A DNA stretch of 64,000 nucleotides, from assembly GCA_963715255.1 (NCBI GenBank), contig CAVQRN010000002.1, positions 49,185 to 113,184 of the forward strand, written 5' to 3'. The position numbers and the translations under genes were made by a program. How positions within the stretch are numbered: position 1 is the first letter of the stretch; every line of letters starts with the position of its first letter. The notes beneath the pieces were generated by a model that saw only the letters and a list, made by a program, of their open reading frames with translations, did not search any database and was not told the DNA's origin. The stretch is from an uncultured Actinomycetota bacterium. GTDB lineage: Bacteria > Actinomycetota > Acidimicrobiia > Spongiisociales > UBA5794. Shown here piece after piece: positions 1 through 64,000 of the stretch.

Positions 1-1299
<1,299 letters not shown>

Positions 1300-1305
1300 G
1301 GAGGT

Positions 1306-1704
1306 TTGACTATGACAAGGAAAATCGTTGGCTATTTCGGAGGGACCGACTCGACGCTGTTGACCGATCTCGTCTGTGATCACTATGACACGGTGCCGAT
1401 TTCGAACGGGTTCGACAACCATGGCATGAACGTACGGATCATCAACAACGAAAACCGGGTCGACGTCCTGATCGGATACGTCCACAAGATCTTCGCCCCG
1501 GCGGACAGTGTGCAGCCCGGGGGTGTCACCTACGAGGACATCTTCCACGTCTGCCGCACCTTCAACATCCCGCTGCTCCTCGAAGTCCACAACGGACTCC
1601 ATGAGAAGGCGAGGAGCCTGTTCAACAACATCCCGGATGTCGTGCAGTTCATCGATCCGAGCGACATGCTCGGAGCCGTACGGGAGGTCCTGAAGACCGA
1701 GTAG
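1306..1704 (+). CDS. hypothetical protein (132 aa)
   Basis: Clean ORF with coding-like third-position GC bias, 6 bp after the gdhA stop. I recognise no family. The C-terminal segment NIPLLLEVHNGLHEKARSLF weakly resembles a TIM-barrel (trp-type) strand. Confidence 0.4.
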   Translation: MTMTRKIVGYFGGTDSTLLTDLVCDHYDTVPISNGFDNHGMNVRIINNENRVDVLIGYVHKIFAPADSVQPGGVTYEDIFHVCRTFNIPLLLEVHNGLHEKARSLFNNIPDVVQFIDPSDMLGAVREVLKTE

Positions 1705-1826
1705 GTGACGCTTCGGCGTTCTCGACAGTTGAGAGAGGGGACGCCCAATAGCTCCCAAGGAATGGACCGTGCACAACCCGAGCGTTGACCGTCGCGTCAT
1801 CGTCACATAGCAAGGAGCCCCCAAAC

Positions 1827-3020
1827 ATGCGCATCGCCAATCGGATCGCCAACCTCGGAACCGAAACTGCCTTCGCGGTATCGGGCGAGGCCGCCGCATT
1901 CGCTGCCGAGGGGAATCGGGTCTACCCGTTCCACCTCGGCGACATCAACCTCCCAACCCCGTCGACCGTGGTCGAAGGAGCAACAAAGGCCATCGCAGAC
2001 GGCAAGACGGGCTACTGCCCGAACGCGGGGATCCCGCAGCTGCGCGAGGCGCTCGCTGCCGACGTCGCCGCGTCCCACAACACCGACTACACGGCTGAGA
2101 ACGTGGTCATGCAGCCCGGGGGGAAACCCACGATCGGCAAGTTCATCCTGACCATGATGAACCCGGGCGACGAAGTGCTCTATCCGAACCCCGGCTACCC
2201 GATCTACGAGTCCCAGATCGAGTTCAACGGCGGAGTCGCCGTCCCGTACGGGTACGTCGAAGGCACCGAGAACTTCGAGTTCGACTTCGACTCTATCGAG
2301 CGCGGTATCACCGACAAGACCCGCCTGTTGATCCTCAACGATCTCCAGAACCCGATGGGTGCCGAATGCTCGATCGAGGAGCATGAGAAACTCGCTGAAT
2401 TGGTCCGCAACCACAACCTGTATGTGCTCGCCGACGAGGCGTATTTCGACATGCGTTACTCGGGGAAGAGCACGTCGTTCGTCGAACAGCCGGGAATGGC
2501 AGAGCGCACCGTCGTGCTCTACACCTTCTCGAAGAAGTTCGCGATGACCGGATGGCGTCTGGGTGCGAGCATCGGTCCGAAAGAGATCGTCGATGTGATC
2601 GCCAAGATCAACGTCAACGACGAATCCTGCTCGAATCACTTCATCCAGTACGGCGCTCTCGCCGGACTCGAGGGTGACCAGAGTGAACCCCAGGCGATCC
2701 TCAACACACTCGAAGCACGGAGAGACGCAACCGCCAAAGGTCTGAACGCCATCGACGGGATCCACACCTTCACGCCGAACGCCACCTTCTACCTGTTCCC
2801 GAACGTCACCGAGTTGATGGCTCGCAAGGGCATGAGCAACTACGAGGAGTTCCGTCGCGCAGCACTCCACGCGACCGGGGTGTCGTTCACGTCACGGATC
2901 CACTTCGGCCGCGAACTCGAAGGCGAGCAGAACAAGTACATCCGTCTCGCCTACTCCGGTATCAACATCCCAGACATCGAAGAAGGCCTTGGTCTGCTGA
3001 AGGACTGGGCAGAGGCTTAG
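1827..3020 (+). CDS. PLP-dependent class I/II aminotransferase (aspartate aminotransferase-like)
   Basis: AAGGAG RBS upstream of the ATG at 1827. PLP-lysine motif SKKFAMTGWRLG. Typical N-terminal MRIANRIANLGTETAF. Confidence 0.85.
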   Translation: MRIANRIANLGTETAFAVSGEAAAFAAEGNRVYPFHLGDINLPTPSTVVEGATKAIADGKTGYCPNAGIPQLREALAADVAASHNTDYTAENVVMQPGGKPTIGKFILTMMNPGDEVLYPNPGYPIYESQIEFNGGVAVPYGYVEGTENFEFDFDSIERGITDKTRLLILNDLQNPMGAECSIEEHEKLAELVRNHNLYVLADEAYFDMRYSGKSTSFVEQPGMAERTVVLYTFSKKFAMTGWRLGASIGPKEIVDVIAKINVNDESCSNHFIQYGALAGLEGDQSEPQAILNTLEARRDATAKGLNAIDGIHTFTPNATFYLFPNVTELMARKGMSNYEEFRRAALHATGVSFTSRIHFGRELEGEQNKYIRLAYSGINIPDIEEGLGLLKDWAEA

Positions 3021-3021
3021 A

Positions 3022-3150
3022 AGTAGCTGAGTAGCTGAGTAACTGAGTAACCGAGTAGCTGAGCAACCGAGTAGCTGGGTTGCCGAGGAAGGTCGGGAAG
3101 CCTTCATTCTCCGCTACCCGGCTACTCGGCTACTCCGCTACCGGATTGCC
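3022..3150. repeat. tandem octamer repeat (GAGTAGCT/GAGTAACT/CGAGTAGC) followed by inverted copies (GCTACTCGGCTACTCCGCTACC); hairpin-forming intergenic element between convergent genes
   Basis: Direct copies lie at 3022-3080 and inverted copies at 3108-3148. The same family recurs at least 8 more times in the window. Confidence 0.8.
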
Positions 3151-3153
3151 GCG

Positions 3154-5404
3154 CTACCCAGCGAGAGCACTCAGATAGGCCTTGATCCGCCTCAGCTGTC
3201 CTTCACCGTCGAGCCCTGCTTCATGGACGACCATGTCGCCGGTGCCGGACCCGAGGTAGTGGCCCTTCTCGAAGGGATACATCGTGTGGGCGCGTCCCAG
3301 CTCGCTGTGAATCCACCGATACATGGTCGGCAGCGTGAACCCGGTGATACCCATCGCCTGCTGGGCCGATGCCTCCGGGAAGATCGCCCGTTGCTCGGCG
3401 ATCGAGAGTCTGTCGAACAGTTCGGCGGACGTGACCAGATAGACATCGAGGTCGATCCCCGCCTCTGCCAGCAGCGGCAAGGTCTGATCGACGAAGGCGT
3501 AGGCCACCGCAGAGCCCTGCAGTACCACGGCGGCGTCGGCCGTGCCGGCAGCAGCGCGGCAGCTTGTAGAACCCCTGCGCCGCCATGCCGGCGGCTGCCA
3601 ACCCGAGCGCATCGCGATCGGGAATCGTCTCGCCGGGACGGGTGACGAACGGGGCGATCAGCGCCGGACGGGCCTGGAATGCCGCTGCCACGAGCGGCCA
3701 CATCTCTGCCGGTTCCCAAGGCGTCAGGGTGATGCCCGTGCCCGGTACGAAATTCTCCTGCAACACCTGAAGCGCCTGCGGATCCGCGTGGGTGGGACCG
3801 TCCTCACCGGTCTTCACGCCCGCATGTGCACAGACGAGCACGAACGGCCGGTACGGACCCGGTTCGGTCTCCTGTCGCGCCTGGTTGCCGATCGCGTGGA
3901 GCCGCGCCGGGATGTGTCCCAACGGTGCGAGGAAAGCGGCATACGACGCCACGGCTCCCACATGGATGCCGAAGGCCGATGCTCCGGAGAGCACACACGA
4001 CAGTCCGTCCTCACAGATGCCTCCGACGGACAACGACCGTGCTTCCGGATTGGCCGTCCGATGGTAGAAGCCATCGGGGAATCCTGCCCCTACGTCTGAG
4101 ATCGCCGTCGACCCCAGCAAGTCGGCGGCCCCGATGAGGATCGCCCCGTCGGATTCCCGATTCAGATATCCCAGAACCCTGCCCAGTGCCTGTCGCAGCG
4201 CCAGCTTGTCACCTGGCTCCAACGCAAGTTCGCCCGGCACCGTCGCCGGATCCGCCGCCGCGAATATCCGTTCCACGTCCGGAACCCCGTCGCGGAGCTT
4301 CCTCCCCCGGGTCTCGAGACGATCCTTCGCGCGTGCGATACGGTCGGCCATGGCGGCCGTCATCTCATCGGACTCCAGCAGTGTTCGATACCGTTCCAGT
4401 GCGGCCCACTGCGCCGCTTCGACGGCGACCTCATCCGACGGGTCCGGCCTCTCCCAAGTATCGACGTCGTCACCGAACACGGGCCGCTGGGTGTCGAAGA
4501 ACTCCGGGCTGCACATGGCATGACCGCCACCGTGCGACTTCTTGCCCTCGATGCCGTACTGCCACCCCTTCGTCGTGCGATACACGATCGCGGTGGGCTG
4601 CCCGTTGTCCATCTCGGTCGCCATCCGCTGGGCGGTGAGCACCAACGCGAAGTCGAATCCGTCCGGGACGTAGATCACATTCCAGTCGTGCAGATAGAAC
4701 AACTCCTTCGGATCCCACTGCACGTAGTCGCCGGGTCGGTCGCCCTCGCGAGTCACCGCGTCCGAATCGATCGAGGACTGGTTCCAGTCGACATGCATCA
4801 CCGCATTCGACAGGCCCGCTGTGCCGGCGAACGCCACCGCCTCAACGACCCGCCCCGGAGTCAGCCCACCTTCGCCCTCGATCAGATGCACCCGGGGCGC
4901 GTCGGTGCCGTAGGCGTCGGCAGCCGCCACCGCCAGGCCGAGCGACGATCCAACCCCGATTCCCGATGCACCGGTTGACAGTTTCACGAAGGGCGTCGCA
5001 GGAGTCGGATGCCCATCCAGCGCTTTCGAGCCGAATCGCCGGAACAGAGGGGCCTGCCGGGCCGGATTGCGACGGAACCCGAGCAGATCCTCGAAGCGCA
5101 GCCGTAGATTCGCTTCGTCGGGTAGGAGTTCAGGCCGGGCGATTCGAGCGATCTCGTCGCGCAGGGCGAACATCGCGTACAGACCGAGCGCCTTGTGCCC
5201 GGCCGAGTACGAGATCAAGTCCTGATCCGTGCGGTTCGGATCGCCGATGTCGTAGTCCATGTCGTCGAACAACAACCCCGCCACGATGTGGCCAGACGAC
5301 ACCGAACCACCCGGGTGCCCGGACTGGGCGTAGTTGAACAGCACCGCACACAGCCCTCGGTACACATCGTCAAACCGCTTCAAGGCCGCCAGATCGTCCG
5401 GCAT
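3154..5404 (-). CDS. tkt: transketolase; apparent single-base frameshift near 3560-3600
   Basis: N-terminal SGHPGG TPP-binding motif about 25 aa after the start at 5404. The C-terminal third (VLQGSAVAYAFVDQ...) continues in a different frame (ORF 3154..3612). The upstream frame degenerates into R/G-rich junk after GFYKLP. Confidence 0.75.
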
Positions 5405-6098
5405 CGCTTCCGCCGGCTCTGACACCTCCACCCATGTTGCTCGTCGCGGTCCAAACGCTGGATTCGTGATCACTTCAACTCCTCAACTTGCTCGTTCGAT
5501 GGCGGTGCGCACTCGCCTCCTGGCGGTCTGTCCGATGCACTTCAGACAGCCTACTTGCTCGCCCGATGGTCGATTCCACGGACAGGTGCAGGGGGTCGGC
5601 CAACGTGTCCCATCCCCTAGTCCCGGACTTCCAAGCCTCCAGCTTCCTGCTCTGAGCCATGACGGGCGTCCTTGCCTCATCGCCATGATTCAGGCGCCCA
5701 GAGCCCCCCGGCCCTTCGGGCCACCTCCCCCATAGGCTCAATCCACGGTTGGTGACGTGGGAGAGACCACCCTTCTCCTGTCCCCCCGCCGGAACGGCCG
5801 AGGGACGCGAGGAGCTTGCGACGAGCAGGGGGCCACCAGCGAGTTCACACAAGCGCACTCGCATCCGATAGTGACGAGGCCAACACGGGCCCCCTCTGGC
5901 CTGCCGCCCATCTCCCCAACTGCGTGGAGGAGCGTGTCAGAAAGTCCCGTTCACCCCTTCACCCGGATCGTGACCATCGGCAACGTCTCGAATCCCGGCC
6001 CCACCATGAGACCCCGGCTGAGGCGGAGGAAGAGGCGCCGCCGGCGACCGGAAGCTGGCAACTGGAAGTGGTAGCCGGAATCCGGCTCGTCTCGTGAC

Positions 6099-6686
6099 TC
6101 AAGACTCTCGCAGCAACTCCTCATAGCCCTCAGGCGTGTTCACGTCGAGGGGAGCTTCGCCGGCAACCGGCAGCCTTACGACCCGGTCGTCGCTCGACTC
6201 GATCAGCATTCGACCGAGCACCTTTGCCCCCGTCATCTCCTTCATGGACTCGACGGACGCGCGTGACAAGAGGAACGGATGGGCGACCCGATCGCTGTAC
6301 TCGGTCACACCTGCCCACGGCTTCTCCTCTGCCCAGAGATCGATCATCGAATCGATCGCCTCGGTACGGATCGTCGGCAGGTCGCCCGGTACGAGGACGA
6401 AGGCTTCGGCCTCTCCATCAGTAGCAGTCGCTGTCAACAACGATGACATGTTCCCACGGCGGTAGTCCGGATTTCGTGCGATCGTCGCCCGCCGAGCTTC
6501 CATGGAAGCTTCGATCATTTCTGCTTTGAATCCGACGACAACGATCACCCGGTCAGCGACGCTCGCCTCGACTGCCGCGATCGTCGCGTCGAGCACCGTC
6601 GATCCCCGGTACGGCAGCAGAAGCTTCGGCTGTCCCATCCGCTCGGAGGCTCCTGCGGCGAGAACGATCCCGGTGACCGATGCCAT
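6099..6686 (-). CDS. mocA: MobA-like NTP transferase, probable molybdenum cofactor cytidylyltransferase
   Basis: N-terminal LAAGASERMG nucleotidyltransferase motif. Lies 4 bp downstream of the Mo-binding subunit gene. Confidence 0.75.
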   Translation of the reverse strand: MASVTGIVLAAGASERMGQPKLLLPYRGSTVLDATIAAVEASVADRVIVVVGFKAEMIEASMEARRATIARNPDYRRGNMSSLLTATATDGEAEAFVLVPGDLPTIRTEAIDSMIDLWAEEKPWAGVTEYSDRVAHPFLLSRASVESMKEMTGAKVLGRMLIESSDDRVVRLPVAGEAPLDVNTPEGYEELLRES

Positions 6687-6689
6687 CGC

Positions 6690-8912
6690 TCAGATCCCGA
6701 TGATGTCCTCGGGGAGCACGGGGACCCTCGTCAGGTCTCTCCCCGTCGCAGCACGAATCGCCGCGATGATCGCAGGCGTCGAACTGATGGTGGGAGATTC
6801 CCCGATCCCTTTCGCACCGAACGGACCCCAGTGGTCGCCCTCTTCGATGATCCGGGTCTCAACGTCCGGGGCATCAAGGAAGGTTGGAATCAAGTAGTCC
6901 GTGAAGGTGGGGTTCCGGATGACACCCCCGTCGACGACCAGTTGCTCCATCACGGCGAGGCCCATGCCCTGCATAATGCCGCCCTCGAGTTGTCCAGTGA
7001 TCGCCTGGGGATTGAGCGCCTTGCCGACATCCTGAGCCGTATCGACTCGAACGACACGCACCAGGCCAAGCTCCGCATCGACATCCACGACCGCCCGGTG
7101 GGCGGCGACGACGAAGCCGGCGTGAACATCACCCTGGCCATTCTCATCCGGCGGATACGTTGCTGGATGCCGAAACTGCACGTGTTGCTCGACGGGTCCA
7201 TCGGCGCAGACCTCGGTGATGCTTGCGACGAGCTCGCCGTCGCGATAGACGCCGTCGTCACGCAGCTCATCACCATCGTGTTTGGCGAGGATCTGATCTC
7301 GGAGCCCAACGGCTGCGGCATGCACCGCACCGCCGGTCATCTGTGTCTGGCGGGACGCCGAAGTTGATCCGGCCGATCCGATCTGCGACGTGTCATCCCA
7401 CACGACGGCGACACGATCGGTGCCGAGAATCGTCCTGGCGATCTGCTGGCACACTGTCACGAGTCCCTGTCCGACTTCCATGGCAGCGGTGTGCACCTCG
7501 ACGCCTGCCGTGGTCATCACGGCCCGGGCCTCGGCGAAGTCGTCAAAGCCTTCGGAGAAGGCGAGGTTCTTGAGCCCGACGGCGTACCCGATGCCCCGCA
7601 CGACCGAAGACGACGGAGTAGTCAAACCGGTCCCGCCTGGGAGCAGCCGCGGATCGTCACTGTGAAGCGGTTCCGGCAGCGGAATCGCTTCGACCGCGTC
7701 GATCACGGCAACCGTGGGGAGCGAGCCTTGGATGATCTGCCCGGAGGTTGCGATGCGATCACCGGGAGCGAGCGCGTTGCGTCGCCGAAGATCGAGCGGA
7801 TCCATGTCGAGCGCCTCGGCGAGGCGATCCATCTGCATCTCGGATCCGAAACACGTCTGCACCGCCCCGAAGCCGCGCATCGCTCCGCACGGCGGATTGT
7901 TGGTTCTGGCGGCGATCGCATCAACCACGACGTTGTCACACCGGTATGCACCGACGGTGAAGAACGCCGCGTTGGCCAGTACCGCCCGGCTGGTGTGGGC
8001 ATACGCTCCACCGTCGAAGATGAGGCGTGCCGTGACCTTGACCAGGTTCCCGTCTTCGTCTGCCTCGTGGCGATACCACATGCGCGACGGGTGACGCTTC
8101 ACGTGACCCACAAACGATTCGGAACGGTCGTACACCATCTTCACCGGACGCCCCGTAGCCAGCGAGAGCATGGCGACGTGGATGTGGAGCGAGATGTCCT
8201 CTCGGGATCCGAATGCGCCGCCGATGCCGGCAGGGTGGCAACGAATCTGGTCCGGCTCCATGTCGAGGCAGGCGATGATCTGTCGGTGGTCGACGTGAAT
8301 CCACTGGCTTGTGATGTACAGATCGAGGCCGCCCTCCCCGTCGGGGATGGCGAAGCCTGCTTCCGGTCCGAGAGGAGCCTGATCCTGGGTAGCGGTCTCG
8401 TAGAACCCTTCGACAACGACCGATCCGACCGCTGCCTCATCACCGCGCCGGACCTTCATCTCCCTGAACGTGAATCCTTCGTCGGCGGCCTTGTCCGGGT
8501 CGACAACGGGCTCCAGCGGCTCCCACTCGACCACGATCGCAGCAGCGGCACGTCTGGCCGTCTCCTCGTCCTCGGCGGCCACGACGGCAACCGGTTCGCC
8601 CCAATACCGGGCGATGCCGTCGCAGAGCACGGGCTGATCCTGCTCCTCCTGTCCGAACAGCGGTTCGCCCGGTACGTCGTCCTGTGTCAGGACCGCTCGA
8701 ACGCCGGAGATAGCCAGCGCAGGAGCGATGTCGAGCTTCAGGAGCCGGGCGTGGGCGTGGGGGCTTCGCAGTGTGGCGCCCCACAACATGTCCTCCGACG
8801 AGAGATCGGACGCATACGCGAAGCTCCCGATGACCTTCGGCTTGCCATCGGGTCGGCGCACGCTCGTTCCGATGCCGCCGACAATCCGGGGTTTGGTGCG
8901 TGTTGTCATGAT
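6690..8912 (-). CDS. xanthine dehydrogenase/aerobic CO dehydrogenase family molybdopterin-binding large subunit
   Basis: About 740 aa with the aldehyde oxidase/xanthine dehydrogenase a/b hammerhead and Mo-binding regions (PRIVGGIGTSVRRPDG, FGAKGIGESP). The start MTTRTKP at 8912 overlaps the small-subunit stop by ATGA. Confidence 0.9.
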   Translation of the reverse strand: MMTTRTKPRIVGGIGTSVRRPDGKPKVIGSFAYASDLSSEDMLWGATLRSPHAHARLLKLDIAPALAISGVRAVLTQDDVPGEPLFGQEEQDQPVLCDGIARYWGEPVAVVAAEDEETARRAAAAIVVEWEPLEPVVDPDKAADEGFTFREMKVRRGDEAAVGSVVVEGFYETATQDQAPLGPEAGFAIPDGEGGLDLYITSQWIHVDHRQIIACLDMEPDQIRCHPAGIGGAFGSREDISLHIHVAMLSLATGRPVKMVYDRSESFVGHVKRHPSRMWYRHEADEDGNLVKVTARLIFDGGAYAHTSRAVLANAAFFTVGAYRCDNVVVDAIAARTNNPPCGAMRGFGAVQTCFGSEMQMDRLAEALDMDPLDLRRRNALAPGDRIATSGQIIQGSLPTVAVIDAVEAIPLPEPLHSDDPRLLPGGTGLTTPSSSVVRGIGYAVGLKNLAFSEGFDDFAEARAVMTTAGVEVHTAAMEVGQGLVTVCQQIARTILGTDRVAVVWDDTSQIGSAGSTSASRQTQMTGGAVHAAAVGLRDQILAKHDGDELRDDGVYRDGELVASITEVCADGPVEQHVQFRHPATYPPDENGQGDVHAGFVVAAHRAVVDVDAELGLVRVVRVDTAQDVGKALNPQAITGQLEGGIMQGMGLAVMEQLVVDGGVIRNPTFTDYLIPTFLDAPDVETRIIEEGDHWGPFGAKGIGESPTISSTPAIIAAIRAATGRDLTRVPVLPEDIIGI

Positions 8913-9367
8913 CCCTCCCCGGTCACGGTCTCGAAGGCGCGCAGAATGGCTCCATACCCGGTGCAACGGCAGATGTTGCCCGAGAGCGCCTCCCTGATCT
9001 CGGGCTCGGTCGGGTGCGGATTGACCTCGAGCAGATGGGAGCCGGCGACGACGAAGCCGGGAGTGCAGAAACCGCACTGGACAGCGCCTTCGGCCAGCAT
9101 CGCCTCTTGAACGGGGTGAAGTTCGGTGTCGGAGGAGAGCCCTTCGACGGTGGTCACCGTTGACCCGTCGGCGTCCGCTGCCATCACGAGGCAAGAGCAG
9201 AGGGATTCGCCGTCGAAGATGACCGTGCAGGATCCGCACTCGCCTTGTTCACAGGCATCCTTCGTCCCGGGAAGGTCGAGATCGTTCCGGAGGGCGTGCA
9301 GCAGGCTCTCGTGTCCTGCCACGTCGACAACTCGGTCCTTGCCGTTGACGGTGATCGTGACGTTCAT
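8906..9367 (-). CDS. (2Fe-2S)-binding small subunit of the molybdenum hydroxylase
   Basis: Both cluster motifs are intact: CEQGECGSC...C and QCGFCTPG...CRCTGY. 153 aa. Confidence 0.9.
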   Translation of the reverse strand: MNVTITVNGKDRVVDVAGHESLLHALRNDLDLPGTKDACEQGECGSCTVIFDGESLCSCLVMAADADGSTVTTVEGLSSDTELHPVQEAMLAEGAVQCGFCTPGFVVAGSHLLEVNPHPTEPEIREALSGNICRCTGYGAILRAFETVTGEGS

Positions 9368-10164
9368 AGGAGACTCCGTTCCACGAGCCGTCTTGCCAGC
9401 ACACCAGAGGCGTGTCTCCGATAGGCCTCCGTCGATCGATGGTCGGTGATCGGCCGAACTTCGTCGGAGACGATACGGGCGAACTCTGCGAGAACGGATT
9501 CCGAGATTGTCGACTCGGCATTGATCATCTCTTCGGCCCGGGTGGCGCGCATCGGCGTTGTGGCGACCGATCCGAGCGCGACGCGGATACCGTCGTCGCC
9601 GCGGATGACCACGCAACTGACAGTCGAGATCACCATGGCGTTCCGGGCCCCCACCTTCGCGAACTCCTGTGCGCTTGACACGTCTTCGGGTACCACGACG
9701 GCGGTGATGATTTCGTCGGCCGCCAATGAGGTCCGCTTCACACCCGTGAAGAACTCGTTCCACGGGATTGTCCTGGTTCCGCGTTCCTTGGATCGGACTT
9801 CGATCGAAGCATCTGCGGCAGCGATCCACGGCAATCCGTCACCGGCCGGACTCGCCGTGCCGACGTTCCCTCCGATGGTTCCTGCGGCACGGATCTGGGG
9901 TGAGCCGACGGTTCTCGCTGCCTGAGCGAGGCCTCGATGACGGTCCCGTTCAAGTCGGGCCCAGGTGACACCGGCGCCGATGCGCGTTGGTGTCACCTCC
10001 CGGAGTTCTTCGACCCGTCTCAAGGAGAGAATTCGGGACGGTCGGTGGTGTGCAAGGTTGACCTCAACCATGAGGTCGGTTCCTCCGGCGAGGAGCTGCG
10101 CATCCGGCTGCTGAGCCTTCACTGCGAGCGCTTCGTCGAGGTCGTGGGCAGCAACGAATTCCAT
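9364..10164 (-). CDS. FAD-binding medium subunit (CoxM/XdhB-like) of the molybdenum hydroxylase
   Basis: LLAGGTDLMVEVN FAD-binding motif, CO dehydrogenase flavoprotein C-terminal region, translationally coupled to the small subunit. Confidence 0.85.
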   Translation of the reverse strand: MEFVAAHDLDEALAVKAQQPDAQLLAGGTDLMVEVNLAHHRPSRILSLRRVEELREVTPTRIGAGVTWARLERDRHRGLAQAARTVGSPQIRAAGTIGGNVGTASPAGDGLPWIAAADASIEVRSKERGTRTIPWNEFFTGVKRTSLAADEIITAVVVPEDVSSAQEFAKVGARNAMVISTVSCVVIRGDDGIRVALGSVATTPMRATRAEEMINAESTISESVLAEFARIVSDEVRPITDHRSTEAYRRHASGVLARRLVERSLL

Positions 10165-10229
10165 GGACCCAACTTAGTCGATTGAACCCTGCCGGTCGGT
10201 ATGAGGCCGCCACTTCTCCCCTGACAAGA

Positions 10230-10296
10230 TCGAGCTACGAGCTGCCGGCTACCGGCAGTCCCCACTCAGCTACTCAGCTACTCAGCTACTCAACCG
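10230..10296. repeat. octamer repeat array (GAGCTAC x2, CTACTCAG x3 plus a small palindrome CCGGCTACCGGCAG)
   Basis: The last repeat unit provides the TGA stop of the amidohydrolase gene. Confidence 0.75.
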
Positions 10297-11654
10297 ACGA
10301 GCCGCGCCGCGGCCATATGGTGCTTCTCGATCAAGACCGGCAGCTCAACACCGACCAGTTCTCCGTCCTTCACGACTGCCCGTCCATGCACGTAGTTCTG
10401 GTCGACACCAGTCGGCGCGACAAAGAGCACGGCGGCAACCGGATCGTGGAGCGCACCGGCATACTCCAAACGGTCGAGCGAGATGGCGATGAAGTCCGCT
10501 CCCTTTCCTGGCTCCAGCGAGCCGACATCGTCCCGCCCGAGGACCGCGGCCGAACCGCGGGTTGCGATCCGAAGTGCTTCTCGTGCCGTGAGCAACCGGC
10601 CGCCTTCGATCGACGGGGCGGCTGCCAGCCGCGCAAGCAGCATCGCCTGCCGGGCTTCGGCGATCAGGTGACTGCCATCGTTGCTCGCCGAGCCGTCCAC
10701 GCCGAGACCGAGTCGAACATTGGACGCCAAGTAGCGCCGGACCGGAGCGATGCCGGATGCGAGGCGCATGTTCGATGACGGACAGTGGGCTACTCCGGTC
10801 CCCGATTCGGAGAGTCTTTCAATCTCGGCGTCGTTGATGTAGATGCCGTGGGCATACCAAACGTCATTGCCAACCCATCCCAGGTCCTCCATGAGTTCGA
10901 CGGGGCGCCGCCCGAACGTCTCGATGCAGAACTGCTCCTCGTCGTGTGTCTCGGCGACGTGGGTGTGGAGATGGACGCCGTAGCGCCGGGCCAGTGCGGC
11001 GGATTCGCGCATCAGGCCCGCGGTCACGGAGAACGGTGAACACGGTGCGACGACGACGCGGGTCATGGCTCCGGGTGCCGGATCGTGGAACGCGTTGATC
11101 ACCCGTTCAGTGTCAAGAAGGATCGTCTCGTCGTCCTCAACCACCGAGTCGGGAGGCAGTCCCCCGTCGCTCTCACCGAGACTCATCGAACCTCTGGCGG
11201 CATGGAAACGCAGCCCAACCGCTGCTGCACCCGCGATCTGGTCGTCGAGGCTCGACCCATTCGGGAAGAGGTACTGGTGGTCAGACGAGGTCGTGCAGCC
11301 GGAGAGTGCCAATTCGGAGAGGGCGAGCTGTGTCGAGATTCTCACATCGTCCGGAGTGAGGCGTGCCCATATGGGATAGAGCGTGCGGAGCCAGTCGAAC
11401 AGGCCAACGTCCTGTGCGCCGGGCACGGCGCGGGTCAGCGTCTGATAGAAGTGATGGTGTGTGTTGATGAGTCCGGGAAGCACGACATGCCCGGAGAGGT
11501 CCACAACGTCGTCGGCCGTCTCGGGAAGCTCCGCGGTCGAGCCGACCTGTTCGATGAACCCGTCGACGGCGAAGAGGCCCCCGTCGCTGATCTCCGTTCC
11601 AGCGTCGTCCATGGTGGCGAGAACCTGCGCGTGCCGAACGAGAAGTGTGCTCAT
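10290..11654 (-). CDS. amidohydrolase superfamily (COG0402), guanine/8-oxoguanine deaminase-like
   Basis: HHHFYQT metal-binding motif and the remaining His/Asp ligands of the TIM-barrel amidohydrolase fold. Start MSTLLVRHAQ at 11654. Confidence 0.75.
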   Translation of the reverse strand: MSTLLVRHAQVLATMDDAGTEISDGGLFAVDGFIEQVGSTAELPETADDVVDLSGHVVLPGLINTHHHFYQTLTRAVPGAQDVGLFDWLRTLYPIWARLTPDDVRISTQLALSELALSGCTTSSDHQYLFPNGSSLDDQIAGAAAVGLRFHAARGSMSLGESDGGLPPDSVVEDDETILLDTERVINAFHDPAPGAMTRVVVAPCSPFSVTAGLMRESAALARRYGVHLHTHVAETHDEEQFCIETFGRRPVELMEDLGWVGNDVWYAHGIYINDAEIERLSESGTGVAHCPSSNMRLASGIAPVRRYLASNVRLGLGVDGSASNDGSHLIAEARQAMLLARLAAAPSIEGGRLLTAREALRIATRGSAAVLGRDDVGSLEPGKGADFIAISLDRLEYAGALHDPVAAVLFVAPTGVDQNYVHGRAVVKDGELVGVELPVLIEKHHMAAARLVG

Positions 11655-11756
11655 AGAGAACAATGTACCAACCCGACCGTGGTCGTCCGTCGGTAGTCGG
11701 GTCCCCGCTTCCTCGATACAATGGCGAGACGGGGTCGAAGAAGAGGAGCGACGAAC

Positions 11757-12497
11757 ATGATTACGCAGTACCACCGACCGCTCACGCTCGAAGAGGCGGT
11801 CGCGCTCACCGCACGACCCGATGCCGTGATCATCGCCGGAGGAACCTCCGTCAATGCCGACCCCGGCCGCAGGCCCGCCACCGCTGTTGACCTGCAAGCG
11901 CTCGACCTCGCAGGAATCGACACCGACGGCGAGTCCATCCGTATCGGTGCGACAACACGCCTCCAAGATCTCGTCGATTCGACACTCGTCCCTGTCGTGC
12001 TCCGCGATCTCGCCCGACGGGAAGCACCGAATACCATCCGCAATGCCGCAACGATTGGCGGAACGATCGGGGCCGTCGATGCAGAGAGCGAACTACTTGC
12101 CGGCCTGCTCGCGTTCGGATCGAGCGTAACGCTCGTGCGTGCCGGTTCGACGACCGAGCATGCTCTCGACGAGATCCTCGACGACCCGGCGCTGCTCAAC
12201 GGAGCCATCATGACCAGCGTATCCATCCCGTCCAACGGACTCGCCGCAGCCGATCGGACCGGTCGCACCCCCATGGATCGGCCGATCGTGATGGCCGTCG
12301 CACACCGGGACCACAAAGGGACCGTTCGGCTGGCCATGACCGGTGTCTTCACCCGCCCCGTTGTGGTCGATCCAGAGCAGATCTCCAGCCTTGATCCACC
12401 ATCCGACTTCCGGGGCTCGCCGGGCTACCGCAAGAACCTTGCCGAGGTACTCGCAGGCAGGGTCCTCGCCACCGTCACCGGAGGTGAACGAACATGA
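11757..12497 (+). CDS. FAD-binding molybdopterin dehydrogenase subunit, second copy
   Basis: AGGAG RBS before the ATG at 11757. IIAGGTSVN FAD motif. Overlaps the next gene by 4 bp. Confidence 0.75.
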   Translation: MITQYHRPLTLEEAVALTARPDAVIIAGGTSVNADPGRRPATAVDLQALDLAGIDTDGESIRIGATTRLQDLVDSTLVPVVLRDLARREAPNTIRNAATIGGTIGAVDAESELLAGLLAFGSSVTLVRAGSTTEHALDEILDDPALLNGAIMTSVSIPSNGLAAADRTGRTPMDRPIVMAVAHRDHKGTVRLAMTGVFTRPVVVDPEQISSLDPPSDFRGSPGYRKNLAEVLAGRVLATVTGGERT

Positions 12498-15388
12498 CGA
12501 TCACCCTCACGATCAACGGGACAAGGCGTTCTCTCCTCTGCGAGCCGCACGAATCTCTCCGCACCGTGCTCCGTCGGGCGGGTTATCACAGTGTTCGGTA
12601 CGGATCGGGAACCGGCGAGACGGGGGCGGCCGCAGTCCTCGTTGACGGCCGCCTCATCTCTGCCGATGTCATGCTCGCCGCACAGGCCGACGGTCATGAC
12701 GTCGAGACGGTCGAAGGCCTGAGCGCGCCAGGCACGCTCCACCCGATCCAGGAAGCGTTCATCGAGACCGGGGCAATTCAGTCGGGCTACTCAACACCTG
12801 CCACGATCCTGGCGGCGAAAGCCCTCATCGACCGGAATCCCGACCCGACGGAGAACGAAGTCCGTGACGCTCTCTCCGGAATCCTCGACAGAGAGACCGG
12901 CTACCTCCGACCGGTCCATGCGGTCCTCCGCGCCGCTGCGGTGTTGCGCGGTGAAACGCCGGAGAGCATCGACGTGGTCTCCCTCGACGCTCTCGTCGGC
13001 ACCGACGGCCAACACGCCGGCACGGACGGCATCAGCGTCATCGCCCCGCGTGTCGTCCCGAGTTCCGACGTCCCCGAAACTCGCGTCGTCGGCAAGCCCG
13101 AGACGAAGGTTGATGCACTCAAACTGGCGAAAGGCAATCCTGCGTTCACCGACGACGTCGATCTGACCGGAATGCTGATCGCAAAGGTGCTCTACAGCCC
13201 CCACGCTCATGCCAGGATCGTTGCCATCGACGATTCGGAAGCGCGGGCGCTGCCCGGCGTTCACGCCGTGCTCCATCACGGCAATGTCTCCCGAGTGCGG
13301 TACGCGTCGGGCGGTCAGAGCTACCCGAATCCGCTCCCCTATGACCAGGTCAGTTTCGACAACAAGGTCCGTTTCGTTGGTGACCGCGTCGCTGCCGTCG
13401 CCGCCGACACCGAGGAGATCGCCCTTGCGGCCGTCGCCTTGATCGATGTCACCTACGAGGTGCTCCCTGCCGTCTTCGATGAGAACGATGCGATCCTCGA
13501 CGGTGCGCCGGTGATCCACGATGAAGCCGACATGGAGGGGGCGCACGACGCCTCCCACAACCTTGTCCATCACATCCAAGCCCAGACCGGCGACGTTGCA
13601 GACGGGTTCGCGAGCGCCGACCGCGTCTTCCAACACACGTCGCGCGTCCACCAGGTCCAGCAGGCACCGATCGAACCACACATTGCGATCTCGGCCTGGG
13701 ACAGCGACGAGCGGCTCGTCATCACATCATCGACCCAGGTGCCCTTCCACGTCCGACGGATGGTCGCTCCGCTGCTCGGGTTGCCGGTGAAGAAGATCCG
13801 AATCATCAAGCCGCGCATCGGCGGCGGTTTCGGCGTCAAACAAGAGATGTTGATCGAGGACATCGTCGGCCACCTCACGATCGTGACCGGCCGTCCGGTT
13901 CGGCTTGAACTCACCCGCGAGGAGGAGTTCATCTCGAGCCGGACCCGACATCCGCAAACGATCACGTTCAAGACCGGCGTCGACGCAAGAGGCAAACTGA
14001 CCGCCCAAGAGATGCGCGTCGTCGCCAACACCGGCGCCTACGGAACCCACGGCCTCACGGTGCAGATGGTGACCGGCCTCCGGGGACTCAGTTCCTACAA
14101 CTCCCCGCTGAAGCGATTCGATTGCAGGGTCGCATACACGAACATCCCAGTCCCAGGGGCCTACCGCGGGTACGGGGCTCCACAGGCGCTCTACGCCCTG
14201 GAGACTCACATGGAGGACATTGCCGACGAACTCGGCATGGACGCAATCGAATTCCGCCGACTGAACTGGACCGGCGTCGGCGACCCGCTCGACATCGCCC
14301 CTCAACTCGGTGAGGGCGACCAGGATGCCAGCGTGATGCCGGTCGTGACATCGAGCGGTCTCGAGGAAGCCGTCGCTCAGGGACAGCGGGCAATCGGATG
14401 GAACCGACGAACCGACGCAGAGTGGCATCGGCCCGCCGACCGACCGAACATCCGCCGGGGCCTCGGATTTGCGATGGCGATGCACGGCACCGCGATCCCC
14501 GGCCTCGACATGGGTGGTGCGAGCCTCAAGATCAACGACGACGGTTCATTCAACTTGCTGGTTGGCGCCACCGATCTTGGAACCGGGTCGGACACGGTGC
14601 TGGCGCAGATCGCTGCGGAAGTGGTCGGTGTACGAACCGATGACATCATCGTCTACTCATCCGACACCGACATGACTCCATTCGATGTTGGTGCGTATGC
14701 GTCGAGCACGACCTACATCTCGGGGATGGCCACCAAACGCGTGGCCGAACAGGTTCGTAGTCAGATCATCGAACGCGCGGCCCTCATGCTCGGCGTCGAA
14801 GGGGACTCGATCGATCTCTACGACGGGTCGGCATGGTCGACCGACGGGCAATCGGTGACGCTTGAGAAGATCGCACTATCCACGCTCCACCAGGAGGGCC
14901 AGCATCAGATCATGGCGGACGCGTCCTACGTCTCGCCGGAGTCGCCTCCACCATATGCGGCCCAGTTCGCTGAGGTCGAGGTTGACATCGAGACGGGGCA
15001 GGTGACCGTCAATCAACTCGTGATGGCGGTCGACTGTGGCGTCCCGATCAACCCGGTCACGGCGTCCGGGCAGGTCGAAGGCGGGATGGTGCAGGCCCTT
15101 GGGTACGGGCACTGCGAGGAGATGGTGTACGACCAGGACGGACGGATGCTCAATCCGCAGTTCGGCCCGTACAAGATCTACCGCGCCGACGAGATGCCAC
15201 GACTCGAGGCGATTCTGGTACAGACGATGGAACCGAGTGGTCCCTTCGGAGCCAAGGCAATCGCCGAGATCCCGAAGGACGCCGTCGCCCCTGCCATCAG
15301 GAACGCGATCGTAGACGCAACCGGTGTTCGGATCGCCAACATCCCGTTCACACCGGAACGCGTCTGGAACGCGCTGCAGCAAGCGTGA
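12494..15388 (+). CDS. fused ferredoxin-like (cysteine-less) and molybdopterin-binding subunit of a xanthine dehydrogenase family enzyme
   Basis: The N-terminal 150 aa align to CoxS but all eight Fe-S cysteines are replaced (YGSGTGETGAAAV; SGYSTPA; DRETGY). About 800 aa follow with the Mo-binding large subunit fold. Confidence 0.8.
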   Translation: MTITLTINGTRRSLLCEPHESLRTVLRRAGYHSVRYGSGTGETGAAAVLVDGRLISADVMLAAQADGHDVETVEGLSAPGTLHPIQEAFIETGAIQSGYSTPATILAAKALIDRNPDPTENEVRDALSGILDRETGYLRPVHAVLRAAAVLRGETPESIDVVSLDALVGTDGQHAGTDGISVIAPRVVPSSDVPETRVVGKPETKVDALKLAKGNPAFTDDVDLTGMLIAKVLYSPHAHARIVAIDDSEARALPGVHAVLHHGNVSRVRYASGGQSYPNPLPYDQVSFDNKVRFVGDRVAAVAADTEEIALAAVALIDVTYEVLPAVFDENDAILDGAPVIHDEADMEGAHDASHNLVHHIQAQTGDVADGFASADRVFQHTSRVHQVQQAPIEPHIAISAWDSDERLVITSSTQVPFHVRRMVAPLLGLPVKKIRIIKPRIGGGFGVKQEMLIEDIVGHLTIVTGRPVRLELTREEEFISSRTRHPQTITFKTGVDARGKLTAQEMRVVANTGAYGTHGLTVQMVTGLRGLSSYNSPLKRFDCRVAYTNIPVPGAYRGYGAPQALYALETHMEDIADELGMDAIEFRRLNWTGVGDPLDIAPQLGEGDQDASVMPVVTSSGLEEAVAQGQRAIGWNRRTDAEWHRPADRPNIRRGLGFAMAMHGTAIPGLDMGGASLKINDDGSFNLLVGATDLGTGSDTVLAQIAAEVVGVRTDDIIVYSSDTDMTPFDVGAYASSTTYISGMATKRVAEQVRSQIIERAALMLGVEGDSIDLYDGSAWSTDGQSVTLEKIALSTLHQEGQHQIMADASYVSPESPPPYAAQFAEVEVDIETGQVTVNQLVMAVDCGVPINPVTASGQVEGGMVQALGYGHCEEMVYDQDGRMLNPQFGPYKIYRADEMPRLEAILVQTMEPSGPFGAKAIAEIPKDAVAPAIRNAIVDATGVRIANIPFTPERVWNALQQA

Positions 15389-16176
15389 ACACGATTGGTC
15401 CCCGGGACATCCTGGCGGAGTTGACCGCCGCCGCCGATGGTGGACGACCGGTCGTGCTCGCCACCATCGTCGGAACCGAGCGGTCGGTCCCCCGGCACGC
15501 GGGCGCCAAGATGGTCGTGCACGCGGATGGGACCACAGTCGGGACGATCGGTGGTGGCGAGGTCGAAGCCCTTGTTCGCGACGAAGCCCTGGCCGTGCTG
15601 AAGGATCGAAGCCCTCGCCTCCGCAGCTTCACGCTCAACGATCCTGAGCAAGGCGACCCCGGTATCTGCGGGGGCACAATGACCGTCTATCTGGAGCCAT
15701 ATATGACCCCGCGCACCGTGTACGTCATCGGAGCCGGTCACGTCGGTCGCTCCGTCGTCGACCTCGCCGACTGGCTCGGGTACCGCACCGTCGTCGTCGA
15801 CGACCGGGCCGACCTCGTGACCGAGGAGGCCATGCCGAATGCCGGCGTCCGCTTCACGGGCTCCGTGAAGGACGCCCTCGCTGAGCACCCTGCAGATGAA
15901 ACCACCGCCGTCGTCGTCGTGACGAGGAGTCACGAGCTCGACGCCCAGATTCTGCCGATCCTCCTCGAAACGTCCGCTCCCTACATCGGTGTGATGGGTA
16001 GCAAACGCCGGTGGGCAACGACCCGGGAAGCACTGGTCGAATCGGGCACGTCCGCCGAGGCGCTTGGCCGGGTCCACGTTCCGATCGGCCTCAGCATTGG
16101 TGCCGAGACCGTCGAGGAGATCGCTGTGTCGATCATGTCCGAGATCATCGAGTCGGCTGCGGCGAGCAACGGGTGA
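15385..16176 (+). CDS. xdhC: XdhC/CoxI family molybdenum hydroxylase maturation factor
   Basis: XdhC N-terminal domain (VVLATIVGTERSVPRHAGAKMVV) and Rossmann-like C-terminal domain. 4-bp overlaps on both sides. Confidence 0.8.
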   Translation: MNTIGPRDILAELTAAADGGRPVVLATIVGTERSVPRHAGAKMVVHADGTTVGTIGGGEVEALVRDEALAVLKDRSPRLRSFTLNDPEQGDPGICGGTMTVYLEPYMTPRTVYVIGAGHVGRSVVDLADWLGYRTVVVDDRADLVTEEAMPNAGVRFTGSVKDALAEHPADETTAVVVVTRSHELDAQILPILLETSAPYIGVMGSKRRWATTREALVESGTSAEALGRVHVPIGLSIGAETVEEIAVSIMSEIIESAAASNG

Positions 16177-16979
16177 TCGACTTCTCCGACCATCTCGTCG
16201 TCGTCCGCGGCGGCGGCGACCTCGGGTCCGGTGTCATTTGGCGTCTGGCTCGGGTTGGTTTCCCCGTCGTCGTCCTCGAACTCGAGCGTCCTCTGACGGT
16301 GCGGCGCACCGTTGCTTTCTCGTCGGCCGTCGACCAGGGACGCGTCGTGATCGACGGCATCGAGGGCGTCTTGGTCTCCTCGGCCGAAACGGCCATCGAG
16401 ACCGCCGAGAGGGGCGCTGTGCCGGTTCTCGTGTCCCCCGACGTCCCTGTGCTTCCCATGCCGATCTCAACGCTCGTCGATGCCCGACTTGCCAAACAGG
16501 TACTCGACACGACCATCGACCGGGCACCGTTCGTCGTTGGACTCGGCCCCGGGTTCGTCGCGGGTCGCGATTGCGATGCGGTCATCGAGACGATGCGCGG
16601 CCACCGACTCGGTCGGGTCATCTGGGACGGACCGGCAGCACCGAACACCGGCGTCCCCGGCGAGATCGGTGGCGCATCCGGAGATCGTGTGCTCCGGGCG
16701 GAAACTGACGGTGAGCTCCGGTGGAACGTCTCCTTCGGTGACCGCGTCGAACCGGGCCGGCTGCTCGGCACCATCGAGGGCACTCCGGTGAAGGCGAAGA
16801 CCGGGGGAACGGTGCGCGGCCTGATCCAGCCGGGACCCGTCGAGATCGGTCTCAAGATCGGCGACGTTGACCCCCGATTCGATCCAGATGCCATTCATCA
16901 GATCTCCGACAAAGCACTCTCGATCGGCGGCGCCGTGCTCGAAGCCATCCTCGTCCGGGCGGGCGGCGCCGGAAGATGA
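16173..16979 (+). CDS. yqeB: selenium-dependent molybdenum hydroxylase system protein, YqeB family
   Basis: GTG start overlapping the xdhC stop. N-terminal LVVVRGGGDLGSGVIWRLARVGFPVVVLE matches the YqeB family N-terminal region as I recall it. Confidence 0.7.
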   Translation: MIDFSDHLVVVRGGGDLGSGVIWRLARVGFPVVVLELERPLTVRRTVAFSSAVDQGRVVIDGIEGVLVSSAETAIETAERGAVPVLVSPDVPVLPMPISTLVDARLAKQVLDTTIDRAPFVVGLGPGFVAGRDCDAVIETMRGHRLGRVIWDGPAAPNTGVPGEIGGASGDRVLRAETDGELRWNVSFGDRVEPGRLLGTIEGTPVKAKTGGTVRGLIQPGPVEIGLKIGDVDPRFDPDAIHQISDKALSIGGAVLEAILVRAGGAGR

Positions 16980-17692
16980 CGGCACCGCTGAGAGATCGCT
17001 TCGGTATCGGCTCGCGCGAGCTCGTCTCGATCGTCGGTGCAGGCGGCAAGTCCACGATCCTCTTCGCTCTCGGGCGCGAGCTTGCCGGCTCGTCGGGTCG
17101 GGTCGTTCTCACGACGACAACGAAGATGGCAATCGACCAAGTCACCGAGCCGATCTGTTGGTCGGATGACCCGGCCGTTGTCGAGGCGGCACTCGTTCCG
17201 GGGCATCCGGTGTTCGTGGCGATGGGCCGGATCCCCGGCAAGGTCACCGGCCCTTCACCGGAGGCTGTCGATCGCCTCTTCTCCGAGACGACGGCCCAGT
17301 ACATCCTGGTCGAAGCCGACGGGGCTCGGTCGATGTCGATCAAGGCGCCGGCCGATCACGAGCCGGCAATCCCAAGTAACTCGACCACGGTGATCGTGGT
17401 CGCCGGCATCGATGCCACCGGCCGGCCAATCTCCGAGGTAGCGCATCGCCCCGATCTCGTCGCGAGGATCACAGGTATTGGAGCAGACGACGTCTTGACC
17501 ATCGAGGGCGCCGCTTCCGTCCTTCTCCACCGGAGTGGCGGCCTGAAGGGAATCCCAGATGCCGCACGAGTGGTGATGGCGATCACAAAAGTGACCCCGG
17601 ACGACGAACAAGGAGCGAACCAGTTGGCGGCAATCCTCGAACGCCACCCAAGGACCGACATGACGATCAAATTGGGGACTTCTCAGCTTTGA
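16976..17692 (+). CDS. yqeC: selenium-dependent hydroxylase accessory protein YqeC
   Basis: LVSIVGAGGKSTILFALGREL...VVLTTTTKM P-loop signature, as I recall for the YqeC family. 4-bp overlap with yqeB. Confidence 0.7.
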   Translation: MTAPLRDRFGIGSRELVSIVGAGGKSTILFALGRELAGSSGRVVLTTTTKMAIDQVTEPICWSDDPAVVEAALVPGHPVFVAMGRIPGKVTGPSPEAVDRLFSETTAQYILVEADGARSMSIKAPADHEPAIPSNSTTVIVVAGIDATGRPISEVAHRPDLVARITGIGADDVLTIEGAASVLLHRSGGLKGIPDAARVVMAITKVTPDDEQGANQLAAILERHPRTDMTIKLGTSQL

Positions 17693-17740
17693 GCGGGCCC
17701 GCCGAGGGAGAACACCTGCTCCGCTACTCCGGCACTCCCC

Positions 17741-19143
17741 TACCCGACCACTGATTCCGGCAGCAACGCATTCGTTCCACGATGCAGATACTCCCCGCGC
17801 CCGGGTTCGCCGACGAATTCACCGAGATCGACGATGACCTCTCCGCGCAGCATGACGGTCTCGACGCGGCCACCGATCTCCGCACCCTCGAAGACCGAGT
17901 AATCGAGATTCATCGAATGCGTCGCTGCAGACAGTGTGTGTGATGCGGCAGGGTCGTAGATGACGACGTCGGCGTCGGACCCGGGAGCGATACGTGCCCT
18001 TCTTCGGGTAGATCCCGGACAGCTTGGCAGGCGTCTCCGCGGTTACTTCGATCCACCTGGTGAGTGGAATCCAGCCTTCCACGACACCCTGGTAGACGAG
18101 ATCCACTCGGTGCTCGACAACGCCGAGGCCGTTCGGGATCTTGCGGAAGTCTCCCCGCCCCGCCTCCTTCTGCTTCCACGTGAACGGGCAGTGGTCGGTG
18201 GCGACCGCGTCGATCCTGCCGGTCGAGACCCCGGACCACAGCGCCGCTTGGTGTCCTTCACTGCGACGCCGCAGCGGTGGCGAACAGACGAACTTCGCTG
18301 CCTCGAATCCCTCGGGGAGGTCCTCCTGGGCGAGCCAGAGGTACTGGGGACAGGTTTCGGTGAAGACGGGCAGGCCCCGATCACGAGCGACGACGGCCTC
18401 AGCGAATGCATCCTGCGAAGAGATGTGCACGATCACAAGAGCGCATCCCACGATTTCCGCGAGTGCGGCAACACGATGGACGGCTTCGGCCTCCATCGAG
18501 GCCGGTCGGGTCAGCAGGTGGTAGATCGGATCGGTCTCGCCTCGGGCAATGGCCTGATCCCGAAGGGCGTCGATGGCGATTCCGTTCTCGGCATGCATCA
18601 TGATCGTGGCGCCGATCGAGGCAGCGACCTGCATCGCTTCGAGGATCTGCCGATCGTCAGACAGATTCACGCCCGGGTACACGGTGAAGAGCTTGAAGGT
18701 GGTGACCCCCGCATGCATCATCTCGGCGAATTCGCCGAGCGTGCCTTCATGGACGTCGGTGACCATCATGTGGAATCCGTAGTCGATGAACGACTTCCCC
18801 TCGGCGCGATCCATCCATTCGGCGAGTCCGTCTTTGAGCGTTCCTCCCCGTGTCTGGCCGGCGTAGTCGACGATCGTCGTTGTCCCACCGATAGCAGCAG
18901 CCCTCGTGCCCGTCTCATACGTATCTGCCGACGACGTCCCAGAGACCGGCAACTCCATGTGCGTATGCATGTCGACGCCGCCGGGAATCACGTACCGTCC
19001 GGTGGCGTCGATCACTCGGTCGAATTCGTCTCCCGCTGCGCCGGGTTCGACGACACCGACGATGCGCTCTCCCTCGACGACGACATCTGCCTCCGTCGCC
19101 ACGGCACCCGTCACGACCGTTCCGTTACTGATGAGTGTTCGCA
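17741..19143 (-). CDS. dihydropyrimidinase/D-hydantoinase (cyclic amidohydrolase); apparent +1 insertion frameshift near 18003
   Basis: DMHTHME metal site, carboxylated-Lys region and DHCPF motif. After ...PAKLSGIYPKKGT the frame switches. The alternative frame gives the expected IAPGSDADVVIYDP...LRGEVIVD C-terminus. Start MRTLISNG at 19143. Confidence 0.75.
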
Positions 19144-19269
19144 TGGTCCCATCATGGTCGATGACGCGGCGGTGCACGAGTAGGGGCCGAAGGTCGCAAC
19201 ACCGCATCTCTGTGGCAGCGTAGGAGTTGTTGAGTAGTGCGATTGCCCAGATCGGCTTACGATCGGTCC

Positions 19270-19600
19270 CCCCGGCCGCGTCTTCTTCCTCCCCCTCAGG
19301 GGGAGGTGCCGCCCGTAGGGCGGCCGAGGGGGTCAAAGAGTCCCGTTGTGCGAACCGCGAACCATACAACGGTCCCCTCGGCGTCTTGTTCTTCCTCCCC
19401 CTCAGGGGGAGGTGCCGCCCGCAGGGCGGCCGGAAGGGGGTCGAAGGGGTTCCGATTCGCGAATCGCGAACCATACAACGGTCCCCTCGGCCGTAGGCCG
19501 GGGGGACGCGGAGCGAAGCGACGCAGGGGGGCGTCTTCTTCTTCCTCCCCCTCAGGGGGAGGTGCCGCCCGCAAGGCGGCGGTGGGGGTCGGACCGTGAC
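19270..19600. repeat. imperfect tandem repeat (units about 105-145 bp, about 2.6 copies). Each unit carries two adjacent perfect GC-rich hairpins: CCTCCCCCTCAGGGGGAGG and GCCGCCCGYAGGGCGGC
   Basis: Three copies of TTCTTCCTCCCCCTCAGGGGGAGGTGCCGCCCG-AGGGCGGC start near 19281, 19389 and 19535. Two copies of CGCGAACCATACAACGGTCCCCTCGGC are interleaved. Sits in the divergent region between the dihydropyrimidinase and DUF222-HNH genes. Confidence 0.75.
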
Positions 19601-19787
19601 CGGTGTGGGACCCCCGCCAGGGCTCCTCAGACTTCTTCGGCAACCCTGCTGTGTGAGCCGGTTTCTTGTCTTACCTGGTTGATACGTTGCGCATATGGAC
19701 ACGACAGACGACTCTGACGATGGATGCGATCGAACAGTCCCTCGCCGACGGCGAGGCGACGATCGCTGAGGGTCCGCGCGGTCTCAG

Positions 19788-20849
19788 ATGGTGTTGATTC
19801 GTGAAGCCGACCGCCGGCAGGCGCCGCTCGCAGACGGCTGCCGGTCTCTCGCAGAGTGGGTGACGGGCCGTCTCGATGTTGCACCAGAGACGGCGAAGAC
19901 CTTGGTGTCGACGGCTCGGCGTCTCGAATCGCTCCCCACGGTCGAACACGCCACCGCCGTCGGGTCGATCAGCTTCGATCGGACCGTCGAGGCGGCCCGG
20001 ATCGCTCTCCCATCCGAAGACGCCACGATCGTCGACGAACTTGCCGTCTTCGACGTCGCTGCGATTCGGCGTCTCGTGTCGAACCGGCACCGCATGACCC
20101 GTGACACAGAGCGTGAAGTGTTCGAGACCCGCTATGTGGCGGTGCAGGCGAACCTGGACGAGTCGTCGTGGCGGGTCCACGGACAACTCCCCGCCACAGC
20201 CGGCAGATGCTTCGTTGACGCCCTCGACGCCAAAGCCGACCAGTTACCACCCGATCCGGACGGGGATCGCAGTCGGACGACCCGCTACGCCGATGCGTTG
20301 TGGGCCATCAGCGTCGACTCGCTCGCTGGTAGCGACGGCGCCACGGTCGAATCTGCGACACCGCTGTTGACCGTCTTCGTCGACGCCCACGATGCTGCCG
20401 GGACGAACGGTGAGACCGGCGTGATGATTGAAGCCGGACCCAGAGTCGGACCCGCAACGATCGAAGCGATCCTCTGCGACGGGGTCATCGAAGTCACCGG
20501 CCGAACACAAGACGGCACACCGGTGAATATGGGACGCCGCAGCCGCACCATCCCACCCAGGCTGAAACGCTTCGTTCTCGCCCGCGACGGCGGCGTGTGC
20601 ACCATTGCGGGCTGTGTCAGTAGGTACCGGCTCCAACCACACCACATCACCCCCTGGTCCCAAGGCGGCGCCACCGACGCCGACAACCTCACCACACTCT
20701 GCTGGTTCCACCACCACGTCGTCATCCACGGCCGAGGCTTCACCATCAACCCCTCATCCCCACCCCAACGCCGCCGACTCCGTCGACCATGGATCCACGC
20801 TCCACCGCCGCGGTCCGACTACGCGGGTGACATTCATGTTCACTACTAG
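19788..20849 (+). CDS. DUF222 plus HNH endonuclease domain protein (mycobacterial REP13E12-type); the N-terminus looks short or possibly frameshifted
   Basis: C-terminal HNH motif HHITPWSQGG...NLTTLCWFHH. DUF222-like central region. A 25-aa ORF (19719-19796) in another frame abuts the start. Confidence 0.7.
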   Translation: MVLIREADRRQAPLADGCRSLAEWVTGRLDVAPETAKTLVSTARRLESLPTVEHATAVGSISFDRTVEAARIALPSEDATIVDELAVFDVAAIRRLVSNRHRMTRDTEREVFETRYVAVQANLDESSWRVHGQLPATAGRCFVDALDAKADQLPPDPDGDRSRTTRYADALWAISVDSLAGSDGATVESATPLLTVFVDAHDAAGTNGETGVMIEAGPRVGPATIEAILCDGVIEVTGRTQDGTPVNMGRRSRTIPPRLKRFVLARDGGVCTIAGCVSRYRLQPHHITPWSQGGATDADNLTTLCWFHHHVVIHGRGFTINPSSPPQRRRLRRPWIHAPPPRSDYAGDIHVHY

Positions 20850-21051
20850 CACCCCTACCGGTCGCACCGACCCGGATTCCGCACAGGGCCTCACGGCCGC
20901 CGAACTCGATGATCTCATCTGGGATGTCGCCGTGGGAAGACCAACGCGCGTCGTGCTCGATACGGAGAGGAAGCGCGCCGCGTACTTCGCCGTGCACAAG
21001 CGGATCCAGGAGGCCGTAGCCAGGAGTCGCCGGTCCGCAGCACCTGGATAG
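20836..21051 (+). CDS. hypothetical small protein (72 aa)
   Basis: ORF MFTTSTPTGRTD...WDVAVGRPTRVVLDTERKRAAYFAVHKRIQEA, followed by a strong hairpin. No family assignment. Confidence 0.3.
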   Translation: MFTTSTPTGRTDPDSAQGLTAAELDDLIWDVAVGRPTRVVLDTERKRAAYFAVHKRIQEAVARSRRSAAPG

Positions 21052-21077
21052 CGACACTGATGCTGTCAAACACGAAG

Positions 21078-21103
21078 AAGGCCCGGTCAACGACCGGGCC
21101 TTC
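21078..21103. terminator. perfect 10-bp-stem hairpin AAGGCCCGGT-CAACG-ACCGGGCCTT
   Basis: Sits immediately 3' (on the minus strand) of the duplicated tmRNA 3' end, so it looks like the original ssrA terminator. It could also terminate the plus-strand small ORF. Confidence 0.5.
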
Positions 21104-21127
21104 GGTGGAGGTGGGGGGAATCGAACC
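21103..21127. repeat. 25-bp direct duplicate of the tmRNA 3' end (CGGTGGAGGTGGGGGGAATCGAACC)
   Basis: Identical to 21260-21284, the acceptor/T-arm end of ssrA, and 132 bp away from it. Confidence 0.75.
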
Positions 21128-21260
21128 TTCTCAACTCGCCGAAGACCCACCAGGACCCCACCAACCATCACAGCGCAAGAGAGCCGCGAGGCAGAAAAGG
21201 ACGAAGCACCACAACACGAGGTCGAGCCCGGGAAGGGCTCGACCGACGTCACGATCACGG

Positions 21261-21617
21261 CGGTGGAGGTGGGGGGAATCGAACCCCCGTCCCACGAGGT
21301 TTCAGCGTCGGCATCTCCGAGCGCAGCCGACAGCGAGCTTTCGGAACCTGAGAGACGCCGTCGGCAGTTTCTCCTGGGTCCTAGTCGGAATTGTCTTACC
21401 CCGCCGATCCCGACATCCCGGCGGGGGCATCCTGCATTGTTATGCCCGGATCCGGCGAGACAGGCACCCTCCGGTCGGACACGCTGCGTTAATTATGCAG
21501 CGAATGCGTAACTTTCGTTATTGGCACTTATGTTTGTTCCCGGCTCTTTAACGAGGCTCCGGGGACCTCGGCTCGCTTCCGGCGCCTCAACCCTCACGGT
21601 CGAAACCATGTCACCCC
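21261..21617 (-). ncRNA. ssrA: tmRNA (ssrA), about 357 nt
   Basis: Read on the minus strand: 5' GGGGGUGACAUGGUUUCGAC..., 3' ...GGACGGGGGUUCGAUUCCCCCCACCUCCACC. Internal tag reading frame GCC AAU AAC GAA AGU UAC GCA UUC GCU GCA UAA (ANNESYAFAA*). smpB lies 1.6 kb away. Confidence 0.85.
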
Positions 21618-21702
21618 CATTTCTGGGGAACACGCTTGGCGCGTTCATCACGCTCAAGAGTAGTCGTGCGATCCCGTCACCGCTTGCCCGTTTTCCCGCT
21701 AG

Positions 21703-22584
21703 ATGCCATCCGCGGATAGCCTGCCGGGCATGGACACAGAACCACAAGATCCAGAGAACGGAACGACCAATCCTCCCGCCCCGGCTCCGTCGACCATCGA
21801 CGTGACGACCCGCGAGGAGCACTCGCGAACGTCCAGCACCGCCCGAGGATTCTTGATCGCCCTCGCGATCGGACTGGTCGCCGTGTTCGCCATGCAGGTC
21901 TTCACGCTGGTCTCTGCGAGTCGGACCGACGAGCAGATCACCGCTCTCGACGAGCAGGTCAACTCCATCGGCGGTGACGTCGCCAACGTCCAGGCTTCCG
22001 TCGACGCTGTCGATCAGAAGGTCGACGACCTCGCCACCCAGTCTTTGACCGCTCCCGCCGCCTCCGGCGCATCGGCGCCCGTTGCACCGAGCGCACCCGC
22101 CGGGTACCTTCCTCCGTTCGAGCAAGGCCAACCGGATGCCGCTCTCGGAGTGGTCCTCGGCGACGTCGGCGGCGTTGACTACTACACCGACGCCGAGATG
22201 ACCGTCAATCCTGCGGACGGCACCGCGCGAGCGTGGCTCGTCTGGGCCCACTGGTGCCCATACTGCCAGCGTGAGCTACCCCCGCTTTCGGACTGGTACA
22301 ACGAGAACGCCGATCTGTATCCGAATGTGGAGCTGATCAGCGTCACGAGCTCGATCGACCCGGCCCGTGGGAATCCGCTCGAGCCCTATCTCGATGAACT
22401 GCAACTCCCGTTCCCTGCGATCGTGGACCCCGACCTCGCCCTCGCCGAACAATTCGGGTTGAGCGCCTACCCGTTCTGGGTCTTCACGGCAGGCGACGGG
22501 TCGACTCTGCTCAGGGTCGCCGGGTTCCTCGAGATCGAGCAGGTCGCGGAGATCTTCGGTCAGCTCGAATCGCTGCCTTCGTAG
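21703..22584 (+). CDS. membrane-anchored thioredoxin-like (TlpA/redoxin family) protein
   Basis: N-terminal low-complexity region plus a TM helix (FLIALAIGLVAVFAMQVF), a coiled-coil segment, and a WCPYC CxxC thioredoxin-fold motif. Confidence 0.7.
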   Translation: MPSADSLPGMDTEPQDPENGTTNPPAPAPSTIDVTTREEHSRTSSTARGFLIALAIGLVAVFAMQVFTLVSASRTDEQITALDEQVNSIGGDVANVQASVDAVDQKVDDLATQSLTAPAASGASAPVAPSAPAGYLPPFEQGQPDAALGVVLGDVGGVDYYTDAEMTVNPADGTARAWLVWAHWCPYCQRELPPLSDWYNENADLYPNVELISVTSSIDPARGNPLEPYLDELQLPFPAIVDPDLALAEQFGLSAYPFWVFTAGDGSTLLRVAGFLEIEQVAEIFGQLESLPS

Positions 22585-22596
22585 GGGTCGGTCGTC

Positions 22597-23167
22597 GTGC
22601 GCTCCTCTTGGGACAATCGTTACCGGGAACGGTCGGCTCCGGTAGACCCTTCGGCGTTTGTCACCGTTGAACTCGCACCGCTTCTCGGCTCGCCCGGTCG
22701 GGCACTCGATCTCGCCGGAGGCGCAGGGAGACACGGCGTTTGGCTTGCGGAGCGTGGCTGGGAGACGACCATGATCGATACGTCGGAGGTCGCGATAGCA
22801 CTCGCCGCTGAGCGGGCAGGAGAGGCCGGCGTCGACGTCACACTCGTTCACAGCGACCTCACCGCCGCAACGCTCCCCGACGGCCCATGGGATCTCGTGC
22901 TCATCGTGCACTACCTCCAGAGAGACCTCTTCTCCCCGGCCATCGACACTCTGGCGGATGACGGCCTGATCGCGTTCCTCGGTCGCCACCGTTCGGAACC
23001 TGCAACGCCGGGAGCGACCATCCCTCCCCTACCTCCTCCAAGAGGGCGAGGCGCCGTCGCTCGTTGACGGTCTCCAGATCCTCCACTACGCCGAGGGCTG
23101 GTCGATCGAGGACCGGCACGAGGCAAGGGTGGTGGCCCGTAGACGGAGTAGCCGGGTAGCTGGGTAG
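22597..23167 (+). CDS. SAM-dependent methyltransferase, TehB-like; apparent frameshift near 22995-23030
   Basis: Class I MTase motif LDLAGGAGRHGVWLAERG. After ...LIAFLGRHRSEP the frame changes. The alternative frame gives a TehB-like C-terminus ...QEGEAPSLVDGLQILHYAEGWSIEDRHEARVVARRRSSRVAG*. Its last residues and TAG stop lie inside the octamer repeat. Confidence 0.6.
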
Positions 23168-23175
23168 CTGAGCAC
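23139..23175. repeat. octamer repeat array (GGAGTAGCCGGGTAGCTGGGTAGCTGAGC)
   Basis: Same family as 3022-3150. Encodes the C-terminal ...SRVAG* of the upstream gene. Confidence 0.7.
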
Positions 23176-23200
23176 GGACTCTGGCTGGAAGCCGGCGGCT

Positions 23201-23659
23201 CTATCTCCTGTGGCTCTTCGCCCGGTCCATCTCTCGCTTCTGTTGGCGTTCCACGAGCTTCTTCCGCTTGTCGTAGGTGTGACGGCCCCTGGCCAGGGCG
23301 ATCTCGATCTTCGCGATGCCGCGCACGAAGTAGATCTGGAGCGGAACAAGCGTGAGTCCCTGTTCGTTGATCTTGCCGGTGAGGCGATCGATCTCCCGCC
23401 GATGGAGCAACAACTTGCGTTTCCGCTCCGGGGCATGGCCGCCGCCGATCGCGAATGAGTACGGCGCGATGTGGGCGTTCTCGAGCCAGAGTTCCGAGCC
23501 CTGCAGCAACCCGTAGGCATCCTTGAGCTGCACCTGCCCCGCACGGAGGCTCTTCACCTCGGACCCGGTGAGCACCATCCCTGCCTCGAAGGTGTCGAGG
23601 ATCTCGTAGTTGTGTCGTGCGCGTCGGTTGGTTGCGACGACTTTGCGACCTTCAGTCAT
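23201..23659 (-). CDS. smpB: SsrA-binding protein
   Basis: Full-length SmpB (NRRARHNYEI...GSEVKSLR...) with a basic C-terminal tail. Confidence 0.9.
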   Translation of the reverse strand: MTEGRKVVATNRRARHNYEILDTFEAGMVLTGSEVKSLRAGQVQLKDAYGLLQGSELWLENAHIAPYSFAIGGGHAPERKRKLLLHRREIDRLTGKINEQGLTLVPLQIYFVRGIAKIEIALARGRHTYDKRKKLVERQQKREMDRAKSHRR

Positions 23660-23669
23660 GATCAGAAGC

Positions 23670-24866
23670 CTAGAAGTATTTGGCCGGGTTCACGGGGTTG
23701 CCGTTGAACCTGACCTCGAAGTGAAGATGGGGTCCGGTCGAAACGCCGGTTGATCCCACGTAGCCGATCACCTGTCCGGCCTTCACCTTCTGTCCATCAG
23801 ACACGGCGAACTCCGATTGATGGGCGTACAGCGTCACCATGCCGCCGCCGTGGTCGATCATGATCGAGTTCCCATACCCGCCCTTCACCCCTGCGAAGAA
23901 GACCGTTCCGGCCGCAGCCGCCACGATCTTCTGTCCCATGCCGGCGTCCAAGTCGATCCCGGTGTGCATCAACGAATAGCCGTAGATCGGATGAACCCTC
24001 GGCCCGAACCCGGATGAGATCACTCCCGGCACTGGTCGGACGAGGCTGCCCGGCGCCGCGCTGGCGACTTTCACTCGCTCGGCAATGAGTCTCTTGATCG
24101 ACGATTGCTCCTTCTCGAGCGAAGCGATCTCAACCTCGATCTCCTCTATCTCCGCGTCGTAGGACGCCAGGAGAGATCGCTGGCGGCGATACTCCTCCTG
24201 GAGCGCGTCGCTCGATTGCTGCAATTCGTTCTGGAGGGAACCGAGATGCTCCTCGGCAGTCTCGAGATCGACAAGATCCGACGCGAGGGTGACTTCGTGT
24301 GCAGCGATGGTGTCACTCGCACGCTGCTCGTCGACGAGGAGAACCTCGAATCGTCGAATCGTTTCCGTGCCGCTGGCGGTAATCCGATCGAGATATGCCA
24401 ACCCGATCCCAATGTCGGTCCACACTTTCGCCGACAGTGCGACCGTCGGGACACCGAGGCCGGCGCTCATGTAGGACTCGACCGCGTACTGTGCAGCGTC
24501 GACGCGCGCCGTACCCAGTTCCGATCTGGTTAGTGCGAGGGACTGGTACTTCGCGTGCAAGTCGGATCGCACGTCGCGCAGAGCACCCTGCTTCTGGGCG
24601 AGTTCGGAGACGACAGCCAGCACATCCATCCGAAGTGAAGCCATCGCCTCGAGGATCTCATCCATGCGCCCGGCCGTCGCCTGGATGTCGAGAGCAAGTG
24701 CGCTACGGTTCGCCGATGTCGCATCGATCTCGTCACTCAGGGAATCGATCCGATTCCTGACACTCTGGAGATCACGATCGAGATCGTCGGCGCCGACGGC
24801 CGGCACCACCGCGAGCACCAACACCGCCGTGAGCACCGAAACGAAGAGACGGCGCGCTCCAGTCAC
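23670..24866 (-). CDS. M23 family metallopeptidase with N-terminal coiled-coil (EnvC/RipC-like, FtsEX-associated)
   Basis: Signal/TM segment, long coiled coil, and C-terminal M23 motifs HTGIDLDAG...GNSIMIDHGGG...GSTGVSTGPHLHFEV. 4-bp overlap with ftsX. Confidence 0.8.
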   Translation of the reverse strand: MTGARRLFVSVLTAVLVLAVVPAVGADDLDRDLQSVRNRIDSLSDEIDATSANRSALALDIQATAGRMDEILEAMASLRMDVLAVVSELAQKQGALRDVRSDLHAKYQSLALTRSELGTARVDAAQYAVESYMSAGLGVPTVALSAKVWTDIGIGLAYLDRITASGTETIRRFEVLLVDEQRASDTIAAHEVTLASDLVDLETAEEHLGSLQNELQQSSDALQEEYRRQRSLLASYDAEIEEIEVEIASLEKEQSSIKRLIAERVKVASAAPGSLVRPVPGVISSGFGPRVHPIYGYSLMHTGIDLDAGMGQKIVAAAAGTVFFAGVKGGYGNSIMIDHGGGMVTLYAHQSEFAVSDGQKVKAGQVIGYVGSTGVSTGPHLHFEVRFNGNPVNPAKYF

Positions 24867-25750
24867 GTTCTCAAGTACTTGTGGACCGTGAGGCTCAGTC
24901 CGCTGCCGACGAGACCGGCAAGCACCCCGAACAGCAGGACCAGCGCTCCCTGCATGAAGAGGTAATCAGATTGAACGGCGACGTTGATCCAGTCCGGCAG
25001 GTCGGTGAGACGATCGACCGCTAGTTGTTGGGCAACGACGATGAAGCCCACGGCGAGACCAGCTCCCACAAATCCTTCGAGCGCGCCCTCGAGAAGGAAC
25101 GGTACCCGCACGAGCCAGTTCGATGCACCCACGAGTCGCATGATTTCAATCTCTTCGCGGCGCGTGTAGATGGCCATGTGAATCGTGTTGGCGATCAGCG
25201 CCACTGCGGCGACCCCGAGAGCAACCGCAAGGAGCCAGAACATCACGCGCAGTCCATCTCGAAGAGAGATCATCGCGTCAATCGCTTGCCCGGCGGACTG
25301 GACGCGTAAAAGCCCCGGCGTGGCCTGCAGGCGCGTCACGATCGTCTGGTAGTCATCCGGGTCAACGGGCTTGATCCGGAGCGAGGCAGGGACAATATCG
25401 GGGCTTTCTTCGATCACACGCAACGTGGCCGGCTGGTTCGAGAGCAGTACTCGAGCCTCTTCGAGGGCTTCAGCCTTTGAGACGAAGCTAACGCTCTCGA
25501 CTTCGTCCCAGCTCTCCATCTCGGCCTTCAGATCGTCGACCGCCGTGAGCGCGTCGTCACGCACGAACGCGATCACACGAACGTCTTCAGCCCATTGAAG
25601 GGTGTTGATTCGAACCACCTCGCCGAAGACGAGGGTCCCAAAGGTGAGCGTCAGAGAGATGAAGACGGCGAGAACAGCGCCCAACACGACCAGGCCGTTG
25701 GCCCCGATGTTCGCGAAGGCCTCTCGGAGGACGTACGAGACGCGGGTCAT
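24863..25750 (-). CDS. ftsX: cell division ABC transporter permease FtsX
   Basis: Four-TM FtsX topology with a large extracytoplasmic loop. Translationally coupled to ftsE. Confidence 0.85.
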
Positions 25751-26709
25751 CCGTTGACCTCCCCGTCGGCGTCGGGTTCTTCGCCCGAACCCTCGATGTC
25801 TGCGGTGGCGTCCTGCTCGTCCCGATCGTCGTATTCGATCGAATCACCGTCAACGCCCGTGGGCTCCTCCAGAGAACTCTGCTCATCAACCGACGAACCG
25901 GTGACCGTCGACTCTTCGAAATCGAGGGTCGAAATGACAGTATCTTCGGCAGTAGTAGCGGTGTCGGATTCGGCAACCACGTCCGTAATGATGAAAGGGG
26001 CATCTGCGCCACCGACATCCTCAACGATGGCCGCCTCGTAGAGGCCACGACTCTCGTCGCGAGTGATACGGCCACGATCGAGTTGGACGACCCTGCGTCG
26101 CATCGCAGTGACAATCGCGTGGGCGTGGGTCGCCATGACCACGGTGGTGCCCGTGCGGTTGATCCGATCGAGGATGCGCATGATCCCAACGGAAGTCGCG
26201 GGGTCCAGGTTCCCGGTCGGCTCATCGGCGAGAACGATGAGAGGTCGGTTCACGAATGCTCGGGCCACCGAGACTCGCTGTTGCTCACCACCGGAGAGTC
26301 GTCGCGGCAGGCGGTCGGCCATCTCGGAGAGACCGACGAGATTGAGGACTTGCGTAACCTGATTGTCGATCGCCGAGCGCGGTTTCCCCGTCACCTCCAT
26401 CGCAAATGCGACGTTCTCGTAGACCGTCTTGCTCGGGAGAAGCTTGAAATCTTGAAACACCGTCCCGATGGATCGACGAAGGTGAGGGATCTTCCATCCC
26501 GGTAGCTCCGACGCGTGTTTCCCGGCGACCCAAATGTCGCCGTTGGTCGGCTTCTCCTCTCGCATCATGAGGCGAATGAGCGTCGACTTTCCGGACCCCG
26601 AGGGGCCGACGAGAAAGACGAACTCACCCTTGTTGATGTCGAGATCGATGTCCTTGACGGCTACAACACCGCCGTCGTAGACCTTCGTCACATTATCGAG
26701 ACGGATCAT
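25747..26709 (-). CDS. ftsE: cell division ATP-binding protein FtsE with an unusual acidic C-terminal extension of about 90 aa
   Basis: Walker [10 protein letters not shown], signature LSGGEQQR, Walker B. Start [11 protein letters not shown] at 26709. The C-terminal 90 aa are D/E/T/S-rich ([24 protein letters not shown]). Confidence 0.85.
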
Positions 26710-26844
26710 GAAATCCCTATCGCGGCTTCGTAGTCCTACCCCACCCGCCAACGAGTCGCCAGGTTACCCGTAGACCCCGTATAGGAGGGGTATTGCGTGC
26801 GTGAAGAGCGGAGTGGGACAAGGGACTCGCGAGAGGTCTGGCGC

Positions 26845-26876
26845 CCTACTCGGCTACCGAGCTACCCAGCTACTTC
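26845..26876. repeat. octamer repeat array (CTACTCGG/CTACCGAG/CTACCCAG/CTACTTCC)
   Basis: Contains the prfB TAG stop and encodes its last residues ...EVAG*. Confidence 0.7.
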
Positions 26877-27969
26877 CCTCCGCCACTGCAGATAGCTGTC
26901 TATGAGGGCGTCCAGGTCTCCGTCGAGGACACCCTGGATGTTTCCTATCTCGCGGCCGGTACGAAGATCTTTGACCATCTGGTAGGGCTGGAGTACGTAG
27001 GAACGGATCTGGCGTCCCCAGCCGGCTTCGGTTTGGTCGCCGCGGATGGCGTCGACCTTCGCCTGCTGTTCGACACGGGCCCGATCCGCCAGTCGTGCGG
27101 CGAGGAGATGCATTGCCCTCACCCGGTTCTGGGTCTGAGACCGTTCGGCTTGACAACTGACAACGACACCGGTGGGCAGGTGCGTCAGCCTGACCGCCGA
27201 ATCCGTCTTGTTGATGTGCTGGCCGCCGGCACCCGACGCCCGGTATGTGTCGACCCTGAGATCCTCCGGGTTGATTTCGACCTCTTTGACGTCGACTTCC
27301 GGGATGACATCGACACCGGCGAATGCCGTGTGGCGACGAGCGGCCGAATCGAACGGACTGATCCGCACGAGCCGATGCACGCCGCGTTCGCTCTCGAAGA
27401 TTCCGTAGGCATGATCTCCCTTGATGGTGATCGTGGCCGACTTGATGCCCGCTTCCTCACCGACCTGGTACTCGTCCACTTCGAAGGAGAGCTCGGTTCG
27501 TTCGAGGTATCGCAGGTACATACGGAACAACATCTCCGCCCAATCCTGAGCATCGACGCCGCCGGCACCGGCATGAACCGACATGATTGCGGTCGAGTCG
27601 TCGTGAGGACCGAAGAAGAGCGTTTCGCGCTCGAGACGACTGAGCGTCGTTTCGGTTTCGCGCAGCTCCTTCATCGCGTCGTCGAGGCCCGAGGCATCGT
27701 CTTCTTCAAGGCCGAGTTCGATCAGCACCTCGGCGTCATCAAGTGCCTCGTCCAGGATCGCCACCTGCTCGATGGTACGTTCGTGCCGAGCGAGGGTTCG
27801 GGTCACCGCGAGTGCCCGATCCTGATCGTCCCATAAGCCAGGTTCGGAGACCTGCTGCCTCAGTTCGACGAGTGCCTGTTCTTTGCCTGCGACGTCAAAG
27901 GAACCTCCTGGCGTCGTCGAGCCGTGAGCGCAGGTCGTTCAGAAGTATGCGGAGGTCATTCGGTTCCAT
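26862..27969 (-). CDS. prfB: peptide chain release factor 2, expressed via programmed +1 ribosomal frameshift
   Basis: ORF0 (MEPNDLRILLNDLRSRLDDARRFL) ends at an in-frame UGA within CUU UGA C. The +1 frame continues DVAGKEQALVELRQQ... through SPF and GGQ motifs to 26862. Confidence 0.85.
27894..27900 (-). promoter_or_regulatory. RF2 autoregulatory +1 frameshift site CUU UGA C with an internal Shine-Dalgarno-like AGGAGG 3 nt upstream
   Basis: Read on the minus strand: GCC AGG AGG UUC CUU UGA CGU. This is the classic RF2 recoding cassette. Confidence 0.8.
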
Positions 27970-28215
27970 TGTGGGATGAGCGTACCCGTCGGCGGGTTGC
28001 TGCACTCCTTTCGGTCCAGATTCCTTGCTGTGAAGCTTCTTGAACCACCGTCGCCCAGATGTCCTCAATGTGCGTGCCATCATGGAGGGTTCGAACGACG
28101 ATTCCACTGCCATAACGTCGATGGGGCCGCCGATTCAGTCCAATAAGGGGATTGACGAAGTCTGCACCGTTGACCACCGTTCCCTTGCGTTCCGCGGAGT
28201 CGAACATGGCGCTGC

Positions 28216-30867
28216 CTAGACCAGCGGTTCGGCCCCAACGGCGCCGTGACAGCGCTTGTACTTCTTCCCCGACCCGCATGGGCACGGAGCGTTGCGCCCC
28301 ACCTTCTCACCCGTTCGAATGATCTGCTTCTGCTTGAGCTGTTGAACAGACTTCGCCGACGAAGTGGTCACCTGCGCCTTCGGTGCTTCCTGCTGCTGGA
28401 CCACGTCGACGTGGAACATGTAGCGGGTGGCGTCGTACTTCACGGCGTCAATCAATTCCTCGAAGTAGTTGAAGCCCTCACGCTGGTACTCGACCAGTGG
28501 ATCCTTCTGACCCATCGCGCGCAGACCGATGCCGGAGCGGAGGTAGTCCATCTCGGCGAGATGCTCCCTCCACTTGTTGTCGATGACTGAGAGCGTGACC
28601 GTGCGCTCGAGTTGACGCATGACCGTGTCACCGAACTGCGCCTCCCGGGCCGCGTACACGGCGTCGGCATCGGTCACGTACGCGTCGATGATCTCGTCAG
28701 AGGTGAGTGTCTCCGGGTCGCTGAACGACGCGCTGCTGATCGTCGGATCGTAGAGGGCCTTCATTCGGACCTCGAATTCGGCCCAATCCCAATCAGAAGA
28801 ATCGGTGCCTTCCGTCATCGTCTCGACCTCGAACTCGATGGCCGCAGCGCGCCACCCAGCGAGCAGTCCGTCGGTGCTCGTGCCGTCGAGAATCTGGTTC
28901 CGCCACTTGTAGATGATCTGACGCTGGGTGTTCATCACCTCGTCGTACTTGAGCACGTTCTTGCGGATCTCGAAGTTCTGTGCTTCTACTTGCGTCTGCG
29001 CACGCTCTATCGCCTTCGACACCATCTTGTGCTCGATCGGGACGTCCGGCGGAATCCGCAGTCTCTCCATGATCGAAGCCACGCGTTCGTTGGCGAACCG
29101 GCGCATGAGGTCGTCTTCAAGCGACAGATAGAACCGAGACTCACCTGGATCGCCCTGCCTGCCGGAACGGCCTCGCAGCTGGTTGTCGATTCGGCGCGAG
29201 TCGTGCCGTTCGGTGCCGAGCACATACAAGCCGCCCGCATCGAGCACCTGTTGCCTCTGCTGTCGCGTCTCTGCAGCGAATCGCTCGATGGAATCGGTGA
29301 ACGCTGCCTCGTACCCCGGATCGTCCGCTGGTATCTCTCTGCGGATCATCTCGGCTCGAGCGAGTTCCTCGGGATTCCCGCCGAGCTGGATGTCGACCCC
29401 TCGTCCCGCCATATTCGTCGCGACCGTGACCGCTCCAAGCTGGCCAGCCTGGGCGATGATGTGGGCCTCTCGCTCATGCTGCTTGGCGTTGAGGACTTCG
29501 TGTTTGATGCCCCGGCGCTTCAACGTGTTGGCGAGGCGCTCAGATTTCTCGATCGACACGGTTCCGACGAGGACGGGCTGGCCGCGGCGGCTGCGTTCTT
29601 CGATGTCGTCGGCGAGCGCGGCGAACTTGTGATCCTCGTCGAGGTAGACGACGTCGGCCTGGTCGATGCGAGCGACCGGCTCATTCGTCGGGATGTCGAG
29701 CACGTCGAGTCCATAGATCCCATGGAACTCCCCGGCTTCGGTAAGGGCCGTGCCGGTCATCCCCGAGAGCTTCTCATACATCCGGAAGTAGTTCTGAAGG
29801 GTGATCGTGGCGAGGGTCTGGTTCTCCTCTTTGATGTGGACACCCTCCTTCGCCTCGATCGCCTGGTGGAGGCCCTCGGAGTAGCGCCGGCCTTCGAGCA
29901 CCCGACCGGTGAACTCGTCCACGATCATGATCTCACCGTTCTTGATGAGGTAGTCGACGTCGAGGTGATAGAGCCCGGTCGCCTTCAATGCCACGTCGAG
30001 GTGGTGGATGAAGTCAACGTTGGCATAGTCGTACATGTTCTCGACGCCGAGAATCTGCTCGACGCGGGTAACGCCGGTCTCGGTGACGATGACCTGCCGC
30101 TTCTTCTCGTCGATCTCGTAGTGCTCATCTCTTCGAAGTCGCTCGACGATGCGGGCGAAGTCCCGATACCACTTCCCGGTCTCGCCGACCCTCCCGGAGA
30201 TGATGAGCGGGGTCCTGGCTTCGTCGATGAGGATCGAATCGACCTCGTCGACAATGCCAAAGTAGTGGCCCCGCTGGGTACGGTCCTCGGGGCGCATCGT
30301 CATGTTGTCCCTGAGGTAGTCGAATCCGAACTCGTTGTTCGTCCCGTACGTGATGTCTGCGCGGTATGCCGGCCTTCGCTCCTGTGGCGTCATCTCGGAC
30401 TGGATGAGTCCGACGTCGAGACCAAGGAATCGGTGGATCTGTCCCATCCAATTCGAGTCGCGCGCTGCCAGGTAGTCGTTGACCGTGACGATGTGGACAC
30501 CCTCGCCGGCGAGCGCGTTCAGGTAGGACGGCATCGTCGAGACCAGCGTCTTTCCCTCGCCGGTGCGCATCTCGGAGATCATCCCCCGATGGAGCGTGCC
30601 GGCCCCAATGACCTGGACATCGAAATGACGCTGACCGAGCGTTCGCTTCGCCGCCTCACGAACAACGGCGAAGGCCTCTTCCTCAAGATCGTCAACCGGT
30701 TCGCCGTTCCGGACGCGGTTGCGGAACTCAGCGGTCTTCGCGACCAGATCGGCGTCGCTCAATCGCTCAGTCTCCGGCTCGAGCGCGTTGACGCGGGTGA
30801 CGAGCCCCTCAAGTTCCTTGAGGCGCTTGCCCTCCCCAATCCGAAGAGCTTTAGAGAAGATGGACAT
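28216..30867 (-). CDS. secA: preprotein translocase ATPase SecA
   Basis: 883 aa. DEAD-like motor motifs and a C-terminal zinc finger [14 protein letters not shown]. Confidence 0.95.
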
Positions 30868-30916
30868 GGCGGCGAATACTACGGGGGCCGTTGGCTTGTT
30901 GAGCGAGTGTGAGATG

Positions 30917-30950
30917 GCGGAGTAGCCGAGTAGCTGAGTAGCCGAGTGGT
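30917..30950. repeat. octamer repeat array (GGAGTAGCCGAGTAGCTGAGTAGCCGAGTGG)
   Basis: Same family. Located between the secA start and the upstream gene's stop. Confidence 0.7.
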
Positions 30951-30966
30951 CGAACGAAGTGTCGCG

Positions 30967-31320
30967 TCATGAGCGGACGTTGGCCTTCAGTCTCAGCAGC
31001 ATTCGCCTGATTGCGCCGACCTCGGCAAGATGATCATCGGCGACGCCACGGGGAACTGCTCCCAGATCTCTCGCCAGGAGGAGATGACTCTCAAGTTCAG
31101 CCGCGGAGCCGAGAGCGATCGTCAGGAACCTGCGGAACTCCCTCACCGACTCTCGTCCCGCTCCCTCTGCAATATTCGCGGGAATGGACATCGCTGCCCG
31201 TGTGATCTGATCGCCGAGGCCGAAGCGGTGGCGGCCACTCAACCCGTCGGCCGTCCGATGGATGTCGAGAGCAAGATGGTGAGCTCGTTGCCACACATCG
31301 AGTCTTCTGAAGTTCCGCAT
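30967..31320 (-). CDS. four-helix-bundle protein (the family often found inside 23S rRNA intervening sequences)
   Basis: MRNFRRLDVWQRAHHLALDIH...IAEGAGR signature. 117 aa from the start at 31320. Confidence 0.6.
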   Translation of the reverse strand: MRNFRRLDVWQRAHHLALDIHRTADGLSGRHRFGLGDQITRAAMSIPANIAEGAGRESVREFRRFLTIALGSAAELESHLLLARDLGAVPRGVADDHLAEVGAIRRMLLRLKANVRS

Positions 31321-31411
31321 TTCCCCGTCATACATGAAGAGAGCGGTGGGTTCTAGACGCTCGTGTGCCGGAGCTCGAACTGCCGGGATCACCGTCTACA
31401 AGCTGAGTCTT

Positions 31412-31447
31412 CCTCGGCTACTCGGCTACTCGGCTACTCAGCTAGTC
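31412..31447. repeat. octamer repeat array (CTCGGCTACTCGGCTACTCGGCTACTCAGCTAG)
   Basis: Directly abuts the TGA stop of the response-regulator gene. Confidence 0.7.
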
Positions 31448-32096
31448 AATCCAGACTGATCAGGTCTTCCCGTACCGCGTACAGGACTGCCTCGTTCCTG
31501 GAGTGGAAACCGAGTTTGTCGAGGATGTTCCTGATGTGGTTCTTCACCGTGTTCTCGGAGATGAACAGGTCCGTGCCGATCTCGCGGCTCGTCTGTCCCT
31601 GTGCCACGAGTCCAAGGACCTCGATCTCACGCCCGGTCAACACCGGCTTCCTCGATTGCAGCAGCTCCTGGTGGCGGAGCAACTGCCGGGTCACATCGAG
31701 GAGCTTTCCTGCCATGTTCGGGGAAATGGCAGCCCCGCCGTTCTCAACAGCGTTGAGGGCTCCGACCAGGGCGTCGAACGGGGCGTCCTTCGTGACGTAT
31801 CCGCGAGCCCCGGCTTTGATGCCAACGAGGAGGTCCTCCTCCGATTCGCTCGCAGTGAGCAGAATGACGTGCGCTCCCGGAGCGACGGCGCTGATCTTCT
31901 CGACGACCTCGAGGCCCGAGATGCCGGGCATCAGGATGTCGAGCAGGACCAGATCCGGTTGATACTCCTCGGCAGCGGAGACTGCCCCTTCTGCGTCGCC
32001 TGACTGGGCAATGACCTCGAATCCGGCGTCTTTCAGTGCTGATGCCAGTCCTGCTCTGAACAGCGGCACATCGTCAACAATGAGCAGTCTCTTCAT
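31446..32096 (-). CDS. two-component response regulator, NarL/LuxR family
   Basis: REC domain (DD...D...K) plus a C-terminal LuxR-type HTH (LTGREIEVLGLVAQGQTSREIG...SENTVKNH). Confidence 0.85.
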   Translation of the reverse strand: MKRLLIVDDVPLFRAGLASALKDAGFEVIAQSGDAEGAVSAAEEYQPDLVLLDILMPGISGLEVVEKISAVAPGAHVILLTASESEEDLLVGIKAGARGYVTKDAPFDALVGALNAVENGGAAISPNMAGKLLDVTRQLLRHQELLQSRKPVLTGREIEVLGLVAQGQTSREIGTDLFISENTVKNHIRNILDKLGFHSRNEAVLYAVREDLISLD

Positions 32097-32120
32097 CTCG
32101 ACTCAGTACTCCCGCTCGGC

Positions 32121-32669
32121 TTACTCCGGTTCGATCATCCCGAGATCGCCGTCTCGCCGGTAATAGAGCACCGACTGTCTGCCTGTGTCCGCGTCGAGGA
32201 AGACGAAGAAGTCGTGTCCGAGCATCTCCATCTGCAATGCAGCTTCCTCGACCGACATGGGCCGCATCGCGAATCGTTTTCTCTTCACGATGACAGCGTC
32301 TCGGTCATGTAGGTCATCGACCGTGTTGCCGGGTGGGTTGAGGTCTTTGTGGCCAGCTTTGCGGGATCGCTGAATGAGTCGTTCTTTGAGCCTTCGGAGT
32401 TGCCGTTCGTACTTGTCAGACGCGGTGTCGAGCGCCGCCCGTGCGTCGAAGGCGTTTGATTCGACGCGGACGATCTGGCCGGCGGCGGTAGAGGTGATCT
32501 CGACGCGATATCTGGCGTCGGTCTGCCTCGGATTGCCGTTCTCGGAGAACTCAACGTCGACATTGGTCACGTCGTCGAAGATCCTCCCTGCATGCTCAAC
32601 CTTCTCATGAGCGAGATCGCGGACATCGTCTGCAATCTCGGTGTTCCACGCGTGGATCCGAACGTTCAC
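32121..32669 (-). CDS. hpf: ribosome hibernation promoting factor, long form
   Basis: N-terminal RaiA/HPF domain and the C-terminal dimerisation domain typical of long HPF. Confidence 0.85.
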   Translation of the reverse strand: MNVRIHAWNTEIADDVRDLAHEKVEHAGRIFDDVTNVDVEFSENGNPRQTDARYRVEITSTAAGQIVRVESNAFDARAALDTASDKYERQLRRLKERLIQRSRKAGHKDLNPPGNTVDDLHDRDAVIVKRKRFAMRPMSVEEAALQMEMLGHDFFVFLDADTGRQSVLYYRRDGDLGMIEPE

Positions 32670-32794
32670 TCGTGCTCCTTCGCATCATGACGATGGCCCC
32701 TCCGGGCTCCTCCCGGGCGCGTCGAATCGACCGGTCTCGGTCGTACGGGCACGGAGGGCGCTTTGATCGGTCGGACCGCTCAACGGTTGAACCG

Positions 32795-33385
32795 TCACCG
32801 CACCTCCATGGGGCTTTCTCCTGCCTCCATCCTACTCGCGCAGGTCGCAACCAGCACGAGAGTCGGAAGATCGTTGAGTGCCGCGGCCGCTGCACGGGCC
32901 GTCACTCCCGTCGTGAGCACATCATCGACGAGCGCCGCGTATCTTGGAACGACCGAGCCGGAAGGGGTGAAGCGCACCGCGGACCGCTCGTCCCGGCTGC
33001 GACCGGCGTGCCGTCGCCACCACAATCGGGGCCGAATCGCGTCGATGACGGGGAGCCCGGTCCGCCGTGCGACTCCCGCAGCAAGGATCGCTGCCGGATC
33101 GATGCCGTGGCGAAATGCTCGAAGGGCGGCCCTTGGCACGGGGACGAGTGCGGTGACCGACCCGGGGAGTCTCTCCGCCATGGCATCTGCAAGCGGCTCC
33201 GCGGCAGCAACAACGGCCCGGTACTTCAACGCGTGGACGAGCCGACGTGCCGGTCCCTCGTGGACGAAGCCGGCCACACCGATCAGGCCCGCTCCAAGGG
33301 ATACCTCCGGTGCAGGACGCAGTTCAAGCCGACACCGAACGCAGAGCGAATCGGTCGCAGGCATGGTGCAAGCCAAACAGAACAT
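32795..33385 (-). CDS. ComF family phosphoribosyltransferase-domain protein
   Basis: N-terminal Cys-rich CLAC...CVRC motif, PRTase-type motif ALVDDVLTTGVT. Conserved actinobacterial comF-hpf-secA synteny. Confidence 0.7.
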   Translation of the reverse strand: MFCLACTMPATDSLCVRCRLELRPAPEVSLGAGLIGVAGFVHEGPARRLVHALKYRAVVAAAEPLADAMAERLPGSVTALVPVPRAALRAFRHGIDPAAILAAGVARRTGLPVIDAIRPRLWWRRHAGRSRDERSAVRFTPSGSVVPRYAALVDDVLTTGVTARAAAAALNDLPTLVLVATCASRMEAGESPMEVR

Positions 33386-33471
33386 GCCCCCGACCGTAAA
33401 GGCAGAGTGGGACAGAATTCGTGAGATCAGATCGGTCACCGGCGAATGAGACCGGTGATCCGTTTTCAAAC

Positions 33472-33578
33472 AAGTAGCTGAGTAGCCGAGCAACCGAGTC
33501 GTCGCACGAGACTGATCCCGACAGGCAAGGTCCCCGAGTGGTCTCTGCTACTCCGCTACTCCGCTACTCCGCTACTCG
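33472..33578. repeat. octamer repeat: direct copies (33472-33510) and inverted copies CTACTCCG x3 (33546-33578), forming a long hairpin
   Basis: Directly abuts the TGA stop of ahcY. Confidence 0.75.
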
Positions 33579-33579
33579 A

Positions 33580-34827
33580 TCACGTTCCTTCTTCCCACGA
33601 TGTCAGGTAGCGGGCTTGTTCTTCTGTCAATGTCTCCAGTGACGCGCCCATTGCTTTGAGCTTGAGCCGAGCGACGGACTCGTCGAGCTCACGGGGCAGC
33701 GTGTACACATCGGGTGGGAGATCGCCGCCTACTTGGACAAGCCACTCTGCGGCGAGCGCCTGGTCGGCGAACGACATGTCCATCACATCGGCGGGGTGGC
33801 CCTCGGCTGCGCCCAGATTCACCAGCCGTCCCTCAGCCACGACGATGATTCGGCGCCCATCGTCCAGTTCGAACTCCTCGAGATTCTCCCTGATCTCGCG
33901 ACGAGCAACCGCCATCTGGCGAAGCCCGACCAGATCAAGTTCCACATCGAAGTGCCCGGCGTTCGCGATGAGAACGTTGTCCTTCATCACCAGGAAGTGC
34001 TCGGGTCGGAAGACGTGGATGCCGCCCGTCACCGTGAGGAAGACATCTCCAACCGGAGCCGCCTCGGCCGCCGTCATCACCCGGTAACCCTCCATCGCCG
34101 CCGAGAGTGCCCGAATCGGGTCGACCTCGACCACGACAACACTTGCCCCGAGGCCTGATGCACGGCGGGCGATACCCCATCCACAGTCACCGAAACCTGC
34201 GACGACCACGGTACGTCCGGCGAACAGGATATTCGAAGCCCTGAGAATCCCGTCGAGCGACGACTGTCCGGTTCCGTGCCGGTTGTCGAACAGATGTTTC
34301 GTTTCGGAGTCGTTCACGGCCACAACCGGGTAGCGAAGGACCCCCTCGGCGGCCATCGCTCGGAGGCGCAGCACGCCGGTGGTCGTCTCCTCGAGGCCTC
34401 CGAGGATCGGTTGCAGCTTCCGTTCACGATGCAGAACGGTCGTGGTGTCTGCCCCATCGTCGAACACGATGTGCGGCTCGGTGTCGAGGATTGCGTTGAT
34501 GTGTCGGTAGAAGGTATCGGGATCCTCACCGCGCACTGCGTACACGGGGATGCCGTCATCAACGAGCGCCGCAGCCACGTCATCCTGGGTCGAAAGAGGG
34601 TTCGAAGCGCACAGGGCCACCGATGCCCCACCGACGCGCAGCGTTTGCATCAGCGTCGCAGTCTCGGTCGTTACGTGCATGCAGGCAGCGACCCGGATAC
34701 CCTCCAGCGGTCGTTCGGCCTCGAACCGTTCCCGGATCGCAGCAAGGACCGGCATTCTGCGGTCGGCCCACGCGATTCGCCGATGCCCTTCGAATGCGAG
34801 TGACGAATCAGCGATGTCATAGTTCAT
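33580..34827 (-). CDS. ahcY: adenosylhomocysteinase
   Basis: Start MNYDIADSS. NAD-binding GFGDCGWG region and typical AdoHcyase substrate-domain motifs. Confidence 0.9.
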   Translation of the reverse strand: MNYDIADSSLAFEGHRRIAWADRRMPVLAAIRERFEAERPLEGIRVAACMHVTTETATLMQTLRVGGASVALCASNPLSTQDDVAAALVDDGIPVYAVRGEDPDTFYRHINAILDTEPHIVFDDGADTTTVLHRERKLQPILGGLEETTTGVLRLRAMAAEGVLRYPVVAVNDSETKHLFDNRHGTGQSSLDGILRASNILFAGRTVVVAGFGDCGWGIARRASGLGASVVVVEVDPIRALSAAMEGYRVMTAAEAAPVGDVFLTVTGGIHVFRPEHFLVMKDNVLIANAGHFDVELDLVGLRQMAVARREIRENLEEFELDDGRRIIVVAEGRLVNLGAAEGHPADVMDMSFADQALAAEWLVQVGGDLPPDVYTLPRELDESVARLKLKAMGASLETLTEEQARYLTSWEEGT

Positions 34828-35816
34828 GGTGCTCCCTTCGCGAGCATGGTCTTGAAAGCCTCGAGGGTCTTCACTGGTGTCGGGTCGATTCCTGCCGCTT
34901 CCGCCATTGCCACGGACGCGACGTCCCCGACGACGGCAAGGCTGAAGAAGCGGGCGAGCGAGCTGTCTCCGGATGAGCGGACGTCGCCGACGCGGCGGAC
35001 CTTCCCGGAGAGCACCGTGCCTGAGAGATCCAACCGACGGGCCACGCTCGGATGATCGGCGGAGTCCCTCAGGTAGATCACGCCGAATGCGCCGCTCGAC
35101 TCGCGTTGCCACCCTTCGAGTTCGTTGTGGTTCATTTCGGGGACGGTCCCTGAGAACGCGGGGAGCTTCGCGTTCTCGTTGATCTGAGTCTTCCACCGGT
35201 ACGCCGCCGTTGAGCCGACGCCACGACCGCCGTAGATGACGGCTGTTCTCTCGCCGAGACCGGCAGCGAGATCGCGTCCGAGCTGCACCGCGCCGCCGCT
35301 CCCTCCGTCGAGTAGTCGATCGACGACGTCTGCGGCTTCGCCGAGCGCGGCATCGGCGTTCCGAACATGGCCGCCGGCGCCGAGCATCGCAGTCACGGCC
35401 GCAGTCTGATATCCGACGCCGGCCCTTGGTTGGAGACCCCCCGGAACTTCCACGTACGGGATGCCCCGCTCTCCTGCAATCTCACCGAGGCGGCCGCCCG
35501 AGGCGACAGCAGCCAGATCGAGACCAGCAGAGATCGCTTGATCGACCCCCGAGAGCACCTCTTCGGTGTTCCCGCTGTAGGAGACGGCGAGCACCGTGAC
35601 ACCTCCCTCCGTCGCCCATGCAGGGAGCCCGTACCCACGGTGGACGACCATCGGAACGCGCAGCGTCGATGCGAGCGTTCCGATGGTGGCCGCCATCGCC
35701 GACCCTCCCATGCCGAGCAGCACGATCGGCCCGTCGGACCGCAATGGAGCGACGTCCTGGCCGATTCCCCACCGGAGTTGCTCCGGCAGGCTCAGGATGT
35801 CATTGAACATCGTCAT
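34824..35816 (-). CDS. SIS-domain bifunctional phosphoglucose/phosphomannose isomerase
   Basis: Two SIS subdomains (LLGMGGSAMAA...; ...VIYGGRG). Operon with manB. Start MTMFNDIL. Confidence 0.7.
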   Translation of the reverse strand: MTMFNDILSLPEQLRWGIGQDVAPLRSDGPIVLLGMGGSAMAATIGTLASTLRVPMVVHRGYGLPAWATEGGVTVLAVSYSGNTEEVLSGVDQAISAGLDLAAVASGGRLGEIAGERGIPYVEVPGGLQPRAGVGYQTAAVTAMLGAGGHVRNADAALGEAADVVDRLLDGGSGGAVQLGRDLAAGLGERTAVIYGGRGVGSTAAYRWKTQINENAKLPAFSGTVPEMNHNELEGWQRESSGAFGVIYLRDSADHPSVARRLDLSGTVLSGKVRRVGDVRSSGDSSLARFFSLAVVGDVASVAMAEAAGIDPTPVKTLEAFKTMLAKGAP

Positions 35817-35995
35817 TGATCGGAAGGAATGGCTTCGTCGATCAGCATGACGGGAATGCCGTCTCGAACCGGATACTGAAGCCCGCAGTCCGAGCAGACG
35901 AGTGCCGGGGGTTCGGGACGCACGATGAGCGTTCCCGTGCAGGACGGGCATTGCATGATCTCTAGCAACGCCGGGTCGATCAGATGGTCAGTCAC
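35813..35995 (-). CDS. Trm112-family small zinc-ribbon-like protein
   Basis: 60 aa with CPSC...C motif. 4-bp overlaps on both sides. Confidence 0.55.
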   Translation of the reverse strand: MTDHLIDPALLEIMQCPSCTGTLIVRPEPPALVCSDCGLQYPVRDGIPVMLIDEAIPSDQ

Positions 35996-37329
35996 GGTCC
36001 CTCCTGGATGATCGATGCCACCGCCGCGACGAGTTCGTCAACCCTGGCGGCGTCTGGTGCTTCTGCGTTGAGCCTGAGCTTGGGCTCGGTATTCGAAGGT
36101 CGGAGATTGAACCACCGGTCGCCGAGGTCGACGGTCAGTCCGTCGAGATAGTCGATCTGGGCATCGCGGTATGCAGCAGCCACCGCAGCGGTAGCCACCG
36201 TTTGGTCTTCGACGTCGTAGTTGATCTCGCCCGACCCGGCGTACGGCTCGTAGTCGAGACGGAGTTCGGAGAGCGGGCGCCCGTCCTCCGACATCACCTG
36301 CATCAATACGAGCATTGCGAGAATTCCGGAATCGGCGCGGTAGTTGTCTCGGAAGTAGTAGTGACCGGAGTGTTCACCACCAAACACGGCACCGGTCTCC
36401 TTCATGACTTGCTTGATGAACGAGTGCCCGACTCTTGTCCGCACCGGAACACCCCCCGCACGCTGAACCCTCTCGGGAACTGCCTTCGAACAGATGAGGT
36501 TGTGCACAATCGATGCGCCGGGCTCTCTCCTGAGGAACCAGTCGCCGATGATCGCCGTCGTCGTGCTGCCGGGCAGCGGGACACCCCGGTCGTCGATGAA
36601 GAACGCTCGGTCGGCATCGCCATCGAACGCGACGCCAAGGTCCGGGTTCGTCTCATCCATCAAGGCGAGAAGATCGGCGAGGTTCTCCGGCCTGAGTGGA
36701 TCGGCCGGGTGGTTCGGGAAGGTCCCGTCCGGTTCGAGGTAGAGGCCGATGAGCCGGGCCGGCAGCCGCTCGAACACCGTCGGCAGGGCGATACCGGCCA
36801 TTCCGTTGCCTCCGTCTGCAGCAACGGTCAGCTCCGAGAACACCCTGGCATCGATAACGCCGAAGAGATGATCGACGTATCCAACGAGGATGTCGACGAC
36901 CTCAATCGAGCCGCGATCATCCTGTGCCACCTGTTTCGAGACGGCGATCCGCTTGATGTCCTTCAGTCCCGATTCCTCACCGACCGGCGCAGCGCCGGCG
37001 AGACAGAACTTCAACCCGTTGTACTCGGGCGGATTGTGAGATGCCGTCACGACCACGCCGGGAAGATCCATCGACCCGGATGCGAAGTAGAGACCATCGG
37101 TTGTGATCTCGCCGAGATCAACCACGTCGGTCCCCGCGGCGGTAATCCCGTCGATGAGGGCGTCAACGATCGCAGGCGACGAGACCCGACAATCCCGTCC
37201 AACGGCGATTCGATCGGCGTCGGCGAATGTGGCAAAGCCGTACCCGATCCGTCGAGCCGCCTCCTCGTCGATCTCAGACGGGTAGAGGCCTCGGACGTCG
37301 TACGCCTTGAAGATGCTGTCAAGATCCAT
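35992..37329 (-). CDS. manB: phosphomannomutase/phosphoglucomutase
   Basis: Phosphohexomutase active-site TASHNPPEYNG, a Mg-binding loop, and a sugar-binding C-terminal domain. Confidence 0.85.
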   Translation of the reverse strand: MDLDSIFKAYDVRGLYPSEIDEEAARRIGYGFATFADADRIAVGRDCRVSSPAIVDALIDGITAAGTDVVDLGEITTDGLYFASGSMDLPGVVVTASHNPPEYNGLKFCLAGAAPVGEESGLKDIKRIAVSKQVAQDDRGSIEVVDILVGYVDHLFGVIDARVFSELTVAADGGNGMAGIALPTVFERLPARLIGLYLEPDGTFPNHPADPLRPENLADLLALMDETNPDLGVAFDGDADRAFFIDDRGVPLPGSTTTAIIGDWFLRREPGASIVHNLICSKAVPERVQRAGGVPVRTRVGHSFIKQVMKETGAVFGGEHSGHYYFRDNYRADSGILAMLVLMQVMSEDGRPLSELRLDYEPYAGSGEINYDVEDQTVATAAVAAAYRDAQIDYLDGLTVDLGDRWFNLRPSNTEPKLRLNAEAPDAARVDELVAAVASIIQEGP

Positions 37330-37401
37330 GGTGGGATTGTACGGTCGCCCCGGCGCGGGCCGAGTACCTGTCTCCGATCCCTTCCTACACTCACCGCCGA
37401 C

Positions 37402-38109
37402 ATGACCTCAGACACACCGACGACCCTCTCGGTCGTGATCCCAGTCCACAATGAGGCGGACTACCTCCCCGTCGCACTTGCAGAGCTCTTCGAGGAGATT
37501 GCCGGGGTCCCCGCGTCGATCACCGTCCTGGTGGCCGAAAACGGTTCTACCGATGGCACCGCAGAAGCGGTTCGCGAACTGGTCGACCGGTATCCCGGAC
37601 TTGCCTTGCTCCAACTTCCCACTCCGGACTACGGCGCGGCCATGCGGGATGGGTTCCTCTCCACCGACGGCGAGTGGGTCGTCAACTTCGACATCGACTA
37701 CTTCTCCGGCGAATTCCTCCGCTCGGTTCTCGCGATCGGCGACGATGCAGATCTGGTCCTGGCCTCGAAGAGGGTCGAGGGCGCAGACGATCGCCGAGGC
37801 TACGTCCGCCGTTTCGCCACGTGGACGTTCAACCAGGTTCTGCGTTTCGTGCTGTCATCCGGCGTCTCGGACACGCATGGCATGAAGGCGATCCGCCGCG
37901 ATGTCGTCGACCGGATCGCCCCGGAAGTGATCTCGACCCAGGATCTGTTCGACACGGAACTCGTCGTCCACGCGGAGCGCGCCGGATACCGCATCGCCGA
38001 GGTGCCGGCCGTCGTCGAGGAGAAGCGTGAGACGAAGAGCAGCCTCGCCAAACGAGTACCGCGCACGCTCAAAGGCGTTTGGCGGATCCGGAAGAGCCTC
38101 CGGTCCTGA
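37402..38109 (+). CDS. GT2 polyprenol-phosphate glycosyltransferase (Ppm1/GtrB-like)
   Basis: VVIPVHNEADYL...ENGSTDGT...DxD-type signature of the GT-A family 2 dolichol/polyprenol-phosphate sugar synthases. Confidence 0.8.
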   Translation: MTSDTPTTLSVVIPVHNEADYLPVALAELFEEIAGVPASITVLVAENGSTDGTAEAVRELVDRYPGLALLQLPTPDYGAAMRDGFLSTDGEWVVNFDIDYFSGEFLRSVLAIGDDADLVLASKRVEGADDRRGYVRRFATWTFNQVLRFVLSSGVSDTHGMKAIRRDVVDRIAPEVISTQDLFDTELVVHAERAGYRIAEVPAVVEEKRETKSSLAKRVPRTLKGVWRIRKSLRS

Positions 38110-38123
38110 CACTCTCTGCGATG

Positions 38124-38582
38124 TCAAGCGTCGGCGGGGCTGTTCTCCTGCTCCTCGATGGCCTTCCCGAACACGATGTCGCGATAGGACGCGAACTTCG
38201 GGACGAGGATCACGATAGAAGTGATCAGGTACACGACATTCGCAGCGATGGTCGACAGCGGTCCGATCAGTGCCTCTGCGAGCCACATCGTGCCGGCAGT
38301 GCCGGCCCAAGCGGCAACATTGATCAGGTAGAAACGCACCGTCTCGCTGCTTGAGACCTTGCCGTCCTTGATCTCGAACGCCCAGACTCGATTCAAGAGA
38401 TACGACATGAAGGTGGTGATCGCGAATGCGACGCTTACGGCGGCCACCGACCACCACCCCATCCAGAGGAAGAGATTGAACAGAGCGAAGGAGACGATCG
38501 TGTTCGCGACACCGACGAGCCCAACTTTGATGAACTGGCTGAACGCCTCTTTGGTCATGAAGCTGGCGAGATAGCGCCTCAT
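38124..38582 (-). CDS. GtrA family protein (small polytopic membrane flippase subunit)
   Basis: Four predicted TM helices with the GtrA-like signature region FIKVGLVGVANTIVSFALFN. Confidence 0.75.
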   Translation of the reverse strand: MRRYLASFMTKEAFSQFIKVGLVGVANTIVSFALFNLFLWMGWWSVAAVSVAFAITTFMSYLLNRVWAFEIKDGKVSSSETVRFYLINVAAWAGTAGTMWLAEALIGPLSTIAANVVYLITSIVILVPKFASYRDIVFGKAIEEQENSPADA

Positions 38583-40705
38583 CCGTCGACCTCGGATGAC
38601 CGAAGCCTGTGCCGCCGGTATGCATATACCGCCAGCCCGGTGATTGCGATCAACGTGAGAGCCATACCCAGATTCTCGGCAGACGTGTTCCTGAACTCAA
38701 GGACGACGTGTTCGCTCGTCGGGACGACGATCATCAGCGACGGAGCGGCGCGGTACGGTCCATCGGCACCTTCCGCGATCCAATTCGGGAAGTAGGACTC
38801 CTTCACGAGGTGCGGCACACCAACAGCCGTCGTCGTGAACGTGATTCGGTGGTCGTCATGCACAACGTCAGTCACGACGCCCGTTTCGGCGTACGGCGTC
38901 ACGGTGGTCAGGCGATCATCGACGGCTTCGATCCGCGGCCACTCCTCCGGTCCGGTCTCGACGAGCCAGTTGTCCAGGTGATCGACGTCGTCGTACCACT
39001 CGAGTGACGGATCGCGAAAGTCACCGCCGCCGTCCCACACCGCCGGGCGTACCGATGCAATGTCGACGAAGTCGGAATCGGGGAGTGCGAAGACCGTCCA
39101 GGGTGGGGAAACGCCGACCTCGATGAGACCGGCGAGCCGAGCTTCCGATGCACCCTTCTCCGTGAAACTCACGTAGTAGGCGACGTCGTACACGGCAAGG
39201 TGTGTGATCCCTCGTTCCAGGTTCAGTCCGCGGTAGTCGAGTCCGCGCACAGGATTCGAAGGTCGTTCGCTGACCTCGGACGCGTTCAGAAAGTGGAACG
39301 GGGTCGTGAGCGAGGATTCGAAGAACAACCCCTCCATCGAAGGGTGGCCCTCGCTCCAGTACGGGAACAGCATCAGTGCCATCGGGGTCCCATACTTGTT
39401 CATATCGGAGTTCGCTTCCCACATGATGCGACCGGGCGGCAGCGTATCGACCGTTTCCATCAGGGCCTGGTACTCGTGGTAGTCGGTTTTCCCCTCGTAT
39501 CCCTCGAAGTTCCACTTGACCCAGCCGGGCACGTCGTGAACGGAGAGCATGGTCGCGGCGAGCACGATGAACCCGACACCGATCGATGCTCCGACAAGAA
39601 CGGATCGTCGAAGAGGGACGCGCCGCGAGATCTCGAGAACCGCCAAGCCGAGTGCGATTCCGGCGAACACGTACATGCCGAAGTACCAGTACGGAAGAAG
39701 GCGAGCGTTGTACAAGGCGGTGACACCGATCTTCGGAAGGACGAAATAGCCGGCGAGCGGTAGCAGTGTGAGCCACGCCAGCACCATGACATCGTCACGT
39801 CGCAGCATGGTCCACATCATCCCGACAAGCCCCAGCACGAGCACAGGAATGAACTCCCCCGGCAGGGGGGACCCAGGATTCGTGTCACCGATGACGTTGG
39901 CCACCGGCGCCCATCCCATGTCGGTGGTCATTCCCTGGAACACCCGGATACCGAGCGGCACGGCCCAGAACGCGCTGATCGCGAAACCGACGACCCACGA
40001 CGAGACGACCGTTCTCGGCCCGTTCCTTCTGAAGAGCAGCGACGCTGCGGCAACGACCACGATCATCGTGGTGACGACGTGAGTCATCGCCGTCAGGGCG
40101 AGGATGATCCCGGCCCACGGCGTGAATCGCCTCCCGAGGCGCGTGTCACGAGCGACCATTCCTAGATAGACGATCGAGAGGGCGAAGGACCACGAGAACG
40201 AGAACTCTCCTGCCAGCGTCGATTTGATGTTGGCACCGAAGATCGAGAAGCTCTCCATGAACACGAACATCGATCCCGTCAGCGCGGCGAGCGCCGCGAC
40301 CGGGCGCGAGAAGGCGAGGAGACGCAGAAACGCGTAGGTCGCAACGGGGAGCGCCACAAGTCCGACGATCGTCACAAGCTTGAACGCAACCCCGTATGGG
40401 AGGAATACGTCGAGGAGGACCGTCACGAGCGCAGGGATCGGGAAGTAGAAGTACAGGGCTGGGAATCCCGCGTACCACGAACTTGACCAGCCAAACAGGC
40501 GCCCGGATGGCAGCAGCACGTCCTTCAGGAATTGCGGCAGGAGCACGTGCGCCCCCATGTCGCCACCCGTCGGCGTGTTGGCGACCAGGATTTGTGGGAA
40601 CCGAATCAACGATCCGGACCCGATGACGCCGAGAACCCCCGACATGATGAGCAAGATGAGCAGCGTCGGTGCACCGACGAGCAAGATGATCAACCAGGTC
40701 GGCAC
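38579..40705 (-). CDS. large polytopic membrane protein, putative GT-C type glycosyltransferase
   Basis: 708 aa, about 11 N-terminal TM helices followed by a large extracytoplasmic C-terminal domain. 4-bp overlap with gtrA. Family assignment is by architecture and context only. Confidence 0.5.
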   Translation of the reverse strand: MPTWLIILLVGAPTLLILLIMSGVLGVIGSGSLIRFPQILVANTPTGGDMGAHVLLPQFLKDVLLPSGRLFGWSSSWYAGFPALYFYFPIPALVTVLLDVFLPYGVAFKLVTIVGLVALPVATYAFLRLLAFSRPVAALAALTGSMFVFMESFSIFGANIKSTLAGEFSFSWSFALSIVYLGMVARDTRLGRRFTPWAGIILALTAMTHVVTTMIVVVAAASLLFRRNGPRTVVSSWVVGFAISAFWAVPLGIRVFQGMTTDMGWAPVANVIGDTNPGSPLPGEFIPVLVLGLVGMMWTMLRRDDVMVLAWLTLLPLAGYFVLPKIGVTALYNARLLPYWYFGMYVFAGIALGLAVLEISRRVPLRRSVLVGASIGVGFIVLAATMLSVHDVPGWVKWNFEGYEGKTDYHEYQALMETVDTLPPGRIMWEANSDMNKYGTPMALMLFPYWSEGHPSMEGLFFESSLTTPFHFLNASEVSERPSNPVRGLDYRGLNLERGITHLAVYDVAYYVSFTEKGASEARLAGLIEVGVSPPWTVFALPDSDFVDIASVRPAVWDGGGDFRDPSLEWYDDVDHLDNWLVETGPEEWPRIEAVDDRLTTVTPYAETGVVTDVVHDDHRITFTTTAVGVPHLVKESYFPNWIAEGADGPYRAAPSLMIVVPTSEHVVLEFRNTSAENLGMALTLIAITGLAVYAYRRHRLRSSEVDG

Positions 40706-40825
40706 CGCACCCGTGCTCGCGGCCTGCCGAAGGCTCAGAAGCAGGGTCCATGACGGCGGACGGGGGCGAGGAGGTCACGGCCGAGAGGCTAGCGATAGCG
40801 GCTCGGTAGGGCGGCCAAGCAGAAC

Positions 40826-41026
40826 CTACGCCTCGCGGCGGGTCACGTCGACCAATGCGTCCAGTTCCAGGTGCTCTCCGTCGCGATTCCACCACTTCGA
40901 TTCGCACCGATGACAAGAGCAGAACACTACTTCTGATCCGTCAGGGAGTTTGAGTTCGATCTCGATCACGGTGTCCTGACCGCATGTGCTGCAGCGGAGT
41001 CCGTCGCTGGTAGTAGGCCGTGCCAT
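40826..41026 (-). CDS. hypothetical zinc-ribbon protein (66 aa)
   Basis: CSTC...CSCHRC four-Cys arrangement. Confidence 0.4.
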   Translation of the reverse strand: MARPTTSDGLRCSTCGQDTVIEIELKLPDGSEVVFCSCHRCESKWWNRDGEHLELDALVDVTRREA

Positions 41027-41040
41027 GGGGTGAAGAGTAG

Positions 41041-41090
41041 CGCAGTAGAGCAGTAGCAGGCAACGCAGTACTGATCTACTGATCTACTGC
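41041..41090. repeat. variant repeat array: GCAGTAGA/GCAGTAGC direct copies followed by inverted CTACTGAT x2
   Basis: Related to the GAGTAGCY family. Supplies the TAG stop and last residues (...EAVDQ*) of the 94-aa gene. Confidence 0.6.
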
Positions 41091-41360
41091 TTCCGGCAGA
41101 TCTTCGAGCTTCCCGAGGTAGCGGGATCGTCGCTTCCCATCCTCGGTCCAGTATGCATACCAGTAGGGACCGTGGGGGCACCGGGTGCAGTTGTCTTTCC
41201 CGCATCGGACCATCTGTTTCCGCAGCTTGACCTCGGGCCCCGACCCCGGCAGATCCACACCGCGTCCCTCGAGGCGAGCCTTGGCAAGAATGTAGAGCCG
41301 GCGCAACCCGTGTTCGTCCATTTCTCGCACTGCCTCGAGAACGTCCCTGTCGATCGACAC
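41076..41360 (-). CDS. hypothetical protein (94 aa) with a CxxC...CxH motif
   Basis: Clean ORF. CGKDNCTRCPHGPYWYAYW. Confidence 0.4.
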   Translation of the reverse strand: MSIDRDVLEAVREMDEHGLRRLYILAKARLEGRGVDLPGSGPEVKLRKQMVRCGKDNCTRCPHGPYWYAYWTEDGKRRSRYLGKLEDLPEAVDQ

Positions 41361-41368
41361 CCCGCCCC

Positions 41369-41584
41369 CTACGCCGGACCCGAAGCGAACAACGTCGGCT
41401 GAGACCTACGGTCATGCAGCACCCAACCAACCGGTGGCGTGACGCGATCGGCATGGACCGTGCACAGCGGGTAGCGAGTACCCGGAGCGGGAGAACCTTC
41501 GCTGTCGACGAGCCACGCCTCACGGCGCTCGTACGCATAGGTGAGAGACGAGGTGGAGTTCAATGAGCAACGTACGCAGGTCAT
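41369..41584 (-). CDS. DUF3499-like small protein
   Basis: MTCVRCSLNS...YPLCTVHADRVTPPVGWVLHDRR resembles the actinobacterial DUF3499 family. Confidence 0.45.
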   Translation of the reverse strand: MTCVRCSLNSTSSLTYAYERREAWLVDSEGSPAPGTRYPLCTVHADRVTPPVGWVLHDRRSQPTLFASGPA

Positions 41585-41636
41585 GGCCGCGCGAACATAG
41601 GGGCCGAGGCGAGAGGAACCAAGCATCTCGGGAATC

Positions 41637-42017
41637 TCATCTGATCCCAGCCTTCCGGATCGCCTTGTCCAGGCGGCCACCATCTGGCGTGCCGGTCTCG
41701 AATAGGACGCTCCGCCCTTCGGCGTCGAGGATGACGACCAGCGGCACGGCTTCGATCGCGTATCGATCGAAGAGTTCGGGCTCGAGTTCCCACGTTACCT
41801 CACGAGTCGCGACGCCGGCCCGGCTCACAATCCTCATCGTTTCGGTACAGGTGTCGCAGTCCGTCGAAGTGAAGACGACGACACCAGGCCGGGATCCGAG
41901 GCCTTCGAGATCGACGGGAGGATGCGGCGGCCGCTGCCACCGACCGACAAGTCGGGCGGCGCCCACAACAATGACCACCAGTGCCAGCACGAGAACGAGA
42001 CGGAGCGGAGTGCTCAT
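41637..42017 (-). CDS. membrane-anchored thioredoxin-like protein
   Basis: N-terminal TM helix, CDTC CxxC motif, thioredoxin-fold length. Confidence 0.5.
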   Translation of the reverse strand: MSTPLRLVLVLALVVIVVGAARLVGRWQRPPHPPVDLEGLGSRPGVVVFTSTDCDTCTETMRIVSRAGVATREVTWELEPELFDRYAIEAVPLVVILDAEGRSVLFETGTPDGGRLDKAIRKAGIR

Positions 42018-43477
42018 CCGACGCCGACACCGCCGACGAAAGCCACCCCTTGAGGCCCTGCAATCGACACTGCAACCGAGACCGGCAGACTCGCATTGAC
42101 GAGCATCCCGGAGTTGCCGGACTCGGAGAGCGAAGGGACGGGGATTTCCACATATCCGCCGGGTGGGATCACGATCTTCTCAGATCGAAGTGCGGAGACG
42201 CCGAGCGGACTCACCGTCACCGTCGCAGCTTCGGCGGAGGGATTCAGTATCCAGATCGAGGTCTCTGCTCCCGGCACGACTCCGAGGCCGGGAACGAGCC
42301 ACCGCTCGAGCACATCCGTGTTTCCCGGCATTGCCGCCATACCGTCGTAGGAGATGGGCCCTTCGACTTCCTCGCCCTCCGCTGTATCGGTCGCCGCTTC
42401 GTCGGTCGCCGCTTCATCCGCGGTACCGCCGCCCGGGTCTTCCTCAGGTGGTACGACGCCGGTCCTCGGGAACGTGCCGTCCGGCGCCGCCTGGATGATC
42501 GCGCCGATGGGAGCGTTGGATCGCACCCGCACGGCGAAGGGCGGATCGGCCAGGTCTGACAAGTGAATTCGCACCGGCTCGAGCGGCGAGACGATCATTC
42601 CATCGGCGTCGGGTATCGGGCCCTCCGGCGTGAAGAGATCGATCGCGATCGTTGCCCCAACGGCGCCGCCGTTCGAGATAACCAGCGTTGGCTCCAATCC
42701 CGGGAGGCTCGTCACGGGGAAATCCCAGACGGTCGCCTGCCCCGTGCCCGGCCAGGACGCCTCGTCGGTTCCGTTGTTGAGCACGAGACTCGGAATGACG
42801 ATCCCGCTCTCGGATGTCACGGTGAGCGTGACCATGTCGAGGAATGGGATGACACGGGAGAGGTCTTCGGTCAACCACGAACGTCCGGGGACGTCGATGC
42901 TCTCGAACCCGGCAAGCGGAGATCTACCGAATTCGGTGATCGCTTCGACCGTGACCTTGGCACTCTCCGCGAACGGATTGAACAACTGGAGTTCGAGTTT
43001 GAACCCTTCCGCGGTGATGCCACCGACCAGTTGCCACTCCTTGGGAACCGACGCGACACACCGATCCCCCGTGAGCATATCCTCCGACCACATCACCATC
43101 GTCGTGACTGCCGGTCCGTCATCGAACTCCACGACGCCGGGTGACGTGCCGCGGCGAGCGATATCGCCGACGTCGATGCTTCGGGCCCCTGGACCGCGGA
43201 GGCGGAGCTCACTGATGGCCGGCTCTTCAGTCGGATTCGGATTCGGGAGCGTGATCGTCGCATCAACGTCGATCATCGAAGCCAGATTGAACGCTGAATC
43301 TCGAAGGGCCCCGGAGACCACCCACGGGCAGTACCAGGCGCTTGGATCACCGGTCGCTCCGACCGCTTCCGGTGCCGGTATCCCGAAGTCCGGCGGACGC
43401 ATCTGAACCGGTCCGGTCTGAGCGAGAGCGAGCGCTCCGACAACAGCCACGATGATGACAGCTGCGACCCGTCTCAT
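42014..43477 (-). CDS. DUF5719-like secreted/membrane-anchored protein
   Basis: N-terminal TM/signal (MRRVAAVIIVAVVGALALA), then a beta-rich domain with an acidic low-complexity insert. Translationally coupled to the upstream GT2-membrane gene. Confidence 0.45.
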   Translation of the reverse strand: MRRVAAVIIVAVVGALALAQTGPVQMRPPDFGIPAPEAVGATGDPSAWYCPWVVSGALRDSAFNLASMIDVDATITLPNPNPTEEPAISELRLRGPGARSIDVGDIARRGTSPGVVEFDDGPAVTTMVMWSEDMLTGDRCVASVPKEWQLVGGITAEGFKLELQLFNPFAESAKVTVEAITEFGRSPLAGFESIDVPGRSWLTEDLSRVIPFLDMVTLTVTSESGIVIPSLVLNNGTDEASWPGTGQATVWDFPVTSLPGLEPTLVISNGGAVGATIAIDLFTPEGPIPDADGMIVSPLEPVRIHLSDLADPPFAVRVRSNAPIGAIIQAAPDGTFPRTGVVPPEEDPGGGTADEAATDEAATDTAEGEEVEGPISYDGMAAMPGNTDVLERWLVPGLGVVPGAETSIWILNPSAEAATVTVSPLGVSALRSEKIVIPPGGYVEIPVPSLSESGNSGMLVNASLPVSVAVSIAGPQGVAFVGGVGVG

Positions 43478-46281
43478 CCGAATCTCCTCCCGGTCCACGC
43501 GATTCCGACAAGGGCGGCGAGCCACACCGCGGCTCCGATGGCCTGCAGGCGGCGAGCTTCGATGGGTTCGAAGCCGACCCAACCGGCCGCGGCCGTCAAT
43601 CCGTTGCCCCAACCGATCTGCTCCCATTCACCCGGACCCCAACGATCGTTGGCGTTCTCCCTGACTTCGAGGCCAACCCCAAACTCCGATGTGCCTTCGT
43701 AGCCGGTTCCGGCACGCGTCCACGACGAGCCTTCGGCGCTGATGGAGCGAACGGCGTTCTCAGCCTCGTTCTCGAACGTTGTGTTGGACAGCCCGCCGCC
43801 GAGCGGCACCAGATCGAGTTGGCCGACGAAGATCGTCCTCCACGCATCAGCGAACGGGTCCTTCTCGGTCTCGGCGAGCACAACGACCCACCGAACACCG
43901 AATGGGGCAAGTAACTCACCCCAGCGTTTCGTCTGCCCATCGATGATCGTCTGCAGCGTCTCCGCTGGCGCGCGTCGTCGCCGACCCTGGCCGCGGGCAA
44001 GTATGTCTCCCACGACTCCGGCATCGGCGCAGACACCAGCCGGTATGCCGCGCCGTCGATGATTCGATCGTCGCCGGGGAGGTTTCCCGGCGCACCTAAC
44101 ACAAGGATCCTCGATGCGGTTGGATCGCCCGGTCGCACGGCTGAGAACGTGAACGCCTCCCGGTACTCGTCGCCTGGATATCCGGCGCGGCCGCCCAGGA
44201 TCGTAACGGCGGACGCCGCCACGAGGAAGACTGATGCCCGCGACCGCTATTCCTGCAACGATGCGGCGCCAACCCCCTACTTCACGCACCCGTGTGATCG
44301 CTTCGAATGACGGACCGATGATGAGTCCGACGCCGAGCGACACGGCCGCAAGGCTCACACTCTCGATCTCCCGACCTGATCCGAGTCCCGCGGACCGAGC
44401 GAGGAATGCACCGGAGACGGCCACGATCGCACCCCAACCTGCCACCAGTGCGAGTCGCTGCGGCGCTGCCACGAGTGCGGCAGCAGCGGCGATCCCAGCG
44501 ACGACGGCCGTCACTCCCGGCAGTACCCAGTACGCGTCTCCGTCCGTGACGAAGCGGTGGAGATCGGCAGTGCCGAGCCATGGGAAAAGTAGCGGAACGG
44601 CGAGGACCGCACCGATCAGCGAGACACCGACGGCCCGCCATGCGGCGGCGTCGGTGAGGTTGAGCAGGGCCCATACGAGTAGTACGACAACCGGCACCGC
44701 GAGGGTGAGCGGCGCGAGAGCGGCGGTGACGCCTGCAAGGACCGCGACGGCCGCGATTCGCCCGACTCTCGCGACCCACGAGGCAGGAAACGGCGCGAGA
44801 GCAAAACGCATCGACCAGGGGATGAGCCCGATGGCGATCGCAACTCCGACAGCGGTCTCCTGAGCCACGGCCTGCGCCGCGGGGCCTGAGACGTAGACGA
44901 TCCCGGCGAGGGTCCCTGCCACGGCACCGATGCCCCATGTCCTCAGCAGACGAACCACTCCCCAGATTCCAAGGAGCCATGATCCTGCGGTTAGTGCGTA
45001 CTCGGCAAGATGCCGGCTGTCGAGGAGGATGGTCTGAACCAACCCGGTGAGCGCTATGAATGGACGGAGCGGCTCGACCGATCCGAGCCCCGCCGGGTTC
45101 CAGCCTCCTGCGTATGCGGAGATGGCGCTCGGCCCAGAATCACCGAATGGGAGGCTGTACCCGACCGCAGGCAATCCAAGGGACCAGATGCTCCGGGCGG
45201 CGAGAAGGACGAACACCAATGCGGCTGCTCCCACGATGAACGACGGTCGCCTGAGCTCGTCGCCGACCGTTTCGATCGAGAGCCGGTCCTCGCCCGGGAG
45301 TCTCAGTCGGATCCGATCGGAGAGCTCCGTTACGACCGACTTGAGGGCCACCGAACCGCTGATCTGATACCTGAAGAGCTCGGCGTCGCCGACCACTCGC
45401 CCCTTGCGCGCCGCTCGGCGTCCACGGAGTGTGTCCGGCAGCATGAACAGATTCCACAGCCACGATCTCAGCCAGTGGAAGAATCGCCACCGGCCGAGGA
45501 AGAGAGACAAGAAGGATTGGACGAAACCGGAGAGGAATGCCATCGGCAGCGCCCAGAGCAGCGTCATCGGCCCGTAGACCTTGATCATCGCCCGGATGCG
45601 CCCGGCGCGCTCTCGCCATTGATCGACCTCCCTGCTGTCGTCGTGGGCAAGCACCTCCGACGAAGGGACCACGATGACGCGCGCGCCCCGAAGCCGCGCT
45701 CGCTGGCAGAGGTCGACCGCCGCGGCGTAGGGTGCCATCGCAGCATCCGGACCGCCGAGACCACGAACAAGGTCCATTCGAATGAGTGTTGACTGTCCAG
45801 CGACGGCAGCAACGTCCCGAACGACGTCGTACTGGCCTTGGTCGCGTTCATCCTCGTCGAGACCCGTGTACGGGGTCTCGAACACGTCGGTCGCGAAACC
45901 TGAGGAGAGCAGCCGATCAGGGTCGTTCTCGTCGAGGATCTTCGAGCCGGAAACCGAGGCGTCGAGACGAGTCTGCCCGGCTACCAGCGCTTCGAGGGCG
46001 TCGGGTCGAGGGCGTACACCTCCAAGAACGAACCACAGATAGCTGGCGTCGCCGCAGGCGGCGATGAGGCCACCGCTACCTGCAATCCACTCGACGCCGC
46101 GAGCGGTGGCGAGACGGCGCGTGTCTTTGTCACCACCGACCACGATGACCCGCTGTGTTTCGTACACTTGCTGCTGGATCGATTCGATGGTCGCTGGAAG
46201 ATCGGCGCTGCGTCGAGCAACGATCGCGACCGCGACAGATTCTGGGCTTGCGCCCTCCGGAGATGACATGAACCAGGCCAT
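43474..46281 (-). CDS. GT2 glycosyltransferase fused to a large polytopic membrane domain; a pair of compensating frameshifts near 44222 and 43958
   Basis: N-terminal GT-A domain, then more than 10 TM helices. Between about 44222 and 43958 the protein-like reading is in another frame (AASAVTILGGRAGYPGDEYREAF...AARVGDDARQ), then returns (TLQTIIDGQTKRWGELLAPFG...). Confidence 0.65.
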   Translation of the reverse strand: MAWFMSSPEGASPESVAVAIVARRSADLPATIESIQQQVYETQRVIVVGGDKDTRRLATARGVEWIAGSGGLIAACGDASYLWFVLGGVRPRPDALEALVAGQTRLDASVSGSKILDENDPDRLLSSGFATDVFETPYTGLDEDERDQGQYDVVRDVAAVAGQSTLIRMDLVRGLGGPDAAMAPYAAAVDLCQRARLRGARVIVVPSSEVLAHDDSREVDQWRERAGRIRAMIKVYGPMTLLWALPMAFLSGFVQSFLSLFLGRWRFFHWLRSWLWNLFMLPDTLRGRRAARKGRVVGDAELFRYQISGSVALKSVVTELSDRIRLRLPGEDRLSIETVGDELRRPSFIVGAAALVFVLLAARSIWSLGLPAVGYSLPFGDSGPSAISAYAGGWNPAGLGSVEPLRPFIALTGLVQTILLDSRHLAEYALTAGSWLLGIWGVVRLLRTWGIGAVAGTLAGIVYVSGPAAQAVAQETAVGVAIAIGLIPWSMRFALAPFPASWVARVGRIAAVAVLAGVTAALAPLTLAVPVVVLLVWALLNLTDAAAWRAVGVSLIGAVLAVPLLFPWLGTADLHRFVTDGDAYWVLPGVTAVVAGIAAAAALVAAPQRLALVAGWGAIVAVSGAFLARSAGLGSGREIESVSLAAVSLGVGLIIGPSFEAITRVREVGGWRRIVAGIAVAGISLPRGGVRRYDPGRPRRISRRRVPGGVHVLSRATGRSNRIEDPCVRCAGKPPRRRSNHRRRGIPAGVCADAGVVGDILARGQGRRRRAPAETLQTIIDGQTKRWGELLAPFGVRWVVVLAETEKDPFADAWRTIFVGQLDLVPLGGGLSNTTFENEAENAVRSISAEGSSWTRAGTGYEGTSEFGVGLEVRENANDRWGPGEWEQIGWGNGLTAAAGWVGFEPIEARRLQAIGAAVWLAALVGIAWTGRRFG

Positions 46282-47230
46282 TCAAGGACCGAACTCGGAA
46301 TATTCCAATCCTTTCGCCGTTCTCCTGACCGGCGGCGTCGGTGGAGCGCGCGCTGCACGGTCGCTCAACCGGGTCTTTGCCGGTGGGCGGCTCACGGTGG
46401 TCGGCAACGTAGGCGATGACGAGCTGATCCACGGCGTCCACGTGTCGGCTGATCTCGACACGGTCCTCTACACACTTGCCGGTATCGAGGGCCCTCACGG
46501 TTGGGGTATCGCTGGGGACTCGTTCACCGTGATGGATCACCTGGAGACGCTCGGCGTCGACACAACCTTCCGCCTCGGTGATCGTGATCTGGCGACGTGT
46601 CTGTTCCGAACCGGGTTGCTCGCGTCGGGGAACAGGCTCTCGGACATCACAGAGCAGATCCGGCTGGCGCTCGGTGTCGAGACACGGATCCTGCCCGCCA
46701 CCGATGACCCGGTCCGAACCAGAGTTCGAATCGCCGACGGAAGCTGGCTCCCGTTCCAGGAGTACTTCGTCGCTCGGGGGCACCGTGACCACGTCCTAGA
46801 AGTGGAATACACCGGTGCCGAGCGTGCACTACCCGGCCCGGGGGTTGTCGAGGCCATCGCTGCAGCCGATGTCGTCGTGATCGCCCCATCGAATCCGCCC
46901 CTGTCGATCGGACCGATCATCGCCGTTCCGGAGATTCGCCGGGCCATCGCCGACAAGGAACGGGTCGTCGCCATCAGCCCTCTCTTCGGGGGCAAGGCGC
47001 TCAAGGGCCCGGCGGAGCGGGTGTTGGCGTCTCTCGGATTCCCGCCAGGGAACGCCGGAGTGTTGGCATCCTACGAGGGCCTCATCTCCGACGTCGTGGT
47101 CGACATCGGAGACGCAACTGACGTGCGAAAGCTGTCCACGTCGGTCATGATTCACGCCACCAACACCCGCCTCGGCACCGAGGACGAGGCCCGCCGGTTT
47201 GCCGAATGGTTCCAGGAGGCGTTCGCATGA
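46268..47230 (+). CDS. cofD: 2-phospho-L-lactate transferase (F420 biosynthesis)
   Basis: VLLTGGVGGAR N-terminal motif, CofD/UPF0052 fold. Followed by cofE with a 4-bp overlap. Confidence 0.85.
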   Translation: MNQAIQGPNSEYSNPFAVLLTGGVGGARAARSLNRVFAGGRLTVVGNVGDDELIHGVHVSADLDTVLYTLAGIEGPHGWGIAGDSFTVMDHLETLGVDTTFRLGDRDLATCLFRTGLLASGNRLSDITEQIRLALGVETRILPATDDPVRTRVRIADGSWLPFQEYFVARGHRDHVLEVEYTGAERALPGPGVVEAIAAADVVVIAPSNPPLSIGPIIAVPEIRRAIADKERVVAISPLFGGKALKGPAERVLASLGFPPGNAGVLASYEGLISDVVVDIGDATDVRKLSTSVMIHATNTRLGTEDEARRFAEWFQEAFA

Positions 47231-47922
47231 GCATCGAGATCCACGCGATTCGCGGAATCCCCGAGGTCGCCCCCGGCGACGACCTGGCGACGCTCATCGT
47301 CCATGGACTCGAGTCATCGCAGATCGCGCTGTCTGACCGTGACATCGTCGTCATCACGCACAAGGTGGTGTCGAAAGCCGAAGGCCGGATCGAACCCGCC
47401 CCCGATGACCGCGCCTACCGGGAACTGGCCGAACGCGAGGCCCGATCGATCCTGCGACGACGCGGCGATCTCCTCATCGCACAGACCGAACACGGGTTCA
47501 TCTGCGCGAACGCGGGCGTCGATCGCTCCAACGTGGCAGACGGATGGGCGGTCCTCCTCCCCGTCGATCCGGACCGATCGGCGCATCGGATTCGGCTCCG
47601 TATCGAACGATTGACGGGCGTCTCGATCGCCGTCGTCATCACGGATACGTTCGGTCGCCCGTGGCGACGCGGGCTCGTCGATGTCGCCATCGGCATCTCA
47701 GGACTGCCATCGATCCTCGACCTGCGCGGTCAATCCGATGCACACGGACGCACAATGAGCGTTACGGAGATCGCCATCGTCGATGAGATCGCTGCAGCCG
47801 CCGACCTTGTCATGGGCAAGGCCGACGAGATCCCGGTCGCCGTTGTGCGGGGCCTCGATCTGACCGGGGATGGACGAGCAACCGACCTGGTGAGACCCCC
47901 GGATGAAGACATGTTCCGGTGA
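47227..47922 (+). CDS. cofE: coenzyme F420-0:L-glutamate ligase (CofE domain only)
   Basis: CofE family signature (VVITHKVVSKAEGR...ICANAGVDRSN). No fused nitroreductase domain. Confidence 0.8.
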   Translation: MSIEIHAIRGIPEVAPGDDLATLIVHGLESSQIALSDRDIVVITHKVVSKAEGRIEPAPDDRAYRELAEREARSILRRRGDLLIAQTEHGFICANAGVDRSNVADGWAVLLPVDPDRSAHRIRLRIERLTGVSIAVVITDTFGRPWRRGLVDVAIGISGLPSILDLRGQSDAHGRTMSVTEIAIVDEIAAAADLVMGKADEIPVAVVRGLDLTGDGRATDLVRPPDEDMFR

Positions 47923-47994
47923 GGAGGAAGTTGCAGGCAGCAAGCAGCAAGCAGCGGGACTGAAGCATTCTCTTGTCGTGCCGGTTGCTCCCTG

Positions 47995-48873
47995 TCAGAG
48001 ATCGTCCGTTGTCTTCGGGCGATCATCCTTCAACAGTTTCGATAGGGCTCGATCGGCCAGGATCTTGCCGTCGGTCTGACATCCGGGGCAGTAGTTGGTC
48101 TCTCTCTTTCCGTGGACGATCCGCTGAACCGTCGCACCGCACGCCCGGCAGGGTTCTCCGAACTTGCCGTGCACCGCCATGTCCGGGTGGAAGGCTGTGA
48201 CTTTTGTCGGGAACCCATCACCGATCTCGCTCACCCGAATCTCCGTCCACCGGCTCAGCGTGTCACCCGTCGCGTTGAAGAGACGCTCGATCTCCTCTCG
48301 ATCGAGATTCGTGCTCATTTGTGTAGGCGAGAGTCGGCCGGCCCAGAGAATCTCATCGGCGAATGCTCCGCCTATCCCTGCGAAGAGTTGCGGGTTGGTG
48401 AGGGTCCGCTTGAGCGTGTGGCGCTCCCGGCCGAGGCGTTCGGCGAATTCGGCGACGTCGAGGTCGGCGATCTCCGCCCCGCCGGGATCGAGCAACCTGA
48501 GACCGCCGGTATCGACGAGGTGAATCGACGCGCGCCGCCTCGAGCCTGCTTCGGTGAGGAGCAGCGTTCCGTCGGCGAAGTCGAATGCGGCCAAACCGTT
48601 CCGACTCGGAATCGTCGCTCCTTGGGGAAGCCACTTCAGGCGACCGGCGATCATCAGGTGCACAACGAGGTGGAGACCGTCGTCGAGGTCCATCACGACC
48701 CGCTTCCCAAGGCGGCGGGCGTCGAGGACGATCCGATCTGCGGCGGCATCGATCGGCGGGTCGTAGGTCCGAAGCACCGAAACGCTCCGGACCCGTACGC
48801 CGAGCAGGGTCTCTCCCACGATCCGCGACCGGAGTGCGTGGAGATACGCCTCGATCTCAGGAAGTTCGGGCAT
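47995..48873 (-). CDS. Fpg/Nei family DNA glycosylase
   Basis: N-terminal MPELPEIE catalytic Pro/Glu, H2TH motif, C-terminal zinc finger CRACG...CPGCQ. Confidence 0.85.
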   Translation of the reverse strand: MPELPEIEAYLHALRSRIVGETLLGVRVRSVSVLRTYDPPIDAAADRIVLDARRLGKRVVMDLDDGLHLVVHLMIAGRLKWLPQGATIPSRNGLAAFDFADGTLLLTEAGSRRRASIHLVDTGGLRLLDPGGAEIADLDVAEFAERLGRERHTLKRTLTNPQLFAGIGGAFADEILWAGRLSPTQMSTNLDREEIERLFNATGDTLSRWTEIRVSEIGDGFPTKVTAFHPDMAVHGKFGEPCRACGATVQRIVHGKRETNYCPGCQTDGKILADRALSKLLKDDRPKTTDDL

Positions 48874-48939
48874 ACCGAAACAGTAGATCAGTAGCGCGAC
48901 ACAGGACGTCGGATCTTGGTCCTTGCCGCTGGCGTCTCG

Positions 48940-49881
48940 CTACTGCCTTCTGAACCAGTCGATGGTCTGGGCTAGACCGTCATCGAGATTCGTCCACGGT
49001 TCCCATCCCAGGATCTCCTGGGCCGCCTTCGGGTCAAGGGCCGATCGACGTTGCTCCCCGGCTCGTGGTGCGGCGTGGTTCGGCCGCACCGATGATCCAA
49101 CGATCCTGGCCATCTTGTCATAGAGGTCGACGACGGTGGTCTCCACCCCGGTCCCGATGTTCAGATAACGACCTCCGCCCTGAAGTGCCGCACGCCAGCA
49201 TGCATCGGTGACATCCTCGACGAAGACGTAGTCGCGGGTCTGGAGTCCATCGCCGTAGATGGTCGGCGTTCGCCCGGCCAGGAGGTCTCCGGAGAAGATG
49301 GCAACAACGCCGGCCTCTCCCGCCGGATCTTGGCCCGGCCCATAGACGTTGGCGAAGCCAAGAGAAACGTAGTCGAGGGCGGCGGTTCTCTTGAAGTAGT
49401 CCAGGTAGTCGTCGACGATCTTCTTCGATACGCCGTATGGCGAATCCGGCCTCCTGGTGACGGTCTCGCGTGTTGGGATCGAGGAGGTATCTCCGAACGT
49501 CGCTCCACCGGACGACGAGAACACGACTCGATCGACACCGGCATCTCGAGCGGCAAGCAGTACGTTGATCGTGCCGAGCACGTTGATTGATGCGTCCGTG
49601 ATCGGATCGGCAACTGACGCTCGCACATCGATCTGGGCGGCGAGATGGAAGACAACCTCGGGGGCGAAGCCGATGAACGCATCGCGCACTTCCGGCGCCC
49701 GGACGTCGATCTGATGGAAGTGGAGACGGCCACGTGCGCGAGCGTCTGCAAGACGCGAGAGCATTCCCGTCGAGAGATCGTCGACGACGAGCACCTCGGT
49801 ACCCTCGTCGATGAGGCGGTTCACCAAGTTCGAACCGATGAAGCCGGCTCCGCCGGTAACCACTGCCTTCGAGATGCCCAT
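48940..49881 (-). CDS. NAD-dependent epimerase/dehydratase (UDP-glucose 4-epimerase-like)
   Basis: TGGAGFIGSNL Rossmann motif. Catalytic S...YxxxK (YGVSKK). Confidence 0.8.
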   Translation of the reverse strand: MGISKAVVTGGAGFIGSNLVNRLIDEGTEVLVVDDLSTGMLSRLADARARGRLHFHQIDVRAPEVRDAFIGFAPEVVFHLAAQIDVRASVADPITDASINVLGTINVLLAARDAGVDRVVFSSSGGATFGDTSSIPTRETVTRRPDSPYGVSKKIVDDYLDYFKRTAALDYVSLGFANVYGPGQDPAGEAGVVAIFSGDLLAGRTPTIYGDGLQTRDYVFVEDVTDACWRAALQGGGRYLNIGTGVETTVVDLYDKMARIVGSSVRPNHAAPRAGEQRRSALDPKAAQEILGWEPWTNLDDGLAQTIDWFRRQ

Positions 49882-50591
49882 CAGTTCCTCCGATCGGTCG
49901 GGAGCGTAGCCCGGTCGTGGAGTCGTACCTCCCCGCTGTGTACGGCGATGACTCCATCAGATGTCTCCACGAGCAACGAACCTTCGTCGGAGACCGCAGC
50001 GGCGATTCCCGAACCGGTCGGGTATGAGACCGATCGGCCGATCGTGACACACGCTCTCCGGTACTCCTCGATCCCCCAGTCATCGGAGTGGCGCGCCATG
50101 CGGTCCAGGAATCGATCGGCCCACGCCGTAGCGAGCTCGGTGGTTACTCGGGGCCCAGGGTCGTTTTGGAATAGGGCATCGGCACCCGCGATCGGTGTCG
50201 CCCACAGCAGATTGATACCACAACCGACGACCACGGTCCCATCACCCGACTCGGCGAGCAACCCACCGACCTTCCCATCACCGGCCATGAGGTCGTTGGG
50301 CCAGCGCAGACCCACCGTGACGCCGCTGAGCGCGCCGATGGCCGACCGCGCCGCGAGTCCGGCTGCCAGCGGGATCAGACTCCAGGCCTCAACGGGCCAG
50401 GCCGGCTCGAAGGCGAGCGACGCGAAGATGGCGCGATCGGGTTCGAGCCAATCGCGACCCAGCCGGCCCCGCCCCGCGGTCTGGTGGTCGGCGATCACCA
50501 GGACCGGAATACGCCGGTCGTAACGGTCGCGAGCCTCATCCTGCGTAGATTCCACCGACTCGAGCTCAACAACTGCGTATCGTGTAGCCAA
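49881..50591 (-). CDS. birA: biotin--[acetyl-CoA-carboxylase] ligase
   Basis: GRGRLGRDW biotin-binding motif. Divergent from the acyl-CoA carboxylase beta gene. Confidence 0.8.
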   Translation of the reverse strand: MATRYAVVELESVESTQDEARDRYDRRIPVLVIADHQTAGRGRLGRDWLEPDRAIFASLAFEPAWPVEAWSLIPLAAGLAARSAIGALSGVTVGLRWPNDLMAGDGKVGGLLAESGDGTVVVGCGINLLWATPIAGADALFQNDPGPRVTTELATAWADRFLDRMARHSDDWGIEEYRRACVTIGRSVSYPTGSGIAAAVSDEGSLLVETSDGVIAVHSGEVRLHDRATLPTDRRN

Positions 50592-50634
50592 TCATCCACC
50601 TCGATGGTCAGATCTTGAGACTACCCGGAGAACC

Positions 50635-52185
50635 GTGAGCACCGAAGACCGCATCAACAAGCTACGAATCCTCCGCGAGAAGGCCATCACGCCAACGAAC
50701 CAGCGTGCGGTCGATCGTCAGCATGACCTCGGGAAACTCTGTGCACGCGAGCGCATCGACCTACTCCTCGACAAGGACTCGTTCCAGGAACTCGACATGT
50801 TCGTGCGACACCACGCGTCTGGCTTCGGCGTCGAAGACAATCGCCCTTCTGGTGATGCCGTCGTCACCGGTTACGGCAAAGTCGACGGACGCACCGTCTT
50901 TGTCTACGCGGAGGACTTCACCACGTACGGCGGGAGCCTCGGCGCGGCGGTCGCCGACAAGATCTGCAAGGTGATGGACCTCGCGATGGACAACGGAGCG
51001 CCGATCATCGCGATCAAGGACTCTGGTGGCGCCAGGATCCAGGAGGGTGTCGCGTCGTTGCATGGGTACGGACGGATCTTCGAGCGGAACGTTCGAGCCT
51101 CGGGGGTGATCCCCCAAATCTCGGCCATCATGGGACCGTGTGCGGGTGGCGCCGTCTACTCGCCGGCGATCACCGACTTCGTCTTCCAGGTTGAAGAAAC
51201 GGCCCATCTCTTCATCACCGGACCCGAGGTCATCAAGGCCGTAACCGGTGAAGACGTCACGATGGAGGAACTCGGAGGGGCCCACGCCCACACGACCCGG
51301 TCCGGTGTCACGCACTTCGTCGTTCCCGACGACCGGTCGGCGATGGAGGAGATCCGCTACCTGCTCTCGTTCCTGCCGCAGAACAACATGGAGGTCGCTC
51401 CGTTCTTCACCCCGCTCGACCGTCCCGATCGCATGGACGAACTGCTCACAACGATCATCCCGGACTCGCCGAACCAGCCCTACGACATGGTCGACGTCGT
51501 CGAGGCGATCGTTGACGATCGAGAGTTCTACCAGGTGCACGAGCACTTCGCTCCGAACCTGATCGTCGGATTCGCCCGACTCGATGGATACACCATCGGC
51601 GTCGTCGGGAACCAACCGGCGGTCCTCGCCGGAACACTCGACATCGACGCATCGTCCAAGGGGGCGAGGTTCGTCCGGTTCTGCGACGCGTTCAACATCC
51701 CGCTGGTGACGCTCGTCGACGTGCCCGGCTTCATGCCCGGCGTCGGCCAGGAACACGCAGGCATCATCCGCCACGGAGCCAAACTCCTCTATGCGTTCTC
51801 AGAGGCGACCGTGCCGCGAGTGACGGTGATTACACGCAAGGCCTACGGCGGAGCATTCCTCGTGATGAACGCCCGTGCGGTGCGCGCTGACATCGCCGTC
51901 GCATGGCCCACCGCGGAGATCGCCGTCATGGGGGCAAAGGGGGCCGTGAACATCATCCATCGCCGGGAGTTGCGCGAGGCTGATGATGCGGAAGTCGAGA
52001 GCCAGCGCCTGATCGACGACTACGAAGATCGCTTCAACAACCCGTATGTTGCGGCCGAAAGGGGCTACATCGATGATGTCATCGAGGCTCGCGAGACGAG
52101 GCCCCTTCTGATCCGCACCCTGGACATGCTTCGCAACAAGAGAGAAGCAACACCGCCGAGGAAACACGGCAACATCCCGCTGTAG
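50635..52185 (+). CDS. acyl-CoA carboxylase carboxyltransferase beta subunit (propionyl/acetyl-CoA)
   Basis: Two crotonase-like carboxyltransferase domains with typical AccD5/PccB motifs. Confidence 0.9.
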   Translation: MSTEDRINKLRILREKAITPTNQRAVDRQHDLGKLCARERIDLLLDKDSFQELDMFVRHHASGFGVEDNRPSGDAVVTGYGKVDGRTVFVYAEDFTTYGGSLGAAVADKICKVMDLAMDNGAPIIAIKDSGGARIQEGVASLHGYGRIFERNVRASGVIPQISAIMGPCAGGAVYSPAITDFVFQVEETAHLFITGPEVIKAVTGEDVTMEELGGAHAHTTRSGVTHFVVPDDRSAMEEIRYLLSFLPQNNMEVAPFFTPLDRPDRMDELLTTIIPDSPNQPYDMVDVVEAIVDDREFYQVHEHFAPNLIVGFARLDGYTIGVVGNQPAVLAGTLDIDASSKGARFVRFCDAFNIPLVTLVDVPGFMPGVGQEHAGIIRHGAKLLYAFSEATVPRVTVITRKAYGGAFLVMNARAVRADIAVAWPTAEIAVMGAKGAVNIIHRRELREADDAEVESQRLIDDYEDRFNNPYVAAERGYIDDVIEARETRPLLIRTLDMLRNKREATPPRKHGNIPL

Positions 52186-52240
52186 ACGCACCATCCGGAG
52201 AGATCAACGACGACGACGGCCACTCGGCCTCGTGCACCCA

Positions 52241-53036
52241 TCATGGTCGGCACGTCCAATGCACCCACGCCGAGTTTCCTGCATCGAGCGAATACTCGAC
52301 CAGCCATGCGGCCGCGGCGACATTGGCTTCGGGAGAGAACGGCGACTCTCCTTGGAACCCCGCTTCCTCCGAAGCACGGGACCATGTGCGATCGAGGAAT
52401 TGGAAGAGACCCGAGGCGCCGCTCCTCGAATTGTGGGCATCCGGGTCACCGTTCGACTCGCAGTCGATGATCAACAGCGCCTCCTCGATCCGCTCCGGAG
52501 GGAAATATCGTTCGACAAAGCTCCGCCACCGCTCGACCGGTCCGGCGACGGGAACTGCCTCCGCTGAGATCAAGGCATCCATCGCAGTCCTCTCGGCCTC
52601 GACCATGAGCTCCGTGGCAGCAATCGCTCGCCCGGTGAGGAAGCCCGCTTTCGCCAATGCCTGGTCAGACGCTGGATCAGTCGATCCGATGAGGTTCAAC
52701 ACCGTCTCGAGCAACGGGTCGATCTCAGGACTCACAAGGACTCCTGCTCGCTCGCCGGCTCCGGTAACGGCCACCACGAGGCCTGTGACCGCGTCCAGGA
52801 GGCGGTCTGCCTCGCTGTGATCGAGGTCGGCTCGCCGGGCGAGTAGATCGACAATCCCTCCTCGACGCGCGAGGTCTGCGCCGATCGAGGCGCTCTGGGA
52901 GATGTCGGACATCGTTTCGATCTGCCGAAGTGCATCCGGGAGGGGAACGGTCTCTGCGGCATACGCGTCTGCCGCCGGAAGCACGGCCAGGCCGAGCGCG
53001 ACGAACAACACTATGAAGAAGCGGGGATACCGCATG
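52241..53036 (-). CDS. secreted lytic transglycosylase (SLT-domain) protein
   Basis: Signal peptide MRYPRFFIVLFVALGLAVLPAADAYA. C-terminal SLT motifs ...ES..DP...SGASGLFQFLDRTW. Confidence 0.65.
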
Positions 53037-53332
53037 GGGAGACCCATGAGCAACTTCAGCCTATGAGCGCATCCCGGGTACCGCTGCCATTGGTAACCCT
53101 GCCTCGATGACCGGGGTCGAACCGGGGACGACTGAACCGTTCCCCTCTCCACCTTCGAAGGAGCACACCGAGTAATGCATGTCGCCGTTCTCGACGACCA
53201 GGCATCATCAGGCGCTGCGGCTGCGGCTCCGCCATTCGACACAAGGAGTGGCGAAACCTCATCCTTGCGCCTGACGCGACTGACCGCCGATCTCGGCAAC
53301 GGCATTGCTCGGCACACTCCTAGGATGCCGTC

Positions 53333-55078
53333 GTGAAATCCGTTCTCATCGCGAACCGGGGCGAGATCGCCGTCCGCGTGATTCGCGCCGCTCACGATCT
53401 CGGTCTCCGTGCGATCGCCATCTACTCCGAATTGGACAGAGACGCCGTCCACGTCGACCTTGCCGATGAGGCGTGGAACGTCGGTCCGGCCCCATCGTCC
53501 AAGTCCTACCTCAATGTCGATCGGATTCTGGAAATCGCCCGCGAGTCAAGGGCCGATGCCATCCACCCCGGATACGGATTCCTCGCAGAGAATGCGGCCT
53601 TCGCCAGAGCGGTCACCGACGCAGGTCTGACGTGGGTCGGCCCCCCACCCGAGGCGATCGCCACCATGGGCGACAAGATCGCGTCCCGCGTCGCTGCCGT
53701 CAAGGCCGGTGTGGCCGCGGTTCCAGGGACGACCGAGCCACTCACGGATGTCTCCCAGGTCAAGGCCTTCGCAGACGAGCATGGTCTGCCGATCGCCATC
53801 AAGGCAGCCCACGGAGGAGGAGGCAAGGGACTCAAGGTTGTTCGTGAGAGCGGTGACCTCGATTCCGCTTACGAAGGGGCCCGGCGCGAGGCCGAAGCGT
53901 GGTTTGCCAATCCCGAGGTCTACGTCGAACGCTACCTCGACACGCCACGCCACATCGAAGCCCAGGTGATGTTCGATACTCACGGCAACGGTGTGTTCCT
54001 TGGCGAACGAGACTGCTCCCTCCAACGACGCCACCAGAAACTCATCGAAGAGACCCCTGCTCCGGGATTCTCCGACGGGCAGCGGGCCGAGCTCGGGCGA
54101 GCTGCCCTTGCCGTTGCGCGTGCCGCCGGATACGTGAATGCCGGCACGGTCGAGTTCCTGCTCGACACGAACGGTGACCTGTTCTTCCTCGAGATGAATA
54201 CGAGGATCCAGGTTGAGCACACGATCACAGAAGAAACAACCGGTGTCGATCTCGTCGTGGAACAGTTGCGCGTCGCCGCCGGTGAGATCCTCTCGTTCGA
54301 TTCGGTCGAACGGACCGGTCACGCGATCGAATTCCGGATCAACGCAGAGGACCCGTCCAATGGCTTCCTCCCCACACCAGGCAAGCTCTCGGCATACCGT
54401 GAACCGGCAGGACCCGGGATCCGCGTCGACAGCGGCGTCCGTCAGGGTTCGCGTATCTCCCAGTACTACGACAACCTCATCGCCAAACTCGTCGTCCGCG
54501 GGCGGGATCGTGAAGAAGCGATCCGCAGATCGATCCGGGCGCTGACCGAGTTCAAGATCGAAGGCGTTGAGACGACGATCCCCGCACACCTGGAGATTCT
54601 CCGGGGTCCCGACTTCGCCGCGGGCAACATCCACACCCGTCTCGTGGAAGATTCGATGGACTTCAGCCGGCTCGGCACGAAGACCTCACCTGCGATGCCG
54701 GAAGACGAGGAACTCCAGGAGCGTGAGATCACCGTCGAGGTGAGCGGTCGACGTTTCGAGGTCAAGTACTGGTCGCAGGTCATCGCATCGACGGGGTCGG
54801 GACAGCGCCCCGCGCCGCGACGCAAGGCACCGAAGCTCAGCAAGGAGCAGTCGGCCGGTGCCGGCGAGGGCATCGTGACATCGCCGATGCAGGGCACGAT
54901 CGTGAAGGTTCACCACTCGGCCGGTGACACCGTACACGCCGGCGATCCGGTGTGCGTGCTGGAAGCGATGAAGATGGAGAATGAGATCAAAGCGCCGACC
55001 GACGGTGACATCGTGGATCTCCGAGTCCGGCCGGGCGACACGGTGAGCACGGGCGCGGTGCTGATGGTGATCAGGTAG
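53333..55078 (+). CDS. acyl-CoA carboxylase alpha subunit (biotin carboxylase plus biotin carboxyl carrier domain)
   Basis: ATP-grasp biotin carboxylase motifs. C-terminal biotinyl-Lys motif EAMKMEN. Confidence 0.9.
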   Translation: MKSVLIANRGEIAVRVIRAAHDLGLRAIAIYSELDRDAVHVDLADEAWNVGPAPSSKSYLNVDRILEIARESRADAIHPGYGFLAENAAFARAVTDAGLTWVGPPPEAIATMGDKIASRVAAVKAGVAAVPGTTEPLTDVSQVKAFADEHGLPIAIKAAHGGGGKGLKVVRESGDLDSAYEGARREAEAWFANPEVYVERYLDTPRHIEAQVMFDTHGNGVFLGERDCSLQRRHQKLIEETPAPGFSDGQRAELGRAALAVARAAGYVNAGTVEFLLDTNGDLFFLEMNTRIQVEHTITEETTGVDLVVEQLRVAAGEILSFDSVERTGHAIEFRINAEDPSNGFLPTPGKLSAYREPAGPGIRVDSGVRQGSRISQYYDNLIAKLVVRGRDREEAIRRSIRALTEFKIEGVETTIPAHLEILRGPDFAAGNIHTRLVEDSMDFSRLGTKTSPAMPEDEELQEREITVEVSGRRFEVKYWSQVIASTGSGQRPAPRRKAPKLSKEQSAGAGEGIVTSPMQGTIVKVHHSAGDTVHAGDPVCVLEAMKMENEIKAPTDGDIVDLRVRPGDTVSTGAVLMVIR

Positions 55079-55122
55079 CCGAGTAGCCGAGTAGCCGAGC
55101 AGCTGAGCAGCTGAGCAGCTGG
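55079..55122. repeat. octamer repeat array (GTAGCCGA x3, GCAGCTGA x3) filling the whole 47-bp gap between convergent genes
   Basis: The first unit contains the TAG stop of the carboxylase alpha gene. Confidence 0.75.
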
Positions 55123-55125
55123 GTG

Positions 55126-56682
55126 TTAGGCGCTGGGGCGGTATCTGCCGAAGACTTCCACGAGTGCGTTTGAGACCTCGCCAACCGTCGCACCCAGCCG
55201 CAGCGCCTCGCGCATTGGTGGGAGCAAGTTCGTGTCACCGGCAGCAACCGTCCGGACCGTCTGCAGAGCGGCGTCAACTGCCGCGGCGTCACGCTCCGCC
55301 CGCAGTCGGTGCAATCGCCCGACTTGTTCGGCCTCGATTCTGGGATCGACCCGTAGCACATCGTGGCCGCCGGTCTCGTCGATCTGGAATCGATTGACGC
55401 CCACGATCACGACATCACCGGACCCCACCGCCCGGGCGTATTCATATGCCGCGTTCTCGATCTCACGTTGCTGGAATCCCGATTCGATCCCGGCAACGGC
55501 TCCACCCAGGCTGTCGATCCGTCCGATGAGATCCATGGCCTCGGCCTCGAGACGATCGGTCAGCGACTCAACAAAGTACGACCCGGCGAGTGGGTCGACC
55601 ACCGAGGCGACGCCGGACTCGTGGCCGAGGATCTGCTGCGTCCTGAGCGCAATCATCACGGCTTCTTCGGTCGGGAGCCCCAACGCCTCGTCATACGAAT
55701 TCGTGTGCAGCGATTGGGTTCCTCCGAGGACCGCTGCGAGCGCCTGGTACGCCGTTCGGACCACGTTGTTGAGGGGCTGCTGTGCGGTCAACGTGGACCC
55801 GGCGGTCTGTGTATGGAACCTCATCATCCACGACGATGGAGAGGTGGCACCGACCCGGTCCTTCATGAGCCGGGCCCACATCCGACGGGCTGCCCGAAAC
55901 TTCGCCGCTTCCTCGAAGAGATCGTTGTGGGAATTCCAGAAGAACGACAATCGCGGAGCGAAGACGTCGACGTCGAGGCCGGCCCGCATCGCCGCTTCGA
56001 CGTACGCGAGTCCGTTCGCGATCGTGAACGCGATCTCCTGAGCGGCGGTCGATCCTGCTTCGCGGATGTGATATCCGCTGATCGAGATCGTGTTCCAATT
56101 CGGAAGCTCCTCCGCGCAGTACGAGAACACGTCGGTGACCAGCCGCATCGAAGGCGCCGTCGGATAGATGTACGTACCGCGAGCGATGTACTCCTTCAGG
56201 ATGTCGTTCTGGATCGTTCCGCGCACACGATCGGGTGCAACCCCCTGCTCTTCGGCAACGAGTTGATAGAGCAACAGGAGAATCGGCGCCGTCGAATTGA
56301 TCGTCATCGAGGTGGTGATGTCGCCGAGGGGGATCCGATCGAACAGCGCCCGCATGTCAACGATCGAGTCGATCGCGACCCCAACCTTGCCGACCTCTCC
56401 TGCGGCCATCTCATCGTCAGAATCGAGCCCCATCTGCGTGGGGAGATCAAACGCAACCGAGAGTCCAGTCTGCCCCGCTTGGAGGAGTCTCCTGAATCGT
56501 TCGTTGGTCGACCTCGCGTCGCCGAAGCCGGCGTACTGGCGCATGGTCCACAAGCGCCGTGTGTACATCGACGGATAGGGGCCGCGGGTGTACGGGTAGG
56601 ACCCGGGGGATCCGAGCTCCTCGTCGGGATCCCAGTCGCGCACATCGTCCGGGCCGTACTGTGTTTGGTTGGAGTCGTTCAT
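55126..56682 (-). CDS. methylmalonyl-CoA mutase family catalytic (TIM-barrel) subunit, without a B12-binding domain
   Basis: 518 aa matching the substrate-binding barrel of MCM/ICM-type mutases ([20 protein letters not shown]...). No C-terminal cobalamin domain in this ORF. Confidence 0.85.
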
Positions 56683-56785
56683 GGGTGTGGGGGTCCGGGG
56701 TCTATCGAGGCGCTGTTCCTATGCTTTTGACAGGTTCGATGCTACCTGCGGGAACTCGATCGCAAACGGAAGCGTGGAGTACACG

Positions 56786-59284
56786 ATGGATCCGAACATC
56801 CATGAAGCCCACCGGCTCGACCGGCGGCGCCGGCGTTTGCCGGGGCTGATCCTGCTCGCGGTTATCGCTACCGTCGGGGCCGGCTGGCTGGGCCTGTTTG
56901 GGTTCCTGGGCTCGAATGCGGCGCTCGGAACCGTGGAAGACCTCGAGGATCAGTACTTCTGCGACGTCACGGCCATGGATCTCTCCTTCCCCGACGTCTC
57001 TCGTCTGTCGAGTGTGACCACCGCCGACGGTGTCGAACTTGGGAAGTTGTCAGAACGCAACAGCCAACCCGTCCTGCTCGCCGAGGTACCGGACCTGGTG
57101 ATCGGAGCCCTCCTCTCAGCGGAGGACGAAGACTTCTACGAACATGAGGGGGTTGACTTCAAGGCCATCGTGAGAGCAGCGATCGGCGGTGGCGAGACCG
57201 GCGCCTCGACGATCACCCAGCAGGTCGTCAAACAGAACTACCTCACCGCCGACCGAACGCTCGAGCGGAAGATCTGCGAGGCCCAGGTTGCCGCCGAACT
57301 CGAACTCCTCTACACGAAGGATCAGGTGCTCGAGTTCTATGCGAACTCGGTGTTCTTCGGTTCGAACGCCTACGGCGTCCAGGCTGCCGCCCAGGAGTAT
57401 TTCGCCAAGGACCTCGACGAGTTGACGCTTGCCGAGGCGGCAACACTCGTGACTCCGATCAGGAACCCCACGTTCTATCACCCGCGACAGAATCCTCAAA
57501 ACTCGATCGCCGCTCGGAACCGGACCATCGATCAGATGGTGACCAATGGGCTGGTGACGGCGGAAGAGGGAGCAGCCGCGAAGAGCGCTCCGCTCGGCAT
57601 CGTCGCGCACTCGGTGCGTGAGGAGCTGGATCCCCAGGTGATGCTTGCCGTCCGCCAGCAGTTGCTCGATTCCGACGGATACGGGCTCGGAGATACGTAC
57701 GAGGAACGGAAGCGGGCGCTCTTCGGCTGCCCGGCCGCAGACACGACGTGTTCGGGCGGCGGTGGCCTCCAGATCGACATCACCATCGACTACGATCTCC
57801 AGACCGAAGCAACCCGGATCCTTCGATCCTGGTTCCGACCCGAGTACAACGGACCGACCGGCGCGATCGCCACCGTTGAGAACGAGACGGGAGCGATACT
57901 GGTTATCGCCTCAGGAGTCGACTACGGCGACGATATCGAAGCCGGGGAACGCCCATACGATCTCGCCACCGGGAGTGCCCGCAACGCCGGATCGGCGTTC
58001 AAGCCGTTCACGCTCACGGCCGCCCTCGAGAACGGGGATCTCGATGGTCGCCCCGTGACGCTCGCTTCGCTGTGGGACCGGTCGAGTCCCGCCGTCATCG
58101 ACTGCGGATACCCGTGTTCCGCTGACGGGAATACGTGGACGGTCGAGAACGCAGGGGGCAATGCGGGCCACGATCTTCAGTCGCTCGAGTCTGCGACCTA
58201 CAACTCGACGAACACGGTCTACGCACGGCTCATCGATGCGATCGGGCCCACGGTAGTCGTCGATACGGCCAGACGACTCGGAATCACCTCGCAGTATCTC
58301 AAACCGTTCCATGCGATCACGCTCGGTGCCGCGTCGGTCAGCCCGCTGGAGATGGCATCGGCGTATTCGACCATCGCCAACTACGGGAATCGAGTGGAGC
58401 CGTACCTCGTGAAGCGCATCACCGACGCGACCGGCAACGTGATCTACGAACACGAAGTCCGGCCGGAACGCGTCCTCTCTCGTTCGATCGGCTCCGTCGT
58501 CGTGAGCACGCTCGAGAAAGTTGTCTCCCAGGGCACCGGTCAGCGCGCCAACATCGGCCGCCCGCAGGCAGGGAAGACCGGGACCGCGACCGACTACACC
58601 GACGTATGGTTCGCAGGCTTCATCCCGCAACTCACGACGACGGTTTGGGTCGGATACCCGGATCGTCCGCTCCCGATGGAACGGTTCACGGTCTGGAACG
58701 ACGTGGAAGGCTCGGAACAGGCCATCCAGCGTGCCTACGGCGGCACCGTCGCTGCCCCCGTCTGGCAACAGTTCATGGAGTACGCCACACGTGATCTCCC
58801 GGTGTTGGACTTCGCCGAAGAACCGGTCGGGGCCGACGTCTACCGGATCGTGCCGAGAACCGTGGTCCCCGATCTCGCCGGGATGAACGACGAGGAAATG
58901 GCCGACGCGGTCTACGGGGCGGGGCTCCGTCTCGACCGGGTTGAGGTTGCTTCTTCCGAGCCGGAAGGACAGATCCAAGGCATCTCCCCGCGAGCCGGAA
59001 CCTCGGTTCAGCAGGGTTCGACGGTGAGCGTCCTCGTGTCAACCGGGATTCCCGAATCGATCCTCGCCCCCAATCTCGTCGGCCTCCCGCTGAGCGGTGT
59101 CACTTCGGCACTCCAGAAGTTCAGCGAGGACACCGGCGTCAGGCTCAACTGGGTGGTCGAACATCTCACCGTCAGCGATGCCAGCCAGTGGGGCATCGTG
59201 ATCAGGACCGAACCCTCCCCCGGTTCAGTCATCACCAATGGGCAGACGATCAAGGTGATCGTCGGCAGGGAGTCGAGTTCCTAG
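56786..59284 (+). CDS. class A penicillin-binding protein (transglycosylase plus transpeptidase) with C-terminal PASTA domains
   Basis: GT51 motifs EDEDFYEHEGVD and GASTITQQ. TP motifs SAFKPF, SxN, KTGT. Two PASTA-like repeats at the C-terminus. Confidence 0.85.
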   Translation: MDPNIHEAHRLDRRRRRLPGLILLAVIATVGAGWLGLFGFLGSNAALGTVEDLEDQYFCDVTAMDLSFPDVSRLSSVTTADGVELGKLSERNSQPVLLAEVPDLVIGALLSAEDEDFYEHEGVDFKAIVRAAIGGGETGASTITQQVVKQNYLTADRTLERKICEAQVAAELELLYTKDQVLEFYANSVFFGSNAYGVQAAAQEYFAKDLDELTLAEAATLVTPIRNPTFYHPRQNPQNSIAARNRTIDQMVTNGLVTAEEGAAAKSAPLGIVAHSVREELDPQVMLAVRQQLLDSDGYGLGDTYEERKRALFGCPAADTTCSGGGGLQIDITIDYDLQTEATRILRSWFRPEYNGPTGAIATVENETGAILVIASGVDYGDDIEAGERPYDLATGSARNAGSAFKPFTLTAALENGDLDGRPVTLASLWDRSSPAVIDCGYPCSADGNTWTVENAGGNAGHDLQSLESATYNSTNTVYARLIDAIGPTVVVDTARRLGITSQYLKPFHAITLGAASVSPLEMASAYSTIANYGNRVEPYLVKRITDATGNVIYEHEVRPERVLSRSIGSVVVSTLEKVVSQGTGQRANIGRPQAGKTGTATDYTDVWFAGFIPQLTTTVWVGYPDRPLPMERFTVWNDVEGSEQAIQRAYGGTVAAPVWQQFMEYATRDLPVLDFAEEPVGADVYRIVPRTVVPDLAGMNDEEMADAVYGAGLRLDRVEVASSEPEGQIQGISPRAGTSVQQGSTVSVLVSTGIPESILAPNLVGLPLSGVTSALQKFSEDTGVRLNWVVEHLTVSDASQWGIVIRTEPSPGSVITNGQTIKVIVGRESSS

Positions 59285-59325
59285 GCTCGCCCGTTCCTAG
59301 CCTCTCACGGCCGGTAGCCTCGATG

Positions 59326-61096
59326 AACATGGCTGAAACGCCCCTGAACAGACTCTGGAAGCACGCACAGCCGTATCGCGGTCGCGTCGTGACCGCCACC
59401 CTCTGGTCGTTCCTCAACAAGGCGATGGACATCGCTCCGCCATTTCTCATCGGGATGGCCATCGACGTCGTCGTGCGCCAGGAGGACTCGTTCCTCGCTT
59501 CGTTGGGTATCGCCGACCCACGCACGCAATTGGTCGTGCTCGCCGCCATCACGTTCGTCGTGTGGGCCCTCGAATCGCTCTTCGAATATCTCCAAGGGGT
59601 AGCGTGGCGAAACCTCGCCCAGACGATTCAGCACGACTTACGCGTCGATACGTATACGCACATGCAAGACCTCGAGCTCGCCTTCTTCGAAGACCGCCGA
59701 TCAGGTGACCTCATGGCAGTTCTCAACGACGATGTGAACCAACTCGAACGGTTCCTCGACATCGGTGCCAACGAGGTCATCCAGATGTTCACCACGGTGG
59801 TCCTGATCGGAGCATCGTTCTTCATCATCGCCCCATCGGTCGCCTGGCTCGCGTTCCTCTCCCGTTCCGGTCATCATCTGGGGTTCGTTCCGATTCCAGC
59901 GACGGATCGAGCCTCGATATGAAGTGGTGAGAGAGCAGGCAGCGGCGATCAATTCACTGCTCTCCAACAACGTGGGCGGCATCGCCACGATCAAAGCGTT
60001 CACCGCCGAACGCCGGGAGGTAGAACGGATCACCGAAGAGAGCGACCGATATCGCGCGGCGAACGCGGCAGCCATCACCCTGTCGTCCGCGTTCTCGCCG
60101 CTCATTCGGGTAGCGATCCTCGTCGGATTCACGGCGACGCTGATCTGGGGCGGTTTCCTCGTCCTCGACGGGGCGCTCAGTGTGGGGCTGTATTCAGTGA
60201 TGGTGTTCCTCACCCAGCGCCTCCTCTGGCCACTCACCCGTCTGGGGCAGACGTTCGATCTGTACCAACGTGCGATGGCCTCGTCGAAGCGGATCTTCGG
60301 AGTGCTCGACACCGAACCGCGTCTTGTCGACGGTTCCGATGAGCCCGGGCCGCTTGTCGGATCACTGGGATTGCACTCGGTCGAGTTCTCGTACGACGAT
60401 GGTTATCCCGTGCTCACCGATGTCACGATCGATATCCCTGCTGGTCAGACCACCGCGTTCGTCGGCCCGACCGGATCGGGCAAGACCACACTCATCAAGC
60501 TGTTGCTCCGGTTCTACGACCCCGGTATCGGATCGGTCACGCTCGATGGCGTCGATCTGCGAACGCTCCGCCGATTCGACGTTCGCCGAGCCATGGCACT
60601 CGTCTCCCAGGACGTGTTTCTCTTCCACGGGTCGGTTGCAGAGAACATCGCATACGGAAAGCCCGAAGCGACGGCCTTCGAGATTCGAGAGGCTGCCCAA
60701 ACGGCGGAAGCCCATGACTTCATCGAATCTCTCCCCCTCGGCTACGACACGATCGTCGGCGAGCGAGGCCAGAAGCTGTCGGGTGGCCAACGGCAGCGCC
60801 TCTCGATCGCGCGGGCATTGGTCACTGGATCCCCGATCCTCCTCCTGGATGAAGCAACATCAGCGGTCGACAACGAGACGGAAGCCGCCATCCAGCGATC
60901 GCTCGGAAAGGTCGCTCACGATCGAACCGTCGTGGTGATCGCACATCGTCTCTCCACCATCCGTCACGCCGACCGAATCTACGTGGTGGGCGCCGGGACC
61001 ATCGTGGAATCGGGAACACACGACGAACTGGTCGATCACCCGGGAATCTACCGGTCGTTGTGGGACGTCCAGACCGGTTCGGCCGTCGGCGTCTGA
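59326..61096 (+). CDS. ABC exporter, fused permease/ATPase (MsbA-like); apparent +1 insertion frameshift near 59860
   Basis: Six-TM domain then an NBD ([29 protein letters not shown]). The frame breaks at AFL|SRSG. Deleting one C of a CCC run restores ...[35 protein letters not shown]. Confidence 0.75.
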
Positions 61097-61163
61097 TCCA
61101 AACGTTTCGCGCTCTCGTTGATCCCTCTTGACGCTACCTGTGGTTATTTGATATTTCTTGCGT

Positions 61164-61634
61164 ATGACACTTTCAGTCACGGCGACGTCCGGAGGAGTTC
61201 CTCGAAACAGTGTTCGTCCTCCCACCGGTTCCGGGAACCTCGCGCCCCCTCCGGGCGCCGCCGTTCATCCCTCCGATCCCGTTCGCGCAACCGTTGCTCG
61301 ACGCCTTGAGATACAACCCATCGTCTGGGAAGGGACGCCGGCGGGATTCCCATCTCATCACCCATACGTCCGGAAGTTCTGGACTGCAGCGATCGGTCCG
61401 GGAGCGGTCGCAGACCTGATGCGTCTCGCCGTCGCCGCACAACGCGGCCGCTCCCTCCCCCTTCCAACAAACGTCTCGCTTCTCTCGAGGGAGGGTCTCG
61501 TCTCCTGGAGCCGGGGGCAACTCCTCACCGGGATCTCGATTCCCCCACTCCCTGACCGACACATCCGCCAGATGTCTCCGTCGCTGCGCAGAGAGCACCG
61601 CCGGGCGGTCGTCGACTTGCCAACTGCACCCTGA
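61164..61634 (+). CDS. hypothetical protein
   Basis: ORF preceded by an AT-rich promoter-like island (TTGACG...TATTTGATATTT). Protein-like but unassigned. Confidence 0.3.
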   Translation: MTLSVTATSGGVPRNSVRPPTGSGNLAPPPGAAVHPSDPVRATVARRLEIQPIVWEGTPAGFPSHHPYVRKFWTAAIGPGAVADLMRLAVAAQRGRSLPLPTNVSLLSREGLVSWSRGQLLTGISIPPLPDRHIRQMSPSLRREHRRAVVDLPTAP

Positions 61635-61636
61635 GG

Positions 61637-62407
61637 TTGGAAACTACGGTCGTGATCGACGAAGCCGTGGAGACACTCGCTGGACGGAAGCGAATCCTCG
61701 TATTCACCGGCGCCGGGATCTCGACGGAGTCGGGTATTCCGGACTTTCGGGGACCCCAGGGAATCTGGAAGCAATTCGATCCTTCCGACTACACCTACGA
61801 TCGCTACATCGACGATCCGGGGTTTCGAAGGGAGTCGTGGGGCAAGCGATTCCGTTCCCCGTACCTCGGAGCGGACCCGAACGACGCACACCGCGCGGTA
61901 ACCCGGCTGTGGAATGCTGGGCGTTTGATCGGATGCGTGACGCAGAACATCGACGGCCTTCACGCTGCAGCCGGCCTCGTTCCCGAGGCACTCGTCGAGA
62001 TGCACGGGACTGCGAATCGGATCCACTGCATCTCCTGCGGTGACGAACCCGAGTTCGATGAGATTGAACGGCGATGGGAATCCGGCGAAGCTGATCCGGC
62101 GTGCCGGCGCTGTGAGGGGATTCTGAAGACCACGATCGTCTACTTCGGCGAAAGCCTGCCACTCGACGCAACGACGCGGGCATGGCACATGGCGGAGCAA
62201 GCCGACGCGGTGCTCGTCGTCGGTTCATCACTGTCCGTCTACCCGGCGGCATTCGTTCCACTCGACGTGGTAGATCGCGGCAATCCGATGGTCATCATCA
62301 ACCGTGGCGAGACCGATCATGATTTCCGGGCCACCGTGCTCGTGGACGGCGCTGCGGGCGAAGTTCTCCCCGAGCTCGTCGATCGTCTCGCCGGCTCCTC
62401 CGAGTAG
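61637..62407 (+). CDS. Sir2-family NAD-dependent protein deacylase
   Basis: GAGISTESGIPDFRG motif and Zn-ribbon Cys pairs CISCG...CRRCEG. Confidence 0.85.
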   Translation: METTVVIDEAVETLAGRKRILVFTGAGISTESGIPDFRGPQGIWKQFDPSDYTYDRYIDDPGFRRESWGKRFRSPYLGADPNDAHRAVTRLWNAGRLIGCVTQNIDGLHAAAGLVPEALVEMHGTANRIHCISCGDEPEFDEIERRWESGEADPACRRCEGILKTTIVYFGESLPLDATTRAWHMAEQADAVLVVGSSLSVYPAAFVPLDVVDRGNPMVIINRGETDHDFRATVLVDGAAGEVLPELVDRLAGSSE

Positions 62408-62417
62408 CCTCACCGCC

Positions 62418-63475
62418 ATGAACAAATCGGCCTCTGAAATCACGCCGGACGATGTCGTTCTCGACTCGTTCGTCGCGATCGTCGACCTACCGCGCGGACG
62501 ATCACCCCAGCCACGAGATCGCCGGTTCGATTCGGGTCGATCGCATGGATCTGAATCGGATCGAGGGACTGACCCCCTCCCCCGACTCCCCGATCCTGCT
62601 CTACTGCGGCATCGGGGAGGTTTCGCGAATCGCCGCTCGGTCTCTGTCGGAGCGCGGCTACACCGGCGTCGTATCGCTCCTCGGGGGCTTCCGCCGCTGG
62701 CGATCCGAAGAGCGGCCAGTCGTCGCCGTCGTCGACCGTGCACCGGATCGCTACGAACGCCACATCAGGCTCGCGGGACTCGGACCGGATGGCCACGGCA
62801 AGGATTCGCGCTGCCCGCATCATGGTTGTCGGTGCGGGAGGACTCGGTTCCCCGGTGATCCAGTACCTCGCAGGCGCGGGGGTCGGAGTGATCGGGATCG
62901 TCGATGGGGATCGGGTCGACGCAACAAACCTGCAGCGCCAGGTGCTCTTCGATGAGGCCGCCGTCGGTGTGCGAAAGGTCGATGCCGCACTGGCGAAGGT
63001 ACGGTCTCTCAACTCCGACGTGACGGTCGTTCCGATCGCAACTTGGCTCGACGGAGGCAACGCCGGCGGCCTCGTGGACGAGTACGACATCGTGGTGGAC
63101 GCGTCCGACAACTTCGCCACCCGTCTCGCCGTCAACGACGCTGCTGCCGGTGCCGGCATCCCGTTCATTCACGGTGCCGCGATCCGATGGGAGGGGCTAG
63201 TGGCGGCATTCGAACCGCAGGTCGGCCCCTGCTATCGATGCCTGTTCCCGGAGATGCCGGGGAATGAAACGACATGCAGCGACGTGGGCGTACTTGGAGC
63301 GGTGACCGGCGTCATCGGGTCGCTGATGGCCGTCGAAACGATCAAACACATCATCGGTTCACCGGATCGACTCATCGATCGCCTCATCACCTACGACGCC
63401 CGTTCGACGAGCTTCGACTCGTTGAAGATCAACCGAGCAACGCGTTGCCCGATCGGACACCGCAACGGGTGCTGA
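62418..63475 (+). CDS. rhodanese-domain plus ThiF/MoeB-type E1 adenylyltransferase fusion (rhodanese N-terminal); two apparent +1 insertions near 62497 and 62800
   Basis: The rhodanese active-site loop (LLYCGIGEVSRIAARSL) is followed by the ThiF N-terminal motif RYERHIRLAGLGPDG. The frame then switches to ARIRAARIMVVGAGGLGSP... Removing one C at each site gives a continuous protein. Confidence 0.55.
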
Positions 63476-63606
63476 GAGATCGAGCAGCTAGGGCCGCGGC
63501 GTGCTTGTCATCGTCCGTCCCCCCGTCCCTACGGCCCGAGGGGACCGGAGCTGGAAGCTGCAAGCGGCAAGCTGGCAGCTCTGGAAGCGCTGGAAGCTCC
63601 GACCTC

Positions 63607-64000
63607 TCAGTCAGGCAGGGGAAGGTGCAACGCTGCGCCGACCCTCATGATTGGCGCCACCGGTTCGGGGGTCGGGGACGGGGACGGGGACGGAGTCGGA
63701 GTCGGGGCTGCAGTGCTTGCCTTGACCGCCTGGGTGACCGGCGCGGGGGCAACCGTTGTGGTGGGCGCCGCCTCAGGTGCTGGAGCCGTCGTCGTGGTCG
63801 GAGCGGGAGCGGGTGCGGGAGCCGGTGCCACCGTCGGCGGCGGGAGTGGAGCGGTCGTCGTCGTGGTCGTCGGTGCCGGAGCAGCCTTGCGCATGAAGAT
63901 GACGGTCACCCAGAGCTGACCACTGTCGCTCTGGGATACACCGATTCCGACGTAGTTGTAGTTGCCGAGGATGTTGCGACGGTGACCGGCCGAAGCCATG
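63607..64000 (-). CDS. CAP (SCP/PR-1-like) domain C-terminal fragment with a Pro/Thr/Ala-rich tail; gene continues beyond the window end
   Basis: HRRNILGNYNYVGIGV...LWVTVIF CAP3/CAP4-like motifs, then a (PAPT)n low-complexity linker. Confidence 0.4.
   Translation of the reverse strand, partial: MASAGHRRNILGNYNYVGIGVSQSDSGQLWVTVIFMRKAAPAPTTTTTTAPLPPPTVAPAPAPAPAPTTTTAPAPEAAPTTTVAPAPVTQAVKASTAAPTPTPSPSPSPTPEPVAPIMRVGAALHLPLPD

Follow-up and report, generated by a model that had tools for sequence, protein, structure and literature searches.

A 158-bp gene-less insert at the 3' end of ssrA is probably a miniature att-flanked element with relatives among Acidimicrobiia

The window, by which we mean the whole 64,000-nucleotide stretch of DNA analysed here, carries at the 3' end of its ssrA (tmRNA) gene an insert of 158 bp, consisting of a 133-bp interior and one copy of a 25-bp core, that is lacking at precisely this position from sister strains of the same species. 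Taking together its architecture, its relatives at other ssrA loci and the analogy with known integrated elements, the insert is probably a miniature, non-autonomous, att-flanked, CIME-like element that would have arisen by site-specific recombination at the tmRNA T-loop, spread horizontally, and been lost again between its repeats. The features on which this reading draws are as follows, in the coordinates of the window.

21261-21618, minus strand: ssrA (tmRNA gene), intact; Rfam RF00023 at 184.6 bits, E 1e-73, full model 1-374.
21261-21285, minus strand: proximal core copy (attL-type), an exact 25-mer inside ssrA.
21128-21260, minus strand: interior of the gene-less mini-insert, 133 bp, missing from empty-site alleles.
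21220-21244, minus strand: replacement terminator-like hairpin of the insert, with a perfect 10-bp stem and a 5-nt loop.
21128-21135, minus strand: arm motif abutting the distal core, GTTGAGAA in the window against a family consensus of GCGGAGAA.
21103-21127, minus strand: distal core copy (attR-type), an exact 25-mer, the displaced original ssrA 3' end.
21067-21103, minus strand: native intrinsic terminator of ssrA, from a terminator scan and folding; it abuts the tmRNA end in L001, L002, L004 and L014.
20836-21051, plus strand: conserved 71-aa ORF convergent with ssrA, part of the flank rather than of the insert, and found beside empty sites as well.
19788-20849, plus strand: DUF222-HNH gene (Pfam DUF222 57 bits, HNH 32 bits), a syntenic neighbour outside the insert.

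ARAGORN places the tmRNA, of which the window has one gene, at 21262-21618, with the tag peptide ANNESYAFAA. The last 25 nucleotides of ssrA, which read CGGTGGAGGTGGGGGGAATCGAACC on the plus strand, are present as exact copies at 21103-21127 and 21261-21285, and a search of the 64 kb for a third copy yielded none even when 3 mismatches were allowed, as did 100 shuffles. Read in the direction of the tmRNA, the order is the tmRNA with its core, a spacer of 133 bp running from 21260 to 21128, the second core and then the native hairpin. The proximal core supplies the T-loop, the 3' side of the T-stem, the 3' acceptor strand and the ACC plus G of the functional tmRNA, and at the level of sequence both copies are intact and identical. 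In all members of the family described below, the block of identity starts with GGTTCGA at the start of the T-loop, which is the canonical sublocation for crossover; immediately upstream of the block, the tmRNA has GGGACGGG whereas the units have GCGGAGAA or GTTGAGAA. The occupied window and the empty-site allele L216 have tmRNA sequences that are 100% identical, so that the tmRNA sequence is unchanged by the insert and the function of the gene is restored by sequence borne on the element.

The native hairpin at 21077-21103 has a perfect 12-bp stem, a 3-nt loop and a TTCGTGTTTG tail, was flagged by the terminator scan, and folds at -25 kcal/mol (z -5.5); it now lies 158 bp farther downstream of the tmRNA than it does in empty sites. 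The hairpin of the insert begins 19 nt past the mature tmRNA end and is stable on folding, and its tail, UCGUGUUG, is weak, with 4 U in 8 nt; it was not flagged by the scan. Much of this geometry had been recognised in a preliminary description of the locus, made from the sequence before the present analysis. The 25-bp direct duplication of the ssrA 3' end is real, and the search for additional copies that was proposed there, run within the 64-kb window, returned just the two at the ssrA end. Some of its measurements needed correction: the proximal copy lies at 21261-21285 rather than at 21260-21284, the spacer (21128-21260) is 133 bp long and not 132 bp, the distal hairpin, rightly identified as the original terminator, has a 12-bp stem at 21077-21103 instead of a 10-bp stem at 21078-21103, and the spacer hairpin that it described with a 9-bp stem has a stem of 10 bp and a loop of 5 nt.

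The 133-bp interior contains no ORF and no coding capacity. No terminal inverted repeats join the ends of the insert, its sole inverted repeats being the two hairpins, and the interior did not turn up a second time, either in the window or at loci other than ssrA. When 20950-21330 was searched against Rfam by E-value, only the tmRNA was reported, together with a chance-level match to a permuted tmRNA (E 0.21). Across the subfamily of related units, paired changes in the stem of the insert hairpin compensate for each other, as with GTCGAG/CTCGAC in the window versus GTTGAG/CTCAAC in L081. Beyond this first hairpin we found no conserved RNA structure, as the covariation term from RNAalifold was positive (unfavourable) and the pairs predicted there fall on invariant columns. 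The motif that abuts the distal core is presumed to be the putative recombinase-side (P-arm) sequence; both the window (GTTGAGAA) and L012 (TTGTCGAA) have degenerate forms of it. A candidate second shared motif, CGGCTC, at positions 66-79 in 4 groups of units, was discarded when its frequency proved no higher than in shuffles. As a side observation, a 21-nt stretch following the spacer hairpin matches, at 71%, the part of the tmRNA that immediately precedes the core, and L012 has CTTCGATTCC in place of this stretch; the resemblance is suggestive of a relic of the tmRNA end and could be chance.

For comparison we retrieved 80 related loci with SmpB (23201-23659, minus strand), the close relatives among them all being metagenome-assembled genomes of Acidimicrobiia, and collected contigs of the same species through exact-protein look-ups. 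Two of these contigs, L216 and L223, are 99.5% identical to the window and show one exact 158-bp gap in the ssrA interval, all remaining differences being scattered SNPs, a 1-bp indel at 22977 and, in L223, small indels in the DUF222-HNH gene. The site is also empty in L225 and L226, in which the tmRNA is joined straight to the native hairpin and flank, and the same junction is found in the nearest species, L001 (94-95% nucleotide identity, 87% at four-fold sites). L002, L004 and L014 are empty with a homologous hairpin directly after the tmRNA, and L008 has a different hairpin in that place. Conversely, L224, from the same species and another sample, carries the complete unit with 4 SNPs, so that the units of the window and L224 differ at 4 of 133 positions versus about 0.8% in the flanks, and two further contigs of the species carry the start of the unit (L217) or stop exactly at the core (L218). 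Presence also varies elsewhere: L012 carries a unit and its sister genome L011 does not, and L082 and L085 are 99.7% identical save for one exact 149-bp unit, a second presence/absence pair.

Given these exact empty sites in sister strains, the feature in the window is an insertion of 133 bp plus one core or, conversely, the trace of a precise loss elsewhere, and in at least two unrelated hosts whole units have come or gone with exact boundaries. The distal core has on its 3' side the same flank as the single core of L001, L216, L223, L225 and L226, which bears out the earlier proposal that the distal 25-mer and its hairpin are the original end and terminator of ssrA, displaced by an insertion. 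The same alleles speak against the accompanying suggestion that tandem cores mark an empty att site, the true empty site having just one core.

The window unit has relatives. We looked for further copies of the tmRNA end, at any spacing and to 7-10 kb downstream, in 47 related genome loci, and in the 48 genomes that include the window every second core copy lies 148-158 bp from the first (158 in the window and in L012; 148 in L040, where the second copy is slightly decayed), with L009 carrying a shortened unit that has no distal core. A scan of metagenomes for two copies of the tmRNA end gave 13 loci with units of 149-166 bp, a size distribution that is truncated, as the scan admitted spacings of 149-179 bp only and four matches fell exactly at the lower limit. 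Homologues of the interior, identified by blastn, define a subfamily that comprises the window, L012 (with the same unit in L084 and a near-identical one in L092), L081 (with the same unit in L091) and L087; these units are 158-160 bp long and align colinearly from one end of the interior to the other, with pairwise identities of 71-83%, and L093 is a distant relative at 62% identity. Other units cannot be aligned with the subfamily, namely the first unit of L082, the second unit of L082 together with L088, L083 together with L040, L086, and L089.

An anatomy is nevertheless shared with the unalignable units, consisting of a hairpin, a spacer of about 90 nt and, often, GCGGAGAA at the distal core. 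A GC-rich hairpin of 7-13 bp, placed 2-22 nt after the tmRNA end, is present in all 11 non-identical metagenome units as well as in the units of the window and L040, and the hairpins of the family have a TCGT-type tail, like native terminators. The motif GCGGAGAA directly adjoins the distal core in L081, L087, L093, both units of L082, L085 and L088, and is found there in 4 of the 7 mutually unalignable groups. Units can also stand in tandem: L082 has two different ones, of 157 and 149 bp, and in L087 a complete unit precedes another copy that breaks off at about 108 nt, the truncated form being the only one in L009.

How alike the units are, in comparison with the genomes that carry them, bears on how they came to be where they are. 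The window interior is 83% identical to that of L081, 77% to that of L012 and 76% to that of L087, whereas the four-fold sites of four flanking genes are 44-47% identical between the window and L012, L091 and L087, which amounts to saturation, and the tmRNA promoter region of the same hosts, a constrained stretch of 130 nt upstream, is 62-65% identical with many gaps, against a shuffled baseline of 50%. Moreover, the L081 unit is nearer to that of the window (83%) than to those of its own relatives L087 (77%) and L012 (75%), while the promoter region is 83-92% identical among the hosts of L081, L087 and L012. Because vertical descent would require both that a sequence which strains of one species can do without be strongly constrained and that it be lost precisely and independently many times, horizontal acquisition is the simpler account, and the unit appears from these comparisons to have entered the window species horizontally from a lineage like L091. 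High similarity of units across clades could also come from purifying selection without horizontal transfer.

Searches for a recombinase or a parent element were negative across the material covered. A crude regular expression for the tyrosine-recombinase motif matched nothing in the window or in the related non-viral loci, and Pfam annotation of the neighbours of the units in L081 and the window, the one route by which the serine type was checked, returned housekeeping genes. No full-length occupied island, integrase or parent at ssrA was seen in the 48 related genomes, in about 25 metagenome contigs or in collections of phages, plasmids and viruses. Against phages and plasmids, blastn with the region, or with the interior alone, gave the generic tmRNA core or nothing, and scans of viral contigs for the left arm, or for the arm with the core, gave 0 matches. 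Two kinds of viral match were examined and set aside: those to the arm motif with a short core are phage tRNA genes in which the T-arm happens to read GAAGGTTCGATTCC, and those to the core only are phage-borne tmRNA genes of unrelated phyla. Nor was any integrase-bearing element seen next to the tandem units of L082 and L087.

The preliminary description took the duplication to be the scar of a nearly fully deleted island, and a reading of this kind, in which a prophage or island of normal size at ssrA was deleted almost wholly to leave attL, attR and 133 bp as an inert, vertically inherited remnant, is the first alternative to be weighed. Such an event would leave an att-type duplication and a displaced terminator as observed, islands are well documented to decay into att-flanked remnants that lack an integrase (PMC5704250; PMC3146451), and the family may ultimately have begun in this way. 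As an account of the window, however, it is unlikely. The 133 bp are colinear from end to end with the units of L012, L081 and L087, so that there is no private deletion junction, and ends common to all homologues, combined with host and unit relationships that disagree, are already largely observed; the units are 76-83% identical in clades that are otherwise saturated at neutral sites; the closest relatives and sister strains have clean empty sites; and the comparison with related genomes proposed in that description revealed no full-length island within 7-10 kb of ssrA in any of the 47.

A second alternative would have the unit be a module of benefit to its host, inherited vertically with frequent loss, which serves either as an alternative 3' trailer and terminator of the tmRNA or as a mask that turns the attB of ssrA into a site of attL type and thereby blocks the integration of tmRNA-targeting phages and ICEs. 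The interior is conserved far above neutral sites, every unit has a stable hairpin in the position of a terminator with stems that covary, and occupation swaps the sequence 3' of the core, all of which would fit. We nonetheless judge it quite improbable, as the unit is dispensable within the species (99.5%-identical strains do without it) and is absent from most relatives, the similarities among units are incongruent with the relationships of their hosts, tandem arrays indicate that occupied sites still receive units, and the scans of viral contigs found no phage that uses the ssrA site.

In L040, L083, L087, L088 and L089 the repeat does not stop with the tmRNA but continues for a further 20-108 nt into the terminator region, so that the left arm of a unit can be a paralogue of the host's own terminator. 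Such extended repeats, which may reflect capture of host flank by the progenitor or nested and truncated units, are not predicted by a plain attP x attB model. They count in favour of an origin without any mobile element, in which the ssrA 3' end and its downstream flank were duplicated locally in tandem or by slippage, as does the tmRNA-like 21-nt stretch in the window spacer. We consider this origin very improbable, because the window interior is dissimilar to the native flank and is absent downstream in L001, L216, L223, L225 and L226, and because the GCGGAGAA junction recurs in unalignable groups while the native flank lacks the motif about 130 nt downstream. Finally, a repeat-induced mis-join of the assembly at the tmRNA end, although the short-read contigs L217 and L218 do break exactly at the core, as would be expected where occupied and empty alleles coexist, can almost certainly be dismissed, since the complete unit was assembled independently, with 4 SNPs, in L224 from another sample and related units were recovered by different projects in L012, L084 and L092 and in L081 and L091.

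Returning to the reading of the insert as a miniature att-flanked element, we propose that an attP-type site, composed of an arm that ends in GCGGAGAA, the core GGTTCGATTCCCCCCACCTCCACC and then the hairpin, would have been exchanged with ssrA at the tmRNA T-loop. Outside ssrA, a free attP of this kind would read GCGGAGAA joined directly to GGTTCGAYTCCCC. The exchange would regenerate the tmRNA end, supply a new terminator-like hairpin, and push the native end and terminator 158 bp downstream. As neither a recombinase nor a full-length parent nor a free attP was found, it is architecture and analogy that suggest a site-specific origin. A circle of 158 bp would be a poor substrate for recombination, an observation that counts against the site-specific model. 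Consisting of two arms only, the unit would be unable to move by itself.

One route of import would be homologous recombination of donor chromosomal DNA, in which about 85 invariant nucleotides of ssrA would provide homology on the left and the 25-bp core would do so on the right. The last ~85 nt of ssrA are invariant across the carrier clades except at one position, 21295 in the window, which lies 10 nt outside the core; the window clade has G there and every putative donor clade has A. The sole tmRNA SNP within the species is an A at this very position, in the occupied contig L217. As 21295 is outside the core, an attP x attB exchange cannot transfer the donor-type A, and this gives a weak hint that homologous recombination may be the likeliest transfer step into the species. 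The position is a G.U/A-U wobble at which the change could recur by mutation, and the occupied window and L224 have G. Alternatively, the unit might be mobilised, either in trans or through accretion with an element that bears an integrase. Loss would follow from recombination or slippage between the 25-bp repeats, or from excision.

More tentatively, and from few independent members, the units could together represent an Acidimicrobiia family of 'att-only' elements of about 150-165 bp, each consisting of two att arms and a terminator for the target gene, that use a single ssrA site, pile up there in tandem, and move between species by means of an integrase borrowed in trans or by homologous recombination, for which any genome that shares the tmRNA 3' end could be a recipient. 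We hold this wider claim to be possible rather than probable.

Among known systems the closest are CIMEs, whose definition and accretion model are set out in PMC5704250, which also summarises the CIMEs of the ICESt1 and ICE-IME world (Pavlovic et al. 2004; Bellanger et al. 2011). Like CIMEs, the units lie between attL and attR where a conserved gene ends at its 3' side, lack integrase and transfer genes, form tandem, accretion-like arrays and vary in presence between strains. The CIMEs described so far are, to our knowledge, kilobases long and gene-carrying, each a recognisable decayed ICE or IME, whereas window-type units measure 148-166 bp, have no ORF or identifiable parent and recur in deeply diverged hosts, and their mobilisation in cis would be by analogy.

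The islands at ssrA of Dehalococcoides (McMurdie et al. 2011, PMC3146451) have a 20-bp repeat, insert at the T-loop, form tandem arrays and carry, upstream of each distal repeat, a conserved short motif that does not align with ssrA; their integrase-less members were interpreted as cis-mobilizable elements (PMC3146451). The repeat of the ssrA end (20-25 nt), insertion at the T-loop, a motif at the distal repeat, tandem arrays and the lack of an integration module are common to those islands and the units described here. The Dehalococcoides islands are, however, roughly 10-30 kb long and contain a serine integrase (DsiB) module or cargo, where the window has a 133-bp interior and no recombinase found nearby. 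Islands in tmRNA genes in general, as Williams is said to have described in 2002 and 2003, reportedly have a similar type of 3'-end repeat. With MITEs the unit has in common that it is a gene-less miniature which keeps cis-acting ends and is polymorphic for presence and absence, but it has no terminal inverted repeats, its 25-bp repeat is part of the target gene rather than a target-site duplication of 2-10 bp, and it uses one fixed target per genome instead of being dispersed in copies. The unit is better described as a variant, on a very small scale, of the CIMEs or island remnants already known, within a miniature, gene-less, att-flanked family that spreads among Acidimicrobiia.

Duplicated ends of tRNA and tmRNA genes are routinely read as scars of lost islands, and the 'scar' at this locus is a unit that is conserved, recurs and is polymorphic; distant hosts resemble one another more closely in it than in their neutral DNA, or indeed in their tmRNA promoters. 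The insert gives an essential RNA a different 3' trailer and putative terminator, and the mature tmRNA stays unchanged. If the reading as a miniature element holds, such units would constitute a minimal class of non-autonomous integrative element, with a route of spread that is free of a recombinase, in which the att duplication gives homology to every naive site. There is a practical side as well, as island-finding tools take pairs of repeats as island boundaries and metagenome contigs break at the ssrA site.

Both genes beyond the native terminator belong to the conserved neighbourhood of ssrA. The DUF222-HNH gene, correctly named in the preliminary description and here identified by both Pfam domains, is intact and ends at 20849, 254 bp from the start of the distal core at 21103. 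Bibb and Hatfull are said to have reported in 2002 that REP13E12 (DUF222-HNH) repeats are the attachment sites of phiRv1 in Mycobacterium tuberculosis, and the preliminary description drew a link to such sites; at the present locus the DUF222-HNH gene is merely nearby, whereas the duplicated sequence is the tmRNA end and no prophage or serine integrase is present. The gene is found downstream of ssrA at occupied sites (the window and L012) and at empty ones (L014 and L226) alike, and is therefore part of the conserved neighbourhood and not of the insert, which removes the ground for that link. The 71-aa ORF that stands between it and the terminator has no Pfam match, and its ten homologues are 63-100% identical to it.

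Two sister contigs of the same species, L217 and L218, which are independent short-read assemblies, end at the positions corresponding to window 21256-21262, that is, exactly at the tmRNA 3′ core or a few bases beyond it, as would be expected if the sampled populations mix alleles with and without the 158-bp insert. Within the insert, the spacer segment at 21202-21222, directly after the insert hairpin, shares 71% identity over 21 nt with tmRNA positions 21280-21300, directly before the core. At the equivalent place, the homologous unit of another member of the Acidimicrobiia (L012) carries a perfect CTTCGATTCC. The segment at 21202-21222 is possibly left over from an earlier copy of the tmRNA end within the unit, or may resemble it by chance. 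At the metagenome loci L089/L090, each of the two core copies has a terminator hairpin downstream and, after that hairpin, a T-arm-like motif in inverted orientation; it reads GGTGGGAATCGAGC and GGTGGAATCGA, which is TCGATTCCCACC as its reverse complement. At two further loci the ssrA flank gives way to short tandem repeats, (GTATTCCG)n in L093 and (TCGTGTC)n in L015.

The DUF222-HNH gene is a local hypervariable patch (at 20160-20830), diverging by ~9-10% between the window and both L223 and L224, two further sister contigs whose DNA outside this gene is at least 99.5% identical to the window; gene conversion between paralogues is possibly the source of this variation. Immediately upstream of the gene lie three copies of a 63-nt repeat (19264-19582; 76-100% identical), each with two GC-rich hairpins (CCTCCCCCTCAGGGGGAGG and GCCGCCCGYAGGGCGGC), which look like REP elements. 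A conserved 71-aa ORF, for which Pfam yielded no family, is within this clade always a neighbour of ssrA and the DUF222-HNH gene. Elsewhere in the window, tandem octamers of the form (GAGTAGCY)n, or their complement, occur at ten or more apparently intergenic sites.

The 71-aa ORF and the octamer arrays (window positions)
20836-21051, conserved 71-aa ORF, convergent with ssrA; 10 homologues, 63-100% identity
3013-3087, (GAGTAGCY)n or complement array
3108-3146, the same
10264-10302, the same
23138-23172, the same
26848-26886, the same
30904-30954, the same
31412-31450, the same
33456-33506, the same
33542-33588, the same
55065-55123, the same

Because several indels separate the window from the 99%-identical sister contig L214 in the array at ~26815-26886, this array acts like a variable-number repeat. 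At 22977-22978, within the Methyltransf_25 gene (131 aa long in the gene calls of the sister contigs), the window has one base more than every one of the seven sister contigs with sequence there, and this extra base is either a frameshift or a sequencing error.

What the first reader, a model, noticed from the sequence alone, without database searches (positions are those of the whole stretch)
26845..26876. The repeat arrays donate stop codons and the last residues of several proteins
The prfB ORF ends ...REVAG* with both the VAG codons and the TAG inside the repeat (GAAGTAGCTGGGTAG on the sense strand). The TehB-like methyltransferase ends ...SRVAG* the same way at 23139-23167. The stops of the acyl-CoA carboxylase alpha gene (55076-55078), the amidohydrolase (10290-10292) and the 94-aa ORF (41076-41078) sit inside a repeat unit. 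The ahcY (33580-33582) and response-regulator (31446-31448) stops sit at the array edge. So the element has been inserted into, or expanded at, the very ends of coding sequences and remodels their C-termini.
Basis: seen in the sequence. Interest (0 to 1): 0.7.

Follow-up and report, generated by a model that had tools for sequence, protein, structure and literature searches.

The report
Stop-bearing octamer repeats at gene ends
In this uncultured Acidimicrobiia genome, fast-changing 8-base tandem repeats that carry a TAG stop begin exactly at the ends of genes; they have rewritten the last few residues of three proteins with variable tails and left conserved protein ends untouched.

Summary
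Octamer arrays (consensus GTAGCYGR, TAG every 8 nt) sit at the 3' ends of about 10 of about 50 genes.

Ortholog comparison shows real tail remodelling for three proteins:
- RF2: REVAG in the window against RAAAK in a strain about 99% identical in DNA over this 10.2-kb stretch. About 75 nt, comprising the array and the last four codons, were replaced.
- Methyltransferase: K* became RVAG*, a gain of 3 aa.
- DUF6788 protein: VDQ* here. A 91% relative has no array and only a 15-nt spacer.

Four proteins keep the ancestral C-terminus: ACC alpha, the amidohydrolase, AhcY and the response regulator (whose last residue differs, D against S). There the array starts at the stop codon. In two of them (amidohydrolase, AhcY) the stop changed from TAG in relatives to TGA.

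The recurring tails are the in-frame reading of the unit: GTA GCY GRG TAG gives V-A-G/E-stop, and GTA GAT CAG TAG gives V-D-Q-stop.

Relatives carry heptamer arrays with unrelated units at the same gene ends. Paired arrays fold into long hairpins. The structure is kept while unit sequence and period turn over. This is a stop-bearing octamer variant of the long-unit tandem repeats described next to stop codons in Xanthomonas and Nostoc. Tail remodelling looks like a tolerated by-product. Function is inferred, not shown.

The parts
26846..26876 (-). Octamer array at the prfB end. The sense strand reads GTAGCTGG GTAGCTCG GTAGCCGA GTAGGGCG. Codons V-A-G occupy 26865-26873 and the stop TAG occupies 26862-26864. 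It is a single array with no inverted partner.
   Evidence: Sequence. The single array does not fold better than shuffles (z +0.66). The region is replaced wholesale in strain L081.
23139..23172 (+). Octamer array at the end of the SAM-methyltransferase: GTAGACGG AGTAGCCG GGTAGCTG GGTAGCTG AG. The last codons R-V-A-G and the stop (23165-23167) are array-encoded. The codons R-S-S (CGG AGT AGC) are ancestral coding sequence.
   Evidence: The array is identical in L081, where the gene is intact.
55075..55124 (+). Octamer array that fills the 47-nt gap between the convergent ACC alpha gene (stop TAG 55076-55078, the first unit) and the methylmalonyl-CoA mutase gene (stop at 55126-55128). It reads (GTAGCCGA)x3 then (GCAGCTGA)x3.
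   Evidence: The ACC tail is unchanged against orthologs. Unit turnover is seen against the 99.5% strain L173. A heptamer hairpin occupies the same site in L171.
10261..10292 (-). Octamer array (TGAGTAGC)x3 that begins with the amidohydrolase stop TGA (10290-10292).
   Evidence: The tail ...ARLVG is shared with L090 to L092, whose stop is TAG.
41036..41092 (.). Inverted pair of octamer arrays forming a hairpin between the DUF6788 gene and the next small gene on the same strand. The gene-proximal arm (41068-41092, - strand) reads GTAGATCA GTAGATCA GTACTG and encodes V-D-Q plus the stop (41076-41078).
   Evidence: The fold has z -3.3. The orthologous site is empty in L172.
33473..33582 (.). Inverted pair of octamer arrays (33542-33579 on the - strand, 33473-33499 on the + strand) forming a hairpin immediately after the ahcY stop TGA (33580-33582).
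   Evidence: The fold gives -57.4 kcal/mol, z -4.2. Relatives have heptamer hairpins at this site.
30917..31448 (.). Two complementary octamer arrays about 460 nt apart. One (31410-31448, - strand) begins at the response-regulator stop TGA (31446-31448). The other is at 30917-30947 (+ strand). Together they enclose a 23S_rRNA_IVP-family gene (30967-31392, - strand).
   Evidence: The arm duplex gives -57.3 kcal/mol, z -10. L081 has the same layout; L170 has it with heptamer units.
3018..3156 (.). Inverted pair of octamer arrays (3021-3077 on the + strand, 3109-3142 on the - strand, plus an in-register unit at 3149-3156). They fill the gap between the convergent aminotransferase gene (stop 3018-3020) and the transketolase-like gene (stop 3154-3156, tail ...SALAG*).
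   Evidence: The fold gives -66.9 kcal/mol, z -5.7. The aminotransferase tail is unchanged against L092. Homologs confirm where the TK-like protein ends.

Best explanation
**What it is.** These are rapidly evolving long-unit tandem repeats: 8 nt in this lineage and 7 nt in its relatives. They occupy the short spacers after genes. Most come as two inverted arrays that fold into a long, regularly mismatched hairpin. The most likely role of the hairpin is a U-tract-less transcript 3'-end structure, either a terminator or a protection element. That role is inferred, not shown.

**How it changes.** The arrays gain, lose and exchange units. They probably do so by replication slippage, and by unequal or microhomology-mediated recombination between units and unit-like coding sequence. 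This mechanism is inferred. It pushes them against the coding boundary.

**Why tails are sometimes rewritten.** In this lineage the unit GTAGCYGR carries TAG, and often TGA as well. The TAG-bearing strand always faces the gene, and the 8-nt period visits all three reading frames. An array that runs over the native stop therefore ends translation within at most three units. What happens next depends on the tail:
- Conserved tail (ACC alpha biotinyl domain, AhcY, amidohydrolase): selection holds the array exactly at the stop codon.
- Variable tail (RF2, methyltransferase, DUF6788): the array has fused in frame. The tail then becomes the reading of the unit: GTA GCY GRG TAG gives V-A-G/E-stop, GTA GAT CAG TAG gives V-D-Q-stop, and AGT AGC CGG GTA GCT GGG TAG gives S-S-R-V-A-G-stop.

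Tail remodelling is thus a tolerated side effect, not a function.
For: **Shown**
- Non-random period-8 TAG arrays: 9 against 0 at other spacings.
- At 9 of 10 array-bearing gene ends the stop lies within the array or 0-4 nt from it.
- The TAG strand faces the gene in all 10 cases: 6 inverted pairs (four in the window, plus the prfB-end pairs of L081 and L170) and the window's 4 single arrays.
- Tails changed for RF2, the methyltransferase and DUF6788. Tails unchanged for ACC alpha, the amidohydrolase, AhcY, the response regulator and the aminotransferase.
- The changed tails are the variable ones. RF2 has 59 different tails among 119 homologs, and DUF6788 tails run from 2 to 34 residues after the PE motif. 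ACC alpha is nearly invariant.
- Arrays are mutation hotspots between strains that are 99.2-99.5% identical over the compared stretches. 43 of 92 differences lie in about 110 bp at the prfB end. 4 of 53 lie in the 53-bp ACC array, where about 0.24 is expected.
- The orthologous gene ends in relatives carry heptamer arrays with unrelated units (GAGACAY, CAAGACR, TGAGCNN/GCTCACA, CCAGCTA/GGAAGCT). These start 0-15 nt after the stop.
- Paired arrays fold with z from -2.1 to -5.7 (seven of the eight folded at -3.1 or below) whatever the unit. Arms 460 nt apart stay complementary in two lineages that use different units.
- Canonical terminators with a stem and a U-tract are not above chance here: 10 found, 10.3 expected.

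**Precedent**
The GGGAATC heptamer repeats of Xanthomonas occur singly or as convergent inverted pairs, mostly within 50 bp of the stop on the coding strand. Some overlap the ORF (PMC4692102).
Against: - No transcript or protein data exist, so the hairpin role (termination or stability) is inference from position and predicted folding.
- Four of the window's arrays are single and do not fold better than shuffles, with z from about +0.7 to -1.8. A hairpin role cannot cover all of them.
- The hairpin at 41036-41092 sits inside what looks like an operon, which fits poorly with a simple terminator.
- The slippage and recombination mechanism is assumed, not observed.
- The same unit family recurs at many loci, and slippage alone does not explain that.
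- For RF2 the direction is not fully resolved. The VA[EG] tails in L082, L174 and L170 come with only 2-3 units, so the coding tail could have seeded the array rather than the reverse.
- The sample is one 64-kb window plus a few relatives. The contrast between conserved and variable tails rests on about eight genes.
Confidence: 0.6

Rival explanations
1. Reverse causality. The gene ends came first. Ancestral C-terminal codons such as Val-Ala (GTA GCN) or Ser-Ser (AGT AGC) next to a TAG stop already formed a short 8-nt direct repeat (GTAGCNGRGTAG). That repeat then expanded downstream by slippage. On this view the array is derived from the coding tail and no residues were donated.
For: - L082 ends EVAE* as GAAGTAGCTGAGTAG with only two units. 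L174 and L170 have 2-3 units after GVAE* and SVAE*.
- The GGAGTAGC inside the methyltransferase coding sequence is shared with L083, which has no octamer array.
- The Val codon where the DUF6788 tail joins the array is present in the closest orthologs, which read PEAV....
Against: - The same unit family sits after genes whose tails have no such seed: ACC alpha, the amidohydrolase, AhcY and the response regulator.
- The nearest outgroups of the window and L081 have RF2 tails A[AE]AK, so EVAG is derived in the window.
- The methyltransferase residues RVAG and the DUF6788 residues DQ are absent from orthologs.
- Seeding by microhomology is compatible with the best explanation and is in fact part of it.
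Confidence: 0.15
2. Adaptive all-frame stop module. The arrays are selected because they place TAG or TGA in all three frames directly after genes, and so catch ribosomes that read through or shift frame. On this view the new tails are part of a designed gene end.
For: - The TAG strand faces the gene in 10 of 10 cases.
- An 8-nt period closes all three frames within three units, or within two units for GTAGCTGA.
- The arrays begin exactly at the stop codon.
Against: - Relatives have stop-free units (GAGACAY, CAAGACR, CCAGCTA) at the same gene ends.
- About 40 of roughly 50 genes in the window have no array.
- The second arm and the long-range pairing serve no purpose in this model.
- The orientation bias is equally explained by selection against stop-free read-in.
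Confidence: 0.1
3. Mobile element. The arrays are miniature transposable or otherwise copy-pasted elements that target stop codons and bring their own stop.
For: - One unit family occurs at about 10 loci.
- The pair of unit types GTAGAGCA and GTAGATCA occurs both at the window's DUF6788 end and at the L081 prfB end.
- The DUF6788 site is filled in the window and empty in L172.
- The prfB array was replaced wholesale between near-identical strains.
Against: - No target-site duplication appears in the filled-versus-empty comparison, and the loops share no sequence.
- Unit number and type vary continuously, as expected for in-place turnover.
- No transposase-family domain turned up among the roughly 20 window ORFs put through Pfam, but most ORFs were not scanned.
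- Relatives have different units and a different period at the same sites, which fits local evolution better than insertion.
Confidence: 0.07
4. Coincidence. The overlap between stops, tails and repeats is chance codon usage in a GC-rich genome.
For: - Ala at position -2 of RF2 is common among orthologs. Tails ending in AG occur without arrays, for example RRAG and TEAG.
Against: - The arrays score 9 against 0 at period 8.
- Three proteins end with the same 9 nt, GCTGGGTAG.
- VA[EG] tails occur in only 4 of 120 RF2 homologs, and all three checked have octamer units.
- Strain differences concentrate in the arrays.
Confidence: 0.03

Closest known systems
Long-unit (heptamer) simple sequence repeats of Xanthomonas (GGGAATC) and Nostoc (GGGGAYT), Rehm et al. 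2015, PMC4692102
   Same: Both are head-to-tail arrays of a unit whose length is not a multiple of three, and typical arrays have a few units. Both lie in intergenic regions between co-directional or convergent genes and are rare between divergent genes. [quoted passage not shown] Both occur as single arrays or convergent inverted pairs able to form stem-loops. Lengths differ between related genomes.
   Different: The units here are not G-tract or quadruplex-forming. The period is 8 in this lineage and 7 in relatives. The unit carries TAG or TGA in a fixed orientation towards the gene. At orthologous sites the unit sequence, and even the period, are replaced completely between relatives. That paper does not describe C-terminal remodelling by the repeat: a search of its text for 'C-termin' found nothing.
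REP/BIME elements of enterobacteria (from my own knowledge, not tested here)
   Same: Both are abundant structured repeats just downstream of stop codons. Both often occur as inverted pairs that form hairpins, and REP/BIME hairpins protect upstream mRNA from 3' exonucleases. As I recall it, REPs very close to a stop codon can interfere with translation termination.
   Different: A REP is a 20-40-nt imperfect palindrome that is conserved genome-wide and is linked to RAYT transposases. Here each arm is a tandem array of 7-8-nt units, a single arm is not palindromic, and the unit sequence is not conserved among close relatives.
TAACTGA heptamer direct repeats of Beggiatoaceae, Cyanobacteria and Bacteroidetes (MacGregor 2015, PMC4679880), and cyanobacterial STRR heptamers
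   Same: Both are short tandem intergenic repeats with a unit that is not a multiple of three. The TAACTGA unit contains stop codons (TAA and TGA). Both occur at many loci per genome and have an unknown mechanism of spread.
   Different: TAACTGA repeats lie mostly a few nucleotides upstream of start codons and almost never as inverted pairs (169 direct sets against one indirect). The arrays here lie at 3' ends and are mostly inverted pairs.
U-tract-less hairpin terminators reported for high-GC Actinobacteria (from my own knowledge)
   Same: Both are stable GC-rich stem-loops directly after stop codons without a following U-run. Canonical terminators are not above chance in this window.
   Different: The stems here are built from tandem 7-8-nt units with one mismatch per unit. 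Termination activity is untested.

Membership tests
Long-unit SSR arrays near stop codons (Xanthomonas/Nostoc type, PMC4692102) | Head-to-tail tandem copies of a 6-9-nt unit, usually about 3-7 copies | tested here: met
   The window has 8-nt units in 2.6-7 copies. Relatives have 7-nt units.
Long-unit SSR arrays near stop codons (Xanthomonas/Nostoc type, PMC4692102) | [quoted passage not shown] | tested here: met
   At 9 of 10 array-bearing gene ends the stop is inside the array or within 4 nt of it.
Long-unit SSR arrays near stop codons (Xanthomonas/Nostoc type, PMC4692102) | Occur singly or as convergent inverted pairs | tested here: met
   The window has four inverted pairs and four single arrays.
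Long-unit SSR arrays near stop codons (Xanthomonas/Nostoc type, PMC4692102) | G-rich unit able to form a G-quadruplex | tested here: not met
   The units GTAGCYGR, GTAGATCA and GAGCAGCT contain no run of three or more G.
REP/BIME | The unit is itself a 20-40-nt imperfect palindrome | tested here: not met
   Single arrays do not fold better than shuffles, with z from +1.0 to -1.8. Hairpins need two separate arrays.
REP/BIME | Association with a RAYT (IS200/IS605-like) transposase in the genome | not tested
   Only 64 kb was available. No transposase-family domain appeared among the roughly 20 ORFs scanned, but the whole genome was not searched.
Canonical intrinsic terminator | GC-rich stem-loop | tested here: met
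   Paired arrays give -27 to -67 kcal/mol, z -3.3 to -5.7.
Canonical intrinsic terminator | U-tract directly after the stem | tested here: not met
   No array site appears among the terminator-like matches, and the total is at chance (10 found, 10.3 expected).
MITE (miniature inverted-repeat transposable element) | Terminal inverted repeats flanked by a target-site duplication, with identical copies at several loci | tested here: not met
   The filled site (window) against the empty site (L172) at the DUF6788 end shows no duplication. Loops differ between loci that share unit types.
Mycobacterial MIRU-type intergenic repeats (from my own knowledge) | Tandem 40-100-bp units whose small ORFs overlap the stop and start codons of flanking genes | tested here: not met
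   The unit here is 7-8 nt, not 40-100 bp. The only shared feature is overlap with stop codons.

The most novel reading that the evidence does not exclude
The arrays might not be passive microsatellites. They could be a maintained gene-end module that combines an all-frame stop with a hairpin, in which a dedicated process keeps the two arms complementary while it rewrites the unit. Candidates for that process are templated arm-to-arm copying and a repeat-synthesising enzyme. Such a process would make the 3' boundary of genes, and therefore protein C-termini, a programmed hypervariable zone in this Acidimicrobiia clade. The repeat stem that encloses a 23S-IVS-family gene would be the same device acting as an RNA-processing stem.
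Probability: 0.12. Interest if true: 0.75.

Novelty: new variant of a known kind. Interest (0 to 1): 0.45.

Why it matters
- The window gives a clear natural example of non-coding repeat dynamics setting where a protein ends. Selection holds the repeat at the stop codon of conserved tails and lets it overwrite dispensable ones. The resulting residues (VAG, VAE, VDQ) can be predicted from the repeat unit.
- There is a practical consequence for annotation. In this clade, C-terminal residues and stop positions of some genes are strain-specific repeat read-outs and should not be used as phylogenetic or functional signal.
- The wider pattern was not found in the literature searches I ran. Close relatives build hairpins from tandem 7- or 8-nt units at the same gene ends, keeping the structure while sequence and period change completely. 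That is an unusually clean case of structural conservation with total sequence turnover.
- It also offers a route to studying transcript 3'-end formation in a phylum-level group that has no genetics.

Tried and rejected
- **Genome-collection scan with RF2.** The best species representative is only 69% identical, and none of the 80 loci has TAG arrays at period 8, apart from one chance hit. This was useful only to show that the arrays are lineage-restricted.
- **A mistake of my own.** I first described the relatives' repeats as octamers. The autocorrelation scan showed they are heptamers, and I corrected this.
- **Rfam.** Only the tmRNA matched. No known RNA family covers the arrays.
- **Canonical terminator scan.** Matches were at chance and none fell at an array.
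- **Literature searches for octamer or heptamer repeats in Acidimicrobiia or Actinobacteria.** Nothing specific turned up. The searches did yield the Xanthomonas/Nostoc and TAACTGA precedents. A search for REP elements and trans-translation gave no usable source, so that comparison rests on my own knowledge.
- **Representative-protein search for the transketolase-like C-terminus.** Homologs are at most 58-63% identical and have variable tails of similar length. Whether ...LAG* was remodelled stays open.
- **Horizontal import of the window's RF2 tail and array from an L082-like lineage.** Rejected, because nothing beyond the units themselves is similar.
- **CRISPR-like arrays, Chi- or KOPS-type octamers, and suppressor or recoding signals.** I considered these and dropped them. 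There are no spacers, the copies are tandem, and the tails end at ordinary stops.

Full report
**1. What is in the sequence**

The window has 63% G+C. Its RF2 places it in an uncultured Acidimicrobiia lineage whose best species-level genome representative is only 69% identical. It carries short tandem arrays of an octamer with consensus GTAGCYGR. TAG recurs at exactly 8-nt spacing three or more times at nine places, and never at spacings of 6, 7, 9, 10, 11 or 12 nt. TRF and an autocorrelation scan find the same arrays.

- prfB ends GAA GTA GCT GGG TAG. V-A-G is the first unit and the stop lies in the second.
- The methyltransferase ends AGT AGC CGG GTA GCT GGG TAG, with the stop in the fourth unit.
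- The ACC alpha stop is the TAG of the first unit.
- The amidohydrolase stop TGA is the start of (TGAGTAGC)x3.
- The 94-aa DUF6788 ORF ends GTA GAT CAG TAG inside (GTAGATCA)n.
- The ahcY and response-regulator stops (both TGA) lie at the array edge.

I found one more case. The transketolase-like gene ends ...SALAG* with its TAG at 3154-3156, in register with array 3109-3142. Three proteins therefore end in the same nine bases, GCTGGGTAG.

The arrays are also present in two independently assembled strains, L081 and L173, so they are not assembly artefacts.

**2.

*RF2.* Among 120 close homologs the tail after the conserved WRR is four residues long in 79 of the 119 with a recognisable WRR-type motif, as in the window. 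It is highly variable, with 59 different tails. Only four homologs end in VA[EG]. The three whose DNA I could read end GTAGCTGAGTAG (L082), GTAGCGGAGTAGCGGAG (L174) and GTAGCGGAGTAGCC followed by an inverted CTAC array (L170). All three therefore carry the octamer unit.

The strongest evidence comes from strain L081. It is 99.2% identical to the window over 10.2 kb, yet its RF2 ends RAAAK* and is followed by a different array: (GTAGAGCA)x3 plus an inverted CTACTGAT arm. 43 of the 92 differing alignment columns fall in about 110 bp at this stop codon. The next outgroups, at 92-93% identity, end AEAK or EEAK, so the window's EVAG is the derived state.

*Methyltransferase.* The window and L081 end ...RRSSRVAG*, L083 ends ...KRSSK* and L086 ends ...RRRAG*. 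The DNA matches L083 up to CGGAGTAGC and then diverges, and the window is 9 nt longer. The window copy has a private 1-nt insertion upstream. The L081 copy is intact with the same tail.

*DUF6788.* No homolog ends VDQ, and the closest end PEAVGPA or PEALGTA. The 91% relative L172 has no array and only 15 nt before the next gene. The window has a 57-nt repeat hairpin there.

*Unchanged tails.*
- ACC alpha ends ...VLMVIR, which matches essentially all orthologs.
- The amidohydrolase ends ...ARLVG, as in L090 to L092.
- AhcY ends ...SWEEGT, as in L083 and L086; L088 ends ...AWEQGT at the same length.
- The response regulator changes only its last residue, S to D.
- The aminotransferase ends WAEA against WAEN in the relative.

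In the amidohydrolase and AhcY the stop is TGA in the window but TAG in relatives. So for the amidohydrolase the array supplies the stop, whose TGA is the first three bases of the first unit, without changing the protein. The AhcY stop lies 4 nt before the first unit. The transketolase-like tail could not be judged, because homologs are too distant.

**3. Why the same tails recur**

An array of GTAGCYGR can meet a reading frame in only three ways.
- Frame A reads GTA GCY GRG TAG, which gives V-A-E/G-stop. RF2 is the example. With unit GTAGATCA the same frame gives V-D-Q-stop, as in DUF6788.
- Frame B reads xxG TAG, an immediate stop. ACC alpha and the transketolase-like gene are examples.
- Frame C reads xGT AGC YGR and then runs into frame A, which gives S-R-V-A-G-stop. 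The methyltransferase is the example.

The tails are therefore a direct read-out of the unit.

The junctions lie at coding sequence that already resembled a unit. GGAGTAGC is shared with array-free L083, and the DUF6788 Val codon is shared with orthologs. This suggests in-register fusion by microhomology. That is an inference.

**4. What the arrays are**

At the same gene ends the relatives carry tandem repeats of a different period and an unrelated sequence:
- GAGACAY heptamers: L086 after ahcY, L083 after the methyltransferase.
- CAAGACR heptamers: L088 after ahcY.
- TGAGCNN paired with GCTCACA: L083 after ahcY and prfB, L091 after the amidohydrolase.
- CCAGCTA paired with GGAAGCT: L171 after ACC alpha.

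These start 0-15 nt after the stop. In the window four sites are inverted pairs, and the first array is always the TAG-bearing one.

Paired arrays fold into long hairpins with one mismatch per unit. The window's pairs give z of -5.7, -4.2 and -3.3, and the relatives' give -2.1 to -5.7. Single arrays do not fold better than shuffles.

Two arrays 460 nt apart enclose a 23S_rRNA_IVP-family gene. They are strongly complementary both in the window (octamers) and in L170 (heptamers), with z of about -10 and -9. The structure is therefore kept while unit sequence and period are replaced.

The arrays are also hotspots between strains 99.2-99.5% identical over the compared stretches. Canonical terminators with a stem and a U-run are not above chance in 19.5 kb, and none coincides with an array.

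**5. Most likely mechanism**

*Shown:*
- The arrays abut or include stop codons.
- The TAG strand faces the gene in all 10 cases: 6 pairs (four in the window, plus the prfB-end pairs of L081 and L170) and the window's 4 single arrays.
- Intrusion into coding sequence is seen only where the tail is variable among orthologs.
- Conserved tails are respected to the base.

*Inferred:* The arrays grow and exchange units by slippage and unequal or microhomology-mediated recombination, until purifying selection on the protein stops them. The unit carries stops and an 8-nt period visits all three frames, so running over the native stop costs only a few residues. The paired arrays probably act as hairpins at transcript 3' ends, in termination or protection.

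The orientation bias can be explained either by selection against read-in through a stop-free CTAC arm or by nucleation at TAG stops. I cannot separate these two.

**6. Comparison with what is known**

The nearest described system is the heptamer repeats of Xanthomonas (GGGAATC) and Nostoc. They form single arrays or convergent inverted pairs, mostly within 50 bp of the stop on the coding strand. Some overlap the ORF, and lengths differ between species (PMC4692102). That family is defined partly by G-quadruplex potential, which these units lack.

TAACTGA heptamers also contain stops but lie upstream of start codons and are almost never inverted (PMC4679880). REP/BIME elements, MITEs, MIRUs and canonical terminators each fail at least one defining feature (see the membership table).

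My searches found no description of such arrays in Acidimicrobiia.

**7. Verdict**

The arrays do donate stops and, in three proteins, one to four terminal residues. In most genes they stop exactly at the ancestral protein end, and the remodelling looks like a tolerated by-product rather than a function.

The finding as stated is of moderate interest. The underlying repeat system, with stop-bearing octamers and conserved hairpins despite complete unit turnover, is the more notable result. It is a new variant of a known kind.

Noticed in passing
window 30912-31450; L170 1920-2405; L081 30-565: A 23S_rRNA_IVP-family (PF05635) gene sits between the response-regulator gene and secA. It is enclosed by two strongly complementary repeat arrays about 460 nt apart (duplex -57 kcal/mol, z -10). 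L170 has a 46%-identical homolog at the same site, enclosed by complementary heptamer arrays (CGAGTCR; -63 kcal/mol). Relatives L083, L086 and L088 carry other genes or nothing there. The layout recalls the stem of rRNA intervening sequences.
   Followed up: partly
window 27894-27909 (- strand): prfB has the classic programmed +1 frameshift site, AGGAGG TTC CTT TGA C. A short ORF0 (MEPNDLRILLNDLRSRLDDARRFL) lies upstream of the 314-aa ORF.
   Followed up: partly
window 21104-21285: The last 24 nt of the tmRNA gene (21261-21618, - strand) are duplicated, at 21104-21127 and 21262-21285. The roughly 134 bp between the copies is absent from strain L081. This looks like the scar of an element that integrated at the tmRNA 3' end. 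Identity to L081 drops from 99.2% to 95.8% beyond this point.
   Followed up: partly
window ~22976 and 3221-3612: Two genes are split by frameshifts. The methyltransferase has a 1-nt insertion (TTCC against TTC in L081, L083 and L086) that is private to the window. The transketolase-like gene switches frame between ORFs 3221..5473 and 3154..3612. These may be assembly indels or recent pseudogenisation.
   Followed up: partly
window 47933-47955: A heptamer array, (GCAAGCA)x3.3, lies just after the stop of gene 47206..47922, between convergent genes. The window therefore also carries the 7-nt type that dominates in relatives.
   Followed up: no
window 27806-28216; L082, L083, L086, L088, L170: A 674-714-aa Abhydrolase_9 gene lies between secA and prfB in all the more distant relatives (it is split into two calls in L086). 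It is missing from the window and from L081.
   Followed up: no
window 55072-55124 vs L173 5565-5615: Strain L173 is 99.5% identical over 10.8 kb and has the same array length at the ACC alpha end. One unit type is swapped, however, which is equivalent to losing one CAGCTGAG unit and gaining one GAGCTGAG unit. 4 of the 53 differences fall in these 53 bp.
   Followed up: yes
window 22500-42000: Canonical intrinsic terminators (a stem followed by a U-run) are no more frequent than in shuffled sequence: 10 found against 10.3 expected. This genome probably ends transcripts in some other way.
   Followed up: partly
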